In this document: piece after piece, positions 1 through 64,000 of the stretch
Layout: each line of letters starts with the position of its first letter
Position numbering within the stretch: the first letter of the stretch is position 1
Assembly: GCA_033286805.1 (NCBI GenBank)
Contig: GCA_033286805.1_4727.1
Reading direction: 5' to 3' (one strand)
Source: a phage
DNA length: 64,000 bases
The notes under the pieces: generated by a model
Databases searched by the model: none
Seen by the model: the letters and a program-made list of their open reading frames with translations, nothing else
Told to the model about the DNA's origin: nothing
Position numbers and translations under genes: made by a program

Positions 1-871
1 GCGTATTCATCACACTGAGTTGGAGTACGACAGCTTTACTAACATCCGTACGTACACCAAACGGTAGTGTTTTGAATTGCTCTGGATCGGCTATTACTTG
101 CGCATTCTGCAAGTTGAGCGGTCCAGGCATTGCTGACAATACCCAGCGATCGTTGACCATAAGGCCGTCGATCTCTTCAGAGAGGCCCAATTGCAGTGCG
201 TTCATTTCTGCGATTAGTGCCTCCGATTGCGCATCACCTGAGGTTAACGTATACCCATCGGTAAGTGATGCCAGAACACCAGCAGATACGAACCAGTTGT
301 ACGAAACAATAGCGCCTGGGAGTTTACTGCTATCTCGATCGATGATATAATTCAACCCAGCCAACATATTGTTGCGAACGAGGTTGTTGAGGTCATTACG
401 TCCTGAGGTCAACTCAACAAGTAACTGACCAACCCATACTTGGTTACCGGGTTTAGGTGTTATCACAACCTGTATCGGTGACTTGGACTTATCCAGATCC
501 GCGTCGACAATCTCGGTTTTGTTGAGAAGGATACCGTACGTCGATGCTAAGACAGGTAGGATCTCAGAGACCTTGGTTAATGCATCTAAGGTTTCGATCT
601 CGATGGGCCAGTGGTGCTGTCCGCCAGACCAAGTACCCAGTTTACCAAGATCGATGCGGTTATAATAGATGTCGACAGAGTTCACCAACCCTGAACCCGG
701 TTGGGGATGCACGGTTAACTTGCTGTTACGCTTGTACCCTGTGCTTTCAGAAGCCTCACCGATAACCAGTTTATCCAGCGTTACGCCTCGAGCATCGAAA
801 TCGCTATGCTTTCGAATCAGCCGAAAGAGGATTTCTTTCGATTCTAACCCCAGGATTTCACTGTACTCCAT
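1..871 (-). CDS. hypothetical protein, 3' end outside window (N-terminus MEYSEILGLESKEIL...)
   Basis: ATG at 871-869 with AAGGGG RBS; frame stays open to the window edge on the minus strand; not in the ORF track because no stop lies inside the window. Confidence 0.55.
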   Translation of the reverse strand, partial: MEYSEILGLESKEILFRLIRKHSDFDARGVTLDKLVIGEASESTGYKRNSKLTVHPQPGSGLVNSVDIYYNRIDLGKLGTWSGGQHHWPIEIETLDALTKVSEILPVLASTYGILLNKTEIVDADLDKSKSPIQVVITPKPGNQVWVGQLLVELTSGRNDLNNLVRNNMLAGLNYIIDRDSSKLPGAIVSYNWFVSAGVLASLTDGYTLTSGDAQSEALIAEMNALQLGLSEEIDGLMVNDRWVLSAMPGPLNLQNAQVIADPEQFKTLPFGVRTDVSKAVVLQLSVMNT

Positions 872-886
872 TTAACACCCCTTAGG

Positions 887-1771
887 TTACGGTAGGATTT
901 CTGCGCCCGTCGGGCCTGCCTTACGAGCTTCCAACGCACCAAGGTCGTATTTCAGCGTCAGCGTATCGTTGGTGGTATAAAGGTTGTGGTAAGTCGAAAT
1001 CAGATCGGTAACCTGCGCGCCGACGATTTCGTTCATGTCGAAGGCCGAACCTTGACCATCATCGGCACGAACGATTTTATCGCCAGCAGAGACCATCCCA
1101 ATTTCAGAAATAACCGCGTACTCTTCACCACCTTCGGTGAGTTTAGCCACATTGAGATATTCGTTAATATCCCATGGCGTCCAAACCAAAGAGACTTTAC
1201 AGCTGTAGTCGTAGTACTCTCCGGTCGCTACCAGAATTCCGGTTGTTGGGATATCCGGTCGGGTGGGGTTGAGGTTAGCGTCGGTTGGGTGCCATTCGAT
1301 GGTCTGAGCGACGCCGTCGACGTATTTGGTATAACGCATGGAGCGGACAACGTTATCGAAATCGATGCGACGACCGTAATAACAGATATACTTTTTACCG
1401 CTTTCCAATGTCTCAATACGACGTAACCCAAATTTAGCGCGTTCGTCTGTGGTCAAATCGTTACCAACTTCACGCATCACGAACGGCTTGATCTTCCACG
1501 GTGAAAGATCGCTTGCTTCGTGAGCGATCGGCATCGAGGAAGGGATACCGTTAGCGTTGCGGATGAATTCATGACCTTGGTTGCCGATACAGAAGTAACG
1601 TACAGCAGGATTACCCTCGGGGTAAACCTTTGATTGAATCTGAAGCTTTTCATTCAAGGTGCTATGTTCTTCCCATGCGTGAGGAAGACCGAGCGTAAGG
1701 TTAGTTTGTACTTGACCGCCGATAATCGTACGGACGATACGATCGGTAGCACGGATTTGTGTAGAAGCCAT
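887..1771 (-). CDS. hypothetical protein (294 aa), probable virion or late protein
   Basis: ORF track; ATG at 1771 preceded by AGGAAAAG; tightly packed with flanking minus-strand genes. Confidence 0.65.
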   Translation of the reverse strand: MASTQIRATDRIVRTIIGGQVQTNLTLGLPHAWEEHSTLNEKLQIQSKVYPEGNPAVRYFCIGNQGHEFIRNANGIPSSMPIAHEASDLSPWKIKPFVMREVGNDLTTDERAKFGLRRIETLESGKKYICYYGRRIDFDNVVRSMRYTKYVDGVAQTIEWHPTDANLNPTRPDIPTTGILVATGEYYDYSCKVSLVWTPWDINEYLNVAKLTEGGEEYAVISEIGMVSAGDKIVRADDGQGSAFDMNEIVGAQVTDLISTYHNLYTTNDTLTLKYDLGALEARKAGPTGAEILP

Positions 1772-1787
1772 GTCTTTTCCTATTTAA

Positions 1788-2639
1788 TCAGTTATATTGC
1801 ATCAACAGGATACCGCCGTAGTTCGTGCAGTAATCTTGGCTAAGCGTAACGATAACAGCGTTAGCGAACGCAGGGTTAACAGGATAACCCTGTGCGATAA
1901 GTTCTGTTGTTTTACCGGTTGCAAGCACGGTGGCTCCGTAAAGGTTGTTTTCGTCTTCACGGCCGTTATAAACCCATGGGGTTGGCGCAACGTTGTTGAA
2001 TAAGCTAACCAATGCGCTTAAATTACCACCAACTTTTAACCCGGCGAGATCGGAACGGATAGCTGTACAGTCTATAGCGTAACTGTAGACCAATGCCTGG
2101 ATACGATTTGCGGTGTAGTACGGGAAATTGAGACCGGTCATCACCGAAGTCTTCATCATCCCCGCAATATCGTGGGCACTATCGAGGAGATAGAACGTAA
2201 CACTTCCCGTCCAAGCCAATCCGGTTGTTTTCAACTCTACGGTGTGAGGGAACGGATATTCATCACCTCGTACAATTGGAGAATCGACGCAGCTATCCTG
2301 ATCGATAACGATTCCGTACGTTGATTGAATCAGAGGGATAAGATCATGCGTTGTTTTAACCCCAGCATCGATAGCAAGCTTCGGTTCCATTCCCAAGAAG
2401 AAGTCTTGAATAGGGATACGATCGTACCACACGTAGCTGCTTTCACGGTATTGTGCTGGCGTTACTGTTGCCGAAGGCGATACTTTCGCGCGCGTGTTCC
2501 GTTTATACGCGTGGTTTCCGTTTTCAGCAACATCCGTGATATCAAGTGCATCGAAGTTAAAGTCGAAGTCTGGATTGGCTGCCTGAATAAGTTCAGCGAC
2601 CAGTACTTTAGGACTTTTGTTTAACAATTTCTGACTCAT
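1788..2639 (-). CDS. hypothetical protein (283 aa), paralog of the next gene
   Basis: ORF track; AAGGAA RBS; shares ...AWTGSV... and C-terminal ...YCTNYGGILLMQYN with the 311-aa neighbour. Confidence 0.65.
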   Translation of the reverse strand: MSQKLLNKSPKVLVAELIQAANPDFDFNFDALDITDVAENGNHAYKRNTRAKVSPSATVTPAQYRESSYVWYDRIPIQDFFLGMEPKLAIDAGVKTTHDLIPLIQSTYGIVIDQDSCVDSPIVRGDEYPFPHTVELKTTGLAWTGSVTFYLLDSAHDIAGMMKTSVMTGLNFPYYTANRIQALVYSYAIDCTAIRSDLAGLKVGGNLSALVSLFNNVAPTPWVYNGREDENNLYGATVLATGKTTELIAQGYPVNPAFANAVIVTLSQDYCTNYGGILLMQYN

Positions 2640-2649
2640 TGTTTATTCC

Positions 2650-3585
2650 TTAGCCTTGTTCTTCTGGAGAACGACCCTGGAGGCTTGCGGTATGTCCGTC
2701 GACGTTGTAATAGAAAATCAATGGACCGCCGACGGCAGTACAGTAGTTTTCATCCAGACCGATCTCGATACCGTATTGGTAACCCGCTCGTGCTGGAATA
2801 CGTCCGCCTAACTCGCCGTTGAAAGCCACTTTAGCATTATACAGGTTATACGGTGCGGCGTTGTCGTCTAATACCCAACGATCGGTAGTCATTTCAGCCA
2901 GAAGATCGGCAACCACCACATCGCTAATAACGGTACCTGTTACCAGCGAAGCCAGCAGTTCACCGTAATCAGAAGTATCACGACTGTAACTGTAAATCTC
3001 GCCGCTAGCGCGTACGCCTTGACCGAAGAACTTAAGGCCGTCCAGCTCCTTGATCGCGATAATATCGTCAAGATTCGGCACACGCGATTTCATCAAGATA
3101 CGAACGCTCCCCGTCCAAGCCAGGCAGTTAGATGCGACACGAAGCAATTGTCCGTTAACGGTATCCCAGTTAAGTTCGTCGTTGACGATTTCTTCCGCGG
3201 TAAGACCAAGACCGAAACGTTCTTTGATGATAGGCCAGATATCACGCATCTTGGCGGCGTCTGGCGCATCGATAAGAATAGGAGCTACGTTACGCAGATA
3301 CGCACCGATGTTAATACGATCGTAATACAGTGTCGTCGAACCTTCGTAATCGTCTAACTCAGTAAGCTTAGCGGTTGCTGTCGCCGTAATCTGGGTGTCG
3401 CGCTCATAGGCGCTTTGGTTGGTGGTTGGTGTTCCTAAAACCAATAATTCAGGGGTTAGGATATGCTCTCCGTTCTGAGGTGGGTTATCGTGGTTGATAA
3501 GACCATACACGAGATCGGATGAGGGTAAAGAGACGTCGACCGGGTAAAGTTCGGTGTCGTCAATAGTTGTTACCGTATCACTCAC
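2650..3585 (-). CDS. hypothetical protein (311 aa), paralog of the previous gene
   Basis: ORF track; apparent GTG start at 3585 with strong GAGGAGG RBS 5 nt upstream; C-terminus ...YCTAVGGPLIFYYN matches the neighbour. Confidence 0.6.
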   Translation of the reverse strand: MSDTVTTIDDTELYPVDVSLPSSDLVYGLINHDNPPQNGEHILTPELLVLGTPTTNQSAYERDTQITATATAKLTELDDYEGSTTLYYDRINIGAYLRNVAPILIDAPDAAKMRDIWPIIKERFGLGLTAEEIVNDELNWDTVNGQLLRVASNCLAWTGSVRILMKSRVPNLDDIIAIKELDGLKFFGQGVRASGEIYSYSRDTSDYGELLASLVTGTVISDVVVADLLAEMTTDRWVLDDNAAPYNLYNAKVAFNGELGGRIPARAGYQYGIEIGLDENYCTAVGGPLIFYYNVDGHTASLQGRSPEEQG

Positions 3586-3644
3586 GGTGACCTCCTCGCC
3601 AGGAATTAGATAAAAAAGACTTTACGATTTGCTGCGCTATCACG

Positions 3645-5936
3645 TTAAACGTCCTCGATAGGCAAAGGTTTAACAATCAAACGATTGAGCGGATTCGATA
3701 GACGCATACTGATAGGCTTATACGCAACATGATTCGTCTCACTTAGAGCCACTGATCTGAAACGACCGTTCAACTGTTTGTAAATCGGTTCTATCCAGAG
3801 ACCTCGAAGATCGCGTTTACGGAAACGCTGTTCGAACGGTTTGATGGGGTTCGCGGTCAACCCACGCAACGATTCTGACAGCAGACGCTCACTAAGGTCG
3901 CGTGGTGCCCGACCTGGGAACGGTGCAAGCCACAAACCATCGAGCGGATTTTTACGGAAACGCAACGAGACAGGATCGCTAATGACTTGTGCCCAATATT
4001 GCGTACTGAATCGAACGGTTTGGGTGTTCTCGTAACCACTACAATCACACCAGGTTGGTTTCGGAGGCGCTTCCAAACTTTCAACCGCTGATTCACGCCA
4101 GTTCGTCATCGGGTTGTTATCATGCACGAATTTGATAACTTCCGTAGCCTGGTTATCCGTATCATGAACGTTTGCCTGTGCCCAGTCTTCCCACAGTTCT
4201 TCACGACCACTTACTAAACTCGAACCGAGACGAACGGCAATTTTGTTTAGTGGTTTGATTGGATCGCTGTTGATTGTCTGGATAAAATGGATGGTGTAAC
4301 TGCTCAATGTCTTAAGCAGCTGCAGCATTCCGTATTGAATATCCTTAAGACTGGTGACATCTTCCAAATCTTGGCCGGTGGCCTTTGTGAAGATATCGAG
4401 AGCCAGAATTCCCGCCTCTTCTTGACTGATTGCGTCAAGCTCCCAATCCATCGATAAGAACCATTCCTTGTAAAGCTGCCCAATACCGAAGTCGACGCCA
4501 ACATCCATGTAAAAGTTTTCAACGATGGCTTCAGCCATACCTCGAGCTTGATAATGCTCTTGGAGCTGGTACATGAACTGATGACGACGCCAGCCTTGGT
4601 AAATCTCGGTAACGGCGGTCAGAAACTCTTCAGTGCTGACGACCGGACGCAATGTTACTTGCTTATCCAAACACCACCAGATCAGTTTATCGGGAATGAT
4701 AGCAGGATCGGTAATGCTGCGGAGATGGTCGAATGTCGGTAGCGTTAACACCCTGACGTGGTTAGCATGGATCTTAGGTACTTCAATCAGCGTCATGCCC
4801 ATCGAATAGTTCAGCAAATACAAGAACAGCTTGTATGCATCTTTCATCGACATCGTCATGGTATCACCCGTCACCGGGTTGGTTGTCGTTAACCGTGACT
4901 GATACATGCCTATTGCGCTAAGATGAATCCATTCATTCAGCAGGAAATCATACTTAGGATACAGTTCACTGTCTGTAAGGTCTTCGGCTTCACTTTCCAA
5001 CACCTTGGTCGTTAAGGTATTGTTGTCATGCATCGACATCTTCTCTATCGTACGGTTAAGCTCGGTATAATACTCCGCTTCGTTATCCCGCGCTAGAGGG
5101 AACTGTTGCTGCATCACGGTGGTGACCTTACGTCTTACCGTGCCATTACCGACGATCTCTTGAAGGTTAAGCGGTTTACGCTCCATGTAAACAGCAGGTT
5201 TTAACGTCTGGGGTATCTCGGAAGCGTCTTGTTTGATCGAGAACGCACCGATTGGAATCCCACGATCGGTTAATACCTTTTGAATGAGCTTATCGTAGTT
5301 TTCCGTTCTGCCCATGTTTCTTTCAACGTAAGCGATGTTACGATAGAACCAGAGCATTTGGGATTCGGTCATGTATCGCTTGAATCGATCGAGACCTTGA
5401 TGGCTTGCCAGATAACTCCAGATATGGAAGCTATGGGCATAATGGGTATGACAGTTTTCCCAACGAATACCTTTTATCATCTCAGGTATTTGTGTGAATA
5501 GGATGGCGTATAGCGCAGGCCAATGAAGCATATCGACGCTCTCGTATGCTGGATGTTCCCAGCGTCTGAAGTAATCGTCGATTTCTTGCTGTAAACGCGG
5601 AATAAGATTGGCCTCGCGTGACTCAACCTCTTGTGTATCGTACCAGAGAATCTCATGATTGCGTGCCGCAATTGCTTTCTCGATATCGATGGGGTTAAGG
5701 ATACCCAAGATCAACATACGTTGTTCCGGGTACCGCGTAATTAAACGATTGAAATAATCTCCACCATACGCGTATTCCCTTGCCGTCATGCGATGCCGTA
5801 ACATGTTTTCCTTGGTGAACTCGATCTCTTCGAGCGTATCCAGGGAATTTACGGTCATCATTGTCTGACAAGGATGATACTCGCCAGCGAGATTCATGTA
5901 GTATAACCACGTGCGTGGGTCGTCCCCGACGGCCAT
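3645..5936 (-). CDS. hypothetical large protein (about 760 to 826 aa) with imperfect C-terminal repeats
   Basis: ORF track gives 3645..6125 but that start is TTG; first in-frame ATG is at 5936, so the N-terminus is uncertain; C-terminal repeats GLWLAPFPGRAPRDLSERLL and RDLRGLWIEPIYKQLNGRFRS. Confidence 0.55.
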   Translation of the reverse strand: MAVGDDPRTWLYYMNLAGEYHPCQTMMTVNSLDTLEEIEFTKENMLRHRMTAREYAYGGDYFNRLITRYPEQRMLILGILNPIDIEKAIAARNHEILWYDTQEVESREANLIPRLQQEIDDYFRRWEHPAYESVDMLHWPALYAILFTQIPEMIKGIRWENCHTHYAHSFHIWSYLASHQGLDRFKRYMTESQMLWFYRNIAYVERNMGRTENYDKLIQKVLTDRGIPIGAFSIKQDASEIPQTLKPAVYMERKPLNLQEIVGNGTVRRKVTTVMQQQFPLARDNEAEYYTELNRTIEKMSMHDNNTLTTKVLESEAEDLTDSELYPKYDFLLNEWIHLSAIGMYQSRLTTTNPVTGDTMTMSMKDAYKLFLYLLNYSMGMTLIEVPKIHANHVRVLTLPTFDHLRSITDPAIIPDKLIWWCLDKQVTLRPVVSTEEFLTAVTEIYQGWRRHQFMYQLQEHYQARGMAEAIVENFYMDVGVDFGIGQLYKEWFLSMDWELDAISQEEAGILALDIFTKATGQDLEDVTSLKDIQYGMLQLLKTLSSYTIHFIQTINSDPIKPLNKIAVRLGSSLVSGREELWEDWAQANVHDTDNQATEVIKFVHDNNPMTNWRESAVESLEAPPKPTWCDCSGYENTQTVRFSTQYWAQVISDPVSLRFRKNPLDGLWLAPFPGRAPRDLSERLLSESLRGLTANPIKPFEQRFRKRDLRGLWIEPIYKQLNGRFRSVALSETNHVAYKPISMRLSNPLNRLIVKPLPIEDV

Positions 5937-6083
5937 CTGGTAGACTTCGGAAACCTTGAGGTTTAACCGTTCTGCCGTGATGTCGCTTTTAATAATCAGG
6001 GTGTCCGTTAGACGCTGCACGCTTTCCGAATAAAGCTGATAGTCAGTGTTGGACACGATCGGTCCTCCAAGGAGCCAGTGTAA

Positions 6084-8993
6084 ATGAACGATATAAATAA
6101 AGGGCGCGTCGCCCTCGAACGTCAAATGAGCAATAATGACGTTGCGAAGGCACTCATGAACAAATTTGTCGCTCCTGCTCCGCAGTCACGTCTTTATAAT
6201 ACACGTGATGCGGAAGGAGCGAACGGTCGTTTCGGGTTAGTTGTTCCCGACCAAATGACGATGAACACGGTTACGCGTGCGACCGCGACAAACATCGAGG
6301 ATAATAAAAACATCCTCGAGTTGTTCCCTGAACTTAAACGCGTGATGCAGATCTATGTTGCCGCGTTGACGAACCCTAACGATCTTAAGACGGTCGAGAT
6401 GTTTATCGACAGCGAAGATTTCCCCGGCAGAGTCGCAGAAATCGTTCAGCCGATGATCGATACCATCGACACGCATTTTAAGAATATCTATAAAATAAAG
6501 ACGCTTATCCCTCGTATCATCGAAGACGTCTTCTTTATCAAGGGCAGTTATAACTTCGTTGTTCTGCCGGAAAGCACGCTCGACCGCGCCATTAATGGTA
6601 ACGGTCAACTGAAACTTGAAGAATACGGATTTAAAGACAACCATTTTGCAAGCTGGGGACTTTTAGGTAACGACAGTCGCAAACGCCACGAAAATCAACT
6701 ACCCGCGACGGTTTCGATGGAAGATTATTTCTCGGGTGTTAATGAAACCATACCGTACGATCCTGTTGTTCGCATAGACAGCATTAAGTTTACCAATACC
6801 CTGCTTCGCGATAAGGACGGTAAATTCATTGAAGCGAAGATCGATATTCCGGATATGGTTACGGTTGTCGATAACCCAGACATCCTCCGCATGCCTATTC
6901 TGCATCAACGTCGAGCAGCGACAGCAGTGCAGCGTGCGTTACGCGCAAACACGTTAGGAGGTAGTGGTTTGGTAACGCTGTCAGGCGATCCGACCCTAAC
7001 CGCTAACCGACGTGAGCTGTCGCAAGAACAGGTTAACGAGATCTGGAATAAACTCAACATCCAACGTCACACCAAGGTATCTCCCGTTTACGCGCTGGCA
7101 ACCCCAGATACACTCGATCGTCAAAGCGTCGGTCATCCTGGTGTGATGCACGTACCACCTGAGGCATTAGAACCCGTACATGCGCCTGGCGATCCGGAGA
7201 ACCATATCGGGTATTTGGTTCAGTTGGATGAGTTTGGTTATCCGGTGCGTTTGGTTGAAGATGCTGCGTATTACAAGCAGTTGGAAGGGCGGTTGTCGAA
7301 GATCACCGCAGATATCGCAGGTACGTCAAGCAACGGCATGGCGAGCGAGATGATTGGTGCGGCCAAGAACATGATCCAAGGTACGTCATGTAATCAGGTA
7401 GACATGTCGGCCTTCGTATCGTCGTACGAATCGCTGATGCAACGTTACATCGTTGAACGTATTGTCAACGGTTATCTTGGCAGTGCGGTGGAAATCGGCG
7501 CGACATCATCGTTTTACCTATCGATGCTTGCCCGTAGCCTCGCTCATAAGCAGACCCGTGTTTTGTTTATTCCTCGAGAGATGGTGACTTACATCGCTTA
7601 TGAATACAACAAATACGGTATCGGTCGTTCGCTGCTTGAAAGTACGAAGATGATCTCGTCGCAACGAGCCATGCTCATGGTTCAAGAACTGATGGCGAAA
7701 ATCAAAAGTTCGTTGAACTATACGACGCTAAGCGTAATGCTTGAAGACACCGACAGAAACCCGGTCGATACCGTCGAACAAGCGCTGCATAGTTTCGCTC
7801 GTGTCTACCAGTCTGGTTTCCCTCTGGGTGAAACTAACCCGATGGATATCATCAACGCGTACGAACGAAGCTCGATTCGATTGAAGGTTGAGGGGAATAA
7901 CCCACGCTTCCCGAAATTGAATACAGACGTCAGTGTTGAGCAGCGTAACTATCAGTCTCCTGATAATGAGCTGATGGATCGTTACCGCCGTGACCATTTC
8001 ATGGGTTTGGGAGTTTCTCCAGAGATTATCGATACTTCCTACCAATCTGAATTCGCAGCTTCTGTGATTACAGCTAACGCGATGCAAGAGAAACAGTTCA
8101 CGGTTTGTCGTGAGGTGATCACGAATGGGTTATCGGACCACATCAAGAAATACACGGCATACAGTCCCGTGTTGTTGACGTCGTTACGAAACACGGTTCG
8201 TGCGAACATGTCTAAGCTCTCCCAGGCACAATTGAAGCAGCTTTTTGGTAGCGATTTCGAAAACGGTGTTATCCGTAACGTTAACGCCTATCAGGAGATT
8301 GACGACCAATCAGCAACAATGGATCTGGATTACACTAAACCAGAAGTCCAGGAAGTTATTGCCGATGCTTATGTGTCCATGTTCTTAAACAGCCTGCGTG
8401 TGCGTTTACCGGATAGCAATGCTCGTCGCCTTGAAGATCAGGTACGTGAATATAATCAGTACAAGGAAGCGATTACTGCGCAACTTGATGATTATTTAAC
8501 ACCTGATTACGTCATGGGTCTGGGTGGGGTTGATGAAACAACGCTGCAGATGATCCGCGCATGCATTATTGGTACCGCGATGCGTACGTGGGCAAAAGAG
8601 AACAACTTCAATCAGGAGCTGGCTGATCTCTTCAGTCTTGACGATAAGAAGAATGCCGTGCAAGATTGGAAACGTATGTCCATGGAACATATTGAAGTCA
8701 TGGGTAAATGCATGGGTGATTTTGCATTGTATATTCAGAATCTGACGAAGAAGATTGAAGAGAAGATGGGAGCTCAAGCACAGGACGGCAGCGTTTCATC
8801 TGATGGTTCGTGGTCATCCGATTCAAGTAGCGATACCGGTTCTTCTGATGACTTCGGTGGCGATGACGATTTCGGAGATACCGATTTCGATACCGAAACG
8901 ATGGAGGAAACCTCAACAGAAGAAACAACCACATCTGAGGAAACGACTACCGACACAACGTCAGAAGACGACACTTCAGGTGGCGTTGTCTAA
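6084..8993 (+). CDS. hypothetical large protein (969 aa) with poly-acidic S/D/T/E-rich C-terminal tail
   Basis: ATG at 6084 with AAGGAG RBS 9 nt upstream; no internal stops; last 75 aa are almost entirely S, D, T, E, G. Confidence 0.7.
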   Translation: MNDINKGRVALERQMSNNDVAKALMNKFVAPAPQSRLYNTRDAEGANGRFGLVVPDQMTMNTVTRATATNIEDNKNILELFPELKRVMQIYVAALTNPNDLKTVEMFIDSEDFPGRVAEIVQPMIDTIDTHFKNIYKIKTLIPRIIEDVFFIKGSYNFVVLPESTLDRAINGNGQLKLEEYGFKDNHFASWGLLGNDSRKRHENQLPATVSMEDYFSGVNETIPYDPVVRIDSIKFTNTLLRDKDGKFIEAKIDIPDMVTVVDNPDILRMPILHQRRAATAVQRALRANTLGGSGLVTLSGDPTLTANRRELSQEQVNEIWNKLNIQRHTKVSPVYALATPDTLDRQSVGHPGVMHVPPEALEPVHAPGDPENHIGYLVQLDEFGYPVRLVEDAAYYKQLEGRLSKITADIAGTSSNGMASEMIGAAKNMIQGTSCNQVDMSAFVSSYESLMQRYIVERIVNGYLGSAVEIGATSSFYLSMLARSLAHKQTRVLFIPREMVTYIAYEYNKYGIGRSLLESTKMISSQRAMLMVQELMAKIKSSLNYTTLSVMLEDTDRNPVDTVEQALHSFARVYQSGFPLGETNPMDIINAYERSSIRLKVEGNNPRFPKLNTDVSVEQRNYQSPDNELMDRYRRDHFMGLGVSPEIIDTSYQSEFAASVITANAMQEKQFTVCREVITNGLSDHIKKYTAYSPVLLTSLRNTVRANMSKLSQAQLKQLFGSDFENGVIRNVNAYQEIDDQSATMDLDYTKPEVQEVIADAYVSMFLNSLRVRLPDSNARRLEDQVREYNQYKEAITAQLDDYLTPDYVMGLGGVDETTLQMIRACIIGTAMRTWAKENNFNQELADLFSLDDKKNAVQDWKRMSMEHIEVMGKCMGDFALYIQNLTKKIEEKMGAQAQDGSVSSDGSWSSDSSSDTGSSDDFGGDDDFGDTDFDTETMEETSTEETTTSEETTTDTTSEDDTSGGVV

Positions 8994-9023
8994 ACGGATG
9001 TAAAAAAAATAACACATAGTTAA

Positions 9024-9057
9024 CCTTCTCCCCAACCCGTAAGGGAAGGGGAGAAGG
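9024..9057. terminator. bidirectional GC-rich hairpin between convergent genes (CCTTCTCCCC / AACCCGTAAGGGAA / GGGGAGAAGG)
   Basis: perfect 10-bp stem; A8 run upstream on plus strand, so a T-run follows the hairpin on the minus strand; flanked by CATAG and CTATG. Confidence 0.6.
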
Positions 9058-9074
9058 GCTATGCGCTATTTAAC

Positions 9075-9350
9075 TTATCTCGAGGTTAACCACGATTCAA
9101 TTGTGGTGAGGTTGCTTCGCAATACGCGCCAACTAGGGTGTGGTGGGATCACAGCACCTTGGTCGATTACGGTTAGCTGAGCCTGGTACTTCTGTTGCAT
9201 ACGGGCTACCGTAGCGTTTACCGAAAGGAAAAGCTGGTAACGTTCGTACGCCGTCAGTACAGCATCCATTTGGATTGCTTCGGTTGCTAAAACGATTTCG
9301 CGTAAGTCCTTTGCGTCCATCGGGACAGTAATGAGTTTATAATGACTCAT
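9075..9350 (-). CDS. small hypothetical protein (91 aa)
   Basis: ATG at 9350 with AGGAAA RBS; ends just before the convergent hairpin. Confidence 0.5.
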   Translation of the reverse strand: MSHYKLITVPMDAKDLREIVLATEAIQMDAVLTAYERYQLFLSVNATVARMQQKYQAQLTVIDQGAVIPPHPSWRVLRSNLTTIESWLTSR

Positions 9351-9399
9351 AGGGTTTCCTTATCAACCAGGGTATCGCGTTAACAATACCCATCGTCAA

Positions 9400-11958
9400 T
9401 TACTGTTCGTCGCGTTCCAACAGATACTCGGAAGCGGTAATACCGTTTACCGTACGTACTGCTTTCAGACGAGTATCATCACTCAGAATCACGGTAACAG
9501 ATTGCAGACCTTTTACTTTGGTTTCGAAGGTCTTGAACACCTGATCCAGCATACGAGCAATGCTTGGGTTGGTTGCAGCCGATGCGTGGGTGTAACCGCT
9601 TTGGTTCAGCTTCAGAATCTTGGCGTTGGTCGGTACGCGAACAACAACATGCGGACGCATCGCGAACACGCTATGATTAAACCAGTAAGCATCGTTGCTA
9701 TCTTCGTCGGTAACGATGTCTGGATTAACACGCATATCCTCGACAGCCGCATCCGCCAAACGCCGTTCGATTTCGTCAGCATCCAGAGAGCCATCTTTCT
9801 CCAGTTCTGCACGATACTCACTCATGGCAACCAGATGACGTTCACGATTCGCAGCGGATTTTTCGTGAGCTGCTTTCAGGTAGTCATGCATGTTGTACAG
9901 TTCAGCCATGGAAAGACGAATGTTCCACTGACCTTCGCCATCACGATTGCAGTAGAGGCACTTCAGCATGTTGACCCAGGTATAGTAGCAATTGGAGAAT
10001 TCATCTTCAATGAACTTCTGGTCCATTTTAAGATCGTGAATCAGCCAACCGGACAGTTCTCCGATATCATCAACGAAGCTAGAGATGGTGGTTTCAGAGA
10101 AGTTCTTCGGTACGATACGTTTGATCAGCTTGTTAACGTCTTTGGTCATGCTATCGTTCAGGAAATGCCAGATACGCAGAGGAATGACATCTCGATACTG
10201 TTGCATGATCTGACGATAAGCTTTGATATCGTCGCTACGACCTTTATCAATAGACAACGCATCCAGGAATTCATGGATTGCATCCAGCTCTTTGTCGGTA
10301 TAGGTTCCCAGATAGGAATTGACGGTGGCCAGGAATGCTAATGCGTCGTTTTGGTTGACGTCGGTGTTGGTCTGCTGAATGATCGCTACTGAAGCTTTGG
10401 TTTCAGCATCCTCAACGCTTGACGCTGCGATCGCATCGGTGACGGTAAACAGTTTCATTTCGCGCTGCTCACCGACAACGATTGGCTCACGCTGAACCGG
10501 CTTGTTAAGGCTAACACGAACAACTTCTGCTTGCGCGATACGATCCAGTTTTGCCATTTCCTGCTCTGCCATACGACGAGCGGTTGGATCTGATTCAAGT
10601 TCGATGTATTCCACTTCTTCCTCCGTGAGGGATGTAATGTCAACAATGGTTTCATGAAGAATTCCGTTTTCGTCGATACGTGCTCGACGAGCGAAGTGCC
10701 TGAAGTCATACAACGTCGGCCAACGACTATTAGGTGCAAAGTCTTTGGCTTTCAGACGCATCTGCATAAATTCTTCATGTTGAACAACACGACCGTAACG
10801 CTTAGCATCTTCGGTCGCATCAATTGGATTAACGGTCTTTGTTGCCGTAGCGGAACGAGCCGTACGAACCGGTTCCGGTTTCACCTGCGCAGGTTCAGGT
10901 TGAACGGGTTTCTGCTGCCCAGCCTTAACATGCCATTCTGGCTCTTCGTACTGTTCAGCAAATTGCTCGGCCGCTGCAAAGATATCGTTGATACCACCAA
11001 TATCTCCTTCAGGATTTGTCGAATATACTCGTGGTTGCGGTGCCTCGTAACGCGGCGCTGCGGTAGCAGGCGCGGCATCAACGATAGGATCATCATCACC
11101 AACATCATACAAACGGTTGAACGCACAATCCTTCGAATCAATGTACGATGGTGTTTGTGGTTGGACAACCGTAGGTCGAGGTTGTGTGCCGTATCCTGGT
11201 GTTGTTGGAGCCATACCACGCATAACTGCAGGACTAGGTTGGTATTGCGGTTGTGGGTAGGTTCCACCATACATGGCGTACGCAGGCTGTTGTGGTTGAC
11301 CATACCCGTTGCTAACCATCGCACTTGCTTGCGGCCCACGATAAGTCATCCCCATCTGCATCACCTGCTGCTTCAAACCACGTGACTTCTGAGCGATTTG
11401 CGCTAGGCTTCCGCTTTTATTCAGCTGCGTGTACTTGTTCGCGGCTTCCGGGTTAATGCGTGATAATTCAATCGCGCGATAATATTCCGGGTACTGATTA
11501 GGTTCAAAGAGCCACGTTACAAGATGATACAGCGCAACTGTGCTCACAGCAGCAGAGACGATCTGGTCGTCGGACGCGTTCTGTGGCATCGGGTTGATGT
11601 AAGAGAACACGTTCCAACAACAGTCTTCAACAAGCGATTCCATCATCATATCGTTATTGGTATAACGTGCGACGAACTCGGTTTGTATTTTGTCTTGCTG
11701 AGCGAAGTCTTTCAGGACATTAAAGATGGCTTGACGGATTTTGACGATCGTCGCTTCTTGGGTGATGAAGTTATAGTTCTGCTGATATGAGGGTTGTTGG
11801 TATTGTGGTGGTTGATAGGCGTTATTCGGATATGCACCGTACGGCGATTGCTGATACTGCTGCTGACGAACCTGTTCAGCCGCATAATTAATCGTGCTCG
11901 CATAAGGGTTTTCGCTATAGCCCATTTGCTGATACATGTTGTTACTGCCATTATACAT
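9400..11958 (-). CDS. hypothetical protein (852 aa) with Q/Y/P-rich low-complexity N-terminus and a second Q/P/Y-rich region
   Basis: ORF track; AAGGA RBS; N-terminal about 65 aa and aa 200 to 272 are Q/Y/P/N-rich. Confidence 0.7.
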   Translation of the reverse strand: MYNGSNNMYQQMGYSENPYASTINYAAEQVRQQQYQQSPYGAYPNNAYQPPQYQQPSYQQNYNFITQEATIVKIRQAIFNVLKDFAQQDKIQTEFVARYTNNDMMMESLVEDCCWNVFSYINPMPQNASDDQIVSAAVSTVALYHLVTWLFEPNQYPEYYRAIELSRINPEAANKYTQLNKSGSLAQIAQKSRGLKQQVMQMGMTYRGPQASAMVSNGYGQPQQPAYAMYGGTYPQPQYQPSPAVMRGMAPTTPGYGTQPRPTVVQPQTPSYIDSKDCAFNRLYDVGDDDPIVDAAPATAAPRYEAPQPRVYSTNPEGDIGGINDIFAAAEQFAEQYEEPEWHVKAGQQKPVQPEPAQVKPEPVRTARSATATKTVNPIDATEDAKRYGRVVQHEEFMQMRLKAKDFAPNSRWPTLYDFRHFARRARIDENGILHETIVDITSLTEEEVEYIELESDPTARRMAEQEMAKLDRIAQAEVVRVSLNKPVQREPIVVGEQREMKLFTVTDAIAASSVEDAETKASVAIIQQTNTDVNQNDALAFLATVNSYLGTYTDKELDAIHEFLDALSIDKGRSDDIKAYRQIMQQYRDVIPLRIWHFLNDSMTKDVNKLIKRIVPKNFSETTISSFVDDIGELSGWLIHDLKMDQKFIEDEFSNCYYTWVNMLKCLYCNRDGEGQWNIRLSMAELYNMHDYLKAAHEKSAANRERHLVAMSEYRAELEKDGSLDADEIERRLADAAVEDMRVNPDIVTDEDSNDAYWFNHSVFAMRPHVVVRVPTNAKILKLNQSGYTHASAATNPSIARMLDQVFKTFETKVKGLQSVTVILSDDTRLKAVRTVNGITASEYLLERDEQ

Positions 11959-11992
11959 TTCTTACGATCCTTTTTATTTATTCGGTTATGTG

Positions 11993-13789
11993 TCAATCGA
12001 TTATGTCACGATCGTTAATTTCTACAATTTCTTCATCGAATCGACCGACGTCTTTCTTCAAGCCTGCATTGGTTGCTGCAACGTCATTTGCAATTTGTGG
12101 GGTAATGATTAACCGACCACGTTCGTCGATAGGTGCGTACATACTGAACTTTTGACGTCCGGTTGGTTCGGAGTGTGGAAGATTCAGATAGCTTGCACAG
12201 AACGGGATGGAACCACTAACCAAACGACTCTCGTCAGCCAATGCAGCACCGCCTGCGTTTTGGCTCTGGAGAACAACATGCGTGCTCACTTTGAACAGCA
12301 TGCAATCACCCGGTGACTGAATCGATGTTGCCACTTTCTCACGTTTATCACGATTGCTCTGGATATTGAGAATCGCTTCCGTTGCAACTTGATTTCGCAA
12401 CGCCTTCTGCACATCGCGATTGGTCATCTCTTTACGGTTGTTCTGTCGTTTGCCACGTTCTGTGGTTTTAAGATGGAACCCCAGTTTAAAGATGCTTTTA
12501 CGCACATCCTCCATGACATATTCCAACACCATCAATTCCTTACCGAACATCGTCGTGGTGTCAACACGACTCATTTCGATAGTAACATTGTCAATCAGAT
12601 ACGCCATAAATTCGTAGAAGTCGTCGCAAGGAATATTTTCCTGTTTGAACTTCTTCTGTTGAATTTCGTCAACGTAAAGATCGAGACTGTCGATGTGGTG
12701 GTTTACATCACGCAACAAACGCGCATCCGCATTGTTGTTATTAAAGATAATCAAACCGAGTAATGTACGCCAATGGTCTGGCGCATTTGCGAACTCCTCA
12801 ACCGGATAGTCTTCCGGAAAACGATCGTAATAACGGTCGATGAGATATAGGAACGCACCGACAAGGCCAAGAACAATACGTTCCGTGCCTCCACGTCTTA
12901 CAGCAATTTGAATATCAGGATGTTTGTAACGTACAGCGCTAGCGCTACGGCTTTTACCGCTTTTGCTGATACTAAAGCCTTTAGGAATAACCCCCATGGT
13001 GCGATAGATTACCCATTGGTCACGCGGAAAATCACGTTCAGCAAGGTTCCGTCCGGTTACGGCTTCGACACCTGCAAAACGTCGGAAACACTCACCCACC
13101 CCGTACTTCGCAAAGAGATAGTGACCCAGTGTGGTTACGCTGGTGTGGTTGATGTTGTCACCGTTCACTTTACTTTGTTTGGTAAGATGATAGATTTGCG
13201 ACCAGGGTAATGACAGGTAATGACGATAATCGATACCGGTCGGTGTATCATTGCTCAGGAACTGATACGGTGTACGTTTAACCGTGATTTTATCACGCGG
13301 AAGCATGATGAACGCCATGTCTTTCGTGTAACTGATTACGGGGTCAGCGAGTACCGCACTGAGAATGAAGTTCGCACCACGTAGACGCATTTTACCACCC
13401 TGACCTACCGCGGGTAATAGGAGAGGATGTCGGATAATGCAGTAGTCCTTTCCGGGTTCACGACGGTCGCCTGATTCCATCGCGCCGTACCAGCGGAATT
13501 CCAGCATCACCATAAACACATCGGAAGGCGCAAGGTCGAAGGTCAGCTTACCGCTATCCTTCCCTTTGGTTTTCTTTCCTCCGCTTAAGTAGTGGAACTG
13601 TTCGCGGGCCATACAGCGACGCAGGCCATGATACACCAGATCCTTAGGTAAACTATCTTTGCTGTTCCGCCAAAGACGATCAACATAGGACTCAACATCT
13701 TGCATCTTATCGACGACGATGTTGCGTGCTATCTTCTCGTTCATCTTCGGTGCAAGCTCAGCGACAGCTTTGCAGAATCTAGGATCCAT
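11993..13789 (-). CDS. hypothetical protein (598 aa)
   Basis: ORF track start 13792 is GTG; adjacent ATG at 13789 has AAAGGAG RBS at 6 nt spacing. Confidence 0.65.
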   Translation of the reverse strand: MDPRFCKAVAELAPKMNEKIARNIVVDKMQDVESYVDRLWRNSKDSLPKDLVYHGLRRCMAREQFHYLSGGKKTKGKDSGKLTFDLAPSDVFMVMLEFRWYGAMESGDRREPGKDYCIIRHPLLLPAVGQGGKMRLRGANFILSAVLADPVISYTKDMAFIMLPRDKITVKRTPYQFLSNDTPTGIDYRHYLSLPWSQIYHLTKQSKVNGDNINHTSVTTLGHYLFAKYGVGECFRRFAGVEAVTGRNLAERDFPRDQWVIYRTMGVIPKGFSISKSGKSRSASAVRYKHPDIQIAVRRGGTERIVLGLVGAFLYLIDRYYDRFPEDYPVEEFANAPDHWRTLLGLIIFNNNNADARLLRDVNHHIDSLDLYVDEIQQKKFKQENIPCDDFYEFMAYLIDNVTIEMSRVDTTTMFGKELMVLEYVMEDVRKSIFKLGFHLKTTERGKRQNNRKEMTNRDVQKALRNQVATEAILNIQSNRDKREKVATSIQSPGDCMLFKVSTHVVLQSQNAGGAALADESRLVSGSIPFCASYLNLPHSEPTGRQKFSMYAPIDERGRLIITPQIANDVAATNAGLKKDVGRFDEEIVEINDRDIID

Positions 13790-13828
13790 CACACACTCCT
13801 TTCAGAAAGTTGCTTAAGCAGATTAAAG

Positions 13829-15265
13829 TTACTTTTTCGATGACGCTTTCTCAAGAATCTTGAAAAAGGTCATACCTATACCGACAACAGCCGCGGTTAT
13901 GCTTGCAGCGGCTTTCCAAACATCGACGTTACGTTGACGTCGCGCTTCTTCCGCTTCACGTTGTCTTTTTGCCTCTTCATCACGTCGACGTATCTCAGCA
14001 GCAAACTCGTCGTGCTTACGTTTGGATTCTTCGTCTCGACGACGAAGTTCAGCGACGAATTCTTCATGTTTGCGTTTAGCCTCGTCATCACGACGTTTTA
14101 AATCAGCTTGATAATCTTCGTGTATTTGTTTACGTAGATCATCTTGACGCTTCATTTCGGCTTGGTGTTGTTCCATCCTACGTTTTTGTTCGTCTTTAAG
14201 CTGATCGAGTTCGGCTTTATGTTGTTCATCACGCAGCTTTGCGTCGGCGCGATGCGCCTCATGCATCTGTGCGATAACTGCCTTGTGTTCATCCGCCATA
14301 CGTCGCATTTCAGCCATCACCCCTTTAAGGGTTTCTTCTGATGCCTTACGTTCGTAGCTACGTTGGTCGAAATCATTTTTGTAGGCTTCTTTTTGGATGG
14401 GGTCGCGCCAATGTAATGCCGATTCACGTGTCGGAAAAACATTGTACTTCCACATCTCTTTTTCCAAATCTTCGACCGGTACGAAGATGGAGTCATTATT
14501 ACCGAAGGTAACCAACATACCTGGCGCACCTGCTCCATTCGTTGGTTTTATTTCGAACGCTTTCCCCAGCACGTTAACCCATAAGCTATACGGATTATGA
14601 AAGTCGGGTGGCGTCCAATGGATAGTGAGTTGCGTTCCGAGAATCCGGAAACCCTCTGTTTTTCCCGTCAAGCTCCGCGCGCACGTTGCGATGTAGGGGT
14701 GATCAATCCCTTTCGTAACGTGGTCTGCGCTTTTGTATTCTCCTTTAACTTTTACGATTGCCACGTTGATTTGCGCGACATAAGCGGGTTGATTAAAGTT
14801 CAGCGTGTTGAGGTCAATTTGACATATTTCATCCAGCGTATCGTACCAGTCTTGCTGGTCTAATAGACGCGGCATTTTCTCTGTGTTAACAATACGACGG
14901 ATATGCGGTTTCCTTATCGCGTAACCTGTGCCGTTTTTAACACGGAGTATATCCCGACGTCTACCCGCGTAGACGAAGTTTCTGAATGCACCATTCGCAT
15001 TAGATACGTCATGGCTGTCAACTATTACAGGACTACGAAATTTTGAACGTCGTACGATCCTGAATGTATTGCCGTCCTCAACCCTACCAGGAATGTACTG
15101 GAACATATTGTCGGAGGTGATAACCAACACGGTATGGCCAGATTCATTAATACATGCCCATCCTAATTCCAGGTCATATAACGGTTCGGCATAACCGTCA
15201 ATGCGATATGCGTGCGTACCATCCCACGGTTCGAACGCGGTATCACATATTGGCATGGAGGGCAT
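13829..15265 (-). CDS. hypothetical tail-anchored coiled-coil protein (478 aa)
   Basis: ORF track start is TTG; ATG at 15265 has GGAGG RBS; globular N-terminal region, K/R/E/D-rich heptad-like region with 18-aa repeats, then hydrophobic segment AAASITAAVVGIGMTFFKIL near the C-terminus. Confidence 0.6.
   Translation of the reverse strand: MPSMPICDTAFEPWDGTHAYRIDGYAEPLYDLELGWACINESGHTVLVITSDNMFQYIPGRVEDGNTFRIVRRSKFRSPVIVDSHDVSNANGAFRNFVYAGRRRDILRVKNGTGYAIRKPHIRRIVNTEKMPRLLDQQDWYDTLDEICQIDLNTLNFNQPAYVAQINVAIVKVKGEYKSADHVTKGIDHPYIATCARSLTGKTEGFRILGTQLTIHWTPPDFHNPYSLWVNVLGKAFEIKPTNGAGAPGMLVTFGNNDSIFVPVEDLEKEMWKYNVFPTRESALHWRDPIQKEAYKNDFDQRSYERKASEETLKGVMAEMRRMADEHKAVIAQMHEAHRADAKLRDEQHKAELDQLKDEQKRRMEQHQAEMKRQDDLRKQIHEDYQADLKRRDDEAKRKHEEFVAELRRRDEESKRKHDEFAAEIRRRDEEAKRQREAEEARRQRNVDVWKAAASITAAVVGIGMTFFKILEKASSKK
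13925..14090. repeat. about 2.5 tandem copies of a 54-bp unit inside the coiled-coil gene
   Basis: repeated protein unit RRRDEE(A/S)KRKH(E/D)EF(V/A)AE(L/I); the DNA units are near-identical. Confidence 0.55.
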
Positions 15266-15415
15266 CGTCAACCTCCATCTGATTGAAAACTATCACGCAT
15301 AATACATTTCCCTTTTCTTGTTCTTATCAAGCCGACAGCCGACGGTTTCAGCATCGTTCCTAGCGCGAGAACGACCTTACGTGTTGTCTATGCCTTATTC
15401 ATCGAAGGCGTCTGT

Positions 15416-15473
15416 CACCTAGGTAATGTAAGCGTCAAATTTTTTCTATTCGCAACGATAAACGGCATAGAAA
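15416..15473 (-). promoter_or_regulatory. conserved roughly 60-nt intergenic element, copy 1 (CACCTAGGTAATGTA ... GCATAGAAACC), upstream of gene 13829..15265
   Basis: shares the CACCTAGGTAATGTA box and the CATAGAA box with copies at 21897 and 59195; sits immediately 3' (on the minus strand) of a GC-rich hairpin. Confidence 0.45.
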
Positions 15474-15502
15474 CCTCCCCCAACCCTTACGGGCTGAGGG
15501 AG
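15474..15502 (-). terminator. GC-rich hairpin downstream of the candidate capsid gene (CCTCCC...GGGAGG)
   Basis: inverted repeat with inner CCC-TTAC-GGG; lies between the capsid stop (15603) and the next promoter-like element. Confidence 0.5.
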
Positions 15503-15602
15503 GCTGACTTATGTATCACGGTGCCGGATGAATGTCCGGTGCAATGAAACCATCCGCAACGTTGTCGTCAAGAATATCATCCAACGAAGCAGCTACGGTA
15601 GT

Positions 15603-17825
15603 TCAGTTAGTCTGAACCGGCAGCTTGATGTTTTCAGTGTAGACCTTACGCAGGTTCACAACGTTAATCAGACCCAGCAGCGGGCAGTTGTTAACGAAGC
15701 GGCAGCGCGGCTGAACCATGGTTTCTTTAGAAACCTGACCGTTACGGGTAACCTGAGCAACAGATACCAGTTCCGGTACATACAGGAACATACCGAAGGT
15801 CAGCGGATCCGGAGAACCCTGGATACCACGAGACAGGGTCACGAAGATCTTATCGCGCAGCATGACGTTCGGGTTATCTACAACCACGAAGTTGAAGCTT
15901 ACACCAACGGTACGGAAATCGCCATCGGTCTGCAGGAACTGCGGGATGTAGTTGTCAGTTGCTACTACGCAACGCGGTTTCTCATCAGCGTTGGAAGACA
16001 GCAGCTGCAGAGCTGGCTGATAACCAGACTCAGAGTACATGCGGTATGCCATTTCACGAATCACGTTCATGATCGCAGCAGACACTTCAGCACGACGTTC
16101 TGCGGTGGTGGTACCCTGAACAGATTTCTCCAGGTCCAGGTTGATTTCTTCGAACCACGGACGGATCAGGTAACGACCGAAACCTTCGATCTGGATGTCA
16201 CCGAACTGACGGAAGCGAGAGGTCGCAACCGCTTTCAGTGCGTCTTTGTAGCTGAACAGTTTCTCAACCATCAGGTTGTCGAAACGTGCGTTAGCAGCTT
16301 GGATCAGAACGTCCAGGTCAGCAGCGTTTTCTTCCCAATCCAGCGGACGAGGAATGGAGAACGGAGCCAGCAGGCCGATTGCGTAACGTTCTTGCTTCAT
16401 GTTGAAGTCAAGGTGCTTACCGCGCTCACGACGGTTGCTGTTGTTACGGCGGATACGCAGTTCGTAACCAACCAGTTTGAAGCTCAGGTCTTCAGCCAGT
16501 TGTTTGAACTCTTCGCTCTTACGCGGTTGTTCGATGTTGTCCTGATCAACCAGGCGATACAGTTCAGCGTTAGCGCCGTTAACACGCAGACCCGCTTTCT
16601 CTACGTTGGAAGAACCGTAAACTTCGATCGCCAGCTGAGCAGCAGATTTCGCATCGATGATGTCCTGCAGCGCTTCAGCTTTCGCACCTTTAACGTCTTT
16701 GGTGTTCTCATCAACGAAGATGGAGTGAGTGTCGAACGCCAGGGTCATTTTGCGGAAGTCGCCTTCCAGGGATTTCTGGAAACCGTTGGTGATCAGACCA
16801 GATACGTCGAACGGTACGTAAGAGGTTTTGCTGTGCTTGGTAGATTTGATTTCCACCAGGATTTTGGTCAGCGTGATCTGGGCGTCCAGCGCGTCGGTGT
16901 TGTCGCTGTAACCGTTAGCCAGGATGCTATCGTCTTCAGCGATACCGATCATGTCGATCAGTTTATCAACAGCCAGGTAAGACGTTTTATAAGTTACGCC
17001 TTTAATTTCGATGTCACGCGGAGCAACGATAGTTTTGTCAACGAAGTACTGCGCGTTAGCATCGTCAGCACGATAGATCGGATGCAGATCGGTCACGTCG
17101 TTGGACAGAACGTCGTTGTACATGAACGCATCCAGCAGCGGACGACGTACCCAATCAGCCGGAGTACCGTCAGCGTTACGACGCAGGTGGTTGAACACCA
17201 GCGGACGACGGAAAGATACATCATAACCGATCTGGTTCGGAGCCAGAACGATGGTGTTGTACAGTTCGTTACCCATGCGGCTCAGACGAGAAGCCTTCAC
17301 GTTGAACACAACGGAGTACGGCATCATGTCACGCAGTTCTTTCTGGTCGTAGGACAGCTGAACCAGTTCTTCAGATTCGCAACCGCAGGAATCAGCAGCC
17401 ATCATGACGAAGTTAGAGCTATCGACTTCACGGCCAGACGGAGTGGTGCTGATGTTCATGGAACGTGCTTGTTTAGCATATTCCACCGGGTTGCCATGAG
17501 CCAGCATGATCAGTGCTGCTGCACGAGCCTGCTGTGCGTTCATGGTGAACAGCTGTTCTTCAATACGCTGCTTCTCTTCCGGAGTGGTGGTTTCGAAGCC
17601 CAGCATGGACAGAACCGGTTCTTCGGCTTTACGGATGTCGCTGCTGAAGCTCTTAACATCCATTTCGTTAACCAGTTTGTCCATGGATTTGAAATCAACC
17701 TTAGAAGCAGATTCCATAGACAGGAAGGTGTTCTCCAGACCTTTGTCTGCTGGTTTGCTACCATTAGCGGTCAGGAACTGGCGAGTGGCCGCGACCTGTT
17801 GGCTAAGAAGGGTTTTATCATTCAT
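15603..17825 (-). CDS. candidate major capsid protein (740 aa); alternative is tail sheath
   Basis: strongest codon bias in the window (CTG, CGT, GGT, GAA, AAA) indicating very high expression; the 740-aa size is in the range I recall for phiKZ-like major capsid proteins; AAAGGA RBS; hairpin immediately downstream; N-terminal region contains S/A/G-x-E sites compatible with prohead-protease processing. Confidence 0.55.
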   Translation of the reverse strand: MNDKTLLSQQVAATRQFLTANGSKPADKGLENTFLSMESASKVDFKSMDKLVNEMDVKSFSSDIRKAEEPVLSMLGFETTTPEEKQRIEEQLFTMNAQQARAAALIMLAHGNPVEYAKQARSMNISTTPSGREVDSSNFVMMAADSCGCESEELVQLSYDQKELRDMMPYSVVFNVKASRLSRMGNELYNTIVLAPNQIGYDVSFRRPLVFNHLRRNADGTPADWVRRPLLDAFMYNDVLSNDVTDLHPIYRADDANAQYFVDKTIVAPRDIEIKGVTYKTSYLAVDKLIDMIGIAEDDSILANGYSDNTDALDAQITLTKILVEIKSTKHSKTSYVPFDVSGLITNGFQKSLEGDFRKMTLAFDTHSIFVDENTKDVKGAKAEALQDIIDAKSAAQLAIEVYGSSNVEKAGLRVNGANAELYRLVDQDNIEQPRKSEEFKQLAEDLSFKLVGYELRIRRNNSNRRERGKHLDFNMKQERYAIGLLAPFSIPRPLDWEENAADLDVLIQAANARFDNLMVEKLFSYKDALKAVATSRFRQFGDIQIEGFGRYLIRPWFEEINLDLEKSVQGTTTAERRAEVSAAIMNVIREMAYRMYSESGYQPALQLLSSNADEKPRCVVATDNYIPQFLQTDGDFRTVGVSFNFVVVDNPNVMLRDKIFVTLSRGIQGSPDPLTFGMFLYVPELVSVAQVTRNGQVSKETMVQPRCRFVNNCPLLGLINVVNLRKVYTENIKLPVQTN

Positions 17826-17974
17826 TGAAAGTATCCTTTACAGAATTAACTTATATAAGTCGGTCGATAGACCATAGCGTACACGCGTGCATGCGCCACT
17901 ATAGTATCAGTAAACACTTACCGTTGTTTAGGCTGTGATACAACACTAAAAATGCCGCATAACTTTTCCCTACG

Positions 17975-18595
17975 TCATAAACGACGCAGGCGATAATGGA
18001 TGGAACGATTGGTGCAATATGAACGGAACAGCGGCAATTGCGCAACTTCCGCAAGACTCATATTAATTCGCAGGTGTTCAATAACGGCGCTGTAGTTATC
18101 AGCAATACGATCGCTCAATAACTCTTCTGCCAATAAAGGAAGACAATCGACAACAATCGCGATCACATCCTCATTAACATAACGCACCCGAACACTCAAC
18201 GGACGTTTGTCTGGGCTGTAAGTTGGATCCGCCAAACGACGTTCAATATCACGCGGATAGCTCGTCAGTAAATGGTAATAACCATTGTCATAACGATTGA
18301 TGTACTCACACAGCACATCAACATTCTTCTCTGGCGGCAAACCTGTTTCGTCATAGTGATACGCAAACATACCACCAAGCAGGTTGTTAAGATGAACTGC
18401 AGGGTTCGCTTGTTCGTGTTCTTTCGTGATGAAGAAAGGCACGTTTTGAGCTGCGAAATAAAAACCTACATCATTGGGCGATAGTATGCCGAAAAGACTT
18501 TTAGGGTCTAATAACACCTGTAAGTCATCACGCGCATTTCGAATAATCGCGTGTTCTACCCAATTCGGAACGACGAGATATCGGAGTTCCTTCAT
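17975..18595 (-). CDS. hypothetical protein (206 aa)
   Basis: ATG at 18595 with AGAGGT RBS; divergent from the helicase-like gene. Confidence 0.6.
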   Translation of the reverse strand: MKELRYLVVPNWVEHAIIRNARDDLQVLLDPKSLFGILSPNDVGFYFAAQNVPFFITKEHEQANPAVHLNNLLGGMFAYHYDETGLPPEKNVDVLCEYINRYDNGYYHLLTSYPRDIERRLADPTYSPDKRPLSVRVRYVNEDVIAIVVDCLPLLAEELLSDRIADNYSAVIEHLRINMSLAEVAQLPLFRSYCTNRSIHYRLRRL

Positions 18596-18634
18596 TATGA
18601 TTACCTCTTTGCAAGTATCGAAAGGATTGAGTCG

Positions 18635-20245
18635 ATGGACCCAAAACAGATAGCCATTAAGATTATTACGTTACTGTTTCGTAATGCACAATTGAACCAT
18701 CCCGATCCCAGTACGATCGAACATGTTAAATCCGTCTTAGATAAAGTCGAACCCCCGAAAAACCATCTCGCTACAGACGTAGATAGAGAGGTTTTCAGCA
18801 ACCTGATGAACACCATTCATTGGATGCTGGAACAACCGTTATCGGAACCTTTCGATAAACAACAGTTGTTACAAAGGATACGTTTAGATTGCCTTGAACA
18901 AAGCAATCTTTACGAGATTCTTGCCGACGGACTGTACGATATCGAAGACGACGCTCATATCAGTAAGGTCTGTTCGCTCTATTACAACGAATTACGTAAT
19001 CTGATTACCCGTCGTCGTGTTTTCGAAACCTTTAGAAACACGTACATGGATATCAGTAACGGGCGACTTGGGGATAAAGAATTTTTCGATGCGATGGCGA
19101 ATCTGAAATTATCGCTAGACAGTATCGAAATGGATACCGAAAATCCCGAAGAGATGGCGTGTATGATTGACGGCTTTATCGCTGACAGCGAAGACGATAT
19201 CGAGAAAGTCGAACGTATGTTCGTCAAAGCGATGGAACGTAACAGTCCTGAAGGTGGATTTGTAACCGGCTGGCAAGGCTTTAATAAAATGTTGGGGTCG
19301 GTCGGTGTTTTACGTCGCGGTACCTTAGGACTGATTGGTGCAATGCAGCACCGGAACAAGTCAGGCGTGTTGTTAAAACTGTTCACACATCTGGCATTGT
19401 ACAACAAACCCCATTTCTTTTTCCCGGAGCGAGCAAAGAAAGCATTACTGATTCATTTGTCGACAGAAAACGAAGTGGAAGAAAACACGCTTCAGATATA
19501 CAAGAACATGCGAGAACAGGAAACAGGCGAATATGTCGATATTCGTAAGATTGACCCTCGCGAGGCATCACGTTATGTGTTGAAGGTGTTCAACGATGCG
19601 GGTTTCTCTGTTTGTATGCGTCGTGTTGATGGGATGAGTTACAAACAACTCGCTAATCTCATCGACCATTTCGAACGCATGGGTTATGAGGTCATGGCGT
19701 TGTTCATCGACTATCTGAAAATGTTCTCATCGGAAGGGCTGGATAGAAATGGACCGACCGGCGCATGGCTCCAAGAACTCTTTAACAAAGTCCGTAACCT
19801 CTGCAGCGTTAAACGTATTTTAGGTATGACCGTACACCAGCTGTCATCCGATGCGAAGATGCGTGCACGTGATGGCAACGATGAAGAGTTCGTTGACCAA
19901 GTCGCAGGTTTAAGTTACTGGGATGGTTGTAAAGGGATTGACCGTGAGATTGACCTCGAAGTGATTGTTGATATCGTTAAGGAACCGGGCAAACGTCAAA
20001 GCTGGCAGGTCTTTGCGTTAGGGAAAGACCGTCAACCGGATAACGGTTCAACGAAACCTGAAGACAAACATTTCGCGATGCCATTCCAAACCATCGGGAT
20101 GCTTCCTGATGATTACGGTAAGAAAGCAGTATATTGCCGCAAGGTTGGCGGACAACCTGTCTCCGAGGGAGGTAAAGGTCCGTGGAACAAGTTCGATGAA
20201 AACGCAGCACCGAGTAATGAATTACAATTTGATTTAGAATTTTAA
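18635..20245 (+). CDS. putative DnaB-like (SF4) replicative helicase with degenerate P-loop
   Basis: ORF track start 18551 is GTG and overlaps the divergent gene; ATG at 18635 has AAGGA RBS; motifs MALFIDYL (Walker B / H2-like), VHQLSSDAKMR (H3-like SQLNR), GAMQHRNKSG in the Walker A position. Confidence 0.45.
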   Translation: MDPKQIAIKIITLLFRNAQLNHPDPSTIEHVKSVLDKVEPPKNHLATDVDREVFSNLMNTIHWMLEQPLSEPFDKQQLLQRIRLDCLEQSNLYEILADGLYDIEDDAHISKVCSLYYNELRNLITRRRVFETFRNTYMDISNGRLGDKEFFDAMANLKLSLDSIEMDTENPEEMACMIDGFIADSEDDIEKVERMFVKAMERNSPEGGFVTGWQGFNKMLGSVGVLRRGTLGLIGAMQHRNKSGVLLKLFTHLALYNKPHFFFPERAKKALLIHLSTENEVEENTLQIYKNMREQETGEYVDIRKIDPREASRYVLKVFNDAGFSVCMRRVDGMSYKQLANLIDHFERMGYEVMALFIDYLKMFSSEGLDRNGPTGAWLQELFNKVRNLCSVKRILGMTVHQLSSDAKMRARDGNDEEFVDQVAGLSYWDGCKGIDREIDLEVIVDIVKEPGKRQSWQVFALGKDRQPDNGSTKPEDKHFAMPFQTIGMLPDDYGKKAVYCRKVGGQPVSEGGKGPWNKFDENAAPSNELQFDLEF

Positions 20246-20270
20246 ACGCAAAAAAAAAGATTGTGCGGTT

Positions 20271-20302
20271 CCCTCCTCCAACCCGTAAGGGAAGGAGGAG
20301 GG
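20271..20302. terminator. bidirectional GC-rich hairpin between convergent genes (CCCTCCTCC / AACCCGTAAGGGAA / GGAGGAGGG)
   Basis: perfect 9-bp stem; A9 run upstream on plus strand (T-run after the hairpin for the minus-strand transcript); GTTATGACC follows on plus strand. Confidence 0.6.
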
Positions 20303-20318
20303 GTTATGACCGCTTTGA

Positions 20319-20645
20319 TTAACTTATTGTCATGAATTCATTAGGTGAAAATTTCCAGCCGTTCTCAGTGAGAAGCGTGTTGAGTTTCGCTGCAACGATA
20401 AGCCACGCATGCATGGCTGTTACATCGTATTGGCGATTCACTCGACGTTGGTTTTCGATATTGATTTGCTCCTGTTCAGTGATGTTTGGATAAAGTGCGA
20501 TAGCGCTAGGTTTACCCAGCGCGCTAGTCATCACCGCCGTACATTCACTGATAATGTTGTTTAAGTGGTAGTTATACACCGTTCCACGCATGACGCGATG
20601 ACGGCATTCGATAATAGCGTCGTAAATGATTTCTCGAGTAATCAT
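20319..20645 (-). CDS. hypothetical protein (108 aa)
   Basis: ORF track; ATG; 6-nt gap from the upstream gene (operon). Confidence 0.5.
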   Translation of the reverse strand: MITREIIYDAIIECRHRVMRGTVYNYHLNNIISECTAVMTSALGKPSAIALYPNITEQEQINIENQRRVNRQYDVTAMHAWLIVAAKLNTLLTENGWKFSPNEFMTIS

Positions 20646-20651
20646 GATAAT

Positions 20652-21053
20652 TTAAAACATACGGTCGTTTTTAGCACGGGCGTTCATTACCAGATCGTAG
20701 ATGCCTGCGGTTCGTAAGCACTCTTCGTAGTAACGATGTGCGCCTTCATCAGCCATCCACGATAACCCACGGCTATCCGCAACAATAACCAGTTTGTTAT
20801 TGTTGAACGCACACACCACACGGTAGGTCGCGTTGTTATTCGGGTCGCGAGTGATAAGTTCGTAGACGCCGTTAACAGGTTTACTGAATTCGCCATTTAA
20901 CGGAACGAGTTCGGTAGTACCTTCAGCAAACGTTACGTTGATCGGTGATGGATCTTTAGCGATAACAGTATATTCCACATTGTGTTCTTTACTGGTCATA
21001 ATACCGAAGTAAGAACTGACAGGGGAACGTGGTACACTAAGAATATTAAACAT
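20652..21053 (-). CDS. hypothetical protein (133 aa)
   Basis: ORF track; AAGAGGA RBS. Confidence 0.55.
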   Translation of the reverse strand: MFNILSVPRSPVSSYFGIMTSKEHNVEYTVIAKDPSPINVTFAEGTTELVPLNGEFSKPVNGVYELITRDPNNNATYRVVCAFNNNKLVIVADSRGLSWMADEGAHRYYEECLRTAGIYDLVMNARAKNDRMF

Positions 21054-21123
21054 AGATGTTGTCCTCTTAATTGGATTTAGATTGTTGGGTGTGTAATTGA
21101 GAAATGAAAACGTTGTTTCGGTT

Positions 21124-21693
21124 TTAGACGATGAGTGACCAGGTGGTAAGCACCCCGCTTGCGAATTCGAGCTTAAGACGTTTACCGATAAGTTGTTGTT
21201 GGATCATCTTCTCAGTGATACGTCGATCTTGCTGAACCGCTTTATCAAACGCTTCTTTTGCTTCAGCTTGGTAGAAGTTCGTTTCTTCGTTTTCGTCGAT
21301 CTCTTCGAGAGCATCCTCGTCGATGTCAGCAAGTTTCACTCGACCGTTTTCATCAGGTTGTTCTGCAGGTTCATTGTCATACGGCGTGTCTTTTGTTGGT
21401 GCGACACGATGTTGCAACTCGACCTGTGTTAACATGATCTCCATCTCACCATCGATAGGAATGATTTCATCGGCGCTGCCGTTTTCGGTCAGCTCTCGAC
21501 TTTCCAGTAATGTCGTCGTAACAGAGAACACCTCTTCAACAGGAACCTCATCATCGTCGATGGTGTTAACCGTGTTGCTGGTAACTTCGGCAACAACCAT
21601 CAAATCAAATGCGTGAGGGTCACCTGGCATTTTGATGCCTGGAAGTTTGTTGAGGTACCAAGGATCAAGAATCATGATTTCTGGATTAAACAT
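21124..21693 (-). CDS. hypothetical highly acidic protein (189 aa)
   Basis: ORF track; D/E about 24% of residues with few K/R; first gene downstream of a conserved promoter-like element. Confidence 0.6.
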   Translation of the reverse strand: MFNPEIMILDPWYLNKLPGIKMPGDPHAFDLMVVAEVTSNTVNTIDDDEVPVEEVFSVTTTLLESRELTENGSADEIIPIDGEMEIMLTQVELQHRVAPTKDTPYDNEPAEQPDENGRVKLADIDEDALEEIDENEETNFYQAEAKEAFDKAVQQDRRITEKMIQQQLIGKRLKLEFASGVLTTWSLIV

Positions 21694-21875
21694 CGTATTT
21701 TACCTTTCTATGTTAGGTGGATTGCGGATAGAAGAATCAATGCATAGATTGATCGTTCTATGTTAGAAATTATTGCCGAACTGGTTATGGTTATAACGCG
21801 TGTTTTCGTATGCTGACGGGTCGCGTATTAATAAGGTCATGACTGTATCCTCGATTATTAAGAGAAATTTACAAC

Positions 21876-21955
21876 GATAACAGTAACCGCTGTTATCACC
21901 TAGGTAATGTAGTCGCGAAATAAACTGGAGTAATGCGAAATAAGACAGCATAGAA
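21876..21955 (-). promoter_or_regulatory. conserved roughly 60-nt intergenic element, copy 2, with abutting 8-bp palindrome GATAACAG-N6-CTGTTATC
   Basis: near-identical to the copy at 59174..59253 (CACCTAGGTAATGTAGTCGCGAAATAAACTG...CGAAATAAGACAGCATAGAACC). Confidence 0.5.
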
Positions 21956-21987
21956 CCCTCTCCCAACCCAGCAGGGAAGGGAGAGGG
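21956..21987 (-). terminator. GC-rich hairpin (CCCTCTCCC / AACCCAGCAGGGAA / GGGAGAGGG)
   Basis: perfect 9-bp stem immediately after the stop of gene 21994..22626; followed on the minus strand by TTCTATGCTGTCTTATTTCG. Confidence 0.55.
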
Positions 21988-21993
21988 AATATA

Positions 21994-22626
21994 TCACCAA
22001 TGATCGAAGGAACCAGGAGTGTTACGAACGATCTCAACTTGGAAGGTTATTGGTACTGATGGCAATGAAACATATTCGCGTTGCGATAGCAGGACGTTGT
22101 CTTCTCGCTCATCGATGCGAGTAGAACCCGTCAGAAATTGGAACATAGCGACTTGAAGCTCATCGGTGAAACGGAGGTACTCACCGATGTGTGGTGTTGC
22201 ATCATATCGAATAAGTACGTTGCCAAACCGTCGTGCGATATTTGGAGTATCTGTGAACGAAACAGGGAAATCCAAAGTCATTCCCATCGTTTCACCTGGC
22301 TTCATTTTCCGAATCGACGCAATTGGCGCGTCGAAGATATTCCATTCTTCTTTCATCGTGTCTGGAAACACACCGCGATACAAGATGGTCTTTTGATGAC
22401 GATGAACGGGTTGTAAACGGTCAACCAATATTTTCAAAGGTTTAAGTTCTTCAGCCAATTCATAATCTGCTTGGATGTTCCACTTTGCCGCAAGTTCCAT
22501 TAGGTTGGGATACGCGCTATATTTATTGACGATAGCCCAGTTAACATTACGCAAATCGATAGGAAGGAATTTGATAATTTCCTTGTTGAATATCCATTGG
22601 TTTAATTTCTTAATCTTCGAAAGCAT
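21994..22626 (-). CDS. hypothetical protein (about 210 aa)
   Basis: ORF track 21994..22815 would overlap the upstream gene by 170 nt; internal ATG at 22626 lies 16 nt after the upstream stop; start uncertain. Confidence 0.5.
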   Translation of the reverse strand: MLSKIKKLNQWIFNKEIIKFLPIDLRNVNWAIVNKYSAYPNLMELAAKWNIQADYELAEELKPLKILVDRLQPVHRHQKTILYRGVFPDTMKEEWNIFDAPIASIRKMKPGETMGMTLDFPVSFTDTPNIARRFGNVLIRYDATPHIGEYLRFTDELQVAMFQFLTGSTRIDEREDNVLLSQREYVSLPSVPITFQVEIVRNTPGSFDHW

Positions 22627-22642
22627 GATGTACTCACTACAG

Positions 22643-24010
22643 CTAAACGGTTGGACGAACGGTGTTGTCTTTTTCTGGTGCAAGCCATAACGTGACCGTA
22701 CCATGACATGTCCACTGTGGCTCACGTACAGAAGAACCTGCCATCGTAACAGCACAATCGGTACGCATGATAACCCCGTATGCTTCGCAGAGATTGTTAT
22801 CCTGCATCCACACAACTTTAGCAGGCATGCCGGGATACAACAAATCCATGTTTGCGTATTCCCACACCAACTGCATTGTTCTACCGCGTAATCCAGCAGT
22901 ATTGCTTAATTCACGCCATCGGTTATCGGTTACGCGTCCCATCCCTTTCGCCACCTTCACGTTATCGCTACGTTCTTCAGTTACGTACTCGCTAACGTTT
23001 ACGGTACGACTGATTATCGTATCACCCCCTTTTGATAATGTCATTCCCTGACTCATCTGACTTGCCGAAACAAAACGCCCGCCCGCATTACCTAACAACG
23101 AAGCCGCGTTATTGATGTCGCTTACCGACGCCCCTCTCGTACAGGCAATTTCCACGTATTTGTCACGATTGATCCAGGTCTTGTCCATGCCCGGAAACAT
23201 ATCGGCAGGATAGTTGTAAAAGATAGCCGTGCGCCGACCGTCAGAGAAACGGGTTTCGTCATAGAGAGGATAAATATACAGATACGGAGATTGGTAATAA
23301 CAACCGACATCCGCTGAATAAATACCGACCTGGTTCTGGATTTTGTCTACGAGATCCATTGCGTTGGTACCGTGCGGAAGAATAAGCAACTTGAACAGGT
23401 TGTCGTTATTCGGTGCAACAATATCCACACCCTGCATTTTGAATCCGGTGTCGGCTTCAACCGCAGAAAGTATTTTGCTGAATTCGAGCCGTAACACATC
23501 CAGAACTTTCGACCCGGTATAGTTTTCACCGGTTTCTGATTGCATGAAGCTTTCAAGAACAGGATCGAACAGTTGAAATTGAAGATCGACCATTTGCTCG
23601 TAGTCTTTCTTCGAAGAATCGGTTGCGGTACGTTCGTCGGTAGCAGACATACGACTGTCTACGGTTGTTAAACAAACCGCTCGGTAGACGTAAGCTTGTG
23701 CGGCATCGTCTACGGTTTGGCGTTGTCCGCGCATCAGGCTGTACGCCTGCACGATGATGCGCATTTTAAGTTGTTGTTGGTATGGTAGAATGTATTTTCC
23801 GTAACTGCCCGGTGGGAACTTTACAGAAATATAAAGTTCATCCCCTGCGTTACGTTCATAGTCTCGATACGTGTGGACTTGAGTCACTAAAGGAACAGAC
23901 ACCGTCATTGACGGCGTGATTAATTCCGCGGTGACTTTATACGCAACAGCAACTGCTTCCTGCGCAAATGTACCGATATACCGTCCTAACGGCGTCTGTT
24001 TGTAATCCAT
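22643..24010 (-). CDS. hypothetical virion-module protein (455 aa)
   Basis: ORF track; part of a tightly packed or overlapping minus-strand operon 21994..27859. Confidence 0.65.
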   Translation of the reverse strand: MDYKQTPLGRYIGTFAQEAVAVAYKVTAELITPSMTVSVPLVTQVHTYRDYERNAGDELYISVKFPPGSYGKYILPYQQQLKMRIIVQAYSLMRGQRQTVDDAAQAYVYRAVCLTTVDSRMSATDERTATDSSKKDYEQMVDLQFQLFDPVLESFMQSETGENYTGSKVLDVLRLEFSKILSAVEADTGFKMQGVDIVAPNNDNLFKLLILPHGTNAMDLVDKIQNQVGIYSADVGCYYQSPYLYIYPLYDETRFSDGRRTAIFYNYPADMFPGMDKTWINRDKYVEIACTRGASVSDINNAASLLGNAGGRFVSASQMSQGMTLSKGGDTIISRTVNVSEYVTEERSDNVKVAKGMGRVTDNRWRELSNTAGLRGRTMQLVWEYANMDLLYPGMPAKVVWMQDNNLCEAYGVIMRTDCAVTMAGSSVREPQWTCHGTVTLWLAPEKDNTVRPTV

Positions 24011-24012
24011 GT

Positions 24013-24618
24013 TTAACGACCCCGTTGCTGTTGTTGAATGATGAATTCTTCGATCTTCGTACCACGGAATTCGCTGTGACGAACTGCTTGCAGTTGCTCT
24101 TCAACGGTTGGGCCTGCATTGAGACCACCACGACGTGCGCGGTTGATGCCGATTTTACGACGCTGGCCGATTTCACGTAAACGTGAAGATAATCCGCTCA
24201 TTTCGGTTGGGTCTTTAATGCGACCGCGTGCAACGTTCCACAGACCACCCATGAACTCTTCGAGAATACGACTGGCTTCGAGAGACGGTACGCGTGCGTT
24301 AGGATCGTTTTCGAGATTGTATTTAACGTATTCCGTGTGTTCCAGAAGAAGCATGAACATCTTCATGGCGTTCACGTCAGGATTTGCAATACGCATAGGA
24401 ACACCACGAGAATGTTTTTCAGCAGCCTGCGGTACGGTAAGCTGTGCGGGCACCTCTTCGTTCATGGCCATATCGTCGATTTCTGCAACCCCTGAAGAGT
24501 AGACGCCGCTGACCTCATTGGTGTAATTGTCCACCATGAATTTACGGGGAATCCAGAATTCGAATTTACGTTCAAATAGACGTTTGGTTGGGGTATCTTT
24601 AACGTGTTGTAGACTCAT
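24013..24618 (-). CDS. hypothetical protein (201 aa)
   Basis: ORF track; AGGAG RBS; ATGA start/stop overlap with the upstream gene. Confidence 0.6.
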   Translation of the reverse strand: MSLQHVKDTPTKRLFERKFEFWIPRKFMVDNYTNEVSGVYSSGVAEIDDMAMNEEVPAQLTVPQAAEKHSRGVPMRIANPDVNAMKMFMLLLEHTEYVKYNLENDPNARVPSLEASRILEEFMGGLWNVARGRIKDPTEMSGLSSRLREIGQRRKIGINRARRGGLNAGPTVEEQLQAVRHSEFRGTKIEEFIIQQQQRGR

Positions 24619-25931
24619 GGTTCAATAGCTCCTGCTCGTAACAGCATAATAACGAACGGTGTGAAATAATAACGATCTAGCGGAGAAAGCAACGGTATTG
24701 CGTCAACCATCTGTTTCAGTGCCGGATGGCTGATCGCTTTCTCATCGACCATATCACGTACCATACTCTCAATAATCGTCATTGGGGCTTGATTGCGGTA
24801 GAAAGCCTCTGTGAAAACATAGTACGGATCGTCCGCTACAGATGGAAACAACGGAACGCCGTCATACTCCATCGATGTAAGGTTGGTCACCAACGGGTTT
24901 GTCGGTGGTGTGTTTTCAGGTACAGCCAACTCTTTACCGACGTCTTCACCGAGCGATGTGGTCGCAGGCCACATACAGAATCGCGCCCCGCTAAAACGAA
25001 TCCCACCTGCAGCCGGGTACTGATAGAAACGCTTTGTTGACAACAGTGTGAATTTCACCGTCAACCGCGCCTCGTCTTCCCGACGTCCGTCCATGACCCA
25101 TTCAAAGACAGAAATCGCGTTCGCTTCCTGGTTATCATCTACGTTAAGGCGTCCGAAGTTCCAAGACGGTTTTCCTTCAAGCGACGACCATAATTTCGTA
25201 AACGCGTTAACACACCAGGGATCGTAGGTTGCAGCATCCTGACCAGGAACAAGCAGTGTGTTGAGTTCACGGCTGTAGAATTCATGGTAATACGCGTGAC
25301 AAAGTCCTAGTGCACGACGGAGATAATCATACTTACGATTGTATTTCTCCGTTGCCATTACGGGATGTTTTCCGTGCTTTAACTGGTCTTGGTCGTATAG
25401 CGTATCCTCAACGATTTTTGCTTCCAGTTCGATAAGCTGTTTTTCGTCAAGAATACGTTGGAAGGAAATGTCGCATTCGTAAGCCGGTGCTAAGCTGATG
25501 TTCTTCGGCGTGATTCGGGTGATTGTGTACACCGCGATACGATGATCGAGACCGGAGATTAACAGCATGTTACCTAAAAGAGGAACCGATACCGCCGGAA
25601 GTATACACGTACCCTCGGATTGAAAACGTGCGGTACCGTTGTCGTACGACGGCGTCAATGACGACATTAACTTGATAGGGTAATGTCTGATGCGACGGTA
25701 CTGCTGTTCAGCGATGTCTCGGTTAGCTTGAAAACTGCTTTGTTCATCATCGCGACCGAGAATCTGTTCGTAATAATCACATTCTACGGAATAACCGGAT
25801 GCGTAATTCACTAACCCGATTTGACTATTGTATTGCTCATCCACCACCGCAGAACGATAAACGTCGTCGCGAGCCTTCGCGGGTTGTTGGGGGTTGATGA
25901 TGGGTTTCGCGGGCTTCTTAGCGAGCGCCAT
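24615..25931 (-). CDS. hypothetical virion-module protein (438 aa)
   Basis: ORF track; ATG start; overlaps the upstream gene end. Confidence 0.65.
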   Translation of the reverse strand: MALAKKPAKPIINPQQPAKARDDVYRSAVVDEQYNSQIGLVNYASGYSVECDYYEQILGRDDEQSSFQANRDIAEQQYRRIRHYPIKLMSSLTPSYDNGTARFQSEGTCILPAVSVPLLGNMLLISGLDHRIAVYTITRITPKNISLAPAYECDISFQRILDEKQLIELEAKIVEDTLYDQDQLKHGKHPVMATEKYNRKYDYLRRALGLCHAYYHEFYSRELNTLLVPGQDAATYDPWCVNAFTKLWSSLEGKPSWNFGRLNVDDNQEANAISVFEWVMDGRREDEARLTVKFTLLSTKRFYQYPAAGGIRFSGARFCMWPATTSLGEDVGKELAVPENTPPTNPLVTNLTSMEYDGVPLFPSVADDPYYVFTEAFYRNQAPMTIIESMVRDMVDEKAISHPALKQMVDAIPLLSPLDRYYFTPFVIMLLRAGAIEP

Positions 25932-27483
25932 AGCGTTTCACTCCTACGATGGTACCGACAAGAATTCTCGGTACAAATAAACTACGATGTTTGAACCACG
26001 AAGCGGTTGTTGGGATACGTTTGATGGCTTCGATAAGCCCGATTAGCGTATAGCACCCCCGACTGTTCTTTTTAGGCCAGTACTTTTTATCTAAACCTAA
26101 TACCGCAAACAGTTCATCCACCAGATTGGGATAACAACACAACGCTTCAAGTGTTTCAACCTGTAACTGACTTAAATCTAACAGTATCGCTAGACGAACG
26201 TGGTAATCACTCCGTAAGTCTAACGGATCTTTCGCTTCAAGATCACCAACGTCGGTTAATGTCCACGCGTCTCTTGCGTAGCGGTATTTGCCCTTCCAAA
26301 CCTCAAGGAAAAAAGGAGATTGGTAATGACATTTTGACCATTCTGGGTACTCGCGGAACCACCGAACAAGATCGGGATGGAATTCACCTTCTTCGGCTAA
26401 CGAGTCCAACGTCACCAATAGGTTAGGTTGTTCAGGATCGATAGCGAGCAGCGCGGTGAAAAGCGTGCTTGATGGAAGCTCGGTCTCTACGCTCGATGGA
26501 GGCAGCCATTCATCCAGATCAGGATACCGATACGCTTGAATCGATGCACCCTGTTCCGGCAAGAACGAATCACGAAGAATGTCCTGATACTGCACCACCA
26601 TACCGCCACGACGTGCACGGGATTTATCGCGCACTGAGAGGCTCGGTTTGTAAAGGTACTCTTCGGGGAGTATCTGTTGGTGTACTTGAACCGGATACCG
26701 TGCTACGATGTGTGTTGGCGTGTCGTACGTGTAACGGTAAGAGAAGGTTGCGTTGTACGAAGAACTGTTCTCATTCTTCTCTGGCTTCGGAGCGTCGGTG
26801 AAATCAAATTGACCAGAGATCTCTTCTTGCATTTCCCTGATAACCAATTTAACGCTCTTACCGTCACCTGCAACTGTCGTCATGGTGGTTGCGCGGTTGT
26901 CGAACCCGTCTCTAAGGTATTCGCTGAACTTAACCCCGTAACCCGCTATTGCTTCTCGGTGTGTGTGGATAACTTTTAACAACATGAGAAACTGTGTTGG
27001 GATCGCATAGCTGTATTCAGCGCTAAGGAAGGCAGCGACGTGCTGACTTGTCAGCAAACGTTTCATGTCGTACCACCAACGTTCGGCAGTGACCTGATCT
27101 TCGAACCGTTTGGTGATCTGCATGGTCGCGACCATCGTACTGTAAACAGGTACTAGCGATACGCCAAGGTTACGGTCTTCAAATACGGGAAGACTGTTTC
27201 GTTTGTAAACGGTATCGTACATAGAGGCCTGTTCTTCAGGGACAATATTAAGCTCAATTTGGATAAACCCGTCAGCAGGCCCTTTCACATCCTGATCAAC
27301 AACTTGCGGTGGTTGCTCGTTCGCAGCACTCATTTTAGCGTGAAGAGCTTCCCCTCGAAAAAGAATGTTCTCCCGACTATAATCCCACCCGCAAAGCTCG
27401 CTGATCTGCCGTAACACCGCGATTGCAACCGGACGTGTTACCGTCGCGTATACGTCATTGATTTTTCGATCAAGTTTAGGCAT
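25918..27483 (-). CDS. hypothetical virion-module protein (about 521 aa)
   Basis: ORF track start 27510 is GTG with no usable spacing to an RBS; ATG at 27483 has GAGGA RBS 8 nt upstream. Confidence 0.6.
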   Translation of the reverse strand: MPKLDRKINDVYATVTRPVAIAVLRQISELCGWDYSRENILFRGEALHAKMSAANEQPPQVVDQDVKGPADGFIQIELNIVPEEQASMYDTVYKRNSLPVFEDRNLGVSLVPVYSTMVATMQITKRFEDQVTAERWWYDMKRLLTSQHVAAFLSAEYSYAIPTQFLMLLKVIHTHREAIAGYGVKFSEYLRDGFDNRATTMTTVAGDGKSVKLVIREMQEEISGQFDFTDAPKPEKNENSSSYNATFSYRYTYDTPTHIVARYPVQVHQQILPEEYLYKPSLSVRDKSRARRGGMVVQYQDILRDSFLPEQGASIQAYRYPDLDEWLPPSSVETELPSSTLFTALLAIDPEQPNLLVTLDSLAEEGEFHPDLVRWFREYPEWSKCHYQSPFFLEVWKGKYRYARDAWTLTDVGDLEAKDPLDLRSDYHVRLAILLDLSQLQVETLEALCCYPNLVDELFAVLGLDKKYWPKKNSRGCYTLIGLIEAIKRIPTTASWFKHRSLFVPRILVGTIVGVKRYGAR

Positions 27484-27859
27484 CGATGTCGTCCTCGCTA
27501 ATTTCCTCACCTCCTTGTTGTCGATATCCGGTATAATGAATCAGACTGCTCTGTAGAAGCTCTTTAACGAGCCCTAGACGCGTTTTATCTGTTTCATTGG
27601 ACGTTTCCATTAATGTTTCTATTTCGTTGTTTAAAACAGCGTATAGCGCTTCTAACGGCAATCCTTGGATGATTGGTTTGTTGGTACCTTCCGGTAGTGC
27701 CGCAACAGGAATCTGCACGACGGTTTCATGTGAGGTATGTGGGTTGATACGGCAAATATACATACCGGGTACTGAATGTCGCGGGCACGCCGCTACCAAG
27801 CATGTCTGTTGCTGCGCACCGTTAAGTGCGAGTGAAAGAAATTTTGCTTCACGTGTCAT
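27476..27859 (-). CDS. hypothetical protein (127 aa)
   Basis: ORF track; AGGAA RBS; preceded by hairpin plus TTTATGCTGTC. Confidence 0.5.
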   Translation of the reverse strand: MTREAKFLSLALNGAQQQTCLVAACPRHSVPGMYICRINPHTSHETVVQIPVAALPEGTNKPIIQGLPLEALYAVLNNEIETLMETSNETDKTRLGLVKELLQSSLIHYTGYRQQGGEEISEDDIDA

Positions 27860-27910
27860 CGCAGATTCCTGTTTGAAAGATAAGATATCACATGATGGTC
27901 GACAGCATAA

Positions 27911-27932
27911 AGCCCACCCCGAAGGGCGGGCT
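27911..27932 (-). terminator. GC-rich hairpin (AGCCCACCC / CGAA / GGGCGGGCT) after the 1128-aa gene
   Basis: imperfect 9-bp stem with CGAA loop; followed on the minus strand by TTATGCTGTC. Confidence 0.5.
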
Positions 27933-27947
27933 GTTTATGCGTACGGA

Positions 27948-30900
27948 TTACTTGTAGGCACCGCAATGGGCTTTGATGAGGAAAAGCACCGCTTGCATCG
28001 GTTTATTGAACTGTTGCCATAACGTCAATGCCGGATGGAACAGCCAATCTTCCAGGCCGAGAACAATACCGTAGTTAACGACATTATTAACATCGTTCTC
28101 AACGTTGAGTTCGCTATCCAGGAATTTATCGATTGAACGCAGGGTCTGCATGGCGTTGTCAGCAATAAGCCAAGCTTCATGTGCTTCACGAGCCGCACGC
28201 AGCACTGCCTCCAGTTCGCTGATAGTAGCTACCGGTAATTCCTCACTGGTGAGGTCGTCAGAAACCGTAAACTGGCGATTGATACCGGTGTAGATCCACT
28301 GCATCAGTTTCGCTGCTTCCTCGTTCGGGTTGTTACGCGTTGTCGCATAAGTCGCGCTCACCTTCACGATGTGCGTTTCACCAAGATACGCTTTGGAACC
28401 AACACCTTTACGATCACTGTCTTTCCACGGTTGTACGGTAGCGACCATGAGCTTATCCCATTTCTGAATAGGAATACGCTTCAGACCAACAACCGATCCA
28501 GCGGATGTTTCGGACTGGTTGCTCTTCCGCACGTCACTGAGTTCACGATCGATAGCAACGATTAATTCACGCGTCATGTTACCAAGCATTTTGATTTCAC
28601 CCAACGCAGCGATGAGCTTCTTCACATCGGTAACAGGTTCACCACCGATGGTAAGATGACGGATGAAACGTTTCAGAATAATCCGTTCTGCTGCTGGGTT
28701 ACCGCGACGCGCTTTAGCCAACGCTTGCTGTGTTTCGGCGAACAGCTTATCCCATGGAGCCGTAGCGGCGGTATAGTAACGATGGTTGGTTTCAATCCAG
28801 TTACCGATACGGTTGACCGCGGTCTTAACGGTATCCATGAATCCTTCCATCGCAATTTCGGTAGCTTCGACGTTACCCTGGAAGTTATCAGGACCGATCT
28901 CGCGTGCCGCTACCAGAATACCTTCCACTGCACTCACCGCATGACGACCGATAGCCAGATTTCGCTGCGCTTCTTCAGCACGCTCAACGAATTCCACCAC
29001 CGCAGGATCGTCGACGATTTCCGCCTCGGCAACAGCACGCGTACCCGCATCACCTTCCAGCGTTTCGATGGTGACAACCGGATCGTTTTCACCAGCAACA
29101 TCCTGGTACTCTTCCTGTTTGAGTTCGCCGTTATCGACCGCAGCGACAGCGGTGAGTATACGGACGGTAACATCACCGAGTTCTTTCGCAGCGAATCCGT
29201 AGACGGTACATGCTGTTGTCGCAAAGTTCATCAGTGTGCGTGTGCGTTTAACGATGTAACCAACATCGTAATCGTTGCCGCTCTTATCGATGTCGCGGAT
29301 TAACCGTTCAGCTGTCTCCTGAAGCTGTGTAGCTGCTTTCAGAAGGTCCTCATCAAACAGTTTCGTTGACGCATCGATCAGCATATCAACACTAACGTTA
29401 GACGGCACAGCATCATCCTGCTGTTTCATGGCGCTAAGTTCGTCGCGGAACTTACGAATACCGTCTAAAGCGGCGTCGGCGCTATGTCCGAACGCGGCCA
29501 CGCCAGACATTGTTGTTGCTGTCAGCATGTCCGTATCAGCGTTTGGACTTTCGCCTTCTTTAAGATCCTTCAGCTGGTCGAAGAACTTACGGGATGCTTC
29601 AGCGATACGTTTGCTGTCTTTTACCGCGTTTACGATTTTATCGACGGATTTAGCGTCGTTTGCAAGCAGCGTATCGAGTTTGTTCCATTCGACATCGACT
29701 TTCGTCGCATCCTTAGTATCGCTTGGCGGAGGAAGCAGTTTCATCACTGGGGTTGTGCGTTGTTCTTTGGTCAGCTTGTTGGCCTTCCCTTCGATTTTTT
29801 TCTTATTAACACCAAAGAGATTTTTCAAACGCGCCACGATGGCTTTTAAGAACTTCACAACCGCTTCGTAAACCGATTTCAGAATCTGTTTAAAGCGACC
29901 CGGCTGCTTTTCCCCGTCTTCCAGATTAAGATCGCTGTTCAGTGCGACATCAAGCTGTTTGTACGATTCCATGATGTATTCGTCTTTGATTTCAGGACGA
30001 ATCTCGAAGCTTTCCATCGGACCTTCAGCCGGACGGAATTCCATTTTCAGTTCGCCTTGCAGAGTAGGGTCGACAATGGCGATCGCTTCACCCTGACCAT
30101 CAGCGTTAAAGCGTTCAGCGTAACGAGTACGGCGAACAATAACACTCTTATCCCCATCAAGACGACGTACCACCATGGTGCCAGGAATGTACGGTTGTTC
30201 TGTTTCAATGACGGTTACATCTGTCTCACCTTCACCGAGAATAACAGAAGCGCGCTGTTCAACAACAGGAACATCTAATACGCCACGGGCTTCCAGCTCT
30301 TGATGAATTTCGAACGACTCTTGTTTCAGATCTTCATCTTCTTCGTTTTCGTCGTCTTCATCATCGTCACCTTTGGTGTTTTCATCACCCTTGGTGGTTG
30401 TGTCGTCGGTGGCACCAGCGTCAGCGTCGGTGTTAGCAGGTTCTTCGGACGCAGGTTCGGTGGTGTTGTCCTCCGTGGACGACCCGTCAGTGTTATCGAC
30501 CTCAACATCGCCTTGCAGTTCTGTTTCCTGAGCAACTGCTTCGGCTTTCTGCTCACCGGTATTACCATCATTAGCGTCGACAACAGGTTGTTCGTCAGCG
30601 ACGGTATCTTCAACCTTTTCTACTTTCTCTACGACACGTTTAATCACGGTGACTTTGATGGGTTCTTCCGTTGTTTTGGTTTCTGGCGTCACCTCGGCTG
30701 CCGCAGCCACTGTTTCAGCAACAGGTTCTGCTTTTTCCGGTTCGACGACATTACCTTTAACCCCTTGGGTGGTTTCTGCAGGTTGTGCTGCCTGTTCGAT
30801 TTGCGCCGGATTGGTTGGATCGATGGCGTTAGCCGCATCCTGAATCTTGTTCTTCAGGTTGTCGCGGTCAGCGTTAACGGTCGGGTCGTTGGTCACTTTC

Positions 30901-31334
30901 GGTGCCGGTGTTTCGGTCGGTGCGTTTGCCGGATACGGGTTCTTCGGCTCTTCGCCAGGTGCGGTCGGTACCGCGATCAGAACGAACGGTTGAACATCGT
31001 TACCGTCTTCCATGGTTACGCCACCGTTGCTCGGTGTGAAACGAATTCGTAAACTGCCATCAATAGGACGGGTCACAATAACAGCACGTACGACATCCTC
31101 GCCGTTCTCATCCGTGCTACGAATCACACGAACAGCGTCATCAACGGTAGCCCCTTCCTCGAGCGTATCTGATTCGATCGTCGCTTCGATGCTGTCTGGC
31201 CGTGCCGCTGTAGGTAATGCGATCACTTGCTCTTCTTTATCAGTAGAAAGCGTTGCTTTGACTTCGATAGGTGTATCGCCGCTTTCCAGGTTAAGATGCG
31301 ACTTACGCATCAGATCAGCTAACGATTTTTTCAT
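27948..31334 (-). CDS. very large hypothetical protein (1128 aa) with about 180-aa acidic T/E/D-rich low-complexity region; inner-body or ejection-protein-like
   Basis: ORF track; AAGAGGAA RBS; acidic low-complexity region at about aa 150 to 330; alanine-rich helical remainder. Confidence 0.6.
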   Translation of the reverse strand: MKKSLADLMRKSHLNLESGDTPIEVKATLSTDKEEQVIALPTAARPDSIEATIESDTLEEGATVDDAVRVIRSTDENGEDVVRAVIVTRPIDGSLRIRFTPSNGGVTMEDGNDVQPFVLIAVPTAPGEEPKNPYPANAPTETPAPKVTNDPTVNADRDNLKNKIQDAANAIDPTNPAQIEQAAQPAETTQGVKGNVVEPEKAEPVAETVAAAAEVTPETKTTEEPIKVTVIKRVVEKVEKVEDTVADEQPVVDANDGNTGEQKAEAVAQETELQGDVEVDNTDGSSTEDNTTEPASEEPANTDADAGATDDTTTKGDENTKGDDDEDDENEEDEDLKQESFEIHQELEARGVLDVPVVEQRASVILGEGETDVTVIETEQPYIPGTMVVRRLDGDKSVIVRRTRYAERFNADGQGEAIAIVDPTLQGELKMEFRPAEGPMESFEIRPEIKDEYIMESYKQLDVALNSDLNLEDGEKQPGRFKQILKSVYEAVVKFLKAIVARLKNLFGVNKKKIEGKANKLTKEQRTTPVMKLLPPPSDTKDATKVDVEWNKLDTLLANDAKSVDKIVNAVKDSKRIAEASRKFFDQLKDLKEGESPNADTDMLTATTMSGVAAFGHSADAALDGIRKFRDELSAMKQQDDAVPSNVSVDMLIDASTKLFDEDLLKAATQLQETAERLIRDIDKSGNDYDVGYIVKRTRTLMNFATTACTVYGFAAKELGDVTVRILTAVAAVDNGELKQEEYQDVAGENDPVVTIETLEGDAGTRAVAEAEIVDDPAVVEFVERAEEAQRNLAIGRHAVSAVEGILVAAREIGPDNFQGNVEATEIAMEGFMDTVKTAVNRIGNWIETNHRYYTAATAPWDKLFAETQQALAKARRGNPAAERIILKRFIRHLTIGGEPVTDVKKLIAALGEIKMLGNMTRELIVAIDRELSDVRKSNQSETSAGSVVGLKRIPIQKWDKLMVATVQPWKDSDRKGVGSKAYLGETHIVKVSATYATTRNNPNEEAAKLMQWIYTGINRQFTVSDDLTSEELPVATISELEAVLRAAREAHEAWLIADNAMQTLRSIDKFLDSELNVENDVNNVVNYGIVLGLEDWLFHPALTLWQQFNKPMQAVLFLIKAHCGAYK

Positions 31335-31349
31335 AAAGCGTTATTCCTC

Positions 31350-32456
31350 TTAAAAGTAATATTTCAGCGCCTCGCGAGAGACATCAAGCATAGCCGCTGT
31401 TGAATTCGTAAAGAACTCGGCATAGCCCACAAGCGGCACCTTGATCCACGCGGTATACGCTGTAAGGTATCGAGAAAGGGCTACCATAGCATCATCAGAA
31501 GCAGTAGTAACTGACAACTGACCTTGTTGACGATAAACGTCGTTAAGTTTTGCTTGTAGATTCCCTGCGATTTCGAGTAACTCGTTGGCGTACTTTTTAC
31601 GATGGTAACTAACCAGTAAATCAACACCCGTATTTACCGACTCGAGTAGCACACCAACTTGTTCTAATGTTGGCATTGTAACCACCATATCCCGTTCAAC
31701 TGACGGTACATCCTGGACTTCAAACCGTGCGGATTGAATGGTGAGGGACTGTTGAATTGAACCAGAACCTGAGGCGGTAACCTGATCGAGTCGTAGCGTA
31801 CGGTTACCCAGTAACGTTACATTGACGAGTCTCGATTCGTTCAGCGTACTGTAGACTTTGTGCAATAACGTATACGCGTCACGGTTAATCACATCGATTA
31901 ATGCGGTATCCGTCTGTTTTAAGATAATGTCGAGCGCTCTATCTAACGTATTAGCGAACTGCTTGAAATCATCACGGAACGACGAAGACAAGAGATATTC
32001 AGCGATTGCCAAATTCTGTTTGTATAACGTATTCCCAGTTGTGAAGTCGAATCCAAAACTGTTCCCATACCGTAGGTGCGGTGCCAGCGTTGACGAAGCT
32101 TCGAAGCTTTGCGCGATGGGTTTACGACCAACGGCTTTTGTGTAGTGACGGCGGATGTTGCTGAGTTCGAGCTGTAGTGCGCGACTACGATCGATAAACC
32201 GTGCGATAAACGCGGTAATGTTCCGCAACGTTGTCCAGATCGCATCGATGATGGCTTTGATGATTTTCATCGCAAGCTGATTGTACGATTCCATCGTGAG
32301 GAGATCAGCACTTTCTGTGGTATAACCGGTTGCCGGAATACCGCCTGCTTGCTGATAAATAAGCTGGTGAATTTGTCGTTGCGTTGCTGTCTCTGGCACA
32401 GGTAATGTTTTTAACAAGCTTAACGCTTGAATCTGTCCGTCATAGGTCTGCAGCAT
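31350..32456 (-). CDS. head/inner-body-like paralog family member 1 (about 368 aa)
   Basis: ORF track start 32498 lacks an RBS and overlaps the upstream gene by 59 nt; ATG at 32456 has GAGGAAA RBS; architecture shared with the next four genes. Confidence 0.55.
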   Translation of the reverse strand: MLQTYDGQIQALSLLKTLPVPETATQRQIHQLIYQQAGGIPATGYTTESADLLTMESYNQLAMKIIKAIIDAIWTTLRNITAFIARFIDRSRALQLELSNIRRHYTKAVGRKPIAQSFEASSTLAPHLRYGNSFGFDFTTGNTLYKQNLAIAEYLLSSSFRDDFKQFANTLDRALDIILKQTDTALIDVINRDAYTLLHKVYSTLNESRLVNVTLLGNRTLRLDQVTASGSGSIQQSLTIQSARFEVQDVPSVERDMVVTMPTLEQVGVLLESVNTGVDLLVSYHRKKYANELLEIAGNLQAKLNDVYRQQGQLSVTTASDDAMVALSRYLTAYTAWIKVPLVGYAEFFTNSTAAMLDVSREALKYYF

Positions 32457-33741
32457 TGCTGGTTTCCTCAAGTTCGAGATGCGCGTCAAGATAATCATTA
32501 AGACCGTCGATGACGTCGCAGACAGTTAACAGGAATCGGGCAAAAGCAACCGCCTGGAAGCCGACGACGTTACGCGCGATACCCACACGTTGAACGATAG
32601 CGGATGCGGTGGTATCGTCGTTGTCCATCTGTTGTAGCAAACGCTCGTAAGGTTGAATCCATTCGTCCTGGTCGGCAAGGCTTGTTTCAAGACAACGTTT
32701 AAATTCCAACTGTCGTAGCGTAGACCATAACGTACTTAATGCGTTGATGATCGCGTTGGTTCCGTCGATAACATCGTTTAACGGTAAGAAACGGAATCCG
32801 TCTTTTGCTGATTGGAAAGGTACAGCCTCCCACACAACACTGAACTGCGTTCCTGATGCGTCTTCGATGTTGTGTAATTTAAGGTAGGAAGCACCAACAG
32901 GAACGTCAACGACCAGATCGTCTGTTCCGGTAGGTGTTAACGGTTTCTCGCATAACGCATCGTTGATGACTTCGAGGATATTCTCCCAACAGGCTTCGTT
33001 TTCTGCAGCGATACCTTCTTTGTTATCCGCTGATGGTGCTTTTAGTAGCTGCATTAATAACGGATCGAGTTGACGATGCCATGCTGCGAGGATTCCTGTG
33101 TTCGTTACGATGTTTTCTGCGGTTTGTCGTAAATCAGCAATGCTGCTCACCGCACCGCCTTTCGGATGAAGATATCGCCAGTTGTAAGGAAAGTTCTCCC
33201 AGAATGCGTTATCTTCATTAACATCGTATTCGGAAATAGTTTTCAACGCAGCCGCTTTCTTTAATAACGGCTTCACCTGACGAACGAATCGACGATAACA
33301 ACGATTGCAGATATCGATCGCGTAGCGGTATAATTCGTTCATGTAAAGCCATAACGCTCGGGTTGCTTCTTTTGCGGTCTTGTCAAAACTTTCCATGTTC
33401 AAGCTCATCCCGCTGGAAGTTTCCTCTTCCATACCTTCGATGATGTGGTTTGGATCCATCCCCATCCCGGCTGCTGCGGTCGATGCGATATGTTTGATGG
33501 TGTTGATATCGCGTTCCTCGACTTCAGCCATGTTTGGGACAATATCCAGCCTGAGTTTATTTAATGTTTGAAGGTGTTGTTCACCTTCTTTCATCACCGT
33601 GTTTGTTTCGTCGATTGAGTGAAACTGATTCTCAATATTACTGGCATCGAGAATGTTGCCAGCGATACCGAACGATTCTACAGGTTCATCATCAATCCCT
33701 TGAAACAACGATGTCATGGGTTGTTGTAACACGTTTTCCAT
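32440..33741 (-). CDS. head/inner-body-like paralog family member 2 (433 aa)
   Basis: ORF track; AGGAG RBS; ...IKHIASTAAAGMGMDPNHIIEG... aligns with ...IRQIASTSAANLGMSDEDMFQ... in the 429-aa paralog. Confidence 0.6.
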   Translation of the reverse strand: MENVLQQPMTSLFQGIDDEPVESFGIAGNILDASNIENQFHSIDETNTVMKEGEQHLQTLNKLRLDIVPNMAEVEERDINTIKHIASTAAAGMGMDPNHIIEGMEEETSSGMSLNMESFDKTAKEATRALWLYMNELYRYAIDICNRCYRRFVRQVKPLLKKAAALKTISEYDVNEDNAFWENFPYNWRYLHPKGGAVSSIADLRQTAENIVTNTGILAAWHRQLDPLLMQLLKAPSADNKEGIAAENEACWENILEVINDALCEKPLTPTGTDDLVVDVPVGASYLKLHNIEDASGTQFSVVWEAVPFQSAKDGFRFLPLNDVIDGTNAIINALSTLWSTLRQLEFKRCLETSLADQDEWIQPYERLLQQMDNDDTTASAIVQRVGIARNVVGFQAVAFARFLLTVCDVIDGLNDYLDAHLELEETSNAADL

Positions 33742-33848
33742 TTGGGACTCCTACGTAGGAAAATCTTGGCGGGTGATCATGTCCGCCATTTACCTTCTGA
33801 ACCGTTGATTCAGAAGTCAAAAGATAACCGGATACCAACGTCATAAAA

Positions 33849-33880
33849 CCTTCCTCCAACCCAACAGGGAAGGAGGAAGG
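33849..33880 (-). terminator. GC-rich hairpin (CCTTCCTCC / AACCCAACAGGGAA / GGAGGAAGG)
   Basis: perfect 9-bp stem after the stop of gene 33891..35180; followed on the minus strand by TTTTATGACG. Confidence 0.55.
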
Positions 33881-33890
33881 GATATAGTGG

Positions 33891-35180
33891 TTATGCTTTT
33901 TCGGTTACAGCGTCGAAGTATTTCGCTGCAGCAAATACAGCATCTGCATATTGACGGTTAGCAACACGGAGGATCTTAGCTGCTAATACTGCACTCAAGC
34001 GTGCCATTTCAGAAATGGCGCTTATATAAGGGCGAACGGTTTCACGATCTGCTTCCGGTAGATTGTCGAGCATACCGTCCCATTTAGTTTTAATTTTCAT
34101 ACCGTTTAGTTTAGCAGTACGTTCGACAGTACTCGTTAAACTTTCGGTCTGGCGGAAATATGCAGGGTCAACAATACGAAATACGTTAAGATACGAAGTC
34201 AGTGCGGCTTTCAATTCGTCGTCGTTATTGAAAATGTTCGCGTTTTCGATATTACCGGTCGCGGTTTCTTCAACTTCGATCTGAATATTCTTCACGAGCG
34301 CGCAGGCCTTAATGGTATCTTTCTCAGCCAAAAGAGCGTCAAGACCTTTAACAACATATCGTTTCCCACCGCTTTCTGGTATTTTGAGTCCTTTTAACGC
34401 AGGCTTGATAGCGTAAATATAATCGTCCAGAATATCGGCAAGTGTCGTCAAATCGGTTAGTTTATTAACTTTCTTGTTAATGTCGTCAGTTTGGAGTAGT
34501 AAAAAAGTGGATGCTTGTGTGGATGCCGCTAACTGCTCAATATGTTTACGAATCTCCAACGCGTTAACCGTTTTTGCGTTAGGGAACATGCTAATCATAT
34601 TCCCGGTCGGTTTATTTAGTTGTTTGATGTGACGCTCGCCTTTATTTACAGCGGTTGCAACATCAGTAATTTTTTTATACGCTACAGCAAGGTTTTTGAA
34701 AAGCAGCTGAATCAGTTTACATAACTGTTCAGCCATGTTCGCAATGATTACCCAAACTGCGTATAACGCTTGCGCAGCGCGTTCTTTAAAGCCTTCCAGT
34801 ACGATAGCTTGCCCTTCCACCAAACGATCGTCAGCTTGGAACATGTCTTCATCAGACATCCCCAGGTTTGCTGCTGACGTCGAAGCAATCTGACGGATAA
34901 GGGCGATGTCGCTCGCACGTGCTTCAGGGATCGTAGGTGCGATCATGTACGCGGTATCTTCCAGCGTTGCTGAGGTACGCACCGCAATTTCAGCCAGTTC
35001 GCTGGATTCATCGATTGTCTCGTCGGTACGTCGAATCACCAACTCAACTTCGTCCTCTTCGATTTCTGCGTTGGGATCATTTTGCTCCGCTGGAATTGCC
35101 GCAAGAAGATCTTCGGCGCTGAGCAGTGCGAGTTCGAATGCGTTTTTATTGACGTTATCAAAAAGAGAGATGCGGGCCAT
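33891..35180 (-). CDS. head/inner-body-like paralog family member 3 (429 aa)
   Basis: ORF track; AAGGAA RBS; acidic N-terminal region then ...LVEGQAIVLEGFKERA..., matching ...VEVGEALVVEGFKDTV... in the 438-aa paralog. Confidence 0.6.
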   Translation of the reverse strand: MARISLFDNVNKNAFELALLSAEDLLAAIPAEQNDPNAEIEEDEVELVIRRTDETIDESSELAEIAVRTSATLEDTAYMIAPTIPEARASDIALIRQIASTSAANLGMSDEDMFQADDRLVEGQAIVLEGFKERAAQALYAVWVIIANMAEQLCKLIQLLFKNLAVAYKKITDVATAVNKGERHIKQLNKPTGNMISMFPNAKTVNALEIRKHIEQLAASTQASTFLLLQTDDINKKVNKLTDLTTLADILDDYIYAIKPALKGLKIPESGGKRYVVKGLDALLAEKDTIKACALVKNIQIEVEETATGNIENANIFNNDDELKAALTSYLNVFRIVDPAYFRQTESLTSTVERTAKLNGMKIKTKWDGMLDNLPEADRETVRPYISAISEMARLSAVLAAKILRVANRQYADAVFAAAKYFDAVTEKA

Positions 35181-35189
35181 GTTAGTTCC

Positions 35190-36506
35190 TTAACCTTTGG
35201 TATAAGCTTTAACGAGAGTGTTGATAAATGAGGTCAATGCACGAAGATATTGGTAAGCGAATTGGTTTTCAATACGGTTCTCTTTACCGCAAAGCAGAAT
35301 CGCGCGCTTAACGAGCTTAGGATAGATCTCAACGTACGGTTGGTAGCTTGCATCAAAATTCTGTTCGTTGAAGCGTTTCATGGTGATTTCCTGGATGCGC
35401 TCCATGGTACGAATTTTATTGCGAGAGAACATCTCAGAGAAAGCACGTCCGCGTTTTGTTACCATCAACAGATCTTTCGCGAACGTCAGTTGTCGAACGC
35501 TACGCAAATCGTCAGGTGTCGGCAGGACGTACGTTTCCGGGTCACTATCCCATTCAACATCTTCAACGACAATATCCAAGTCGAGGTAACGTTTAACCGC
35601 ATCGACGATATTGTCTTTTGATGCGTCGAATTCTTTCAAGAAGACCGCGCCGTTGATGTAACGAATGCGTTTTCCGGAAACCGTTGGAGTGATAACGTCA
35701 GTACCTTCCACGGAACCGCGATTTTCCAGCGTTGATTTGACAGCGTTCAAGAAAGACAGGTAATCAACGGGAAGTTTTTCAACCTTATCTAAATGGAAGT
35801 CGATGATGTTTAACCCCAACCCATCAATAACCGAATAGCCGTCCGATTTAAGGAACATCTGATTGAAGGTATCAATGTTGCTTTTCAGCGTGTCTACACC
35901 ACCAACGTTGTTACGGTTAGGGAAAAGTGTCCGCCACTCCGCTTTAAACGCAACTTCTTTATTTTCCTTGTATTTGCCTTTAGGCATTTGTTCGAGGTCT
36001 GCAACGGCTTTCTGAAAATTGCGCGTCTCGTCGTAAACAAGACGGGTAAGCTTCTCGAAGGCTGCTGCCAAGGTCAGGGCAATATCAACAATGATATCCC
36101 AGATCTTTTTCATGGCTTTTACAACGGTGTCCTTAAACCCTTCAACAACCAAAGCTTCTCCAACTTCAACACGATCGGTTGGAGTCAGCAATGCTTCGGA
36201 GGGTAGACCCAGAGCAATCGATGCGGATTCTTGCACATTACGAACTAATGCAACGTCACTGTAGTTAGCCGATTCGATAGTCGGAGCAACATCAAAACTG
36301 ATTTCCCGTAATGCGGCAACAGCAGGGAAAGCACGATCAAGTGCATCTTCATGTTCGTCGATTGTCGCCAAACGTAATTCAACGCCATCAGCATCGATGA
36401 CATCGGCTGTAGGCTCCACAGCAAGCGCCTCAGCAACAATAGGATCTTTTTCAAACGCCTCAAGGCTGATATCGCCTTGGGTCGCAAATAGCGGTATGTG
36501 TACCAT
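35190..36506 (-). CDS. head/inner-body-like paralog family member 4 (about 438 aa)
   Basis: ORF track start 36530 is TTG; ATG at 36506 has GGAGA RBS; preceded by hairpin plus TTCTATGCC about 43 nt upstream. Confidence 0.6.
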   Translation of the reverse strand: MVHIPLFATQGDISLEAFEKDPIVAEALAVEPTADVIDADGVELRLATIDEHEDALDRAFPAVAALREISFDVAPTIESANYSDVALVRNVQESASIALGLPSEALLTPTDRVEVGEALVVEGFKDTVVKAMKKIWDIIVDIALTLAAAFEKLTRLVYDETRNFQKAVADLEQMPKGKYKENKEVAFKAEWRTLFPNRNNVGGVDTLKSNIDTFNQMFLKSDGYSVIDGLGLNIIDFHLDKVEKLPVDYLSFLNAVKSTLENRGSVEGTDVITPTVSGKRIRYINGAVFLKEFDASKDNIVDAVKRYLDLDIVVEDVEWDSDPETYVLPTPDDLRSVRQLTFAKDLLMVTKRGRAFSEMFSRNKIRTMERIQEITMKRFNEQNFDASYQPYVEIYPKLVKRAILLCGKENRIENQFAYQYLRALTSFINTLVKAYTKG

Positions 36507-36554
36507 GTGTTGTCTCCAGTAATGATTCAAAAGATAAACCTGAGCGGCATAGAA

Positions 36555-36586
36555 CCCTCTCCCAACCCGTCAGGGAAGGGAGAGGG
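36555..36586 (-). terminator. GC-rich hairpin (CCCTCTCCC / AACCCGTCAGGGAA / GGGAGAGGG)
   Basis: perfect 9-bp stem immediately after the stop of the highly biased 440-aa gene; TATG on both flanks. Confidence 0.6.
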
Positions 36587-36608
36587 AATATGTCAGTTTA
36601 TTAACTGA

Positions 36609-37931
36609 TTACTGCTGTGCTGCGTCAGCCGGTTTCTCAGCCGCCTGGCCGCCGTACTCTTTCAGCATTTTAGCAACGCCATCCAGGACAGCGTTACCTG
36701 CCTGAACACCGTATTTCATCAGACCGGTCTGCGGGTTCACGTAGCAGGAACGTGCGTCTTTCAGCGCAGACAGTACAGCTTGAACACGCTGTTTTTCCTG
36801 AGCGGAAACTTCGCCTTTCTTAGACAGATCGGCTTCCATATCGTCACCGAATTTAACAGCGTCTTTGAAGCCCTGGGATTTCTTACCGATGTTGCCTTTC
36901 AGCGCCAGCAGTTTGTCAGCCAGTACTTCAACACCGCTAACCGCAGCAGCCAGCTGGTTCAGGGACAGGACGGTAGCTTCAACTTCTTTTGCTTCGCCGG
37001 TGCGTTCCCAGGTTACTTTACCATCGTTGGCTTTGAAACCCCAACCTGCCGGACCAGCAACGTCAGCAATCGCCGGAGCGTTCAGTTTATCAGCGTACTC
37101 GGTGTGAGATTTAGCAACAACGGTACCAACGAATTTATCAGCGCGATCGTCAGCAGCCTTCATTGCTTTCTCGAAGGTGTCAGCGATTTTGGTCGCGCCG
37201 GTAACCAGATCGTCGCCACCGATGTAGCCAGAAACGCCGCTACCCAGTTTAACTTTGGTATTTTTAGCAGCGCCTTTACGTTTGGCGATCATTTCTTTCA
37301 GTTTAGCGGCACGTGCTTTCAGCTTGGTTGCGCCGTCGAAGATACGATCCATGAACTTCACGAAGGTTTCCCAGGAAGTCTTCAGGAAGTTCTTGATGGT
37401 TGCCCACAGTTTCTGCCACCATTTTTGTTCTTCCAGGAAGATCATGTTGGTTGCATCGTAGCGGGAAGCGGAACCACCGAAGCTTTCGAAGGACGGCATG
37501 GTTTCCGGCAGTTTGAAACCGATAGTACCGCACAGACGTTTCAGATTACGCATGTGTTCCTGAGCGGTTTGTGCAGACATACCACCGTCTTTCAGGTAGC
37601 TTTCGGTTGCAACAACGGTTTCCGTCAGTTCATCCATGGCTTCGTCCATGGCTTCTGCGGTTTCGTCGTCTTTTGCAATTTCGATAACAACAGCATCAAC
37701 CTGCTCGATATCACCACGAACTTCGATAGCCAGTTCGGTTTCAGCTGCGGTATCTTCAGCGATTTCAGCACGTTCGGTCAGTTCAGCCACAACGGTTTCA
37801 TCCGCTGGTGCAGCATCAGCTGCCGGTTCTGCTTCAACGGTTGCCGCTGCATCCGGATCGATCTCAGCAGCCAGTTGAACCAGCTGTGCGTTAGATGGAT
37901 TTGCGACAAGACGATCAAAAATAGAAGGCAT
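36609..37931 (-). CDS. abundant head/inner-body-like paralog family member 5 (440 aa)
   Basis: second strongest codon bias in the window; AAAGGAAA RBS; acidic A/E/D/T-rich N-terminal about 110 aa with A-x-E sites, then K/A-rich helical region. Confidence 0.65.
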   Translation of the reverse strand: MPSIFDRLVANPSNAQLVQLAAEIDPDAAATVEAEPAADAAPADETVVAELTERAEIAEDTAAETELAIEVRGDIEQVDAVVIEIAKDDETAEAMDEAMDELTETVVATESYLKDGGMSAQTAQEHMRNLKRLCGTIGFKLPETMPSFESFGGSASRYDATNMIFLEEQKWWQKLWATIKNFLKTSWETFVKFMDRIFDGATKLKARAAKLKEMIAKRKGAAKNTKVKLGSGVSGYIGGDDLVTGATKIADTFEKAMKAADDRADKFVGTVVAKSHTEYADKLNAPAIADVAGPAGWGFKANDGKVTWERTGEAKEVEATVLSLNQLAAAVSGVEVLADKLLALKGNIGKKSQGFKDAVKFGDDMEADLSKKGEVSAQEKQRVQAVLSALKDARSCYVNPQTGLMKYGVQAGNAVLDGVAKMLKEYGGQAAEKPADAAQQ

Positions 37932-37995
37932 AATTTGTTTCCTTTACAATAAATTGCACATTAGCTAATGCGGCTTAAGTGAACCATCAGCCCAC

Positions 37996-38526
37996 TTAAA
38001 AGCCCTTAAAACCCGGTGCCATAGGTTGCCCAAACACCGCATTCAAAGTACATATGATGTCCTGGATGCCATTGTCCCAATGGAGCCAAGTACGCACCAT
38101 CTCTTCGTCTGACAACGTGATATAACTCATAAGTTTACCGCTGCTTTCCAGACGTTGGTGTGAACTTAACGACTGACGATCTGACCAGTTATCAATCAGT
38201 TGACCAGCAATCTGAACGTTCGTGTCTCGTCTACCCGTGTGAATGAATCGTAGCGTATCACGGATAAACTCCAGACTGGTGAAGTTCAGATTTGGGTTAT
38301 GGCTGTTCATTTCCACCCAATCGGTGATGGGGTACATCAAACGATAAAGGGTAGAAAGAACCTGACGTTCATATTTCCAGTCATCGAGAGGAGTACCGTC
38401 GACCAGACGCTGATACAAACTAACAACGTCACGATCGTAGTTCTCCTGGCGTTTTACGCCGTTAACCGGAAAACCAAAGAACCCGGTACCGTATAATGTT
38501 AAAGGGACGTCACGAAGTGCATTCAT
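37996..38526 (-). CDS. hypothetical protein (176 aa)
   Basis: ORF track; ATGA overlap with the upstream gene. Confidence 0.55.
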   Translation of the reverse strand: MNALRDVPLTLYGTGFFGFPVNGVKRQENYDRDVVSLYQRLVDGTPLDDWKYERQVLSTLYRLMYPITDWVEMNSHNPNLNFTSLEFIRDTLRFIHTGRRDTNVQIAGQLIDNWSDRQSLSSHQRLESSGKLMSYITLSDEEMVRTWLHWDNGIQDIICTLNAVFGQPMAPGFKGF

Positions 38527-39425
38527 ACAGCCGCCTCTTCTTTTCGTTTAATATCGTAACGAAGTTTCTTCAGTCGCTCTTCGTGATATTCGATCTGCTG
38601 CTGGATTTTTGGATCGTTGCCCGCATTCTGTTGCTTTTGCTTCAGTGACAAAATCCAATACTCCAACGCTTGGGCTTCTTCTTTGGCTGCTTGTAATGAT
38701 GCTTCTTCACGTTCGCTACGCCAGATGCGATAACGGTAAATAAGCGTGCTGGTCATTTGAGTGTCGGACCATGAGCCCATACGCATCGGGTCAGTATTAC
38801 CCGCGTTGTATAAGCCATTACCAACACCGTCTTCATCAGAAACCACAACATCCGGGATTTTATCCAACCCAGCAAGGATCTGTTGTTTCTGTCCGCACAG
38901 CACCTCGGTGGCAATGGCAAAACCGTACATGTTGGCGGTCAGGTAAGCAATCTCGTTTTTGGTGAAGAACTCACCAAGTGCTTTATCACCACCTGGCATG
39001 CTTTCGCAGATGACCGTTGCACGAAGCAGCGTACGAGCATAGCTAACGTAGAAGCCCAGGGACTCAACAAGACGTACCAGAGCAGCTTCTTTGAAACTTA
39101 GGCCGTCAGCGGCAACATCGATTTCCAGGTTTTTGTTAACACGTTTAACAATTTCTGGAATCAGGTCAACAGCATTACGTAGCGCTAAGTGAACGTTTTC
39201 TACCCAGCTTCCGGAGCGAACGCGGGTTAAACGCTGGTGCAGATCCTTATCAGCAAGTTTCCATAAGGCGCTTTCTCCCTTTTGGAGAAGCGAAGCGGAT
39301 GTCTCGTAGTAAGGAATCGCGGTGTTGTTGATTTCGTCACGGATTGATTCGAGTGCGTCAGCAACACCGGTGCGTTTAAAAAGCGGCTTCAAACCGCGAA
39401 TGAATTCTTTAAAATCGATTGCCAT
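38523..39425 (-). CDS. hypothetical protein (300 aa)
   Basis: ORF track; ATG start. Confidence 0.6.
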   Translation of the reverse strand: MAIDFKEFIRGLKPLFKRTGVADALESIRDEINNTAIPYYETSASLLQKGESALWKLADKDLHQRLTRVRSGSWVENVHLALRNAVDLIPEIVKRVNKNLEIDVAADGLSFKEAALVRLVESLGFYVSYARTLLRATVICESMPGGDKALGEFFTKNEIAYLTANMYGFAIATEVLCGQKQQILAGLDKIPDVVVSDEDGVGNGLYNAGNTDPMRMGSWSDTQMTSTLIYRYRIWRSEREEASLQAAKEEAQALEYWILSLKQKQQNAGNDPKIQQQIEYHEERLKKLRYDIKRKEEAAV

Positions 39426-39464
39426 GAGTGAGCACCTATGCTATTTCGAAACAGGTTGCGTGTA

Positions 39465-40571
39465 TTAACGAATCTGTGGGACGTTTCCGGTACGGAGCGC
39501 CTGGAGGATCGTCAGGAGATCGGAACCCGAAGTTGACGAACTGTTGGATTTTTCCAGTTGCTTGAAGCTTACGGTGGTCCCTTGATCCAAGCTGTGGAAA
39601 TAGAAGGTCACCATCTCTTCAGCTTCGTCGATGATGATCAACTGCATTGCGAGGGCTTCAGCCATGACTTTCTGACGTGTGGTATAGTCAGATAAACGAC
39701 GTCCGATCTTACGCTCGATGGCTTCCTGGTTAGCCTTAGAGATGATATAGGTGGAGGCGATGGCTCCAGAAGAAGGGATCTTTGTGCTCGCTGCAGCTTT
39801 TGCGGCATTGATGCGCGCAGCGTTAACAGCCTTACGGATACCCTCTTTATCCATGCGTGAGATTCGTTTATGTTCACGAACCAGATCGCTAAGCAGGATC
39901 ATATCGCTCCAGAAAGATAGCTCACCTGCCATCATGCGATGCCAACGTGCTCGCCAGGTGTTCTGTGGGCCACCGATCGCTAAAATCGATGCAAGCACTT
40001 CCGCCGGTGAACTTGCGATACGCATGCTGATGTTCAACGGCATTTTCATCGTTGCCTGACCATCGGTCAGCGTCACGGTTAAGAACTTGCCGGTAACCGC
40101 GTTCGCATCTTTGTTCAGCAATTCGATCGCAGCGTCGCTGGCTCCAACATCGGCGATATTTTTTTGTTTCCCCTGCAGGTTGAATCCTTTGTCATCAAGG
40201 AAAACAAGGCTTTTGCTATCCGCACTTTCCAGCGCTAATTTAACAGCCTTATCCATCAGGTTAGCGTTACGATTTGGGTTCACACGACCCAGCGTTTTAT
40301 CGACACTGATGTTACCCACCTGCATGATGGTATTCAACGCCAGTAAATAGAACCCGGTATACATGTTTTCAGCGGTGCGCATGCAGTTGCCTAACGCATT
40401 GCGTGCGTCGCTATAATACAACTCACGTTCAAAGATCAACGGCGCGATAACGCGTGAAGGTTGTGAGAGTTCAACCAGCGAACCTGGCTGGATAAGTTTA
40501 TTAACTTCGTAGACTTTAGCGATACCGGACGCAACAACGTTAACAGCGTCGGCAATTTCTGATGCTACCAT
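39465..40571 (-). CDS. hypothetical protein (368 aa)
   Basis: ORF track; AAGGA RBS; divergent from the plus-strand gene at 40606. Confidence 0.6.
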   Translation of the reverse strand: MVASEIADAVNVVASGIAKVYEVNKLIQPGSLVELSQPSRVIAPLIFERELYYSDARNALGNCMRTAENMYTGFYLLALNTIMQVGNISVDKTLGRVNPNRNANLMDKAVKLALESADSKSLVFLDDKGFNLQGKQKNIADVGASDAAIELLNKDANAVTGKFLTVTLTDGQATMKMPLNISMRIASSPAEVLASILAIGGPQNTWRARWHRMMAGELSFWSDMILLSDLVREHKRISRMDKEGIRKAVNAARINAAKAAASTKIPSSGAIASTYIISKANQEAIERKIGRRLSDYTTRQKVMAEALAMQLIIIDEAEEMVTFYFHSLDQGTTVSFKQLEKSNSSSTSGSDLLTILQALRTGNVPQIR

Positions 40572-40605
40572 ATTGAAATCCTTATTTACAAATAAAGGAA
40601 AGAAA

Positions 40606-41811
40606 ATGTCTAATTACTACGACCAAGCTATTCAAACCATTCAGGAGAATAATGCGTCGTTAACACCCGAAGCTGTGGAGGCAGCGGGTAATGCGGTGTT
40701 ATTCACTGATTCGGATTGGGCAATAGCGCGGAAGAATATTCGTACCAGTGTCGGTCAAGGGACATACGAGGACAGTATCGCCAGACGGTATCGGAATGTC
40801 TCACCTATTCCGGGTAACAGTCCGATTCCGATTAACCGCGATCATGCCGGTATTACCTTCTTCACACGACCTAATTTACATCTTACCGACGCGAACTTAA
40901 AACGAGATCGACGTTTGTGGTCGTTACGCACGGATAACCCTAACAGTATTCAGGCTGTTGTCCGCGACTACTTGGACCCTGTGGGTGCCAGAAAGCGGAA
41001 CCATCGAGGACGTGCCATCGTCGATGAGCGCAATCCATTCATAAGTATACTGACGGACAACCTAACGGATATCAGTGGCTTCAACGACATGGAAATGCAG
41101 GTCTATCAGGGCAAACCGGGATTACGCCAAGAAACCGTTGTGATGGCTGACGGTTCGGTGGATATGTTTCAACCCTATAACCTGAACGCGACGTTCAAGA
41201 ACATCATGGGTAACCCCATCATGTTCCTTCATTATATTTGGTTGATTTACATCGCGGGCGTGCATAATGGCGAACTGACGCCAAGCCCTCAGGCCATCAT
41301 TGATAATGAAATGGATTACTGGACAAGATGTTATCGTATCATCTTGGATCCGACTGGGATGTATGTTCGTTATATCTTCGCACCGACCGCGATGTTTCCT
41401 GTCGGACTACCGATTGGTAATATGGCTAACTACAGCATCGATAAACCCTTCACGCAAGATAACGAACGTATCACTATTCCATATCAGGCGGTTGGTAACA
41501 ACGCATTCGATGAGATTCTGAAGGATGAATTCAATCGACTTGTCCTGATGTTCTATTACGGTGAGAACGATACCCGTACGTTCCTTGAAGATGAGGAGCT
41601 GGTACCTATCTCACCCTACGAGCGTCGAATCATGTCGTATCGTGTCGATATGTATCCATTTATTCATCCGTTGACCTCAGAGCTTCTTTGGTTCGTACCC
41701 GCTGATGATTACAACGAATTCTATCTGGATCTTGAGCCGTCGGCGTTACCACCGGATACGTTCAGTCGCGACCTTGTCCGTACCACCATTCCGCAAAATT
41801 ACGAGGGATAA
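40606..41811 (+). CDS. hypothetical protein (about 401 aa)
   Basis: ORF track start 40573 is TTG; ATG at 40606 has AAAGGAAAG RBS. Confidence 0.6.
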   Translation: MSNYYDQAIQTIQENNASLTPEAVEAAGNAVLFTDSDWAIARKNIRTSVGQGTYEDSIARRYRNVSPIPGNSPIPINRDHAGITFFTRPNLHLTDANLKRDRRLWSLRTDNPNSIQAVVRDYLDPVGARKRNHRGRAIVDERNPFISILTDNLTDISGFNDMEMQVYQGKPGLRQETVVMADGSVDMFQPYNLNATFKNIMGNPIMFLHYIWLIYIAGVHNGELTPSPQAIIDNEMDYWTRCYRIILDPTGMYVRYIFAPTAMFPVGLPIGNMANYSIDKPFTQDNERITIPYQAVGNNAFDEILKDEFNRLVLMFYYGENDTRTFLEDEELVPISPYERRIMSYRVDMYPFIHPLTSELLWFVPADDYNEFYLDLEPSALPPDTFSRDLVRTTIPQNYEG

Positions 41812-41814
41812 TAA

Positions 41815-44808
41815 ATGAGCGTAACCAACAAAGATCTTGCTGAACAGCTCAATCGCTATATGCTTTCACCTATTGAAATGCAGGCTGTTGCAAGCGATAT
41901 GATCCGTTTGGCTTCTGATGGTGAATTAACCCTGGTTGACCCCAGCTGTCCGTTTGTTTATCTGCTGGAGGTTGCAACGGCGACGGCGGCGAACCAGAAC
42001 GCACGGGATGAGTCCCGTGTTCGCGAACTGTATCCAAAACTTGCAACGAACTGGAACCAGCTCTATCGTTGGATGTATGATGAGTCGTACGTCGGACGTT
42101 TCGCAATGCCGGGTAAAACGGAAATCATTTATTCGTTAGGGTATCAGGAAATCCTCGATCGTGCGGTAGAGATTCCCAACACCATCGCCTCCGATGATTT
42201 AAGCCGTTCTTACAGCCGTAAGTTAGTGATACCGCGTACGACGGCGTTTACGGTGGCCGGGATGGATTTCGGGTTGCATTATCCCATCGAAATCCAAGTG
42301 CAAGCGCACGACCAGATACGCGTCGTTTATAACACTGATAACATCAGCCCATTGCAAACCTTGGAGAGTAACCAAGTTGAGTACGGGGTCGTTCGTGTAA
42401 AAGCGGGTAAAGTGTTGGTTATGCGTATCCCGCTGTTCCAGTTTAAAACACTGGTAAAAGATGTGCCGTTTAACAGCGTTCATGGGATGAACAGCAGCAT
42501 TACCTTCGAAGATCAGTTTTACCATTGTCGTGCATACATGTCGTCGGATAACGATACCTGGACGGAGATAGCGACAACACACAGTCAGCAGATTTACGAT
42601 CCGTTAACACCAACCATCGCGTTACAAGTAGAAGGGAACAAACTTAACTGGCGTGTTCCTGAAATTTATTTGTCTCAAGGTACGATGGATAAAAGCACCA
42701 TTCGACTTGAGGTGTTGACGACGAAAGGGAAAATCAGCGTCGACCCGTCTGATTACGACGTGACCGATTGGAAAGATAACTACATCGATCTGTCGCCAAA
42801 AGCCGAACAGAAATACAGTGCGCCGCTAAGTGCATTCAACATTAAAGGGATTTATAGCGAAGGGGCATTGTCGGGTGGACGATCTGCGTTAACGTTCGAG
42901 GAACAACGTGAACGTGTTATGGCGGGTGTGAACAAAACCAAGGTACCAATCACAGGAACGCAGGTCGAGCTGGTGCTTCAAGATGCGGGCTATGGGATGG
43001 TGACCACCATCGACAACGTAACTAATCGTTCGTTCCTGGCAACCCGAGATTTACCGCAATTGAGCGACAGCGTGCCGCAAGCCGGTTCGTTGATGGGGTC
43101 TTTCTATACGTCAGCCGCAGCATTGGTGAAAAGTAAGTTTGTCGCCGATAACGGCGATCGTATTACGATTAAACCTGATTGCTTGTATCGTGACAGTAAC
43201 GGAAGTATCGCGCTGTTGTCAGACGATGAAATTGACCGTATTAATGCAGGCAACTCCGATGCGAAGTTGAATGCGGTAAACAACGCCATGTTGTTCTACA
43301 GTCCGTTTCATTACGTATTAGATGCAACAAGCGATTTCGACATCCATGCTTATTACCTGGATGCCCCTAAGATCGGCACGCAAGCATTCCTCGACGCGAA
43401 CGAGACGATCCCGTTAACCGCTATGGTGACCGGATACCGTCTGGATCGTATCGCTGAAGGATATCGTCTAAGCCTCATTGTAGAAGGTAACGACGCATGG
43501 AAGGCGCTCGACGATAAAAACGTGCATATCCAGCTGGGGTTCAATCCGCGGGGTGAGGGTGATTATGCGACGATGCTAGCATCACCGACAACCGATGAAC
43601 AAGGTCGTCGTTTGTTCACCTTCGATATCACCACGAATTATGATTTTACGCGAATCCTGGCTGATGATTCCACGGCGTATGAACCGTATATCGCATTGAC
43701 GTCGTTCTCGATGTATGAATCAACACCGCGGGATTATTGGGCATCACTGCAGCAGTATTTGGAAATCTTCCATGTGGTGACGGATTACGCACCGGAAGAT
43801 GTCGACGGTATTTTACACAGTGCTTCCGATAATTACCTGGTTAAGAAACTCACGCTTCAAAATGGGTATTGTTTCTACCGTGAACGTCTCACCGCAACCT
43901 TTGGTTACGATCTGGACGGTCTTTGGATGCGCTCACGTACGGTGGCCTCGGAGATTACGTATAAACGTTACACCGAGAACATCCCGTGGGTGTATGACGA
44001 AGATATTCCAGCGACGGATGAGACCGGTTCGGTTATCATCGAACAAGGTGATGATGGTACGTTGTCGGTTAAATACCTGCATCGTAAAGGAGACCCGAAA
44101 TTAAACAGTGATGGAAGCCAAGCCTATCGTTATCTGAAAGGCGACATCATGAAAGATAATTACGGTAATCCGATCCCCGTTGATGAACGTGAGGTTCTGC
44201 GTAACCTGGACATGTTCTTTATCGATGCGTCGTATCTGCTCGCGAACGATACGGACGTGATTGACTATCGTAATGCGATTCCTACGCAGCTTATTGAGTG
44301 GATCCAGAACGATATCAGCACGTTCAGGAATTTCTGTTATGAGGAAACAGAGATTTCATTGTATCCTAAGCAATCGCTGGGGTATGTGGATGTTATTGTG
44401 GAAAACGGATTGGAAACAACGCTTCCTGCTGCCTTATCGTTCAACGTGACGCTTTACTTACCGGCTAAGCAGTACGCAGACTTGGATTTACGTCAAGTCC
44501 TTCAAGCGATGGTATCGAAAGTCATCAATGAATGCTTAACATCACGTACAGTGGCTAAAGCAGAAATGATCGCGATGATTCGTGAGGAGGGCGGTGACGA
44601 CATCCTTAACGTTGAAATCGATGATTTTGGACCAGGTAAGAACCTCAGTGTTTATACCGCGAAGAACGACGGTGTTCGTTGTGCGGTGAAGAAAGAGCTA
44701 TATGTGAAAGCGGATGGTATCTTGTCCGTACGCGAAGCGATTGATGTGAGTTTTGTGAAACACGCACAAAGCAACAGTTCAGCGCTAGCGCAAGGCCTTC
44801 GTGTCTAA
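41815..44808 (+). CDS. hypothetical large protein (997 aa)
   Basis: ORF track; GAGGGA RBS; starts 3 nt after the upstream stop; no diagnostic motif recognised. Confidence 0.65.
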   Translation: MSVTNKDLAEQLNRYMLSPIEMQAVASDMIRLASDGELTLVDPSCPFVYLLEVATATAANQNARDESRVRELYPKLATNWNQLYRWMYDESYVGRFAMPGKTEIIYSLGYQEILDRAVEIPNTIASDDLSRSYSRKLVIPRTTAFTVAGMDFGLHYPIEIQVQAHDQIRVVYNTDNISPLQTLESNQVEYGVVRVKAGKVLVMRIPLFQFKTLVKDVPFNSVHGMNSSITFEDQFYHCRAYMSSDNDTWTEIATTHSQQIYDPLTPTIALQVEGNKLNWRVPEIYLSQGTMDKSTIRLEVLTTKGKISVDPSDYDVTDWKDNYIDLSPKAEQKYSAPLSAFNIKGIYSEGALSGGRSALTFEEQRERVMAGVNKTKVPITGTQVELVLQDAGYGMVTTIDNVTNRSFLATRDLPQLSDSVPQAGSLMGSFYTSAAALVKSKFVADNGDRITIKPDCLYRDSNGSIALLSDDEIDRINAGNSDAKLNAVNNAMLFYSPFHYVLDATSDFDIHAYYLDAPKIGTQAFLDANETIPLTAMVTGYRLDRIAEGYRLSLIVEGNDAWKALDDKNVHIQLGFNPRGEGDYATMLASPTTDEQGRRLFTFDITTNYDFTRILADDSTAYEPYIALTSFSMYESTPRDYWASLQQYLEIFHVVTDYAPEDVDGILHSASDNYLVKKLTLQNGYCFYRERLTATFGYDLDGLWMRSRTVASEITYKRYTENIPWVYDEDIPATDETGSVIIEQGDDGTLSVKYLHRKGDPKLNSDGSQAYRYLKGDIMKDNYGNPIPVDEREVLRNLDMFFIDASYLLANDTDVIDYRNAIPTQLIEWIQNDISTFRNFCYEETEISLYPKQSLGYVDVIVENGLETTLPAALSFNVTLYLPAKQYADLDLRQVLQAMVSKVINECLTSRTVAKAEMIAMIREEGGDDILNVEIDDFGPGKNLSVYTAKNDGVRCAVKKELYVKADGILSVREAIDVSFVKHAQSNSSALAQGLRV

Positions 44809-44830
44809 AACAAAAATAGCATGAGCATAA

Positions 44831-44862
44831 CCCTCCTCCAACCCGTCAGGGAAGGAGGAGGG
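44831..44862. terminator. bidirectional GC-rich hairpin between convergent genes (CCCTCCTCC / AACCCGTCAGGGAA / GGAGGAGGG)
   Basis: perfect 9-bp stem between the plus-strand stop (44808) and minus-strand stop (44872); TATG on both flanks. Confidence 0.6.
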
Positions 44863-44871
44863 AATATGTTG

Positions 44872-47800
44872 TTATCTTACGTTACTGCTATTCTGCTGTT
44901 CGCTGAACCAACCGTACACCTTGAGATCGGTACCATATCTCAGTGCGATATACGCATTCAGCGCAGCACAGAACAAAGACGCGAATGCCCATATCAGCGA
45001 AGGATCAACATCTTCCGTTACCACTGGGAGAGTATTATCCGGTTCCCATGATGGAGAACTGTCCATGAACGTCGTGTACCATTCCCGCCGTTGTTCTTCA
45101 GTGGTAAAGTCGCTATGGGGTTCCAATGCTTCTTTTGCCAGACGTCGATATTCGAACATATGCGTTGCTAAAGCCGATGAGTTACCAGATTCGCCTTCAT
45201 AGTTCGGATCCACCGCATAACAGAGTTCTGTGGAATCTAACAAAGCGACCGCCTGTGTGATGCTGTCGGCAGTGCCTGCACCATAGAGCTCGATAGACCG
45301 CGAGAGCTTCTCACAGAACGCATTTAACGCGGCAGGATTGGACACCTGAAGGTCAAGGCCTAATGTCCACGGATAGTTACTGAATACACCCGTAAACCGC
45401 GGCATAACACCCAACAGATGTTGTCCGATTACAGCACGGTTATAAACAGCCCGGTTATAGACTTGAAACGCAGCCTCCAGGGCTTGGTTATAATGACGAC
45501 GAAGTTCATCACGCGTGTTGCGGAACCTGTTTGCCGCGAGACTTGTGGCTGCAACGCTACAAACATCGTAATTGGTGGACGAGAGCACAACCTCGTTAAG
45601 ATCGAACGATTCCTGTTTCAATGTTCCGCTAACAGCTGCCGCTTCGCTGTTCGCTTTATCGACAACTGTACTCAAAGCGTTGATGTAACGTTTAGCTCGG
45701 ACCTCCAACCATTGTGCGATGCCGAGAATATCCACCGCAGCTTTAGCAAGATCGCGTGCATTCACGATTTCGTTCTTCAACGCCCCTAAACCTTTATTTT
45801 CAGGCGATGAGGCTTGTTGACGAATCATGCTGTTCAACATGGTAAGCAGATTATCCAACTCATGTCCGCTGACCTTGTTACGCGCATCGGTAATCGGCCC
45901 TTGCAGGAATTTACGGCAACCATCGTTGTATCGAATCAGTTTATCCACATCGATAGATTCGTTCGTAGATTCCTTGAACTGATCCTTCAATTCTTCACGG
46001 TAGTCGTGGATTTCACTTGCGAGATTATCGATAGTGATACCGTCATGTCCAAGAAGAACTTTATTGAAGTTACCTTTCTCGAATGCCAGAGCAAGACCTT
46101 CACGAATCTTAGCGAGTTTATCCTGATCGAGTTCACGACCGTTCGATAGCTCTTTCACTTCCGAGCTGATTAATGCCGAAACGTTACCCAGATTGTCGGT
46201 AACTCCTTTGAACGCTCCCGACCAAATCGTTCCTACTTCAGCATATTTCGCAATGGTCTGAATACCGACGGTGTGTAGCGACGCTAAACGTTTCTTCGTG
46301 CCTTCGGTAAGCAGAGCGTCTTTAGCTCGCGTAAGCTGACTGTTATTAGCTTCCGCCTGCTGAATCGCTGCTTTCGCACTTCCATTACGCCAGCTCTTAA
46401 CCAGCCAATCAACCAAACGTTTTAGGATATTGACGGTGTATTCCATTGTCCGCCGTAACGTTTCCCACGCGCTTTCTGCGGTATAGATGCCGTACCCTTC
46501 CATCTTCAACGCTTTCAAGCTTGTTTGACGTGCCAACCATTCTACCGTTGCAGAGCAAACGTTTACTAATGCTTCCAGGTAGTTGTAATAGACGTCTGTT
46601 GCAGTTGTTTCGTTGAACTTTGAATGCAGATAGAACTGATCGTAAAGTTCGTCGTCATCGCCGAAGGCATCATAGTTCCACAGTTCTGTATCACAACCTG
46701 TACCGCAGAAGACGTCAGCTGTCGTAAACTCTTTAAGCGCTTTAGCTGCGTCATTTGTCAGGAATTTACCTGTTTCAACTACATCGTCAACATTAAGCTT
46801 GGGGAGTTCGTCGGTGACTGGCTCTTCCAACATCAGCATATTGAAGAATGTGCTGTACTTGTATCCGAGCCATTTTGGATAACTGCTTTCAGGGATCGTA
46901 GACAGCGGCTTGATTTTCTTGGCTTCAGCCAATGTGTCTTTTGCGACCTGATATTGGTTTTCCCCAGCCTTGACGCGACGTAATGCTTTTTCTTCCAACT
47001 GCTTAAGCTTGGCATGGCGTGCTTGTGCTGGAGCTTCAACAAGTTTTTGTACCGACCGCATTGCAGAAATCGCTTCTTTTAATACGATCATCGGCATACG
47101 AACTTTACCGTCGTCGAAACTAAGAGCGCGAGCGACACGTTTACTTACGACCGGCTTATCATGGATATTTCGTTCCACCCACGATTTGTTTGCGTAAGTT
47201 TGAGCGATCTGCTGTTGGATATTTTCAAGGTATTTCCAGCTGCTGGATGCTTTATTATCCAAAAGCGGATTCGGTCCCTTCTTATCGAAAAGTTTCAGAA
47301 TCGGACCAAAGAAACCTTCCTGTACGAGTTCGATACGCGTGTATCCGTCAGCCGCTTCGATTTCTTCTTGGGTTTTGTCCCAGAGCTGTTCACTACGGAC
47401 AGCAGTAGCTGTTTCAGATACCGACATAACAAGCTCGGCAACAACTTCAGCGCAGGTCAGTACGGTACGCACGCATTGCAGTAGCATACGCTGGTAAACG
47501 ATACGGGCGTTTTGTAAACGTGCGATAACCGCTAAATAACCGATATTGTCAAGACGTTCGTCGGCTTGAGCAGAGTCAACACGTTCTATCAGTTGTTTAA
47601 CCAGCGCGGCTGTTTCCGGATAATCGTTCACGACGTCACGCATAATTCGTGATGCGAAAACCGCGGTACCTAAAACAGTGAGGAGTGTTTTACTATCCCA
47701 TTCTTTTGGTGTCGCTACCGATTCAGTAGGGATGAGATTTCCCGCCTGGTCGAAGTACGGCATAAGGACATTGATATCAGTAGACGGAACAGCAGTAATT

Positions 47801-48477
47801 GCGTTATACTCTTCATCCGCACCATCGTTGCCAGACGGCTGTAATGCAAGTGCTTGTTCAAGGATTTTGCGGTCAGCGGCATAAAGCGCCGACAGAGCTT
47901 GCGTTGCCGCAACCAAATCAACGATCGGCGACCAGAGCTGTGCGAGCTTACCTTCGTATTTCCGTACAGCGATAGCAAGGTCTTCTTTTACGTCTGGATG
48001 ATTGATTAAACCACCCAATGTTTCATGGATGGCAGAAAAACGTTCGGAATGTGCTTGTGTCAACGCGGTAAAATCGTCAACGTACGACGCATTTTCTTCA
48101 AGGCGTGTAAGTTCCTGCTCCAGGAGATCTTTTACTTGCGTAGCAGATGCGTTTCTCAACTGTTCACCGATAATCGCGATGGCTTTATCGACAACGCGAC
48201 AAGCTTCATTGAAGCCGGTTGTTGAAGGTAACTCGGTCCATAATGCCAGCGGCTTACCTTCCATTGCGTCAGGAAGGGAATATGACAACATTGCTAGTTG
48301 TTGACGTGATACCTGTTTGTCACGATGTAATGTTTCTTTCAACGCCAGAAGCTCATCAAGACCCACACTGCTAGGGATCGTGGGATGTGATACAGCGTTG
48401 ATGTTTTCTGCTAATGACTCAAGAACCAATAAACCATTTTCAGCGGAAGATAACCCTGCTTTAAGGTATTTGTTCAT
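44872..48477 (-). CDS. very large hypothetical protein (1201 aa), alanine/leucine-rich and helical; virion internal protein-like
   Basis: ORF track; GGAG RBS; composition similar to the 932-aa and 1128-aa proteins. Confidence 0.65.
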   Translation of the reverse strand: MNKYLKAGLSSAENGLLVLESLAENINAVSHPTIPSSVGLDELLALKETLHRDKQVSRQQLAMLSYSLPDAMEGKPLALWTELPSTTGFNEACRVVDKAIAIIGEQLRNASATQVKDLLEQELTRLEENASYVDDFTALTQAHSERFSAIHETLGGLINHPDVKEDLAIAVRKYEGKLAQLWSPIVDLVAATQALSALYAADRKILEQALALQPSGNDGADEEYNAITAVPSTDINVLMPYFDQAGNLIPTESVATPKEWDSKTLLTVLGTAVFASRIMRDVVNDYPETAALVKQLIERVDSAQADERLDNIGYLAVIARLQNARIVYQRMLLQCVRTVLTCAEVVAELVMSVSETATAVRSEQLWDKTQEEIEAADGYTRIELVQEGFFGPILKLFDKKGPNPLLDNKASSSWKYLENIQQQIAQTYANKSWVERNIHDKPVVSKRVARALSFDDGKVRMPMIVLKEAISAMRSVQKLVEAPAQARHAKLKQLEEKALRRVKAGENQYQVAKDTLAEAKKIKPLSTIPESSYPKWLGYKYSTFFNMLMLEEPVTDELPKLNVDDVVETGKFLTNDAAKALKEFTTADVFCGTGCDTELWNYDAFGDDDELYDQFYLHSKFNETTATDVYYNYLEALVNVCSATVEWLARQTSLKALKMEGYGIYTAESAWETLRRTMEYTVNILKRLVDWLVKSWRNGSAKAAIQQAEANNSQLTRAKDALLTEGTKKRLASLHTVGIQTIAKYAEVGTIWSGAFKGVTDNLGNVSALISSEVKELSNGRELDQDKLAKIREGLALAFEKGNFNKVLLGHDGITIDNLASEIHDYREELKDQFKESTNESIDVDKLIRYNDGCRKFLQGPITDARNKVSGHELDNLLTMLNSMIRQQASSPENKGLGALKNEIVNARDLAKAAVDILGIAQWLEVRAKRYINALSTVVDKANSEAAAVSGTLKQESFDLNEVVLSSTNYDVCSVAATSLAANRFRNTRDELRRHYNQALEAAFQVYNRAVYNRAVIGQHLLGVMPRFTGVFSNYPWTLGLDLQVSNPAALNAFCEKLSRSIELYGAGTADSITQAVALLDSTELCYAVDPNYEGESGNSSALATHMFEYRRLAKEALEPHSDFTTEEQRREWYTTFMDSSPSWEPDNTLPVVTEDVDPSLIWAFASLFCAALNAYIALRYGTDLKVYGWFSEQQNSSNVR

Positions 48478-48492
48478 AAAACACTCCGTTGA

Positions 48493-48523
48493 CCTAGGTG
48501 GAGGCCAATAACCTCCACCTAGG
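48493..48523 (-). terminator. perfect 12-bp stem hairpin (CCTAGGTGGAGG / CCAATAA / CCTCCACCTAGG)
   Basis: between the stop of the 932-aa gene and the RBS of the 1201-aa gene; lacks the TATG box. Confidence 0.5.
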
Positions 48524-48558
48524 GTTGAACAACGCGTACGGTTATACGGTACGCACGA

Positions 48559-51357
48559 TTACGCTAATTTACCGAAACCGGCTTTCTGTAGTTTCTCGTT
48601 GATCAGTTTTGCTTCCGCGAAAACATAATCACGATACGCGGTCACTAACCCGTCCACCCGTGAACGCAAGGCTTCTTCGAAGCTATACCACGCAGCGATT
48701 TCACGAATCTGTGCGTTGATATAATCAACGGTTGAGCGAAGCTCGGTTGCGTTTTCTTGCGGGATGGCTTTCACCTGGCGAGCAACGTCATTTAAACGAC
48801 GGAACTGTGTTTCGATTTCTTTAAACTTACTGTCGGCAAGTTTGCTGAATTCGTCACCAGAACGGGTAAATAACAGATAGCTGTTGCCGTCAAGTGCGGT
48901 CGCTAACTGCTGAAGTACGTTGGTGTCCGGATACACAGGAGTACCGCTTTGCAATACTTTCTCACCGAATTCCGCGAAGTCCTTCGGCGGTAAGTGCGCA
49001 GACGTTGTCAATTCGTTGAAACGGAAAGTCAGCGAATTATCATACAGCATCCGGTACGCTTCCATACCCTGTTTCATGGTACCGGCCAGGTTAGCCAGAC
49101 GCGGAGCAATCTCACCCTCTTTAGCGCGTTTCTGATCTTCTAACGCCCCTTCCAGTTCTTTACATTGGTCGTTCAGATACACGATACGATCGGGACGCAG
49201 ACGACGCATCTCACGAAGAATAGTATCCAGCTTGCCTTCCTGGAAATAACCTAACGTTAAAGACGTACACGCTTGCTGAAGACGATCGAAGACCGGTAAA
49301 GTCACCATCTCCTTACGGATACCATCAACAATCGCAGAGACAGCCGAAAGTTTCTGTTCTGTCGTTAATGGAACATCAGAGGCCGACTTGCTGGGTGCAC
49401 CAACAACGTTACGCATTGCGTCGGTATCCTCGGTTTTATCAACCTCTTTACGAACATGCTCATCAGGAACATAAACGTTAGCATTACGTTTCGCCTGCTT
49501 GATGGCGTCGTTGGCCGCTTTTTCGGTGGCTGCTACGCTATCAGCACGTTTCTTCAAGAGTTCAATAATCCAGAGCAACAGACGACGAATCGCAGTATAG
49601 GCCGTCGTGATGATGACACCGATAACAGCCATCTTCATGATACCGAACGATTCCATGGTCGGCTCTAATGCCTGGTCTGGCATATACCGTTCACGCAGTT
49701 CCAGATAGATCTGCTCATCTGGTTTGCTGACCTCACCACGATGCGAAGTACGATAGATGGCTTCGTCAATCTCAACAAGATCTTTGCGGGCCTGACGGTC
49801 TGTTTCGGTCAGATAAGCGCAGCCAGATACGTCGTCTTCAAAACTTTCGAACTTAAAGAAATCGACAACCATCTGGGCAAGCATCTCCTTCTTAGCAGGA
49901 TCGAGTGTCTTCGCATCTTCTTTTTGCTTAGCCGCTGCTTTATCGAATTTCTCTTTGTAATCATTCAGGGGTTTCACTGCTCTTGCTTTCAGTGCCTGAT
50001 AAATGATTTTCCAATCATCGTCACGTTCGAGGATGATGAAATGGTTTTTGAGTTCGAAAGCGCGATAGCGTGCAACGAGCTGTTCCACCTGAATGTGGGC
50101 GAGTTGGATATCCATTAGCCAACGGGACATCGCTGAAATCAAACGACTAAAAGCAAACAGCGCTTGATACGCGAGTTTCATATGCGTCTCGTACAGCTCT
50201 ATATCGCCGCTCCGGATATCGGCTGTTGGATTCATTTCTTTCGTTGCTTTGAAGATCTGCTCTGCTTCTTTCAGCGTCTTTTCGAACTTAACGTCATTAA
50301 ACGCGGTGAATGGTTCAGCGAGCTCATGCATTTTATCATGGAGTTCACGAACCCAAGCTTCCTTGTTGTTGCGGATGACGCTTCCATCGTGAAGTTCGGT
50401 TTGGTGTTTCTGTACCCATTCTTCGACGATATCTGCTGCGGCGACAACACCGACGTTTTTACCAACGAGAGGAACAATGGCTTCAAGTGTGCCGCGTCGG
50501 ACACCCCATAACCGATTTACCGAATCGTAGAATTCTCTGATCTCGGCTATATGTGGAACAATATTTAAGAAGGTGTTCCCGTTATGGCTCATCGATGAAG
50601 CCATTTCCGAGAATTGCTGGAACTTAATGACGACATCAGGGATCGTGTCCATCAGCCATTCTGCAGTATACTTCGCTTTCTCTTTCAGATTTTTGTCAGC
50701 GATTTCTTTAAGGTTAATCGCGCTACCGTATCCTGCAAGTTCGTTGTAGACGTCGTTAACCGTCATCTCTTTATCCAGCATTTCTTTAAAACGTGGATAA
50801 TCTGCACCTAACGCATCGATGACTTCTTGGATGATGTCGTCTGTGGTGGCGATAAATTTATTCGTACCCCCGTAATGTTTCCAGATTTTCTGTAGCGTCT
50901 TCTTAAAGAATTCGAAGACGAATGTCCAGATACGCTTAATGAGTTCCCAGACTTTCTTCGCACCATCGACAAACAGTTTAGAGACCTTGGCAACGAATCC
51001 TTCCTGTACCAACTCAACGCCGTTACGTGATGGGATTTCGGTGAAGAAAGCATCCGGTAGTTGTTTCGGGAACGCATCACCAAGTCGCATACGCAATTCG
51101 GGTACATCGGCACGAGAAATACCACGCGTCGTTAGCTGCTCGTGAAGACGAACGTTTTCTTCACCAGAGGCTACGAATTCGTTAACGTCAAATGAAACCA
51201 GTTCTTGATCTTCGGTGGTAACGACGCTTGAACCGTCACTGGTTTGGATGTCTTCGTCAGGGAATGCCATGAGCATACCGTGACGCATTTCAACCACTCC
51301 GTAATCGGTTGCTAAACCGAATTCGTTGTGGTCTGGGGTAATAACTGGGATACTCAT
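48559..51357 (-). CDS. very large hypothetical protein (932 aa), helical; virion internal protein-like
   Basis: ORF track; ATGA overlap with the upstream gene. Confidence 0.65.
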   Translation of the reverse strand: MSIPVITPDHNEFGLATDYGVVEMRHGMLMAFPDEDIQTSDGSSVVTTEDQELVSFDVNEFVASGEENVRLHEQLTTRGISRADVPELRMRLGDAFPKQLPDAFFTEIPSRNGVELVQEGFVAKVSKLFVDGAKKVWELIKRIWTFVFEFFKKTLQKIWKHYGGTNKFIATTDDIIQEVIDALGADYPRFKEMLDKEMTVNDVYNELAGYGSAINLKEIADKNLKEKAKYTAEWLMDTIPDVVIKFQQFSEMASSMSHNGNTFLNIVPHIAEIREFYDSVNRLWGVRRGTLEAIVPLVGKNVGVVAAADIVEEWVQKHQTELHDGSVIRNNKEAWVRELHDKMHELAEPFTAFNDVKFEKTLKEAEQIFKATKEMNPTADIRSGDIELYETHMKLAYQALFAFSRLISAMSRWLMDIQLAHIQVEQLVARYRAFELKNHFIILERDDDWKIIYQALKARAVKPLNDYKEKFDKAAAKQKEDAKTLDPAKKEMLAQMVVDFFKFESFEDDVSGCAYLTETDRQARKDLVEIDEAIYRTSHRGEVSKPDEQIYLELRERYMPDQALEPTMESFGIMKMAVIGVIITTAYTAIRRLLLWIIELLKKRADSVAATEKAANDAIKQAKRNANVYVPDEHVRKEVDKTEDTDAMRNVVGAPSKSASDVPLTTEQKLSAVSAIVDGIRKEMVTLPVFDRLQQACTSLTLGYFQEGKLDTILREMRRLRPDRIVYLNDQCKELEGALEDQKRAKEGEIAPRLANLAGTMKQGMEAYRMLYDNSLTFRFNELTTSAHLPPKDFAEFGEKVLQSGTPVYPDTNVLQQLATALDGNSYLLFTRSGDEFSKLADSKFKEIETQFRRLNDVARQVKAIPQENATELRSTVDYINAQIREIAAWYSFEEALRSRVDGLVTAYRDYVFAEAKLINEKLQKAGFGKLA

Positions 51358-51794
51358 GCATTCTCTCCTTGCAGTGCGTTAGCGAAAGCCGTTGCGAGTT
51401 GCGCAACCAGTTTCGGATCAACACCTTCGATAACGTCAGGCAGCCCTGCGGTTTCCTGGTCACGAACGGCGGAGGCTAATAACAGCATGGTTTCAGGCGC
51501 GGTTGGCTCATGCACCATGCGGTAACGCAGGCACCAGAAGTAGCGAGCAACGTCTAACGCATCAGCCAGCCCGATAACCAGCACCTTGTTCAGCTTATCC
51601 AACCCTTCACGGATTTTAGGGAGATGTTCACGAACGAAGATGCTGTCCGCAGTCAGATCTTCTTTTTCAGCGAATACCGGCATGCTGTAACCGGCGATGT
51701 AACCAGCGGCAATACTTAATGCGCGGGTCTGTTGTTCGGCTGGGAAGTCACGTACCAGGTCTTTCAGCTGAACGGCGAAATCAGAAATATTCAT
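51354..51794 (-). CDS. hypothetical protein (146 aa)
   Basis: ORF track; AAAGGAA RBS. Confidence 0.55.
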   Translation of the reverse strand: MNISDFAVQLKDLVRDFPAEQQTRALSIAAGYIAGYSMPVFAEKEDLTADSIFVREHLPKIREGLDKLNKVLVIGLADALDVARYFWCLRYRMVHEPTAPETMLLLASAVRDQETAGLPDVIEGVDPKLVAQLATAFANALQGENA

Positions 51795-51826
51795 GTTAAA
51801 TTCCTTTATAGTAAAAATAGAAGAGA

Positions 51827-53137
51827 TTAGGCGATAATGGAATCAAGAGTCGCTGCGGTTTTGAACAGATCGCTGTTCATTGTAGAAGAAAGGACTTGCT
51901 GAATTTCTTCCTGTTTAACCGCTTTACGAACCCCAGGACGAAGGATAAGCGTAACCATCTGTGAAAAGGTACGATTATTGTTCATCGCACTCAGCGTTTC
52001 ATCGATTGTTTTGATGGCATCCAGCGTCATGGAACGAACATCGCTTGGGATATCACGATCTTTCAAGCGTATAATTAAATCTTGTTTGATTTTACGGAAT
52101 CGTTCCATGTCGTTATCGTAAATGCTGTATGTCGGATCTAACCAAACAGAAAGCGCGGTTACAGCGACAACAACCAACACGCCGATAGCACCAACAGAAG
52201 CTAAACCTATCGCCATCATAGAAGCTATAGTAGCATCCATGATGAAGGAGAGCCAGAACATCGTTTTGGACTTCACGGAGTCTTTGCTATAAAGCCGATA
52301 CATTTTAGCAAGCCCGCTAACGAGATACTCCCCACCACCATGACGCGTAGCGAACTGATCGGCCATGAATTCGGAAGCAACGTCGGTATATCGTCCAGCG
52401 TTGTTTACATTTCGTAACTGCATTGCTCTGTTAGACACGTAAACCGTGTACCAGACACTACCATCGTCTGAATCACTGATTTTGTCTACGTCGACGTTGG
52501 TATCCAACGTTTTGTTTAACGCTTTCGCCAGTTCGATACGTTTTACCTTATCGGTTGTCCCCAACAGTTCACGCTGTACGGTCATGATTGAGGCTTCGAC
52601 ACGAACCGTTTCCGACAATGTTTCAAGGAAGGTAAATGCGTGCCCGATTTCATGCAGCATTATGGCTGCTTTTTCTTCCGGAAGAAAGGGTTCTGTCGCT
52701 GTTAGCAATTCATACGTGATGGCAGAACGAATCTTCAATTCTTCAAAGATACCGTAAACACGACCTTTTTCTAAATCGACGTAACCGACAGGCGTATCTT
52801 TAATCTTCTTAAGGAGCGTAACGCCATCAGCACCGCGCATCCATAACCGATGATAGTCTGCCAGAATTGTGTTGTTTGTCGAAATATCCGGTGGGTACAC
52901 GTAGGCATTCATTTGGCCCATTTTCACGTCGACCGAGAATTCGATGTTCAACCCCGTATAGCGTTTAACCATCTCGGTTAAACGACCGTCCTTGAAAACG
53001 TTTAAAACCTCTTTTTTATCCAGTCCCTGTTTGCTTCTGAAGAACTCGGTCATTTCCTTGAACAAGGAACCATCTTGAAACTTGATGGCCTCCATCGTTA
53101 ATTCGTCATGACCGTACACGCGTTGTAGTAATGACAT
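51827..53137 (-). CDS. putative membrane-anchored M48-like (HtpX/Ste24-type) zinc metalloprotease (436 aa)
   Basis: HEIGH at aa 162-166; EFMADQFA at aa 256-263 resembling the M48 third-ligand motif; hydrophobic segment of about 35 aa at aa 295-333. Confidence 0.5.
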   Translation of the reverse strand: MSLLQRVYGHDELTMEAIKFQDGSLFKEMTEFFRSKQGLDKKEVLNVFKDGRLTEMVKRYTGLNIEFSVDVKMGQMNAYVYPPDISTNNTILADYHRLWMRGADGVTLLKKIKDTPVGYVDLEKGRVYGIFEELKIRSAITYELLTATEPFLPEEKAAIMLHEIGHAFTFLETLSETVRVEASIMTVQRELLGTTDKVKRIELAKALNKTLDTNVDVDKISDSDDGSVWYTVYVSNRAMQLRNVNNAGRYTDVASEFMADQFATRHGGGEYLVSGLAKMYRLYSKDSVKSKTMFWLSFIMDATIASMMAIGLASVGAIGVLVVVAVTALSVWLDPTYSIYDNDMERFRKIKQDLIIRLKDRDIPSDVRSMTLDAIKTIDETLSAMNNNRTFSQMVTLILRPGVRKAVKQEEIQQVLSSTMNSDLFKTAATLDSIIA

Positions 53138-53358
53138 TGTACACTCTCTAAATTTACGTAAATTTAAGGGCTAATGGATCGGCTGGCCGCACCAATCACA
53201 ATGTGTCCGCTGCTATGCAACGGCATTCATAGAAATACCTTTTGACGGTAACATCACCGTTCATAGCCCAAGCAATAAGAGTGGTCGGTTAAAAACAACA
53301 GAACGTGGGGATGATATAGAAAATCACCTTTTAACACTTATTACGAGTTTATCAAGCC

Positions 53359-55110
53359 ATGAGCGAACAAGAACGAAAACCTAAGAAGAAACTGCTCGGT
53401 ATTCAATGTCGACACATCAGCTATAACGAAGCGAACGATGGCAGCAAGAACGACCTCATGATCGCAAAAGAGATCATGTTCTTCGATGATAATACGCAAG
53501 CGACGAATCTTCGCTTCTTCGAGAATTACAAACGTCCGTTTTGGGTGACGGTAGAGAGTAAACGTAAGAACAAATATAAAAAGGAAAGCGAGAAGCTCTC
53601 GCATGTGCGTCGCTATGATGTCCGCCAAAGTGAACTGGTTGAAAAGATCAGTTCGGTGCTTTATAAAAGACGTGCTGATGACAACACCCGTCTACAGCAG
53701 CTTGCACGGAGTCCATACCTCTATGGCACGGACGTTAGCGCCAGCTGTTATTTAAAAACCCAGTACAACACAAAATGGCCGGAATACGTCGATAAATTAC
53801 CCGCTTCCATTGCCTGTTTCGATATCGAAACCGACGTTGTCCACGGGCACGGTAAGATCGTCTGTATGTCTATTACAATGGGATACAATGCGATACTTTG
53901 CTATACCAAGGACTTCGTTGGTCATATTCCGAATGCGATTGAGAAAACCCATGAGAAGATTCGATATTACCTGGCCGAACGTCTGAATACCAAAGAAGAT
54001 CCTCATGCGTTCGAAAAATATCATTACGATGTGCGAATCGTAGAAAGTCCGGCGCAAGCAGTCATCCAGTGCATGCAGAAGGTTCACGAATGGCAGCCGG
54101 ATTATCTCCTTGGCTGGAATATCGCGTTCGATATTCCGCGCATGCTCCAGGCACTGAACGAGGAAGGGTATCGTCCCGAGGATGTTTTCTCCGATCCTCG
54201 TGTACCACCTAAATATCGTATTGCTCGCTGGGTACCACCGAAGACAGACAAGGTATCTGCTTCAGGTCGTAAAACCAACCTTACCCTTGAGCAGACCTGG
54301 CCGATGTTTTATACGATGGCCACATACCAGGTTATGGATGCGATGTGCGGTTATAAGTTCGTTCGTTTAGGAAGACCGGATGAAGGACGCTATTCACTCG
54401 ATGCGGTGTTAGAGCGAAATAAATGCCATACGAAATTAAAAGCGATTCCTGGTACAGAGGGGTTCACGGAGCTTGCGTGGCACGAAGAGATGCAAACGAA
54501 CCATCAAATCGACTACGGCGTATATAACCTTTGGGATAACCAGGGTATCGAGGCGTTGGACCAGAAAACAAAAGACTATTCGATGACCATCCCTATTCGT
54601 TTGGCGGCGTCGGATTTGAAAGATTTCAGTTCTAACCCTAAACGTATCTGTGACAAACTTTTCTTCGTTTATCTTAACCGTGGGGAAGTCATGGGATGCA
54701 CTGCCGACGACATGACCCAGGAAGAAGATAAGTGGGTTATCTCACGAACCGGACATATCGTCACATTACCGTGCGATCTCATGGCGGACAACGGCATTCA
54801 TCTCTTCTGGGATATGCCGAACCTGAGAAGTTATATCCGTCTATTCGTTGCAGACCTCGACATTAGCAGTTCATACCCAAACGGGCAGATCCTGTTGAAT
54901 TTATCCAGAGCATGTGTTTTTCGTGAGCTCTCGCGCATTGAAGGCGTCTCTGACTATCAATTCAGGAAGTTAGGTATCAACTTTATTACCGGAGGTAAAA
55001 CGAACGCTGTAGACTTCTGTAGAATCGTTTATAAAGCACCATCGATGTTCGAACTCTTAGAACATTTCGATGCAACGCGTCCAAAAGGGGAAGCGCGGAC
55101 CATCGAATGA
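53359..55110 (+). CDS. family-B DNA polymerase, N-terminal fragment (3'-5' exonuclease domain plus palm motif A) of a split polymerase
   Basis: Exo I FDIETD (aa 154-159), Exo II GWNIAFDIP (aa 252-260), Exo III YNLWD (aa 389-393), motif A DISSSYPNGQILLNLS (aa 501-516); gene ends about 80 aa after motif A with no motif B or C. Confidence 0.6.
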   Translation: MSEQERKPKKKLLGIQCRHISYNEANDGSKNDLMIAKEIMFFDDNTQATNLRFFENYKRPFWVTVESKRKNKYKKESEKLSHVRRYDVRQSELVEKISSVLYKRRADDNTRLQQLARSPYLYGTDVSASCYLKTQYNTKWPEYVDKLPASIACFDIETDVVHGHGKIVCMSITMGYNAILCYTKDFVGHIPNAIEKTHEKIRYYLAERLNTKEDPHAFEKYHYDVRIVESPAQAVIQCMQKVHEWQPDYLLGWNIAFDIPRMLQALNEEGYRPEDVFSDPRVPPKYRIARWVPPKTDKVSASGRKTNLTLEQTWPMFYTMATYQVMDAMCGYKFVRLGRPDEGRYSLDAVLERNKCHTKLKAIPGTEGFTELAWHEEMQTNHQIDYGVYNLWDNQGIEALDQKTKDYSMTIPIRLAASDLKDFSSNPKRICDKLFFVYLNRGEVMGCTADDMTQEEDKWVISRTGHIVTLPCDLMADNGIHLFWDMPNLRSYIRLFVADLDISSSYPNGQILLNLSRACVFRELSRIEGVSDYQFRKLGINFITGGKTNAVDFCRIVYKAPSMFELLEHFDATRPKGEARTIE

Positions 55111-55157
55111 ATCAAGTATGTTGATCCTCGTTTAACAAAAAAGAAAACGCATGCGAA

Positions 55158-55196
55158 GCCCCTCCCCCTGGCGGAAGCCGGAGGGAGGGGTGGAGG
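55158..55196. terminator. GC-rich imperfect hairpin with T-run, shared terminator for the polymerase fragment (plus) and gene 55209..55682 (minus)
   Basis: CCTCCC...GGGAGG arms followed by TTTTATGTGTTTTT on the plus strand. Confidence 0.5.
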
Positions 55197-55208
55197 TTTT
55201 ATGTGTTT

Positions 55209-55682
55209 TTAATTATTGTTGGTGGGGTTATCGTCCGGTTTATATTCAATGCCGTAGGCGACGTAACGGTCTGTTGTATGGACGACAAGCGAGATAGGGA
55301 AATCATAATGCATAGTTTTGTCTCGAACGAGCTGAGTAAAGAGATCCATATAACGTATTAAGTCTTCACTGGTGTAATCAGAAGGGAAGAAGACATCGAT
55401 GGTTATTGAATCTTCATAGAGGCGTATGACCAACTTATCCAGAAGGTCGGCATATTGGTTAGCCGGGGTGACGTCCAGCTGACAGATGTCACGATCTCCT
55501 TCGTCTCGCGATACCCACATCGTGGTATCCTGTAATGAGGTTTCAAGGATCTCGAAAACACATTTTGCTGTAAGTCTTAGTTTATTTGTTACGTCATGGT
55601 TAGGTGAATAATGGTCACGGATGTTTTTCACTGCGTCTTTGATAGAGAAAGTCATTGTTGCTGTTCCTGTTATAGTCAACAT
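55209..55682 (-). CDS. small hypothetical protein (157 aa), member of a small paralog family
   Basis: ORF track; C-terminal motif ...DFPISL...YGIEYKPDDN shared with the 152-aa and 164-aa genes. Confidence 0.55.
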   Translation of the reverse strand: MLTITGTATMTFSIKDAVKNIRDHYSPNHDVTNKLRLTAKCVFEILETSLQDTTMWVSRDEGDRDICQLDVTPANQYADLLDKLVIRLYEDSITIDVFFPSDYTSEDLIRYMDLFTQLVRDKTMHYDFPISLVVHTTDRYVAYGIEYKPDDNPTNNN

Positions 55683-55685
55683 ATA

Positions 55686-55716
55686 GCCCTTCCCTAGCCG
55701 TCAAGGCCGGGGAAGG
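55686..55716 (-). terminator. GC-rich hairpin (CCTTCCC...GGGAAGG)
   Basis: inverted repeat between the small genes; followed on the plus strand by GGTATGTTT. Confidence 0.45.
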
Positions 55717-55732
55717 GTATGTTTACGTGTAA

Positions 55733-56128
55733 TTACTTTTTGGCGTCCGTTGGTGATTCAGTATGTTTCTCGCTGCTGGTGTACCAGAGTAGGTATGTCG
55801 GGAAAAGATTAACCTCTAAGCTAAACGGGATATTATATTTTTCTTCCATTTTGCAGAGATGTTCTTTAAGTAAATCCCTTGCTTCTTTGTTACGGCGAGC
55901 GGAGTGCCAATGTAGTTCTTCGTTCTCCTTTACCAGTACTTCTACAATGATACGCTGCTCGTGAACCTCGGTTTTCACAATAGCAAGTAAATCGTTACTA
56001 TCGAAACGGGTAAAACGAATGTACGAACCAGGCGTTTTTTCTTGTTTAACGATATCGATCATAGTAGAAATGTGTGGGTGATCGATGTTGTCGTTAACTG
56101 CTTTAACGATGGAATCTACAACGCTCAT
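55733..56128 (-). CDS. small hypothetical protein (131 aa)
   Basis: ORF track; ATG start. Confidence 0.5.
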   Translation of the reverse strand: MSVVDSIVKAVNDNIDHPHISTMIDIVKQEKTPGSYIRFTRFDSNDLLAIVKTEVHEQRIIVEVLVKENEELHWHSARRNKEARDLLKEHLCKMEEKYNIPFSLEVNLFPTYLLWYTSSEKHTESPTDAKK

Positions 56129-56168
56129 TTTTTTTTATCCTTAATGTTATCGGTTTAGAAATAATATT

Positions 56169-56933
56169 TTATTTGCTGTTATCTTTATCGACAGTTGTTA
56201 CCCATGATGGGAAAGCCGGATGGAAACAGAGCGTGAACGTAACCTTCGTATCGTATTTAAACGCACGGTCCACTAGCCGAGTATCGAACGTTTCCCTTAG
56301 ACCGTCATCATCGTTATCGATGACAGCCATATCCCTTAATATCCCAAGCACGTTAACGCCATCTGGTGTCTGGGTTACAACAAGTCGTCGTAATGGTCCG
56401 CATGTATAATCACGTACGTATCCTTTCTTCGGGTCCGATACTCTATTTAACGCATCGTGATTTTCGATGAATTCATCGGCAATACGAGTGATGTGTTCCC
56501 TTGCTTTATCTGGATCGTATTCTGCTAATAGTTCCTTCGTGTCGAATGTTATCGCGTTATTAGCATTCGATTCAGAAGGGAAACATAAAACTAAACGAAC
56601 AGGGTATTCGTATTGATCTGTTCTTGTTTCGAAAGCATTAGCTAAACACGGCTTGTATGCCTTTGCGTCGACATTGTCCAAACACGGATGCAATAATGCA
56701 TGAATAACGGCACCATCATCAGTTAAACCGAATTCCATAAATTGTGTTTCATCGGTGTCTGTTACGGTTTTCTGAAGGTACGCTTTACCGTTAACAATAT
56801 CGGTATCCCACATATCGTCGTTTAACGATTCTTCAAACTTATCGAATATATGGTTTACGAGATTGACGAGTTCATCAATACGGCACTGTTGGTTGAATTC
56901 GATTAATCGTTGAACTTTATCTTTGATAGACAT
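56169..56933 (-). CDS. hypothetical protein (254 aa), possibly a duplicated form of the small paralog fold
   Basis: ORF track; contains ...YEYPVRLVLCFP... and ...VTFTLCFHP... resembling the DFPI(S/T)L motif twice. Confidence 0.5.
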   Translation of the reverse strand: MSIKDKVQRLIEFNQQCRIDELVNLVNHIFDKFEESLNDDMWDTDIVNGKAYLQKTVTDTDETQFMEFGLTDDGAVIHALLHPCLDNVDAKAYKPCLANAFETRTDQYEYPVRLVLCFPSESNANNAITFDTKELLAEYDPDKAREHITRIADEFIENHDALNRVSDPKKGYVRDYTCGPLRRLVVTQTPDGVNVLGILRDMAVIDNDDDGLRETFDTRLVDRAFKYDTKVTFTLCFHPAFPSWVTTVDKDNSK

Positions 56934-56935
56934 GA

Positions 56936-57394
56936 TTACCCATTAGCTCCTTCTTCGTCTGGAGAGTATTCCATCGTGTAGAATTCATAACCGTCGGAAA
57001 ACTTGAGTGTTAATGTAATAGGGAAATCGCACGGCATAGCTGATTTCGTAAATGCGTTATTAGCAACATCAGCCAACCGACGTATAGCATCAGTCCCGCT
57101 GACGCTGAATGGTAGTTGTATGTTGATAAGGATGCGGTGCTTGTAAACATAGAAAACAACGGTGCTGTCAAGATAAACGCTATGGAACGGTATTGTTGGG
57201 ATGCGTTCCACGATGGTAAAATACGTCCCGTCATTATCGCTATGTCCCACCGACCAAATATCGGATTTGCGTAGATTTTGTTTGAGAGATTCGATACTTC
57301 GAGTGACGGTATCAGCAACAGGTGCGACGTAAGCGTCTTTATGCGAGTCGAAAAGTTCGTTGACGTTAGATTCGAATGAATACATTGTTGCCAT
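56936..57394 (-). CDS. small hypothetical protein (152 aa), small paralog family
   Basis: ORF track; C-terminal ...CDFPITLTLKFSDGYEFYTMEYSPDEE. Confidence 0.55.
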   Translation of the reverse strand: MATMYSFESNVNELFDSHKDAYVAPVADTVTRSIESLKQNLRKSDIWSVGHSDNDGTYFTIVERIPTIPFHSVYLDSTVVFYVYKHRILINIQLPFSVSGTDAIRRLADVANNAFTKSAMPCDFPITLTLKFSDGYEFYTMEYSPDEEGANG

Positions 57395-57460
57395 TATTCT
57401 ACCTCAATGGTTTAACCGATACGTGCCCCACCTAACAAGGGACACGTTATCGTTGATTAA

Positions 57461-57955
57461 TTACTCTTCTGTGTTTTCATTGTCTGGATCGTAGTGGAAT
57501 TCGAACAGCCCTGAACCGTCGTGCCCGTTGATTGTTAGTATAACGGGCATATCGAATCCTCGGACACGCGAATGAAAACACTGTGCTAATTTTAGTTTGG
57601 CATATGCCGCTATTTCATTGATGGCAATACACGACTCACCTGTTATACTCAGTATAACGTCGATACTAATGATGTTATCATGCAACGCAAAACGCCAGCG
57701 ATCGATACGATTATTATCTTTATCGGTTGTCTCGTTTACGAGATAGACTTTATCATCAACCGACAAAGCGGGACTCCAGCAACGTTCGTTTATTAAATTC
57801 GCCTGGAGTTTTAGTATCGTCTGATCGATAATATCCCAACACGTAACCAGCGTGGTGTCAGGCACTGAGTAGAGAAGGGCGTGCACTTTATCCTTTATTT
57901 TAAGTGCTTCCGCAGGACGTCCGCAAATACCATGCATTTCAACTTTCTTATTCAT
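57461..57955 (-). CDS. small hypothetical protein (about 164 aa), small paralog family
   Basis: ORF track start 57961 is GTG; ATG at 57955; C-terminal ...FDMPVILTINGHDGSGLFEFHYDPDNEN. Confidence 0.5.
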   Translation of the reverse strand: MNKKVEMHGICGRPAEALKIKDKVHALLYSVPDTTLVTCWDIIDQTILKLQANLINERCWSPALSVDDKVYLVNETTDKDNNRIDRWRFALHDNIISIDVILSITGESCIAINEIAAYAKLKLAQCFHSRVRGFDMPVILTINGHDGSGLFEFHYDPDNENTEE

Positions 57956-57998
57956 ATTCACTTCTTTCTTAATCTAAATGTTAGTTGGGGTGGGATGC

Positions 57999-58601
57999 TT
58001 ACATGCTTTCTAGCATATTGACGATCATGGAACCCATACCGAAACTCGGTCTTTCACCGATGTACTCAGCAAGCTGGCGATGGACGTCTTTTGGATTTCC
58101 TTCTTCACCATCGGCATCGATGTAAACCGAAAAAGAAACCGAATCGGAATCCACGCTGATAACCAGACGACGTTCATTGCGTTCCTTGAGCGTGTCGACG
58201 ATAGATGCTTTCAGTACCGGGATCGCATTCATCGCGTGCAAGATATCTCCATCGGGTTTCGGCAGATCGATCTTTTCTTTCAGGTCGATATTGATGTTGG
58301 TTACAATTGGGTTGAGGTCGACCTTGACGTAATCGTTAGGGTACATGCGAATAATCGCACGATCAATATCTGAACCGTAAAAGTCAACACGTGGCTTTAA
58401 CACTTCTTTGTTTGGATCCATGTTTTCATCCATACCTGCCTGCAAGAAACGTTCTACGTTATCCAGTTCACGATAAACTGACGCTTCGATTTCTTTCAGA
58501 TAGTTGGCTGCGGTTTCATGTTCTTTGCGCAGCTCGTCTTTAAGGAGCTGTACGGTGGTTTCACTGGAACGGATGCTGTTCGCGAATTGGGTAATTGACA
58601 T
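57999..58601 (-). CDS. hypothetical protein (200 aa)
   Basis: ORF track; ATG start. Confidence 0.55.
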   Translation of the reverse strand: MSITQFANSIRSSETTVQLLKDELRKEHETAANYLKEIEASVYRELDNVERFLQAGMDENMDPNKEVLKPRVDFYGSDIDRAIIRMYPNDYVKVDLNPIVTNINIDLKEKIDLPKPDGDILHAMNAIPVLKASIVDTLKERNERRLVISVDSDSVSFSVYIDADGEEGNPKDVHRQLAEYIGERPSFGMGSMIVNMLESM

Positions 58602-58657
58602 ATCGAATTCCTTAAATTATCTTGAGTTCAATTAATGATGAAAAGCTGTAAAAAAAA

Positions 58658-58675
58658 GGTGGGGCGAACCCCACC
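58658..58675. terminator. rho-independent-type terminator (GGTGGGG / CGAA / CCCCACC) flanked by A/T runs on both sides
   Basis: 7-bp GC stem with tetraloop; A8 upstream and A4 downstream on plus strand, giving a T8 run after the hairpin on the minus strand. Confidence 0.65.
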
Positions 58676-58700
58676 AAAACGTCAGACACACGCAGGAAAA

Positions 58701-59126
58701 TTAATTCAGTGATGCATATAACGCGTAACGACTGTAGATCTCAACCGCCGGTCCGTTATGCGTTAACAGACCATCCTGGTTGTAATATTGGAAAAATGAA
58801 TAACGTTTGTCGAAGTGATAAACAAAAGCAATGTCTTTGCTGCCAAGACCTGTGATGCGTGGTCTGTTTTTATCTAGCAGAGCTTTGACTTTTAACAGTG
58901 TTGCCGCACGTGCTTTAACGTTAGGGATCAAGCCATCACAATCGATATAAACTGTGTAACCTGTTTCAGATGTTGCGACGGTTGTATTACGATTGACGCG
59001 GAAGATTTTTGTTTCGTATGTACTATCTTCAAGAATTGGGTTTTGTTTTTCGTATTTTCGTTTACGTAGAAATTCTACAACGGTGATATAGTTAGCGGTG
59101 ATATGTCCGGTTATAGCTTGTAACAT
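58701..59126 (-). CDS. hypothetical protein (141 aa)
   Basis: ORF track; first gene downstream of the conserved element copy 3. Confidence 0.55.
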   Translation of the reverse strand: MLQAITGHITANYITVVEFLRKRKYEKQNPILEDSTYETKIFRVNRNTTVATSETGYTVYIDCDGLIPNVKARAATLLKVKALLDKNRPRITGLGSKDIAFVYHFDKRYSFFQYYNQDGLLTHNGPAVEIYSRYALYASLN

Positions 59127-59173
59127 CTTGACATCCTCTTATATCGGATTGATTACAGTTATCTTAAATAGGC

Positions 59174-59253
59174 GATAAGATATTTTGCTCTTATCACTAA
59201 GGTAATGTAGTCGCGAAATAAACTGCGTTAAAACGAAATAAAACAGCATAGAA
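59174..59253 (-). promoter_or_regulatory. conserved roughly 60-nt intergenic element, copy 3, with abutting 7-bp palindrome GATAAGA-N8-TCTTATC
   Basis: near-identical to copy 2 (CACTAAGGTAATGTAGTCGCGAAATAAACTG...CGAAATAAAACAGCATAGAAACC); 68 nt upstream of the ATG at 59126. Confidence 0.5.
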
Positions 59254-59296
59254 ACCTCCTCCCCCATCCTTCAAGAGGACGGTGGGAAGAGGGAGA
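59254..59296 (-). terminator. GC-rich variant hairpin after gene 59299..59700
   Basis: CCTCCTCCCCC...GGGAAGAGGGAGAG imperfect inverted repeat with inner TCCT-TCAA-GAGGA. Confidence 0.4.
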
Positions 59297-59298
59297 GA

Positions 59299-59700
59299 TT
59301 AAATGTCGTGGACGGCAATGCCGTTTAACCAGCAATACAGCTTAACGCGACAGGAATACCGCTTCGTTGCGGCAACCATTTCATCGCGTAAACGCTGGTA
59401 GATTTCATCCTGGTGTTCACGATCAATGGGGTAATCAGCCCAACATTCGATCATGACGTCACCATTCGTCAGAATCGTCGTACGCATCCTGTCCTGGATA
59501 CGGCGGTCTTTCCCGGCATTAGGGAAATACATTCCTTCAGTACGAATAAGGTCGCCGCAGGGCATGACTAACCATTCGTTCGTTTTGCCGGTATTCTTAT
59601 AATCCATTACAGCTTGCATTGCGGTGTCAACGCTAAAAGAAACATAATTCCAAACGGATGTCCAACGATAGATTGCGGGTTGTTCGAGTGTTTCGTTCAT
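59299..59700 (-). CDS. hypothetical protein (133 aa)
   Basis: ORF track; ATG start. Confidence 0.55.
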   Translation of the reverse strand: MNETLEQPAIYRWTSVWNYVSFSVDTAMQAVMDYKNTGKTNEWLVMPCGDLIRTEGMYFPNAGKDRRIQDRMRTTILTNGDVMIECWADYPIDREHQDEIYQRLRDEMVAATKRYSCRVKLYCWLNGIAVHDI

Positions 59701-59754
59701 GGAGTGCTTGTCCTATTTTTATTTTCTGCACAGGATAAATTCAACGGCATAAAG

Positions 59755-59786
59755 CCCTTCCCTGCCCTTATATGGGGCGGGAAGAG
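59755..59786 (-). terminator. GC-rich hairpin (CCCTTCCCTGCCC / TTATAT / GGGGCGGGAAG)
   Basis: imperfect inverted repeat in a 214-bp non-coding gap; GTTTATGACC follows on the plus strand. Confidence 0.4.
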
Positions 59787-59914
59787 TTTATGACCGCAAT
59801 GAGAATCTCTCACGACAAGCTCACGACGATTATCGCATCACCCCGCGAGTGAGGGAGATCAGGATCACCTCCTACGTCGTAACGACAGCAATCCCGTTAA
59901 CGCCACCTTAGGCA

Positions 59915-60541
59915 TTATGCAAAGCGACGCATGTAACCTGCCAGATAGTTACGCGTATCGAAGTAGGCAATTTCAGGAATTGCGATATTAAGGTCGATAG
60001 CACGGATTTCAACTTGGCGACGGCTTTCATCATAGATCGCATCCATCAGACGCAGTACTGTCAGGAAAGCCATGCGGGTATGGTAGTCCAGCGGCATGTT
60101 ATCGATACCGCGATACAGATAACGGTTTGCGTTAAATGCCCCTTCGCTGTTATCTTTCCAGATCTTCAGAATATCAGCAAAGGCGGTGCGGAAAACCTCA
60201 GGATTATCCACATCCAGTAACGCACGGAAAGCAGACATTAAAGACCGCTGATGACGGATCAACGACTGCGGCGTTTGCGGCATGGTCGGACCCATTTCTT
60301 CCGCATATTTCTGGAACGGAGCAACCAGGGTTGCGGCACGAGAAGCCACGATAGAAATAACAGGCGATTCTTTCACCACCGGTTTCGCAGGCTTTTCTTC
60401 AACAACGGTTTCCTTCTTCTCAACAGCGACCGTTTCCGGCTGTGCTACAACATCACTAACCGGAGCATCGGCAACGGTGGTTTCTACCGCAGTAATCTCC
60501 TCGTCCATTTTTGCAGAACGTTGGTCTTTATTCTTGCTCAT
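59915..60541 (-). CDS. hypothetical protein (208 aa)
   Basis: ORF track; ATG start; operonic with the upstream gene. Confidence 0.55.
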   Translation of the reverse strand: MSKNKDQRSAKMDEEITAVETTVADAPVSDVVAQPETVAVEKKETVVEEKPAKPVVKESPVISIVASRAATLVAPFQKYAEEMGPTMPQTPQSLIRHQRSLMSAFRALLDVDNPEVFRTAFADILKIWKDNSEGAFNANRYLYRGIDNMPLDYHTRMAFLTVLRLMDAIYDESRRQVEIRAIDLNIAIPEIAYFDTRNYLAGYMRRFA

Positions 60542-60566
60542 GTTTATTTCCTTTCATTTAACAAGG

Positions 60567-61868
60567 TTAACTAATATAAAGTTCAGGATCGTAAGGCGCT
60601 AACGATACACTGGCGTTATGCATTGCTTTCATCATAGTGTTCATGAAAACGTTGTTTACACCGGTGATCTCTGCCCCGATCGCGTCTGGGGTTGGAGCCA
60701 TCGCGTTACCGCAACAGGTAGCACAGTATTCCAATGGGCCTGCTTTACAACGTTGAGGATCACGTAACTTGATGGTTTGTCCTTCCAAGGAAGCAAGTAA
60801 TTCAGCATCAATAAGTTTAAGCGCCGCGCCGTCGATCATGTAACGACCGACAAGCAGCTTATCTTTGACATGATCGCGGTTTACCGTGAACAGAATATGT
60901 TCGTGGGTACCACAGTCGTCCATCGTGATTTTAAGGTTCTGTGTCGCACGCTGTGATTCTTTCGCCGTCTGTCCCGCTAAAGCGGTCAGTGCGCCACGTG
61001 AGAACGAACCTGCACGTGCACTGTTGTTGTACTCCGCCCAATGGTCGACACGCATCCCTTCAGCCAGGCTGTGTGTGATAACGTTACGTTTACCAGGGTC
61101 AACGAAGTCGGCTTCAACCCCCATCATGATGTGCGTTTTCTTTCGAGTATTACCGAAACTCTTGCCAGGGTTAATATAAAACCCTTCCGATTCATCACCC
61201 TTAAAGGATTCCTTATCCATTTTGGTTAGCGTGGCTTCGAGTTTGATCAGTTCTTCAGGTGTGAACTTACCTTCCTCTTGTAAGCGTGCTAACTCTTTAT
61301 CACGATAGGCAATAATATCATCATCGACCGTTAACGCTTTATCGCTCATCGATGGGACAATTAAACGGTTGATAGCGGTTAACGCACTGATATTGTTGGT
61401 GAATTTCTTCACTTCGCTTGCGTACAGCGGGCCAATAGGACGTTCGTTAGGATCGGGTATCCCCTCTTCGGGATCGTCCGCTACGCGTGGCGCAATCAGT
61501 GATTCCAGTGTACCGCTGGTCAACCGCCCTGCCTGATATTCAATCTGAATACCAAAAGCATCATAAAGGACGTACATATTGAACAACGCTTCACCGAAGG
61601 TTGTGGTGGTCGTATTCTTAACCGACGGTAGATCACCAGGTGCAAGCTCCAATGGCTCCCAGAAACTCAACAGGGGTTTTGTTGGCTCGGTTTCCCATTG
61701 GTGTTCTTCACCGTCGATGGTAACCGTAACGACGTTACCTTGACGACGTAATTTAGGCTGATACTTCTCAGCGCCGCCTTCCGTAAAAGCAAATGCGTCG
61801 TTAATCCATTCAAGATAACGGTAGTGCCCTTCACGCATCGCGTAAAGGAAATATTCACGAGGTGTCAT
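60567..61868 (-). CDS. possible multisubunit RNA polymerase beta-prime-like fragment (433 aa)
   Basis: AAGGAG RBS; segment ...ARAGSFSRGALTALAGQTAKESQRATQNLKITMDDCGTHEH... loosely resembles beta-prime region G (AAQSIGEPGTQLTMRTFH); Cys cluster CKAGPLEYCATCCGN near the C-terminus; weak motif-level evidence only. Confidence 0.35.
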   Translation of the reverse strand: MTPREYFLYAMREGHYRYLEWINDAFAFTEGGAEKYQPKLRRQGNVVTVTIDGEEHQWETEPTKPLLSFWEPLELAPGDLPSVKNTTTTTFGEALFNMYVLYDAFGIQIEYQAGRLTSGTLESLIAPRVADDPEEGIPDPNERPIGPLYASEVKKFTNNISALTAINRLIVPSMSDKALTVDDDIIAYRDKELARLQEEGKFTPEELIKLEATLTKMDKESFKGDESEGFYINPGKSFGNTRKKTHIMMGVEADFVDPGKRNVITHSLAEGMRVDHWAEYNNSARAGSFSRGALTALAGQTAKESQRATQNLKITMDDCGTHEHILFTVNRDHVKDKLLVGRYMIDGAALKLIDAELLASLEGQTIKLRDPQRCKAGPLEYCATCCGNAMAPTPDAIGAEITGVNNVFMNTMMKAMHNASVSLAPYDPELYIS

Positions 61869-61881
61869 GTAACAACTCCTT

Positions 61882-62754
61882 TTAAACCCGGGTCAGGTCA
61901 CCGTGACATGAAACGAACTCTGATAGCGCTCGGGTTGCTTCTTTGGATTCTTCAGCCATCGGGAAGTTTGCGGTAATAAGTTCTCGTAAGACAGGGACGA
62001 GTTCATTATCTTCGAGATCGGAAGCTAAGGCGAATGCAATCAGTTCTTGGGTGTATGCATACGGTTGCTGACGTAATGCAGTAAGCTGATCCCGACACTG
62101 CGACATTAGCAGGTCCAGTGGAACCGCTATCGTACCCCCTTCATCAATATACTGGCTGAACACCGGTGGGAACGCATCGCTGATGACACGAATACGTCGA
62201 CGAATATGATCCGGAATCTGGACGTTTTCTTCGTCAGCGACGTTTTCGCTATCTTTCTCCAGCTTCTTGGTCAGTACCTGTTGGATGCGTGGGAGCAAGC
62301 TTGAATGCACGAAACCGATTAATGGGGTTACGTTAACAGCATCAACGCCGTAAATATGACGCACGCATTCCGCCAGCGCTTCAGCTGTGGTGTAGTCTTC
62401 ATCTTCAACGATAGCGAGTAGAAAAGCGGTATCGTCGTGTGTTTCCAGGTCTAATAACGTAGACGCTAGTGCATGAAGATATTTCAGGCTATCCAGAGTT
62501 AGCTGTCCTTCGTTAATTCGGATCCCGAAGGCAAGCAATTGTTGTTTATAAAGTTCGATACATCCGTTTGTTAAAATGATATCTAATTCGTTTAAATCGT
62601 ATTGTTCCCCAGCACCTGATAACATCGTACTGCAGAACGTTTCCAGTTGTTCACATTTAAAATCTTGGTATAAACGATGCATGCAGTGCTGTAACAGCGT
62701 ACGCCTTGTTTCAGGGATCTTACCTTCTAACAAAGCCAAGACGGAATCAATCAT
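61882..62754 (-). CDS. hypothetical protein (about 290 aa)
   Basis: ORF track start 62760 is GTG; ATG at 62754 with GGAG RBS. Confidence 0.55.
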   Translation of the reverse strand: MIDSVLALLEGKIPETRRTLLQHCMHRLYQDFKCEQLETFCSTMLSGAGEQYDLNELDIILTNGCIELYKQQLLAFGIRINEGQLTLDSLKYLHALASTLLDLETHDDTAFLLAIVEDEDYTTAEALAECVRHIYGVDAVNVTPLIGFVHSSLLPRIQQVLTKKLEKDSENVADEENVQIPDHIRRRIRVISDAFPPVFSQYIDEGGTIAVPLDLLMSQCRDQLTALRQQPYAYTQELIAFALASDLEDNELVPVLRELITANFPMAEESKEATRALSEFVSCHGDLTRV

Positions 62755-62850
62755 ATCCACTCCGATGCGGTAAATGTCTACTAGCTCTCATAATCTATTG
62801 AAGAAACTACCAGCTTACGCCAACTTAGATTAATCAGGAGTAACCATCCC

Positions 62851-63324
62851 ATGCCAGTTTCATCCAAACCAAGAAAAAAATCCGTAGGAAACCCTAAAGC
62901 TCAGGAAACAACAGCGATTCGTTGGGACGAGTTACGTGAACCTATCGAAAACTGCGAATTGTTGTTGGGCACCCTGGGTGCGGCTATTTACCAAGCGACG
63001 CAACCCTGTCGTTTACGATTAACCCAAAACAAACGTGATGAGTTCGTTGCGTTATCAACAAGCACGAATAAAGATCTGACCGAACTTCAAACCGAGTTGA
63101 CGACGATCAAGAACTCCATTACGCCGATGTACGGTAAAGAAGTTGATGAACAAAGTATTCTGTTACAGTACAACTACGGGATGTCGTTAATGAACATCCT
63201 GGAACGCGCATCCGATATTCTGCGTCCTGACGTTGCACGCCTAAGCCAACTGCGTGTCGAAGGGATGGAGAACCAGATCCGATTCGCTAACAGTGTTAAA
63301 TCTCAAGGAGCCACCGAAGCATGA
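62851..63324 (+). CDS. hypothetical protein (157 aa)
   Basis: ORF track; AGGAG RBS; divergent from the minus-strand block. Confidence 0.55.
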   Translation: MPVSSKPRKKSVGNPKAQETTAIRWDELREPIENCELLLGTLGAAIYQATQPCRLRLTQNKRDEFVALSTSTNKDLTELQTELTTIKNSITPMYGKEVDEQSILLQYNYGMSLMNILERASDILRPDVARLSQLRVEGMENQIRFANSVKSQGATEA

Positions 63325-64000
63325 GCGAACAAGAAAAAGAAGTCGTGACGAATCAGGAAGCCGTCGAGCGTTCAGAGTCGTCCGTTGAAACCACGATTCC
63401 GGCAAGTTCCGAGCCTGTTGGTTCCACACAGCAGGAAAGTAAAGACGAAGTCAGCACGACTAAAGAAGATGTAGCGGCTCCAGAAGCAACCCGTGAAGAA
63501 GAACCATCACATCCACCGCTGGTTGATTTCTCGAAAGCAACGATACGTTTCCAATGCGAAGACATTCGTCCTAAGAGCCCGAAGAAAACAAAACGCCAGC
63601 CGCTGGTGTTACCGCTGTATTCTCCGCGTGTACAAACAGCGTATTACAAGGAATACATCAACGAAGCAATGGATACCGTACAAGCCATTGTCGCTCAACG
63701 CGGTAAACCTTCGGACGAGCAATTTGATAAATTCAGTAAAGCGGTAGTGCAATCGGTTGCTGATGGGCAATACCAACCGCGTGGCCCAGCTCACGATCGC
63801 GCCTTGGAACGTAAGGGCAGTCAGTGGACTAACGTACCCGTAGACTCATCGGGTGTTGGTCGCGTTATTCCTGGCATTCCACAACCGAATCATATTCCTG
63901 ATGATGTCGAAGCGCCGCTGACAGGAACCGATGCGATCTATTTTGCAATCCGCAATACGAAATCGGGCGCACCTGCGGTAATGCCGTTATGGCATAGCGG
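63321..64000 (+). CDS. hypothetical protein, 3' end outside window (N-terminus MSEQEKEVVTNQEAVERSE...)
   Basis: ATG at 63321 overlapping the upstream TGA (ATGA); frame open to the window end; acidic S/T/E-rich N-terminus. Confidence 0.5.
   Translation, partial: MSEQEKEVVTNQEAVERSESSVETTIPASSEPVGSTQQESKDEVSTTKEDVAAPEATREEEPSHPPLVDFSKATIRFQCEDIRPKSPKKTKRQPLVLPLYSPRVQTAYYKEYINEAMDTVQAIVAQRGKPSDEQFDKFSKAVVQSVADGQYQPRGPAHDRALERKGSQWTNVPVDSSGVGRVIPGIPQPNHIPDDVEAPLTGTDAIYFAIRNTKSGAPAVMPLWHS

Follow-up and report, generated by a model that had tools for sequence, protein, structure and literature searches.

The gene at 15603..17825 on the minus strand of the window, which is the whole stretch of 64,000 nucleotides of phage DNA analyzed here, is identified from its sequence as that of a phiKZ-type major capsid protein, with nothing contradicting the assignment. 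The explanation that best accounts for the locus as a whole, to which we give a probability of about 97%, is a Goslar-type major capsid protein gene with codons selected for expression, a set-up of TATG boxes and a terminator, and a long antisense frame that is without function.

Identification of the major capsid protein gene

15603..17825, minus strand: major capsid protein gene, ortholog of Goslar gp41 (HOV27_gp041), 740 aa plus TGA stop, ATG start

A preliminary description of this DNA had proposed the 740-aa product of the gene at 15603..17825 (minus strand) as a candidate major capsid protein and had noted a 766-aa open reading frame on the opposite strand, at 15528..17828 (plus strand); both frames were found as described. 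In a profile search, the 740-aa protein matched the Pfam family PF25620 (PhiKZ_MCP) with a score of 725.7 bits (cut-off, 27; E 5.3e-218), its residues 98-731 being aligned on positions 2-635 of the 635 positions of the profile, and it also matched PHROG 3231, “major head protein,” with an E value of 2.3e-164. End-to-end matches were obtained with the 740-aa chains named “Major capsid protein” in the PDB entries 11bt, 11fg, 11mk, and 11ml, the full-length match with 11bt scoring 1640 bits, and weaker matches to structure chains were those of 8bfl and of phiKZ gp120 (8y6v). The comparison with phiKZ gp120 recommended in the preliminary description places the two proteins in the same family by profile, with a phmmer E value of 2.7e-55 to 8Y6V. 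The tblastn search gave 99.6% amino acid identity to Goslar gp041, and at the nucleotide level the genes are 98.9% identical in a gap-free alignment. The candidate capsid protein is, therefore, borne out by PF25620, PHROG 3231, and the identity to Goslar gp41. Homologs of the protein are present in 226 phage records, its 90% cluster has 249 members, and a search of IMG/VR with the protein returned just three near-identical loci and none of intermediate divergence.

The surroundings of the gene agree with those in Goslar. The window is 98.3% identical to Goslar DNA and collinear with it across gp031-gp081, and the neighbors of the capsid gene are the homologs of gp040 and gp042, in the order kept from Goslar. 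Judging from these alignments, the window belongs to a nucleus-forming jumbo phage of the Goslar type within the Chimalliviridae, either a Goslarvirus or something closely related to that genus, with E. coli or Salmonella as the host.

Fold, copy number, and processing of the capsid protein

Three lines of evidence, namely cryo-EM, mass spectrometry of the virion, and GFP localization, have established that the Goslar capsid is built from gp41, which, according to mass spectrometry and model building, also outnumbers every other structural protein in the virion (Goslar structure paper). It adopts the HK97 fold, and 1,615 copies of it make up each T=27 capsid (PDB 11BT, 11FG, 11MK, 11ML). All but 3 of the 740 residues of the protein encoded in the window are shared with the chains of 11bt (C3 hexon) and 11fg (C5 penton), which their depositors describe as having the canonical HK97 fold; through this identity, the HK97 fold, with its N-arm, P, A, and I domains, would be expected for the window's protein in both hexons and pentons. 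The HK97-like fold that the preliminary description had named as a check on its proposal was, accordingly, found in Goslar gp41, which is 99.6% identical and has a solved structure.

It is vanishingly improbable that the product of the gene is not the shell subunit but the contractile tail sheath or some other abundant protein of the virion. The size and the high expression of the gene are what that reading has in its favor, and a sheath would share them; the protein, however, matched solely capsid families in Pfam and PHROG, with no match to a sheath family in either collection, near-identical chains have been built into the hexon and penton maps of the capsid, and the sheath (gp218) and the tube (gp217) of Goslar are encoded elsewhere in the genome (Goslar structure paper). 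A contractile-sheath identity, which the preliminary description had itself given as the outcome that would overturn its proposal, is ruled out by the solved structure of Goslar gp41.

As a capsid protein, the product can be divided into two parts.

17355..17825, minus strand: presumed N-terminal propeptide, residues 1-157 (the 583-aa chain of PDB 36za begins at S158)
15606..17354, minus strand: mature HK97-fold subunit, residues 158-740, with N-arm, P, A, and I domains and C-arm (residues 1-583 of 36za; the modeled part of 11bt)

The domain description of the mature subunit is taken from the Goslar structure paper, where residues 1-157 of gp41 are without density in the capsid maps. Two candidate protease motifs, G148-C-E150 and S151-E-E153, can be read in the sequence shortly before S158. 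The motif S/A/G-X-E is said to have been described for the prohead protease by Thomas et al. in 2012. By analogy, a propeptide of about 160 residues is presumed to be cut off by the prohead protease, at an exact site that we infer. By near-identity to Goslar gp41, a precursor of 740 residues would be made, the first ~157 residues would be lost at prohead maturation, and the remaining HK97-fold subunit would build a T=27 capsid, in both its pentons and its hexons, at about 1,615 copies per virion. For the phage of the window itself, the sole support for the abundance of the capsid protein is the extreme codon bias of its gene.

The capsid gene is already known, in that the structure, the copy number, and the fold have been published for a phage differing at three residues. 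The identical protein is also found in E. coli and Salmonella assemblies, where its NCBI records still carry the name “hypothetical protein.” These entries could receive the capsid name; beyond correct annotation, the identification matters little.

Codon usage

The capsid gene has a frequency of optimal codons (Fop) of 0.871, calculated with a literature-based list of E. coli optimal codons, and this value is the highest among the 46 window genes mapped onto Goslar. Its effective number of codons (Nc), 30.1, is the second-lowest of the 46, after the 29.1 of the gp058 homolog and before the 40.5 of the next gene; the 44 other genes have Nc values of 40-56 and Fop values of 0.45-0.69. The strongest codon bias in the window, as the preliminary description had it, thus belongs to the capsid gene by Fop, whereas by Nc the gene is in a near tie with the gp058 homolog. 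Leucine is encoded by CTG in 64 of 67 cases, serine by TCT, TCC, or AGC only, arginine by CGT or CGC only, and glycine by GGT or GGC only, and the favored codons include GCT, GTT, CGT, GGT, TCT, AAA, and GAA. The only gene with comparable bias, the gp058 homolog, encodes a PF12699 internal head protein, and Goslar gp058 is among the most abundant proteins of the virion (Goslar structure paper). Near-absolute optimization for E. coli is, in this window, confined to the genes of the shell subunit and the internal head protein, both of which are head proteins of very high abundance.

The high demand for the protein late in infection would select for the codons that E. coli translates best, and we suppose that these are used nearly exclusively because so much capsid protein is needed at that stage. 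Should the bias instead reflect recent horizontal acquisition or a local anomaly of composition, unusual base composition would be expected, and some is seen: the GC3 of the capsid gene, 0.59, exceeds that of most window genes (0.35 to 0.55), and the 16-18 kb segment, with a GC content of 0.504, is the GC peak of the window. The preferred codons, however, are not simply those ending in G or C but the ones classically seen in E. coli genes with high expression; the gp058 homolog is equally biased at an ordinary GC3 of 0.49; the capsid gene belongs to the core of its family and has been passed on vertically, with homologs in those 226 phage records; and the major capsid protein homologs of phages with other hosts are strongly biased too (Nc 25-33). 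Acquisition or local composition is, for these reasons, a very unlikely source of the bias, and selection for translation efficiency is preferred. The window as a whole was also scanned for tRNAs and for Rfam families, without a match. The two strongly biased genes represent a clean case of translational selection, in which a phage with its own transcription depends on the ribosomes and, at least within the window, the tRNAs of the host.

Putative signals for transcription and translation

Three short elements precede the capsid gene and a hairpin follows it.

17834..17838, minus strand: Shine-Dalgarno-like AAGGA, 8 nt before the ATG, read from the sequence
17873..17876, minus strand: TATG box, candidate late promoter of the non-virion RNA polymerase (the G would be +1), 48 nt upstream, read from the sequence
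17958..17961, minus strand: second TATG box, possible additional promoter, 133 nt upstream, read from the sequence
15462..15505, minus strand: predicted phiKZ-type intrinsic terminator, with a 15-bp C-rich/G-rich stem and a GUAA loop (15472..15505), followed by TC and TATGCCGT

The AAGGA is invariant in four relatives, and the same motif or a close variant of it (GAGGT, GGAGA, AGGGA) lies a few nucleotides before the start in all eight of the distant homologs compared, which suggests that a good ribosome-binding site serves the capsid gene. The TATG box that had been reported upstream of the gene is present twice, at 17873..17876 and 17958..17961, and the first of these is invariant in the four relatives. 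Two TATG in the 149-nt upstream spacer are not significant alone, given a window mean of 2.6 per kb per strand. Upstream of eight distant major capsid protein genes, however, 15 TATG occur in 1,033 nt against 4.6 expected (P = 8.5e-5); the expectation was derived from base composition, and the rate in coding sequences was rejected as background because TAT codons are scarce in the biased capsid genes. In phiKZ, the late promoter consensus is TATG, with the G as the start site (PMC4666361), and three consecutive promoters serve the capsid genes of phiKZ and 201phi2-1 (PMC11512511). The non-virion phage RNA polymerase probably transcribes the capsid gene from one or both TATG boxes.

The preliminary description had also placed the gene between terminator hairpins, which holds on the downstream side, where the region with the 15-bp stem folds with z = -4.8, but not on the upstream side, where a consensus terminator scan came up empty and the 149-nt spacer, folding no better than shuffles (z = -1.6), contains no convincing terminator hairpin. 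The downstream element is identical in four relatives and is one of three near-identical copies in the window, where none is expected, among about 10 similar elements. In 46-nt fold scoring it is, at -29.7 kcal/mol, the most stable of its type; the element at 55203, folded separately, has -31.2 kcal/mol. It fits the phiKZ terminator motif ...GGGRRGGBYTTATKYYGT with one additional spacer base (PMC10914365). From this motif identity, the downstream hairpin appears to be a real phiKZ-type terminator, at which the capsid transcript would end.

Simple scans were of limited use here, since transcription in these phages relies on polymerases of their own and on terminators with short T-runs. A consensus terminator scan of 15000..18700 called no terminators, the downstream hairpin being missed because its T-run is short, and a sigma-70 scan of the same region found 2 weak promoter-like sites, below the number in shuffles. 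A strict scan for bulge-free hairpins plus TATG, which found 2 sites against 4.6 expected, was too crude, and the family of elements was recovered instead by a scan that combined the sequence motif with folding. The idea that hairpin and TATG form fused terminator-promoter modules was dropped, since the TATG belongs to the published phiKZ terminator motif; such elements may nevertheless have a dual role as terminator and promoter.

The antisense reading frame

15528..17828, plus strand: antisense “shadow” ORF, 766 aa, from the ORF list; codon-aligned antisense frame, not a gene

The antisense ORF, whose stop-to-stop span is 15498..17828 (777 codons), is a by-product of the codon choice of the capsid gene and has no function. 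In a codon-aligned antisense frame, stops can arise only from TTA, CTA, or TCA in the sense gene, the reverse complements of which are TAA, TAG, and TGA; the frame is open because the capsid gene uses none of the three among its 119 leucine and serine codons. The remaining two antisense frames contain 27 and 44 stops. The gp058 homolog likewise has opposite it a full-length open antisense frame, of 448 codons, and in eight major capsid protein homologs of ~30% identity the codon-aligned antisense frame contains 0, 0, 0, 0, 0, 1, 2, and 7 stops against 16-46 in their other antisense frames.

A real overlapping gene held open by selection might be suspected from the length of the frame, which is the longest at the locus and exceeds the capsid gene itself (766 vs 740 aa), from how improbable its openness is (P = 1.2e-12) given the average codon use of the window's remaining genes, from the plus-strand TATG at 15510..15513, 14 nt before the antisense ATG, and from the same frame being open in several distant major capsid protein genes; long antisense overlapping genes have, moreover, been claimed in Pseudomonas and E. 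coli (PMC8850804, PMC9927249). The comparison with close relatives largely refutes such a gene. The frame is open in the window and in two of three close relatives (L005 and L006), but in Goslar, at 98.9% nucleotide identity, it is interrupted by a stop that results from a single synonymous change at codon 130, from TCT to TCA. Of the 25 differences between the window and Goslar, 23 are non-synonymous in the antisense frame, where dN/dS is 3.4, a value similar to those of the antisense frames of other genes (0.6 to 7) that gives no sign of purifying selection, in contrast with the sense dN/dS of 0.04. The openness is, furthermore, wholly due to the three missing non-optimal codons and recurs opposite the unrelated gp058 homolog, and TATG is common, with 333 occurrences in the window. 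The predicted 766-aa protein has a composition that is not protein-like (13% V, and 0.5% or less each of K, M, P, and W) and matches no family in Pfam or PHROG, its exact sequence is absent among a public collection of 15 billion proteins, and no Shine-Dalgarno sequence was seen by eye before its ATG. An overlapping gene is, therefore, extremely unlikely, and the dismissal of the frame as an artefact in the preliminary description is upheld by the Goslar stop, the non-synonymous differences, the want of a family match, and the recurrence opposite the gp058 homolog. We consider it just as improbable that the antisense capsid frame of chimalliviruses, open in 5 of 8 distant homologs, is used as a transcript or a protein in some lineages, with the TATG at 15510..15513 as a start signal. 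As a by-product of codon choice, the frame has a practical consequence, which is that a gene caller following the rule that the longest ORF wins would place the capsid gene on the wrong strand (766 aa vs 740 aa), and the internal head protein gene carries the same risk.

Comparison with known systems

The closest counterpart of the capsid protein is gp41 of Escherichia phage vB_EcoM_Goslar (YP_009820726.1; also 36ZA), which likewise has 740 aa, 737 of 740 being identical; the differences from it are S73T and M74L in the propeptide and T265A. The genes differ further by 22 synonymous changes, and the antisense frame is open here and broken in Goslar because codon 130 is TCT here and TCA in Goslar. 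The upstream spacer of Goslar differs at a few bases, whereas the terminator element is identical.

With phiKZ gp120 (PDB 8Y6V) and the family PF25620, the protein would have in common the HK97 fold with an inserted I domain, T=27, and the processing of an N-terminal propeptide, although the sequence identity to phiKZ gp120 is only about 26%. The candidate TATG promoter motif is also like that of phiKZ, and the conserved hairpin, a predicted terminator, belongs to the same sequence family as the terminator of phiKZ, whereas the host of phiKZ differs and the set of preferred codons is, therefore, another. The conserved terminator motif of phiKZ is 5'-BCCYCCCCHWWDGGGRRGGBYTTATKYYGT-3' (Putzeys et al. 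2024, PMC10914365), a C-rich/G-rich stem-loop directly followed by T-T-A-T-K-Y-Y-G-T, and the capsid copy in the window reads ...GGGGGAGG TTTC TATGCCGT. It departs from the motif in its longer stem (15 bp, with an inner CCC/GGG helix) and in one extra spacer base, whereas other elements of the window, such as GGGAAGGGCTTTATGCCGT, fit the motif exactly.

The antisense frame resembles the frame -1 “shadow” ORFs (Merino et al. 1994; Silke 1997; Mir et al. 2012, PMC3454372) in being a stop-free, codon-aligned antisense frame, and long ORFs of this kind are attributed to codon usage in PMC3454372, which cites Merino 1994 and Silke 1997. Its 766 codons make it unusually long compared with the known examples, a consequence of the length of the sense gene and of a bias that is all but absolute; nothing else about it is special.

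Identity of the capsid gene product

Two overlapping ORFs, whose coordinates agree exactly with those of the preliminary description, are considered here:
15603..17825 (-): 740-aa ORF with an ATG start, the capsid gene
15528..17828 (+): 766-aa ORF on the opposite strand, the antisense ORF

Window positions 10000..24000 are 98.3% identical in nucleotide sequence to Escherichia phage vB_EcoM_Goslar (NC_048170, 237 kb) over 95% of their length, and 46 window genes are collinear with Goslar gp031-gp081, after which the homologs are named below. The 740-aa protein covers the whole profile of Pfam PF25620, "Bacteriophage PhiKZ major capsid protein gp120" (725.7 bits; cut-off 27), matches PHROG 3231 "major head protein", and is 99.6% identical to Goslar gp041 (gp41), with S73T, M74L and T265A as the sole residue differences. 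Its matches in the PDB are end to end for 11bt, 11fg, 11mk and 11ml ("Major capsid protein", 740 aa) and include the 583-aa chain of 36za, which begins at S158; remoter ones are 8bfl (E 6.6e-62) and phiKZ gp120, 8y6v (E 2.7e-55). Goslar gp41 is the major capsid protein, present in 1,615 copies in a T=27 capsid ~147 nm wide, and has the canonical HK97 fold with N-arm, P, A and I domains and C-arm, an assignment consistent with mass spectrometry and GFP localisation (bioRxiv 10.64898/2026.04.21.720040). The capsid assignment proposed from the sequence alone is therefore correct, and a tail sheath fold, named at that time as the competing outcome, is excluded because the Goslar sheath is gp218 (bioRxiv 10.64898/2026.04.21.720040).

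No density was seen for residues 1-157 of Goslar gp41, and proteolytic processing of the phiKZ kind has been suggested as the reason (bioRxiv 10.64898/2026.04.21.720040). Near-identity to Goslar gp41 shows that the product builds the shell of a T=27 jumbo-phage capsid as its HK97-fold subunit; it would be synthesised in a longer form, of which the mature shell lacks the first ~157 residues. The prohead protease cleavage motif is reportedly S/A/G-X-E, as is said to have been described by Thomas et al. in 2012, a work that the Goslar paper cites; the protease might cut the precursor after E150 or E153.

The identical protein occurs on 57 public contigs. Among them are NCBI entries labelled as E. 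coli or Salmonella enterica (serovar Typhimurium), on contigs of up to 243 kb, in which it is called "hypothetical protein". The cluster of this protein at 90% comprises 249 sequences, including some from other Salmonella serovars. Bacterial-isolate assemblies therefore contain complete genomes of Goslar-like phages, owing to a carrier state, to contamination or to a wider host range.

Codon bias

The capsid gene has an Nc of 30.1 and the highest Fop (fraction of E. coli-optimal codons), 0.871, among the 46 mapped genes. The optimal-codon list behind Fop is reportedly that of Ikemura and of Sharp and Li. Only the gp058 homolog, 36609..37931 (-), is comparable (Nc 29.1, Fop 0.857); the next Nc among the 46 is 40.5, and the rest extend up to 56. 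The claim that the capsid gene has the strongest codon bias in the window thus stands for Fop and comes to a near tie for Nc.

Codon use of the capsid gene
Leu: CTG 64/67
Ser: TCT, TCC, AGC only
Arg: CGT, CGC only
Gly: GGT, GGC only
Phe: TTC 35, TTT 0
Asn: AAC 44, AAT 2
Ile: ATC 33/38
Ala, Val: GCT, GTT favoured

This is the classical pattern of a highly expressed E. coli gene and not a simple GC3 shift. A tRNA scan found no tRNA genes in the window. The gp058 homolog, a phiKZ-type internal head protein (PF12699), likewise shows near-absolute use of E. coli-optimal codons and lacks TTA, CTA and TCA; gp58 is among the most abundant Goslar virion proteins (bioRxiv 10.64898/2026.04.21.720040). 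Near-absolute host-optimal codon use is common to these two genes only; as one encodes the shell subunit and the other an internal protein of the head, both very abundant, it fits selection for translation efficiency.

The antisense ORF

The antisense ORF lies in a stop-to-stop open frame of 777 codons (15498..17828), and its end, ...CAT TGA, faces the ATG of the capsid gene, which places it in the codon-aligned antisense frame, where stops can come only from sense TTA, CTA and TCA. None of these occurs among the 67 Leu and 52 Ser codons of the capsid gene (P = 1.2e-12 if codons were used as in the other genes of the window), and the open frame is therefore not due to chance; the codon bias of the capsid gene accounts for it fully. 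The remaining two antisense frames are interrupted by 27 and 44 stops.

If the ORF were instead a real overlapping gene, the TATG at 15510..15513 (+), 14 nt ahead of its ATG, might serve it, but TATG is common (333 in the window, two strands together), no ribosome-binding site was seen ahead of that ATG, and five tests argue against such a gene. Codon 130 is TCA in Goslar and TCT in the window and two IMG/VR relatives, a single synonymous change that puts a stop into the antisense frame. The 25 nucleotide differences from Goslar are mostly synonymous in the sense frame (22/25; dN/dS 0.04) and mostly non-synonymous in the antisense frame (23/25; dN/dS 3.4), as is the pattern opposite all other genes. 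The unrelated, equally biased gp058 homolog, used as a control, also has a full-length antisense open frame, 36609..37952 (+), of 448 codons, with a listed 390-aa ORF at 36780..37952 (+); the antisense frames next in length face gp038 and gp053, both on the more strongly biased side of the genes that are left. In eight capsid homologs of ~30% identity (Nc 25-33), the codon-aligned antisense frame is broken by 0, 0, 0, 0, 0, 1, 2 and 7 stops and the other antisense frames by 16-46. The antisense product itself has no Pfam or PHROG match, is odd in composition (Val 13%; Lys, Met, Pro and Trp each ≤0.5%), and its exact sequence was not found in a 15-billion-protein collection. The frame thus bears no signature of selection, and its initial treatment as an artefact was justified.

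Transcription signals

The capsid gene was described as lying between terminator hairpins, of which the downstream one is real. The region 3' of the gene folds much better than shuffles (z = -4.8) and contains a hairpin at 15472..15505 (-), with a 15-bp stem and a GUAA loop, after which come TC and TATGCCGT; four relatives carry the element unchanged. GGGTTGGGAGAGGGTTCTATGC is present in three copies at ≤3 mismatches, where none is expected, and some ten C-rich/G-rich hairpins between genes, each pointing the same way as its upstream gene, precede TATKYYG or a near variant. Hairpin-preceded sites number 17 against an expectation of ~6, with every strong one in an intergenic region.

Predicted terminator elements (hairpin plus TATG-type 3' motif)
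15462..15505 (-): 3' of the capsid gene
21946..21998 (-): approximate span
27903..27955 (-): approximate span
about 33839..33890 (-)
36545..36597 (-): approximate span; directly 3' of the gp058 homolog, phiKZ-type
44819..44871 (+): approximate span
about 55155..55206 (+)
55677..55729 (-): approximate span
59244..59296 (-): approximate span
59745..59797 (-): approximate span

These elements fit the conserved intrinsic terminator motif of phiKZ, 5'-BCCYCCCCHWWDGGGRRGGBYTTATKYYGT-3', mapped by ONT-cappable-seq (PMC10914365), and 201phi2-1 has a closely similar motif. The capsid gene is therefore followed directly by a conserved terminator element of a known, phiKZ type, where its transcription would end; a simple consensus terminator scan did not call this hairpin because its T-run is short.

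Across the family, TATG(C/T)(C/T)G or a close variant lies 1-4 nt past the hairpin, and three elements have a near-identical 40-nt sequence in common. The Goslar record annotates terminators for only some of them, and the TATG inside an element may double as a late promoter for the following gene. The annotated start codon (21949..21951) of the 62-aa gp047 homolog, 21763..21951 (-), is the ATG within the TATG of the 21946..21998 element; either this start or the gene itself is doubtful, or the transcript would be leaderless.

No terminator was found upstream, where the 149-nt spacer is no more stably folded than its shuffled versions (z = -1.6) and has no such motif. The TATG box reported there is present in two copies, and an AAGGA ribosome-binding site lies 8 nt ahead of the capsid ATG:
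17873..17876 (-): TATG, 48 nt before the capsid ATG
17958..17961 (-): TATG, 133 nt before the capsid ATG

In phiKZ, the late promoters of the non-virion RNA polymerase have the consensus TATG, with the start site at G; the motif is required but does not suffice (PMC4666361). Two copies in 149 nt are unremarkable within the window, where TATG averages 2.6 per kb on each strand overall and 5.7 per kb in the spacers upstream of genes. The 1,033 nt ahead of eight distant capsid genes contain 15 TATG against 4.6 expected from base composition (P = 8.5e-5), and three consecutive promoters have been reported for the phiKZ and 201phi2-1 capsid genes (PMC11512511). The capsid gene therefore probably has a late promoter of the TATG type, and the phage non-virion polymerase would transcribe the capsid gene late from these boxes.

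The gp040 homolog and differences from Goslar

The capsid gene is separated by a 337-nt spacer, unusually long for the genome, from the next gene, the gp040 homolog (13829..15265 (-), 478 aa), whose product has a long, repeat-like C-terminal half rich in Lys, Arg, Glu and Asp, a hydrophobic C-terminal segment and no Pfam or PHROG match. The stretch separating the gp047 and gp048 homologs measures ~690 nt (21952..22642) in the window and only 39 nt in Goslar; the insert carries an ORF listed as 21994..22815 (-), overlapping the end of the gp048 homolog and without a Pfam or PHROG match.

The DNA polymerase ORF, 53359..55110 (+), encodes 583 aa and spans the PHROG 3011 profile from end to end. 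The Goslar annotation gives gp068 a length of 499 aa and places the NUMOD1/HNH endonuclease gp069, then gp070 and gp071, after it; at the DNA level these three match nothing in the window. In their place, 55200..56950 holds ORFs 55209..55682, 55733..56128 and 56169..56933, all (-) and without a family match. This suggests that the polymerase gene of Goslar has been truncated or split by a homing-endonuclease insertion that the window lacks.

Synonymous divergence from Goslar is uneven across the window, by a factor of about ten, with dS = 0 for the gp052 homolog, ~0.03-0.06 around gp039-gp044, capsid gene included, and 0.2-0.35 for the gp051, gp057, gp067 and gp074 homologs. The variation suggests mosaic recombination among Goslar-like phages, and constraint on synonymous sites may also contribute in the two head-protein genes.

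Comparison with known systems

The capsid finding itself is already known, as family, fold, structure and role have been published for a protein three residues different, and the terminator motif and the shadow-ORF effect are described phenomena. What the present analysis offers is a correct annotation and a clean shadow-ORF example of the kind that Merino 1994 and Silke 1997, as far as they are discussed in PMC3454372, ascribed to sense-gene codon usage for long frame -1 ORFs.

Follow-up and report, generated by a model that had tools for sequence, protein, structure and literature searches.

A divergent DnaB-like helicase with a family-wide variant P-loop in a Goslar-like jumbo phage of Escherichia coli

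The helicase gene and its neighbors

The window, the whole 64,000-nucleotide stretch of phage DNA that was analyzed (contig GCA_033286805.1_4727.1), carries on its + strand an open reading frame (ORF) for a divergent DnaB-like helicase whose orthologues are Goslar gp043, phiKZ gp118, and Erwinia phage RAY gp315. The coding sequence and the elements that border it are listed below.

18596..18599, + strand: TATG tetranucleotide, 39 nt 5' of the helicase ATG
18622..18626, + strand: Shine-Dalgarno-like AAGGA, 8 nt 5' of the helicase ATG, read from the sequence
18635..20245, + strand: divergent DnaB-like helicase coding sequence, taken from the ORF list, with an ATG start, 536 amino acids, and a stop codon at 20243-20245
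20265..20313, no strand assigned: strong GC-rich hairpin between the helicase gene and the convergent - strand gene

A longer helicase ORF beginning at GTG 18551 was rejected; it overlaps the divergent upstream gene, and all homologues begin at the equivalent of MDPK. The RefSeq entry for phiKZ gp118 (NP_803684.2; phiKZ NC_004629 9452-9523, - strand) has a GTG as its first codon. Translation from an ATG in the same frame, 23 codons further upstream, yields MSSPKQLLVSCITLLCLENRED..., in agreement with the N-terminal sequence conserved in the family, and the annotated phiKZ protein is therefore probably too short at this end.

As the sequence-only reading had stated, the helicase gene lies on the + strand. 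It is a lone + strand gene with - strand genes on both flanks, and these - strand neighbors include the genes for the major capsid protein and an RNA polymerase subunit. It is oriented away from the gp042-like gene and the major capsid gene, an arrangement conserved in phiKZ, where gp118 points away from gp119 and gp120. Antisense to the major capsid gene (15603..17825, - strand), a stop-free 766-aa ORF was observed at 15528-17828 on the + strand; it exceeds the real capsid gene in length and would mislead a gene caller that selects the longest ORF.

The helicase coding sequence was 98.1% identical in nucleotides to gp043 of Escherichia phage vB_EcoM_Goslar. Goslar is a nucleus-forming jumbo phage with a 237-kb genome, and the earlier guess that this DNA came from a jumbo phage was thereby borne out: the source is a Goslar-like E. 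coli jumbo phage. The helicase itself was identical to Goslar gp043 (YP_009820728.1), named "DnaB-like replicative helicase" in RefSeq, at 534 of 536 amino acids (99.6%). The two proteins are of equal length, their P-loops are entirely identical, and the neighboring genes and their orientation match; they differ by two conservative substitutions, R134K and A175S. Three genes downstream of the helicase, between the gp047-like and gp048-like genes, the window contains ~650 nt that are inserted relative to Goslar (21990-22640). Searches of Pfam, PHROG, and PDB sequences gave no hit for the single 210-aa ORF (21994..22626, - strand) in this insertion. To the eye, its YRG...SFT...QREY spacing is reminiscent of the R-S-E ADP-ribosyltransferases.

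The helicase gene had also been described as lacking the TATG box, in keeping with a putative earlier expression class. Taken literally, the lack of TATG was wrong, as a TATG is present at 18596-18599, where it adjoins the start codon (18593-18595) of the divergent gp042-like gene. Since 0.17 TATG sites are expected by chance per 90 nt, a site at -39 is uninformative either way. Upstream TATG sites were tabulated for 49 genes of the window. Upstream of the - strand genes at 27859, 36506, 59700, 55682, and 21951, a module recurred in which a GC-rich hairpin (of the gggttgggagaggg or gggaaggg type) has a TATG only a few bases after it; the module resembles a terminator with a late-type promoter immediately behind it. 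The helicase TATG is plain, without the hairpin context seen at several - strand genes. Overall, TATG was nearly twice as frequent on the - strand (213 sites) as on the + strand (120 sites).

Scans of positions 17800-20700 for sigma-70 promoters and intrinsic terminators gave no more hits than were obtained in shuffled sequence, a result that is expected because the phage uses its own RNA polymerases. The helicase is not mentioned in the texts of the phiKZ and 201phi2-1 transcript maps. The hairpin at 20265-20313 had a folding energy of -33.5 kcal/mol (z = -4.6 versus shuffles) and is probably a two-way transcription terminator; it was not called by the simple terminator scan because no T-run directly follows its stem.

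Family membership, domain architecture, and relation to DnaB

The protein matched Pfam PF20307, "Divergent DnaB-like ATPase" (divDNAB), with an E value of 1.8e-120 and 402.3 bits against a cut-off of 26, and helicase residues 151-513 covered model positions 3-355 of 356. PHROG 3213, "DnaB-like replicative helicase," was matched with an E value of 2.1e-122. All 23 aligned homologues also matched PF20307. In addition to scoring above the gathering threshold, the helicase carried the P-loop signature of PF20307 and occupied the position of its members in the core block beside the major capsid protein. When 1.84 billion representatives were searched with a profile, the family numbered 1592 members at E<1e-3, of which 657 passed E<1e-30. 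By tblastn, relatives of the helicase with 20-34% identity were found in 282 phage records, all of them from large phiKZ-like phages of Pseudomonas, Erwinia, Salmonella, Vibrio, Serratia, Aeromonas, Klebsiella, and Ralstonia. The helicase belongs to the chimallivirus core genome (PMC10299810).

PF20307 members, including phiKZ gp118 and RAY gp315, are the "divergent DnaB" proteins of group-1 jumbo phages (Iyer et al. 2021). They share a domain plan with the helicase studied here, and the variant P-loop of both follows the pattern A-[LM]-Q-H-x-X-K-[ST]-G. The invariant Glu, Asp, Gln, and Arg are likewise common to both, as is the location beside the major capsid gene. The Goslar clade departs from the rest of the family in several respects. 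It has Asn at position 241, where PF20307 proteins have mostly Tyr or Phe (18 versus 134 of 171 sequences), and Arg-Asn where the PF20307 consensus is Asn-Phe; in addition, residues 169-185 form an insertion specific to the clade, and the C-terminal tail is longer. The domains of the protein were delimited as follows.

18635..19135, + strand: family-specific all-alpha N-terminal domain, residues 1-167
19190..19243, + strand: predicted linker helix before the ATPase domain, residues 186-203, from the secondary structure of the model
19247..20173, + strand: RecA-fold, DnaB_C-type ATPase/helicase domain, residues ~205-513
20174..20242, + strand: disordered C-terminal tail, residues 514-536, Gly-rich and then acidic/aromatic (WNKFDE...FDLEF)

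The N-terminal domain consists of five short helices (residues 3-99) followed by a long helical hairpin (residues 106-141 and 147-167). The DnaB N-terminal domain (PF00772), a helical head with a primase-binding hairpin, found no match in a Pfam scan of 23 family members, and the profile alignment to E. coli DnaB begins only at DnaB residue 175. At the other end of the protein, residues 518-536 had pLDDT values below 50. The C-terminal tails of the family are disordered and Gly-rich and then acidic/aromatic (e.g., PFWDF and WNKFDE); they are net acidic, and in 70 of 171 sequences the final 15 residues include an aromatic pair. It is plausible that this tail is a docking peptide for a replisome partner.

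A search of PDB sequences with the single protein returned only noise; DnaB was reached only with the family profile. The profile of 23 homologues matched Aquifex and Geobacillus DnaB in the PDB with E values of 1.7e-5 to 9e-5. Aligned with hhalign to E. coli DnaB, it gave an E value of 4.9e-6 over residues 180-467 (DnaB 175-443), and the probability of 86% denotes a modest similarity at the sequence level. The same method gave nothing significant against T4 gp41 alone (E=0.25), despite which the fold match to gp41 was strong. The top 50 Foldseek matches were all DnaB or gp41. The closest structural relatives of the RecA-fold core were DnaB, gp41, and gp4. The SF4, DnaB-type assignment made earlier from motifs was thus correct, being upheld by the PF20307 and PHROG 3213 matches as well as by the DnaB profile and fold matches, and the profile similarity to RecA-fold helicases on which it depended was found for E. 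coli, Aquifex, and Geobacillus DnaB.

Bacterial DnaB (E. coli, Aquifex, and Geobacillus) and T4 gp41 have in common with this protein the RecA-fold C-terminal domain with its H1a, H2, H3, and H4 motifs and Lys-x-Arg finger region, the preceding linker helix, and a similar overall size. T7 gp4 and mitochondrial Twinkle are SF4 helicases fused to a primase domain; unlike these, the helicase studied here has no primase or Toprim domain, and its N-terminal region is purely helical.

The variant Walker A motif and conservation of the catalytic residues

The three motifs quoted in the sequence-only reading, GAMQHRNKSG, MALFIDYL, and VHQLSSDAKMR, are all present exactly in the translation. Conservation was assessed in an alignment of the query and 170 family proteins, comprising 23 word-search hits and the best 150 representatives, with a mean pairwise identity of 33%. 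The motifs are given below with their conservation among the 171 sequences and their DnaB counterparts; two independent profile alignments agreed on this pairing.

19337..19366, + strand: variant Walker A (H1), GAMQHRNKSG, residues 235-244, translation exact; family vigALQHnfKsGf (here IGAMQHRNKSGV), DnaB IVAARPSMGKTTF
19466..19468, + strand: Glu278 (171/171), aligned with the catalytic Glu of DnaB H1a; family iSxEN (here STENE), DnaB FSLEM
19694..19717, + strand: Walker B (H2), MALFIDYL, with Asp359 (171/171) and Tyr360 (170/171); family iDYL, DnaB IDYLQL
19832..19864, + strand: H3, VHQLSSDAKMR, with Gln402 (168/171) aligned with the DnaB Gln; family HQLSS, DnaB SQLNR
19937..19963, + strand: H4-like, IDREIDLEV, with Asp440 (165/171) and Glu442 (145/171); family LDQEVDLEI, DnaB IEQDADLIM
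20024..20032, + strand: Lys464-Asp-Arg466, the Lys-x-Arg finger region, with Lys464 (167/171) and Arg466 (166/171); family GKHR (here GKDR), DnaB GKQRN

The Walker A motif had been called noncanonical, and rightly so. Asn241 falls on the second Walker A glycine when the family profile is aligned to DnaB of E. coli and Aquifex (AMQHRNKS versus ARPSMGKT), and neither GxxxxGK[ST] nor the looser [AG]xxxxGK[ST] was found anywhere in the 536-aa protein. The P-loop retains Lys242 and Ser243, and Gly244 is specific to the family.

This substitution extends throughout the family. Position 241 was Tyr in 71 sequences, Phe in 63, Asn in 18, Trp in 8, His in 4, Gly in 4, Ser in 1, and Cys in 1, such that one of Tyr, Phe, Asn, Trp, or His was found in 164 of the 171. 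As judged from this alignment, the Asn241 of Goslar is a minority form of a family-wide substitution. In the divergent DnaB, Iyer et al. (2021) had earlier noted that the ATP-binding Walker motif is modified and the Mg2+ site intact, and the variant P-loop is a normal, already catalogued signature of the family that is not peculiar to the gene studied here.

Only four columns of the alignment were fully invariant: Lys242, Glu278, Asp359, and the family-specific Asn257. Position 243 was Ser or Thr in 171 of 171. The H1a Glu, H2 Asp, H3 Gln, H4 acidic residues, and Lys-x-Arg all align with DnaB and were 85-100% conserved, and by this correspondence Arg466 is a candidate arginine finger. The invariant Asn257 (19403-19405) lies in an LYNKP motif after the P-loop helix; YNKP was not seen in the DnaB alignments.

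Gly244 was conserved in 91% of the family, and the aligned DnaB sequences have Ala or Thr at this position. The identities of residues 241 and 244 (19355-19366) were coupled. When residue 241 was small (Gly, Ser, or Cys), residue 244 was other than Gly in 5 of 6 sequences; when residue 241 was bulky, this was so in 11 of 165 (Fisher p=2e-5, without correction for phylogeny). Identity among the four sequences with Gly241 was only 28-30%. From this pattern we infer that the bulky side chain at 241 may pack over the first helical turn, with Gly244 making room for it.

Probable activity of the helicase and its meaning

We consider it likely, from the conserved residues and by analogy with known replicative helicases, that this gene encodes an active hexameric replicative helicase of the "divergent DnaB" family in a Goslar-like, nucleus-forming E. 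coli jumbo phage of the phiKZ type (Chimalliviridae). Published work on the orthologues is consistent with such a role. RAY gp315 localizes to the phage nucleus (PMC10299810), and the nuclear proteins listed for phiKZ include gp118 (bioRxiv 2024.03.27.586873). In phiKZ TnSeq data, PHIKZ118 (1476 bp) resembled the capsid gene in having 0 insertions, and an adjacent gene of 369 bp took 17 insertions (PMC12676376 supplement). The divergent DnaB was itself judged to be probably active by Iyer et al. (2021).

It is unlikely that the protein is instead an active DnaB-fold motor whose main job lies elsewhere than in fork unwinding, such as RadA/Sms-like recombination or branch migration, or DNA remodeling in the phage nucleus. 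In the fold comparison, DnaB, gp41, and gp4 scored clearly above RadA (19.9) and Rad51/KaiC (17-19), and the sequence profiles reached DnaB_C and no other RecA-fold family. These phages moreover have separate UvsX/RecA-like recombinases and SF2 helicases (PMC10299810; Iyer et al. 2021), and the helicase phylogeny tracks the polymerase and whole-genome trees, as that of a core replication gene (PMC10299810).

The sequence-only reading had left a choice between a divergent but active ATPase and an inactivated, helicase-like loader. The first of these is favored. Under the second, the altered P-loop would no longer bind or hydrolyze ATP, and the protein would be a catalytically dead, helicase-shaped scaffold that organizes the replisome or loads another motor. 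A Gly before the Walker A Lys is almost universal in P-loop NTPases, and its loss could in principle weaken nucleotide binding; this canonical Gly was absent in 167 of the 171 sequences. The N-terminal domain and the C-terminal tail also resemble partner-binding modules. A literature search found no enzymology or structure for any member of the divergent DnaB family, and we can therefore only infer that the family has ATPase and helicase activity. However, dead NTPase homologues normally lose their catalytic residues. Here, Lys242, Ser/Thr243, Glu278, and Asp359 were invariant and Gln402, Lys464, and Arg466 were conserved in at least 97% of sequences at a mean identity of only 33%. The catalytic pattern that has been kept is not expected of a dead enzyme and fits an NTPase with a remodeled loop that has retained its chemistry. 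The best fold matches were helicases themselves, and known loaders such as DnaC, lambda P, DciA, and gp59 are folded differently; no loader family (DnaC/DnaI AAA+, lambda P, DciA, or T4 gp59) was among the Pfam or PHROG matches. Moreover, the reviewed literature reports no other SF4 helicase in the chimallivirus core genome (Iyer et al. 2021; PMC10299810). With the catalytic residues other than the missing Gly 97-100% conserved in the 171 sequences and the phiKZ orthologue free of transposon insertions, a dead scaffold or loader is very improbable.

That the odd P-loop is an artifact of alignment or annotation, with a normal Walker A elsewhere or in another frame, is suggested only by the general difficulty of aligning proteins at ~15% identity and has next to no chance of being correct, given that [AG]xxxxGK[ST] occurs nowhere in the protein, that Lys242 falls on the DnaB Walker A lysine in two independent profile alignments, that the predicted model has the strand-loop-helix geometry (strand 231-236, a loop, and then a helix starting at Lys242), and that the motif is kept in 171 homologues.

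As an active replicative helicase, the protein would be expected by analogy with DnaB, T4 gp41, and T7 gp4 to form a ring of RecA-fold domains. Nucleotide would bind where subunits meet, with the P-loop residues Lys242 and Ser243 and the Walker B Asp359 holding it in place. Glu278 would activate the water, Gln402 would sense the gamma-phosphate, and Arg466 of the neighboring subunit would complete the site. Within the phage nucleus, the ring would then move along single-stranded DNA and open the fork for the divergent family-B polymerase of the phage. In the P-loop that would serve this cycle, the Gly that precedes the Lys is exchanged throughout the family for Tyr, Phe, Asn, or Trp (Asn in the Goslar clade), and a Gly stands two residues beyond the Lys.

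How such a helicase would be coupled to priming is a separate matter. Phages of this type have neither DnaG-type nor archaeo-eukaryotic primases (Iyer et al. 2021), and with no known primase, canonical helicase-primase coupling cannot be assumed. A bolder proposal, which we regard as speculative and unlikely, is that the exchange of Gly for Tyr, Phe, or Asn together with the compensating Gly makes a structurally distinct but catalytically competent P-loop, and that, with an N-terminal domain that may be unrelated to that of DnaB and in phages lacking any known primase, the helicase is the hub of a noncanonically primed replisome. If this were true, the variant P-loop could change nucleotide preference or make hydrolysis dependent on a partner, and the priming partner could be, for example, the phage RNA polymerase or the divergent polymerase itself.

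Both the family and its P-loop variant were already known (Iyer et al. 2021), and the gene was already annotated in Goslar. At the level of annotation, the gene is confirmed as the replicative helicase of a Goslar-like nucleus-forming phage, a result of modest wider importance. For the family, the conservation pattern suggests that a P-loop motor can lose an "invariant" Gly and yet keep every catalytic residue under strong selection. The N-terminal domain and the acidic-aromatic tail offer handles on the priming and coupling of DNA synthesis in phages without a known primase, and the protein, coming from a phage of E. coli, is an easy entry point for the biochemistry of the family.

Follow-up and report, generated by a model that had tools for sequence, protein, structure and literature searches.

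The window analyzed here, a 64,000-nt stretch of phage DNA (NCBI GenBank assembly GCA_033286805.1, contig GCA_033286805.1_4727.1), encodes a homolog of gp046, a hyper-acidic protein of Escherichia phage vB_EcoM_Goslar. gp046 is an early, non-packaged and clade-restricted protein, which is selected for extreme negative charge and is co-transcribed with two partners, gp045 and gp044. The favored interpretation, to which a probability of roughly 40% is assigned, is that gp046 acts as an early polyanionic decoy (a nucleic acid mimic) and is a non-structural accessory protein of the Goslar-like phages.

A Hyper-Acidic Gene of Goslar-Like Phages

Goslar (NC_048170), a jumbo phage that forms a nucleus, belongs to the Chimalliviridae. 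Its genome is 97.4% identical to window positions 19000–24000, and the two sequences are colinear here with the sole exception of a 651-bp insertion at window 21993–22643. The ORF at 21124–21693 on the minus strand, with its ATG at 21693 and its TAA at 21124–21126, encodes 189 amino acids exactly where an earlier note on this DNA had placed such a protein, and it is the counterpart of Goslar gp046, with which it shares 98.4% amino acid identity. Goslar gp046 is already annotated as "hypothetical protein"; a search of the literature on Goslar, jumbo-phage DNA mimics, and genome-wide Goslar knockdowns returned nothing specific to it, and no published function was found.

The window homolog (21.5 kDa, pI 4.12) contains 42 acidic residues (25 Glu and 17 Asp; 22.2%) and 15 basic residues (9 Lys and 6 Arg), plus 2 His, for a net charge of −27. 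The scarcity of basic residues that the earlier note had described is accordingly real, whereas the acidic fraction falls slightly short of the quarter it had given, and its estimate of a net charge near −30 was slightly generous, if essentially right. Among the 75 window ORFs of at least 100 amino acids this ORF ranks first in acidity, at −0.143 charges per residue vs. −0.083 for the runner-up. An AAAGG Shine-Dalgarno sequence lies 9 nt 5′ of the start codon, which aligns with those of the homologs. Between the window homolog and Goslar gp046 there are 8 synonymous and 3 non-synonymous differences (pN/pS ~0.1), and, as judged from this ratio, gp046 is under purifying selection.

Conservation of Charge in a Small Protein Family

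A Pfam-A search (hmmscan, E ≤ 1) returned 0 families for gp046, and Pfam, PHROGs and PADLOC scans of gp046, gp045, gp044, and the ORF within the 651-bp insertion gave 0 significant matches. By tblastn against 50,697 phage records, Goslar was the only match. An exhaustive HMMER search of 1.84 billion cluster representatives yielded 4 matches for gp046, including a near-identical protein and two distant relatives that are genuine and full length; P0003 was rejected as a relative, being a low-complexity repeat protein. Together with word-indexed protein searches, this recovered only ~20 close-clade relatives. A degenerate-pattern scan of viral contigs produced 600 pattern matches, of which 0 were confirmed, and a search of complete E. 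coli genomes and plasmids for the gp046 locus found no match. Profile searches delimit the family as ~20 proteins of 189–197 amino acids in three lineages, and every one of them is encoded on a jumbo-phage contig, the longest of 259 kb. Judging from these searches, the gp046 family is tiny and confined to Goslar-like jumbo phages.

Identity between the lineages is 24–29%, or about 27% (25–30% for the window protein and its full-length homologs on other jumbo-phage contigs), with Gly170, Leu175, Glu176, Phe177, Gly180, and Leu182 invariant in the family alignment. A net charge of −27 to −44 is nonetheless found in 20 of 20 members. The N-terminal domain contributes −16 to −19 of this, and a central segment of 28–46 amino acids, 38–47% of which are Asp or Glu, contributes −11 to −20. 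Since the charge is constant at such low identity, while the neighboring proteins keep 37–44%, selection appears to hold the charge of gp046 rather than its sequence.

Predicted Structure of gp046

An AlphaFold2 (AF2) model from the single gp046 sequence was useless (pLDDT 40), whereas a 20-sequence alignment, shallow and drawn from three lineages, gave a model of moderate confidence (pLDDT 73.6, pTM 0.61). According to this model, gp046 has three parts. Codons 1–98 (21400–21693, minus strand) would form a beta-rich N-terminal domain with a net charge of −16, with strands at residues 5–8, 29–40, 60–62, 67–70, and 80–95 and a pLDDT mostly of 76–93. Codons 99–134 (21292–21399, minus strand; PTKDTPYDNEPAEQPDENGRVKLADIDEDALEEIDE) correspond to a polyacidic loop that varies in length across the family and is predicted to be disordered (pLDDT <50); its ~36 residues carry a net charge of −11 and are the densest acidic stretch of the protein. 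For codons 135–189 (21127–21291, minus strand), AF2 secondary structure and the family alignment indicate a long helix (136–168) followed by a C-terminal beta-hairpin (172–188), which contains the best-conserved motif of the family, G-x-[KR]-[LM]-x-L-E-F-x-x-G-[VI]-L. The protein is thus predicted to be predominantly beta, with no helical rod. A profile search of the PDB gave a single chance match (E-value 0.24), and a fold search found no structural relative, Ocr and ArdA included.

The lack of any family annotation could suggest that the ORF is a chance or mis-annotated frame, whose acidity is a compositional accident. This reading is already refuted by the pattern of conservation, and its likelihood is practically nil: full-length homologs with conserved termini occur in three lineages, the pN/pS ratio is 0.1, a Shine-Dalgarno sequence precedes a conserved start, the region is transcribed, and the AF2 pLDDT exceeds 80 over most of the folded parts. 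On the basis of its homologs, its pN/pS, its ribosome-binding site and aligned start, and a transcript in published RNA-seq data, gp046 is a real gene.

Expression Timing and Absence from Virions

Supplementary Table 2 of Armbruster et al. (10.1101/2023.09.20.558163) compares Goslar transcript levels at 30 min between infections with knockdown of the nucleus protein ChmA and infections without it. The ChmA-knockdown transcriptome corresponds to the early (5–20 min) transcriptome that is made in the early-infection vesicle, and the values in the table are sharply bimodal (10.1101/2023.09.20.558163). Upon knockdown, gp044, gp045, gp046, and gp047 change by log2 +0.7 to +1.3 (gp046, +1.1), as do picA and chmC, which respond like them, whereas the flanking genes gp041–043 and gp048–069 fall by log2 −2.5 to −8 (gp041, −4.0 to −4.4; gp042, −4.5 to −4.8; gp048, −3.2) (10.1101/2023.09.20.558163). 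These bimodal values identify gp046 as an early, nucleus-independent gene situated among late structural genes. In the same table, the DnaB-like helicase gene gp043 (window ~18635–20245, plus strand) and the DNA polymerase gene gp068 belong to the ChmA-dependent "late" class (log2 −3.7 to −5.5), and the "polymerase" gene gp039, along with gp038–040 as a group, belongs to the early class.

LC-MS/MS of purified Goslar virions lists proteins down to ~2 copies per particle (Table S4 of 10.64898/2026.04.21.720040). Missing from that table are gp046, gp044, and gp047, while gp045 is listed at ~6 copies and gp049 at ~2.6 (10.64898/2026.04.21.720040). Digestion in silico predicts six tryptic peptides of 9–30 amino acids for gp046, and its absence is therefore meaningful; presence in virions, which the earlier note had named as a finding that would refute a mimic, is not what the published data report. 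The gp045 signal probably reflects carry-over of an abundant early protein rather than a structural role, as its copy level is that of the obvious contaminants dTMP kinase and DNA ligase (~4–6 copies; 10.64898/2026.04.21.720040).

Neighboring Genes and the Variable Island

Downstream of gp046, and of the same early class, is the gp045 homolog (20652–21053, minus strand; 133 amino acids, net charge −2), followed by the gp044 homolog (20319–20645, minus strand; 108 amino acids, net charge 0), the last gene of the unit, which runs convergently toward the helicase gene. In each of the three lineages, the three genes follow one another closely and in constant order, and the gp045 homologs share 37–44% and the gp044 homologs 39–41% identity; no family or PDB match was found for either. 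At ~27% vs. ~40% identity, gp046 is the fastest-diverging member of this conserved three-gene unit. The N-termini of gp046 and gp045 look alike, and the two were considered as paralogs, a relationship rejected on an hhalign probability of 0.4%.

According to a cryo-EM preprint, the surrounding genes encode virion proteins, namely the baseplate spike cap (gp048), the tail adaptor (gp050), the tail terminator (gp051), and two capsid proteins (gp041 and gp042) (10.64898/2026.04.21.720040). gp046 thus falls between gp048, for the spike cap, and gp041, which encodes the major capsid protein (MCP). In phages RAY and PhiPA3, the interval from the spike-cap homolog to the helicase/MCP genes is taken up by small, unrelated accessory genes, which marks it as a variable island within the core block (PMC10299810). 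The core genome of the Chimalliviridae comprises 72 genes that are present in >95% of chimallin-encoding phages (Prichard et al., 2023; PMC10299810), and gp046 is outside it, given its tblastn matches to Goslar only. A spike-cap homolog was found in 290 phage records, as compared with Goslar and a handful of Goslar-like metagenomic contigs for gp046.

Further genes occupy this region. The insertion at 21993–22643 carries an ORF of ~210 amino acids (21994–22626, minus strand) downstream of the spike-cap gene, with no Pfam or PDB match; its only relatives, at 24–30% identity, are hypothetical proteins of three other jumbo phages, Erwinia phage pEa_SNUABM_54, Shewanella phage SXP01, and Klebsiella phage Eowyn. 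In metagenomic relatives, other extra genes (468, 446, and 103 amino acids) follow the motif located after the spike-cap gene, and this variety of inserted genes makes the post-spike-cap junction an insertion hot spot. In the larger metagenomic lineage, the 103-amino-acid gene directly precedes the gp046 homolog (L002 9655–9966; L014 9659–9970). Its product has a signal-peptide-like N-terminus, MRAVAFILAALLSSTAYA, and the gene is absent from Goslar and from the window.

The Promoter-Like Element and Leader Upstream of gp046

Between gp048 and gp046, the minus strand carries, in order, a GC-rich hairpin, a TTCTATGC box, a 25-nt motif, and a palindrome. The earlier note had described the second copy of a conserved element with its palindrome at this site, and both are real. 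The early-promoter-like motif, TTTCGCGACTACATTACCTAGGTGA (TTTCRCGRCTAYATTACYTWRGTGA), occupies 21896–21920 (minus strand), and its extended consensus is TTTCRCGRCT-AYATTACYT-WRGTGA. Directly 3′ of it, and overlapping its end, is the palindrome GATAACAG-CGGTTA-CTGTTATC (21876–21897, minus strand; folding energy −9.3 kcal/mol, z −3.1). Sister elements are present in the window at ~59194–59300 and 15415–15520, before the gp075 and gp040 homologs, and their copies of the motif are at 59194–59218 and 15415–15438, also on the minus strand. For a 26-mer from the element, with up to 3 mismatches allowed, there were 2 matches vs. 0.00 expected. The palindrome before gp075 is retained despite changed bases (GATAAGA...TCTTATC).

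A scan for the motif core over positions 1–125 kb of Goslar placed 6 of 7 matches 23–203 nt upstream of the first genes of early blocks, namely gp004, gp021, gp040, gp046, gp075, and gp105 (motif at 2552, 15052, 43251, 49717, 86690, and 113782); the seventh, which has three mismatches and lies inside a gene, looks like a chance match. The 16-nt core also follows the spike-cap gene, without a mismatch, in distant metagenomic relatives, and the motif was located at L002 6720, L005 6719, L013 1020, and L014 8174. One metagenomic lineage has the motif upstream of the gp046 homolog itself, at a distance of 60 nt. The motif is better conserved than the proteins encoded behind it (~27–40% identical). 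In Goslar 1–125 kb it stands before each early block that was examined. From its distribution, the 25-nt motif is likely an early promoter, presumably used by the virion RNA polymerase; a literature search found no paper describing it.

The hairpin (21956–21987, minus strand; −26.6 kcal/mol, z −5.2) probably terminates the late unit upstream, and it is joined to a TATG-type box. This box, GGGTTCTATGC (21948–21958, minus strand), follows the pattern GGKYTHTATGC, which occurs six times in the window, always on the minus strand (15465–15475, 21948–21958, 27905–27915, 36547–36557, 59246–59256, and 59747–59757), vs. 0.19 expected. A hairpin with a T[CT]TATGC box precedes the early genes gp040, gp047/046, and gp075 as well as the late genes gp052, gp057, and gp076. 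Because of the latter, the combination was dropped as a candidate promoter of gp046, and it is the 25-nt motif, not the TATGC box, that is the early-specific feature. The hairpin and TATGC box are reminiscent of phiKZ late promoters.

A leader of ~200 nt (21694–21895, minus strand) extends from the motif to the gp046 start codon. The earlier note had called gp046 the first gene after the element, which is correct for the first substantive gene, although an annotated 62-amino-acid ORF, "gp047" (21763–21951, minus strand), intervenes and lies for the most part within the leader. "gp047" takes its start codon from the TATG box and crosses both the motif and the palindrome; in the element before gp040 the DNA is kept and this reading frame is lost, and RNA-seq coverage per nt of "gp047" is about half that of gp046. 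"gp047" is therefore probably leader and no gene. The leader also contains a possible uORF of 25 amino acids (21763–21840, minus strand; MTLLIRDPSAYENTRYNHNQFGNNF) with a strong Shine-Dalgarno sequence, GAGGA. Two copies of CTAACATAGAA, 50 nt apart (21706–21766, minus strand), lie a short way upstream of the ribosome-binding site of gp046 and flank an imperfect palindrome, ATAGAAGAATCAAT / ATTGATCGTTCTAT, that contains ATGCAT. The repeats are marginally significant (3 matches vs. 0.9 expected), and together with the palindrome they may represent an operator or a translational control site. An Rfam search of the leader returned no family.

Comparison with Known Acidic Phage Proteins

Many small, hyper-acidic, early phage proteins are proven DNA mimics, among them T7 Ocr and gp5.9, T4 Arn, lambda Gam, SPO1 Gp46, and Ugi, and each of these acidic mimics has its own idiosyncratic fold. 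A protein without homology, such as gp046, is therefore normal for the class. Proteins of this kind are smaller than ~25 kDa, have a pI of 3–5, are rich in Asp and Glu and poor in Lys and Arg, are expressed early, and are not virion structural proteins, and gp046 was found to have each of these properties.

T7 Ocr (gp0.3) is the archetypal DNA-mimic anti-restriction and anti-BREX protein. Like gp046, it is small, early, accessory, and non-virion, with a pI of ~4 and a net charge near −28 per monomer. On the other hand, Ocr forms a rigid, entirely helical dimer with carboxylates that follow the course of bent B-DNA, whereas the model of gp046 is rich in beta structure and has a disordered acidic loop, and T7 DNA is exposed on entry, whereas that of Goslar-like phages is enclosed. 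No match of gp046 to the Ocr family was found in Pfam or, by sequence or fold, in the PDB. The same searches found no match to the ArdA family, whose three-domain elongated fold is not seen in the gp046 model. ArdA, Arn, lambda Gam, T7 gp5.9, and SPO1 Gp46 inhibit type I restriction-modification, McrBC and H-NS, RecBCD, or HU. They resemble gp046 in being small, hyper-acidic, and expressed early or from a leading region; no sequence or structural similarity to gp046 was found for any of them.

Two proteins of other jumbo phages may also be compared. Dip (gp37) of phiKZ inhibits RNase E and the degradosome by means of acidic surface patches that block the RNA-binding sites, and, like gp046, it is an accessory protein that a nucleus-forming jumbo phage makes early. 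Since mRNA is the only nucleic acid that such a phage exposes, an RNA-binding host enzyme would be a logical type of target. gp309 of Erwinia phage RAY (131 amino acids, net charge −21; L008 11859–12254) is hyper-acidic and located in the same variable island as gp046, but has no detectable sequence similarity to it, and is a positional and compositional analog only. On present comparisons, gp046 is best classed as a structurally unprecedented candidate of a known functional kind, the nucleic acid mimics.

gp046 as a Candidate Decoy, and Alternatives

In the mechanism proposed for the decoy, the genome would first be injected into the early-infection vesicle, where the virion RNA polymerase would transcribe gp046-gp045-gp044 from the motif at 21896–21920. 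The mRNA would be translated in the cytoplasm, and gp046 would accumulate there, unpackaged. Its acidic beta domain (−16) and flexible loop (−11) could then cover the surface with which a host protein binds DNA or RNA, and so neutralize that protein; candidates may include a restriction or BREX-type complex, RecBCD, a nucleoid protein such as H-NS or HU, and RNase E. Consistent with a decoy are the size and charge of gp046 (21.5 kDa, pI 4.1, −27), which fit the mimic class; the conservation of extreme acidity in a family that diverges fast; and the early class, absence from virions, position in a variable island, and clade restriction of the gene. Counting against it, no sequence or fold match to any known mimic was found, and the model on which its structure is judged is moderately confident and drawn from a shallow alignment. 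In that model the folded N-terminal domain has a net charge of −16, and disorder is predicted for the densest acidic segment (residues 99–134), in contrast to Ocr and ArdA with their rigid arrays. Acidity alone is a criterion of low specificity, and tight conservation with gp045 and gp044 could mean a different, three-protein function. The DNA-mimic proposal of the earlier note thus gains from the early expression, lack of packaging, island position, and conserved acidity of gp046, and loses from the missing homology or fold and the disorder of the acidic stretch.

The DNA of chimalliviruses is enclosed throughout infection, at first in a vesicle and then in a protein nucleus. With the DNA shielded in this way, an anti-restriction role is less obviously needed, and the target of a gp046 decoy could instead be an RNA-binding or a nucleoid protein. 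A more specific version, which is considered rather improbable, is that gp046, possibly with gp045 and gp044, is a cytoplasmic RNA or DNA mimic of the vesicle stage, which would neutralize a factor that attacks exported mRNA or that senses nucleic acid at the vesicle surface.

The same physical shielding of the DNA is also in keeping with a function without mimicry, in which gp046-gp045-gp044 would be a phage-specific early module that serves the phage's own program, such as vesicle handling in early infection, establishment of the nucleus, or import and export; the acidic loop might then be a flexible spacer, a solubility element, or a site for a basic phage partner or for cations. This main rival, which is doubtful but deserves weight, draws on the synteny of the three tightly spaced genes in every lineage, on the early class that all three share with known nucleus-establishment genes, and on the failure of PADLOC, Pfam, and PHROGs to yield an anti-defense family match. 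The module is absent from all other chimalliviruses, however, which rules it out as a component of the conserved machinery of nucleus or vesicle. Moreover, gp045 (−2) and gp044 (0) are near neutral and are no obvious charge partners for gp046, and the faster divergence of gp046 (~27% vs. ~40%) better fits a protein at the interface with the host.

The earlier note had also allowed for a scaffold or propeptide-like protein, and gp046 could in principle be such a protein, or an assembly chaperone, for head or tail morphogenesis. Like gp046, the scaffolding and core proteins T4 gp22, P22 gp8, and lambda gpG are acidic, and phage scaffolds are missing from mature virions and encoded near capsid genes; gp046 lies between the spike-cap and major capsid genes and has a long predicted helix. 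However, phage scaffolds are late, helical, and conserved with the capsid, whereas gp046 is early, mostly beta with no helical rod, and found in one clade only, not in other chimalliviruses with the same capsid and tail. The structural genes around it drop by log2 −2.5 to −8 in the ChmA knockdown, and a strong terminator hairpin, followed by an early-promoter motif of its own, separates gp046 from the late unit. Early expression, together with absence from virions, strongly disfavors this alternative, which is very unlikely. A histone-chaperone-like role, in which gp046 would strip basic injected proteins off the DNA, was rejected, since the injected proteins are mostly acidic: this holds for 5 of the 6 injected PF12699 proteins (gp053–058), the abundant gp058 among them.

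Significance for Nucleus-Forming Phages

Among nucleus-forming phages, Goslar serves as the E. coli model, and ~58% of its genes are expressed early and have no known function. The results on gp046 overturn no expectations; they turn an unannotated ORF of this tractable phage into a defined, testable anti-host candidate with two conserved partner genes. The 25-nt motif in turn provides a handle for predicting early, presumably virion-polymerase-dependent, units in Goslar-like phages. Were the cytoplasmic version of mimicry to hold, gp046 would combine a new fold with a mode of mimicry that is in part disordered, a "polyanion on a scaffold," and would point to an unrecognized enterobacterial defense, or a vulnerability in RNA decay, that is specific to jumbo phages. 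If gp046 is indeed a decoy, its target would reveal a host nucleic acid-binding factor that still threatens a phage whose DNA is hidden.

Follow-up and report, generated by a model that had tools for sequence, protein, structure and literature searches.

An array of six genes for probable internal head proteins in a relative of Escherichia phage Goslar

The locus and its gene order

The window, a stretch of 64,000 nucleotides of phage DNA (GCA_033286805.1), contains an array of six late genes for structural proteins, all on the minus strand. In order, these are E, D, C, B, A and F, corresponding to Goslar gp58 down to gp53 (Table 1). Judged from its sequence, the window belongs to a relative of Escherichia phage Goslar, and genes A to E are orthologues of gp54-gp58. 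The locus matches Goslar 58510-65091 with 96.6% nucleotide identity; the window represents another isolate or contig. Each of the six encoded proteins is 97-99% identical in amino acids to its counterpart among gp53-gp58 (99.1% for E and gp58), the gene order is the same, and the start codons of the five open reading frames from A to E agree with the Goslar annotation. Gene B overlaps the start of gene A by 17 nt. Within the Goslar-like clade gene C varies most, with a dS of about 1.0 and an amino acid identity of 79.5% against L007. Goslar-like chimalliviruses are nucleus-forming jumbo phages of E. coli.

A sequence-only reading of the window had placed here a tandem array of five consecutive minus-strand genes of 368, 433, 429, 438 and 440 codons. 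Its coordinates were correct. However, the array has six members and not five, as the adjacent 1128-aa gene F encodes a protein with a PF12699-like C-terminus.

The array as such is already known, having been described previously for Goslar. There the orthologues lie in the same order and encode six virion proteins with the PF12699 fold, of which gp58 is dominant and is injected (bioRxiv 10.64898/2026.04.21.720040; PMC10541120). The preprint is silent on N-terminal processing, on the subfamily formed by B, C and D, on the non-acidic N-terminus of gp54, and on the hairpin and TATG elements (bioRxiv 10.64898/2026.04.21.720040).

Table 1. Features of the array and its surroundings (positions in the window)
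Feature	Position	Strand	Remarks
Gene F, 1128 aa, gp53 orthologue	27948..31334	minus	sixth member, adjoins gene A
Gene A, 368 aa, gp54 orthologue	31350..32456	minus	PF12699 member without acidic N-terminal region or B/C/D block
Gene B, 433 aa, gp55 orthologue	32440..33741	minus	low-copy paralogue
Hairpin in the C/B gap, palindromic, different from the GC-rich hairpin	33767..33788	minus	'putative transcriptional terminator' of the Goslar annotation
GC-rich hairpin, second copy, then TATG (33842-33845)	33849..33880	minus	11 nt after C stop; between D-C and B-A-F
Gene C, 429 aa, gp56 orthologue	33891..35180	minus	low-copy paralogue
Gene D, 438 aa, gp57 orthologue	35190..36506	minus	low-copy paralogue, B/C/D subfamily
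GC-rich conserved hairpin, then TATG (36548-36551)	36555..36586	minus	23 nt after E stop, between E and D
Gene E, 440 aa, gp58 orthologue	36609..37931	minus	dominant PF12699 internal head / injected protein
E acidic N-terminal region, residues 1-110	37602..37931	minus	charge, pI, candidate protease site at end
Synteny anchors gp59, gp60, gp61	37996..40571	minus	directly upstream of array; Pfam and phmmer

Kinship of the six proteins with each other and with phiKZ

We conclude, with a probability of about 0.85 for the explanation as a whole, that the array consists of genes for internal head proteins (Pfam PF12699, phiKZ_IP) of a Goslar-like chimallivirus. The six proteins are alpha-helix-rich paralogues, on the basis of matches to PF12699, links through orthologues and intermediates, the AlphaFold model of the gp56 orthologue, and synteny with phiKZ. 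E matches PF12699 over residues 85-419 (4.2e-21, 76 bits), above the gathering threshold of 27 bits. A (5.6e-5, 22.9 bits, nearly full length), D (7.4e-5, 22.6 bits) and residues 680-1128 of F (2.2e-5, 24.3 bits) score below that threshold, and neither B nor C matched the PF12699 HMM. The PF12699-like region of F is C-terminal, at about residues 811-1065, and the N-terminal half of the protein is long and acidic. Relatives of the weaker members extend these matches. For example, an orthologue of A from a 45%-diverged relative (A5) matches at 2.2e-17 (63.8 bits) and an orthologue of B (Y5) at 3.2e-5. Run against 1.84 billion sequences, a profile of B, C and D finds bona fide PF12699 proteins, with distant matches scoring 93-144 bits, and one relative of this profile (P0122; alignment over the N-terminal two-thirds) scores 28.6 bits, above the PF12699 threshold. 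In addition, the motif 'EGFMDTV...W' of F aligns with 'EGFKDTV...W' of D and C.

Direct similarity within the array is limited to three proteins. B, C and D are mutually similar by BLASTP (C-D 1e-18, B-D 7e-9, B-C 3e-8), the similarity is confined to the N-terminal ~200 residues, and hhalign gives 98% for C and D. For A and E, neither pairwise nor shallow profile-profile comparison gives significant similarity to the others among these five proteins, and the case for their common ancestry with the trio therefore comes from profile, fold and synteny. The sequence-only reading had proposed a conserved block across all five proteins; B, C and D share it, and A and E do not. The four motifs that it quoted are present (IRQIASTSAANLGMSDEDMF and LVEGQAIVLEGFKERA in C, IKHIASTAAAGMGMDPNHII in B, VEVGEALVVEGFKDTV in D).

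The model of C (AF2; pLDDT 74, pTM 0.65) has 72 Foldseek matches in BFVD at E<=1e-3, over its full length, to jumbo-phage 'internal head' or 'virion structural' proteins, with E down to 7e-9 and TM 0.5-0.59. The helix-rich elongated fold that is common to jumbo-phage internal head proteins was thus found by modelling for C only; the model of A (pLDDT 40) is too poor to use, and no solved structure matches the fold by Foldseek. For Goslar, the PF12699 fold has been reported for gp54-57 from AlphaFold models (bioRxiv 10.64898/2026.04.21.720040).

Gene order at the locus follows that of phiKZ gp87-gp97. Homologues of phiKZ gp89-gp91 are followed by six genes in both phages: gp59 of the window matches PF25618 (PhiKZ_gp91 vertex-binding protein) at 1e-46, and phmmer pairs gp59 with gp91 (4e-14), gp60 with gp90 (3e-15) and gp61 with gp89 (5e-36). 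The six phiKZ genes, gp92-gp97, belong with gp162 and gp163 to the 'inner body' proteins and to the same Pfam family. In both arrays the fifth gene is short and the sixth is longest (440/438/429/433/368/1128 aa in the window, 440/435/505/547/371/816 aa in phiKZ), although pairwise comparison of the two sets detects no sequence similarity. Acidic N-termini with an N-proximal S-L-E site are likewise found in the phiKZ proteins. Together, these results support the earlier assignment to a phiKZ-like internal head family, an interpretation that we regard as partly supported as it was originally framed; the observation behind it is likewise confirmed in part.

Abundance of E and the acidic N-terminal regions

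E is produced as abundantly as the major capsid protein (MCP), with equal codon bias and about 2000 copies per virion, or roughly 75-100 MDa of protein. The two genes are the only extreme outliers in codon usage in the window: E has an Nc of 29.1, a CAI of 0.736 and an Fop of 0.83, the MCP gene has an Nc of 30.1 and a CAI of 0.753, and all other open reading frames have a CAI of 0.47 or less (CAI weights follow the table of Sharp and Li; Nc is independent of them). Virion LC-MS/MS of Goslar gives ~2150 copies of gp58, ~330 of gp53, ~70 of gp54, ~50 of gp55, ~60 of gp56 and ~50 of gp57, label-free numbers that are good to +/-50% at best and come from an impure preparation in which host proteins, PhuZ and chimallin are also present (bioRxiv 10.64898/2026.04.21.720040). 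The strong codon bias noted from sequence and the high abundance predicted from it are both borne out.

All six proteins, gp53-gp58, are present in Goslar virions (bioRxiv 10.64898/2026.04.21.720040). From these published data on proteins that are 97-99% identical, the proteins of the array are packaged inside the capsid, those other than E at tens to hundreds of copies per virion. Injection has been demonstrated for gp58 only among gp53-58: gp58-sfGFP is packaged and then injected (PMC10541120); gp58 exits the capsid together with the DNA, remains with the early-infection vesicle and is later found beside the phage nucleus (PMC10541120). In phiKZ several members are present at about 100-200 copies, whereas Goslar has one dominant member. 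The inner body visible in phiKZ bubblegrams is not seen in Goslar, where cryoEM showed no inner-body density in the micrographs, the C1 map or the symmetry-expanded data (bioRxiv 10.64898/2026.04.21.720040). The label 'inner body' is therefore uncertain for this phage and applies by homology only.

Four of the five proteins first noted have the acidic N-terminus that had been ascribed to all of them, with a net charge over residues 1-100 of -12 for B, -15 for C, -15 for D and -24 for E; the exception is A, with a net charge of 0. Residues 1-110 of E have a pI of 4.05 and the remainder, 111-440, is basic (pI 9.29); the remainder of C has a pI of 8.3. Across the clade, E, C and B are best conserved in the N-terminal module (identity 0.91-0.98 vs 0.56-0.9 in the middle of the proteins), and this module is the only part common to B, C and D.

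The acidic region of E ends at a candidate protease site, V-A-T-E110/S111, where the slash marks the predicted cut. E has the conserved S/A/G-x-E motifs AAE23, AIE70, ATE110 and AQE125, which include the ATE and AQE candidates already picked out from the sequence; among 52 orthologues ATE110 is kept in 50 and the other three in all. The N-proximal motifs SLE16 of D, SAE23 of C and AAE23 of E resemble SLE-13 of phiKZ gp93. In aligned B, C and D, no S/A/G-x-E site is conserved at a common position. In the MCP, GCE150 and SEE153 lie just ahead of the first ordered residue, 158. A non-exhaustive search of the window did not locate a prohead protease gene.

Published peptides from the impure Goslar preparation include several from these regions, among those beginning with A to about E. 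A tryptic peptide covering gp58 residues 55-72 (area 4880) is comparable in order of magnitude with the four gp58 peptides starting at residue 115 or later for which areas were available (168-9180), and all of these areas fall far short of the mean per peptide, ~124,000. A peptide spanning AQE125 of gp58 and one covering gp53 residues 43-69 were also detected. No semi-tryptic peptide at a motif is found in this part of the published set.

Models of targeting, processing and expression

We postulate that B, C, D and E are each brought into the prohead by their conserved N-terminal module of about 110-150 residues, the first ~110 of them acidic, a role suggested by the conservation of the module and by the phiKZ and SPN3US precedents. 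By analogy, the prohead protease would cut this module at S/A-x-E, at an N-proximal site at residues 16-23 and also at the domain boundary, e.g., VVATE110/S in E. Cleavage would release from E (111-440, pI 9.3) and C (pI 8.3) a helical body of more basic character, which would sit with the DNA and be ejected; the N-terminal segment might be either expelled or kept on the inner capsid wall, like residues 14-84 of phiKZ gp93.

Related systems have several of these features. In phiKZ, the prohead protease gp175 cuts the inner-body proteins, which are packaged and for the most part injected; once cut, gp93 and gp162 leave their N-terminal segments attached to the capsid wall. In the Salmonella phage SPN3US, paralog family A (gp53 and gp54) consists of PF12699 proteins that are highly abundant and ejected. 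Their propeptides, of 125 and 124 residues, are removed at A-x-E sites that favor V at P4 and S at P1', have further motifs inside them, and have extreme N-termini that are conserved between the paralogues. The acidic region of E, 110 residues ending in VVATE/S, fits the logo of the SPN3US protease gp245 (V at P4, A-x-E, S at P1'), but cleavage was seen by mass spectrometry in SPN3US and the site in E is known from its motif; family A also has only two members in comparison to six in the window. As is well established, the internal proteins IPI, IPII and IPIII of T4 work alike, with N-terminal targeting, a prohead protease cut after Glu and injection with the DNA. However, they are small, belong to another family with an unrelated fold, and have a targeting sequence of only 10-20 residues.

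Other readings account for parts of the evidence. It is possible, though on balance doubtful, that the N-terminal regions would remain in the capsid as lining segments that cement capsomers on the inner MCP lattice, with or without cleavage, and that only the helical bodies would be mobile and ejected. Precisely such segments of two PF12699 proteins are present in the phiKZ capsid structure (gp93, residues 14-84; gp162, 19-134), and retention would fit the gp58 55-72 and gp53 43-69 peptides in the part of the Goslar peptide set described above, the conservation of the N-terminal 150 residues of E, C and B, as expected for contact with a conserved MCP, and a gp58:MCP ratio close to 1 (~2150:1615). 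Yet the Goslar capsid maps, with limited hexon resolution, reported no fibre-like inner proteins, the peptides come from an impure sample, and the SPN3US propeptides are cut into small pieces that the authors of that work infer to be cleared from the head. The near-stoichiometry of E with the MCP, together with its MCP-like codon bias, would also suit a protein that is mainly an assembly scaffold or core of a T=27 prohead without a canonical scaffolding protein, with virion presence and injection as by-products. The phiKZ authors propose that the gp93 and gp162 N-terminal segments may drive assembly, and there are empty, portal-less Goslar capsids without the vertex-binding complex. We consider such a role improbable, since scaffolds normally leave or are degraded, but gp58 stays at ~2000 copies, enters the cell and persists as a focus.

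It also seems unlikely to us that A-D are stoichiometric parts of the inner vertex (5 per vertex at 11 vertices, or 55 copies) and that E alone is the bulk internal and injected protein. The estimates of 50-70 copies are close to 55, the copy number of known vertex-binding proteins, for which this method gave 16-194; the array directly follows the gene for vertex-binding protein gp59, and an unassigned helical-bundle density described as 'reminiscent of the PF12699 fold' lies beside gp65 at each Goslar vertex (bioRxiv 10.64898/2026.04.21.720040). However, the copy numbers carry the uncertainty given above, injection is reported for most phiKZ PF12699 proteins, and a single unassigned density has no room for four different proteins with 55 copies of each. 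Lastly, the five genes first noted might encode unrelated helical, acid-rich proteins with an architecture shared by compositional chance. The isolation of A and E in pairwise and shallow profile comparisons fits this idea, but the Pfam matches, the orthologue and intermediate links, the fold match and the six-gene synteny with phiKZ contradict it, and we give it almost no credence.

Two GC-rich hairpins, each followed by TATG, may each combine a putative terminator or RNA-end hairpin with a late-promoter motif; the late promoter of phiKZ is TATG, with G as +1. The two elements would appear to partition expression into E, D-C and B-A-F, and, combined with codon bias, this partition would explain why E is in ~40-fold excess. 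The GC-rich hairpin occurs six times in the window (0.27 expected), with compensatory changes in 6 of 12 pairs, and TATG follows five of the six copies (P about 1e-7).

Locus identity and gene complement

The array at 31350-37931 is real, and its reading as a set of phiKZ-like internal head protein genes is correct in outline and has already been described for Goslar. The whole length of the region aligns with Escherichia phage vB_EcoM_Goslar (MK327938, 58510-65091) at 96.6% identity, and the five proteins are 97.0-99.1% identical to their Goslar counterparts. The window is thus from a close Goslar relative (a nucleus-forming jumbo phage, Chimalliviridae), not from Goslar itself. In MK327938 the counterpart is five genes, Goslar_00054 to 00058, each annotated 'hypothetical protein'. 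The five minus-strand genes listed in the sequence-only reading are confirmed as ORFs of the lengths it gave, and every sequence motif it quoted was found. Its membership of five was too low, since the neighboring gene F belongs to the array as well. We refer to the genes as A to F (see table); there is a 17-nt overlap between B and A.

The window holds no new kind of system, and our independent computation agrees with the published Goslar account. What we add to that account is incremental: gp54 without an acidic module, a B/C/D subfamily whose copy number varies between lineages, a conserved N-terminal module, candidate cleavage sites, and putative cassettes composed of a hairpin and a TATG motif.

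Coordinates of the array genes, neighboring genes and sequence elements
Feature	Position	Strand	Length	Remark
A	31350-32456	-	368 aa	gp54 orthologue
B	32440-33741	-	433 aa	gp55 orthologue
C	33891-35180	-	429 aa	gp56 orthologue
D	35190-36506	-	438 aa	gp57 orthologue
E	36609-37931	-	440 aa	gp58 orthologue
F	27948-31334	-	1128 aa	gp53 orthologue; adjoins array; sixth member
gp59				directly upstream of E; PF25618, PhiKZ_gp91 vertex-binding protein, 1e-46
gp60				upstream of E; phiKZ gp90, 3e-15
gp61				upstream of E; phiKZ gp89, 5e-36
Major capsid protein gene	15603-17825	-	740 aa
Hairpin	36555-36586	-		just past stop of E
Hairpin	33849-33880	-		just past stop of C
Hairpin	9025-9056	-		other intergenic copy
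Hairpin	20271-20302	-		other intergenic copy
Hairpin	21956-21987	-		other intergenic copy
Hairpin	44831-44862	-		other intergenic copy
Leader of E	37932-37960	-		TGTAAAGGA 8 nt before ATG
Leader of major capsid gene	17826-17850	-		TGTAAAGGA 8 nt before ATG
Antisense stop-free ORF	36780-37952	+	390 aa	opposite E
Antisense stop-free ORF	15528-17828	+	766 aa	opposite capsid gene
DUF7941 gene	1788-2639	-		1.4e-47
DUF7941 gene	2650-3249	-		1.5e-39; adjacent to the preceding gene

Family membership and evolution of the array

The 'conserved block' said to be common to the five proteins is common to B, C and D, but not to A or E. Formal pairwise alignment by BLASTP and hhalign gave significant similarity within this trio (BLASTP: C-D, 1e-18; B-D, 7e-9; B-C, 3e-8), with every alignment inside the first ~200 residues, the only region the three have in common. 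Neither method linked A or E significantly to the others, even when orthologues were added, and direct BLASTP with single-sequence or shallow-profile hhalign among all six proteins left A, E and F unlinked. Because the pairwise links are confined to B, C and D, we do not claim sequence-level paralogy of all five. The alignments are shallow because word-indexed searches with A, E and a B/C/D profile reached only the Goslar-like clade and one relative at 45% identity.

Indirect evidence nevertheless places the six proteins in one family. PF12699 is the Pfam family of phiKZ-like internal head proteins. E matches it at 4.2e-21 (76 bits, against a gathering score of 27). Matches under the threshold were obtained for A (5.6e-5, over nearly the whole protein) and D (7.4e-5, in its N-terminal part), residues 680-1128 of F match at 2.2e-5, and B and C have no match to this profile. 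In a more distant relative, the metagenome contig L005, the orthologue of A (A5, 2e-32) scores 2.2e-17 (63.8 bits) and that of B (Y5) 3.2e-5. A profile that combined orthologues of C, D and B found just 14 proteins among 1.84 billion representative proteins; the distant matches among the 14 (E values of 5e-4 to 9e-4) score strongly as PF12699 members, at 93-144 bits, and P0122, an intermediate sequence from the B/C/D profile search, lies above the gathering score. The AlphaFold2 model of C, built on 15 sequences (pLDDT 74, pTM 0.65), is almost wholly long helices, and Foldseek matched it to 72 BFVD models at E<=1e-3 (best 7e-9; TM 0.5-0.59 over the full length). Most of the best 50 of these are nameless; all the named ones are from jumbo phages (366-881 aa), including PhiEaH1, 201phi2-1, PhiPA3, Psa21, Noxifer and RP12, and their names read 'internal head protein', 'virion structural protein' or simply uncharacterised protein. 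In the PDB, the C model had no Foldseek match at E<=1e-3 and E no phmmer match to PDB sequences. A model of A from three near-identical sequences (pLDDT 40) was not used. The assignment to the phiKZ-like internal head family therefore stands, with E well above threshold and Goslar gp53 and gp58 published as PF12699 proteins; the published AlphaFold models give gp54-57 the same fold (bioRxiv 10.64898/2026.04.21.720040).

F has acidic stretches at residues 1-450 and about 700-850, and W/I/K-rich amphipathic helices at about 490-515 and 835-855. We considered F as a fusion of two PF12699 modules and obtained no support for this: the middle piece has no Pfam match, and single-sequence hhalign of residues 1-620 against 621-1128 was negative.

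The surroundings of the array are shared with phiKZ. There, gp89-gp91 are followed by six genes, gp92-gp97 (440/435/505/547/371/816 aa), five of them annotated as internal head proteins; the window has proteins of 440/438/429/433/368/1128 aa at the same positions. The phiKZ array proteins likewise have acidic N-termini (net -6 to -20), together with an N-proximal 'SLE' motif. Yet phmmer found no significant pairwise match between the window proteins and phiKZ gp92-97, so one-to-one orthology cannot be assigned by sequence. Since the position is shared and pairwise similarity is not detectable, we conclude that the six-gene array is old and fast-evolving.

Copy number is still changing. L005 (ERZ926030, 180 kb; array at 10001-19668) encodes an E orthologue at 45% identity in an array of E5, X5, Y5, A5 and F5 (449, 463, 453, 387 and 1380 aa), which correspond to E, C-like, B-like, A and F. 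It has two B/C/D-type genes against three in the window; either the D/C pair is a lineage-specific duplication or L005 has lost one copy. Within the Goslar-like clade, gene C also stands out as a hot spot of divergence. Compared with its counterpart on contig L007 (12775-14064), C has a dS of about 1.0 and 79.5% amino acid identity, and E, the second most diverged, has 86%, against 95-99.5% (dS 0.07-0.4) for the genes neighboring them. With dN/dS at or below 0.25 in all genes compared with L007, the divergence of C and E suggests that recombination has replaced alleles, and does not look like positive selection.

Codon bias, abundance and putative expression signals

The very strong codon preference noticed in the 440-aa gene is borne out. 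E has an Nc of 29.1, an E. coli CAI of 0.736 and an Fop of 0.83, with CTG making up 97% of its Leu codons and ACC 89% of its Thr codons. Only the major capsid protein (MCP) gene (Nc 30.1, CAI 0.753) shares this extreme class among the 47 ORFs of the window; the remaining ORFs have a CAI of at most 0.47. The CAI weights are those of Sharp and Li's table, and Nc and the raw codon table are independent of them. Both genes lie opposite long antisense ORFs that are artefacts of codon bias and would mislead a gene caller that favors the longest ORF.

High abundance, which had been read from the codon bias, agrees with LC-MS/MS of Goslar virions. All six proteins, gp53-gp58, were detected, with about 2150 copies of gp58, 330 of gp53, 70 of gp54, 50 of gp55, 60 of gp56 and 50 of gp57, compared with 1615 of the MCP (bioRxiv 10.64898/2026.04.21.720040, April 2026). 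PF12699 proteins rank with the most abundant constituents of chimallivirus virions and enter the cell with the genome; about 2000 copies of gp58 amount to tens of megadaltons per capsid.

A recurrent hairpin may bear on this difference in dosage. Its consensus, CCCTCYYCC-TT-CCC-NNNN-GGG-TT-GGRRGAGGG, forms a GC-rich 12-bp stem that is interrupted by a TT/TT internal mismatch and closed by a 4-nt loop. The minus strand of the window carries six copies, where chance would give 0.27 pattern matches. Compensatory changes affect 6/12 pairs and none is broken. In five of the six copies TATG follows within 12 nt (P about 1e-7); TATG is the late-promoter motif of phiKZ, with the G as start site. At the two gaps examined in the Goslar record the hairpins are unannotated. 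Judging from the sequence, these elements are likely to be terminators (or RNA-end elements) joined to late promoters. As such they would divide the array into E, D-C and B-A-F, and they may set the 40-fold dosage difference. E and the major capsid gene also share an identical leader motif. The 64-nt gap upstream of E contains no TATG, so the promoter of E may lie inside gp59 or farther upstream. Scans for sigma-70 promoters and generic terminators gave counts at or below shuffle expectation.

The N-terminal module, its probable processing and possible roles in the virion

Acidic N-terminal regions had been ascribed to all five proteins. Over residues 1-100 the net charge is -12 in B, -15 in C, -15 in D and -24 in E, but 0 in A. 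Across Goslar-like phages, identity per 25-residue bin is highest (0.91-0.98) over the first ~150 residues of E, C and B, and the central part varies most, with minima of 0.56 for C and 0.74 for E. Conservation therefore resides in the N-terminal module rather than in the helical body, and gp54 lacks this module. Such a layout recalls the internal proteins of T4, with a conserved module for targeting or capsid binding attached to a variable payload, and it argues against the acidic region as mere filler.

The sequence-only reading held that these regions are propeptides removed by the prohead protease at S/A/G-x-E sites. By analogy with related phages, we consider their cleavage rather likely. 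The SPN3US PF12699 proteins gp53 and gp54 lose N-terminal propeptides of 125 and 124 residues; the SPN3US protease gp245 cuts after A-x-E, with V favored at P4 and S at P1', and has extra sites within the propeptide. The candidate ATE and AQE sites do exist in E and are conserved: V-V-A-T-E110|S111 fits the SPN3US logo perfectly and is kept in 50/52 orthologues, and AAE23, AIE70 and AQE125 are kept in 52/52. A computed cut at E110 gives an 11.6-kDa piece of pI 4.05 and a 35.6-kDa body of pI 9.29. Further motifs are SLE16 in D and SAE23 in C, and B, C and D share no protease motif at an aligned position. In the MCP, GCE150 and SEE153 stand just ahead of the first ordered residue, 158, which suggests the same protease specificity. 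A search for the prohead protease among ten further ORFs of the window did not find it.

Removal may also mean that the segment is split off but kept on the capsid wall. In phiKZ, gp175 cleaves gp93 after SLE-13, and residues 14-84 of gp93 and 19-134 of gp162 stay on the inner capsid surface as a fibre-like cement, with the helix-rich domains believed to constitute the inner body. In the part of the Goslar peptide table that covers peptides beginning A to about E, the gp58 tryptic peptide 55-72 has an area of 4880. The areas of four gp58 peptides located at or beyond residue 115 range over 168-9180, and one of these four spans AQE125; residues 43-69 of gp53 are also detected. The preparation also contains host proteins, PhuZ and chimallin (bioRxiv 10.64898/2026.04.21.720040), so it may include uncleaved precursor.

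The Goslar authors call the role of the PF12699 proteins 'a key unsolved mystery'; inner-body density was not seen in their micrographs or maps, and at the vertices, next to gp65, they describe an unassigned helical-bundle density 'reminiscent of the PF12699 fold' (bioRxiv 10.64898/2026.04.21.720040). The copy numbers of 50-70 for A-D are near 55 (5 x 11 vertices), which together with this density allows a vertex location for the low-copy paralogues, although we think it doubtful. In an earlier Goslar study, gp58-sfGFP was packaged and injected; it accompanied the injected DNA inside the early-infection vesicle, and at later times it lay beside the phage nucleus.

We speculate that one fold could serve two classes of protein, a reading to which we give, taken whole, a probability of roughly 0.15. 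E would be bulk, basic, DNA-associated cargo that is injected. A-D would be low-copy parts of fixed stoichiometry, about 55 per capsid, that sit beside the vertex-binding complex and explain the unassigned density. The N-terminal module of B-E, which A lacks, would be kept to bind the capsid and would not be a propeptide to be discarded. The variable central domains, which recombination has exchanged in C and E, would face the host after ejection and might act on the early-infection vesicle's membrane.

Public assemblies contain many near-identical contigs, each about 240 kb long. Those with near-identical arrays, traced via matches to E, B and C (P0010, P0020, P0060, P0062, P0077, P0103), occur in assemblies deposited under the names Escherichia coli, Salmonella enterica, Shigella sonnei and Enterobacter hormaechei. 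Neither the complete E. coli genomes of RefSeq nor the plasmids of PLSDB gave a match, so Goslar-like phage DNA seems to come along when isolates are sequenced, either in a carrier state or as a contaminant. Elsewhere in the window, the two adjacent DUF7941 genes belong to the same family as Goslar gp22 and gp23, which are reported to be very abundant virion proteins (bioRxiv 10.64898/2026.04.21.720040).
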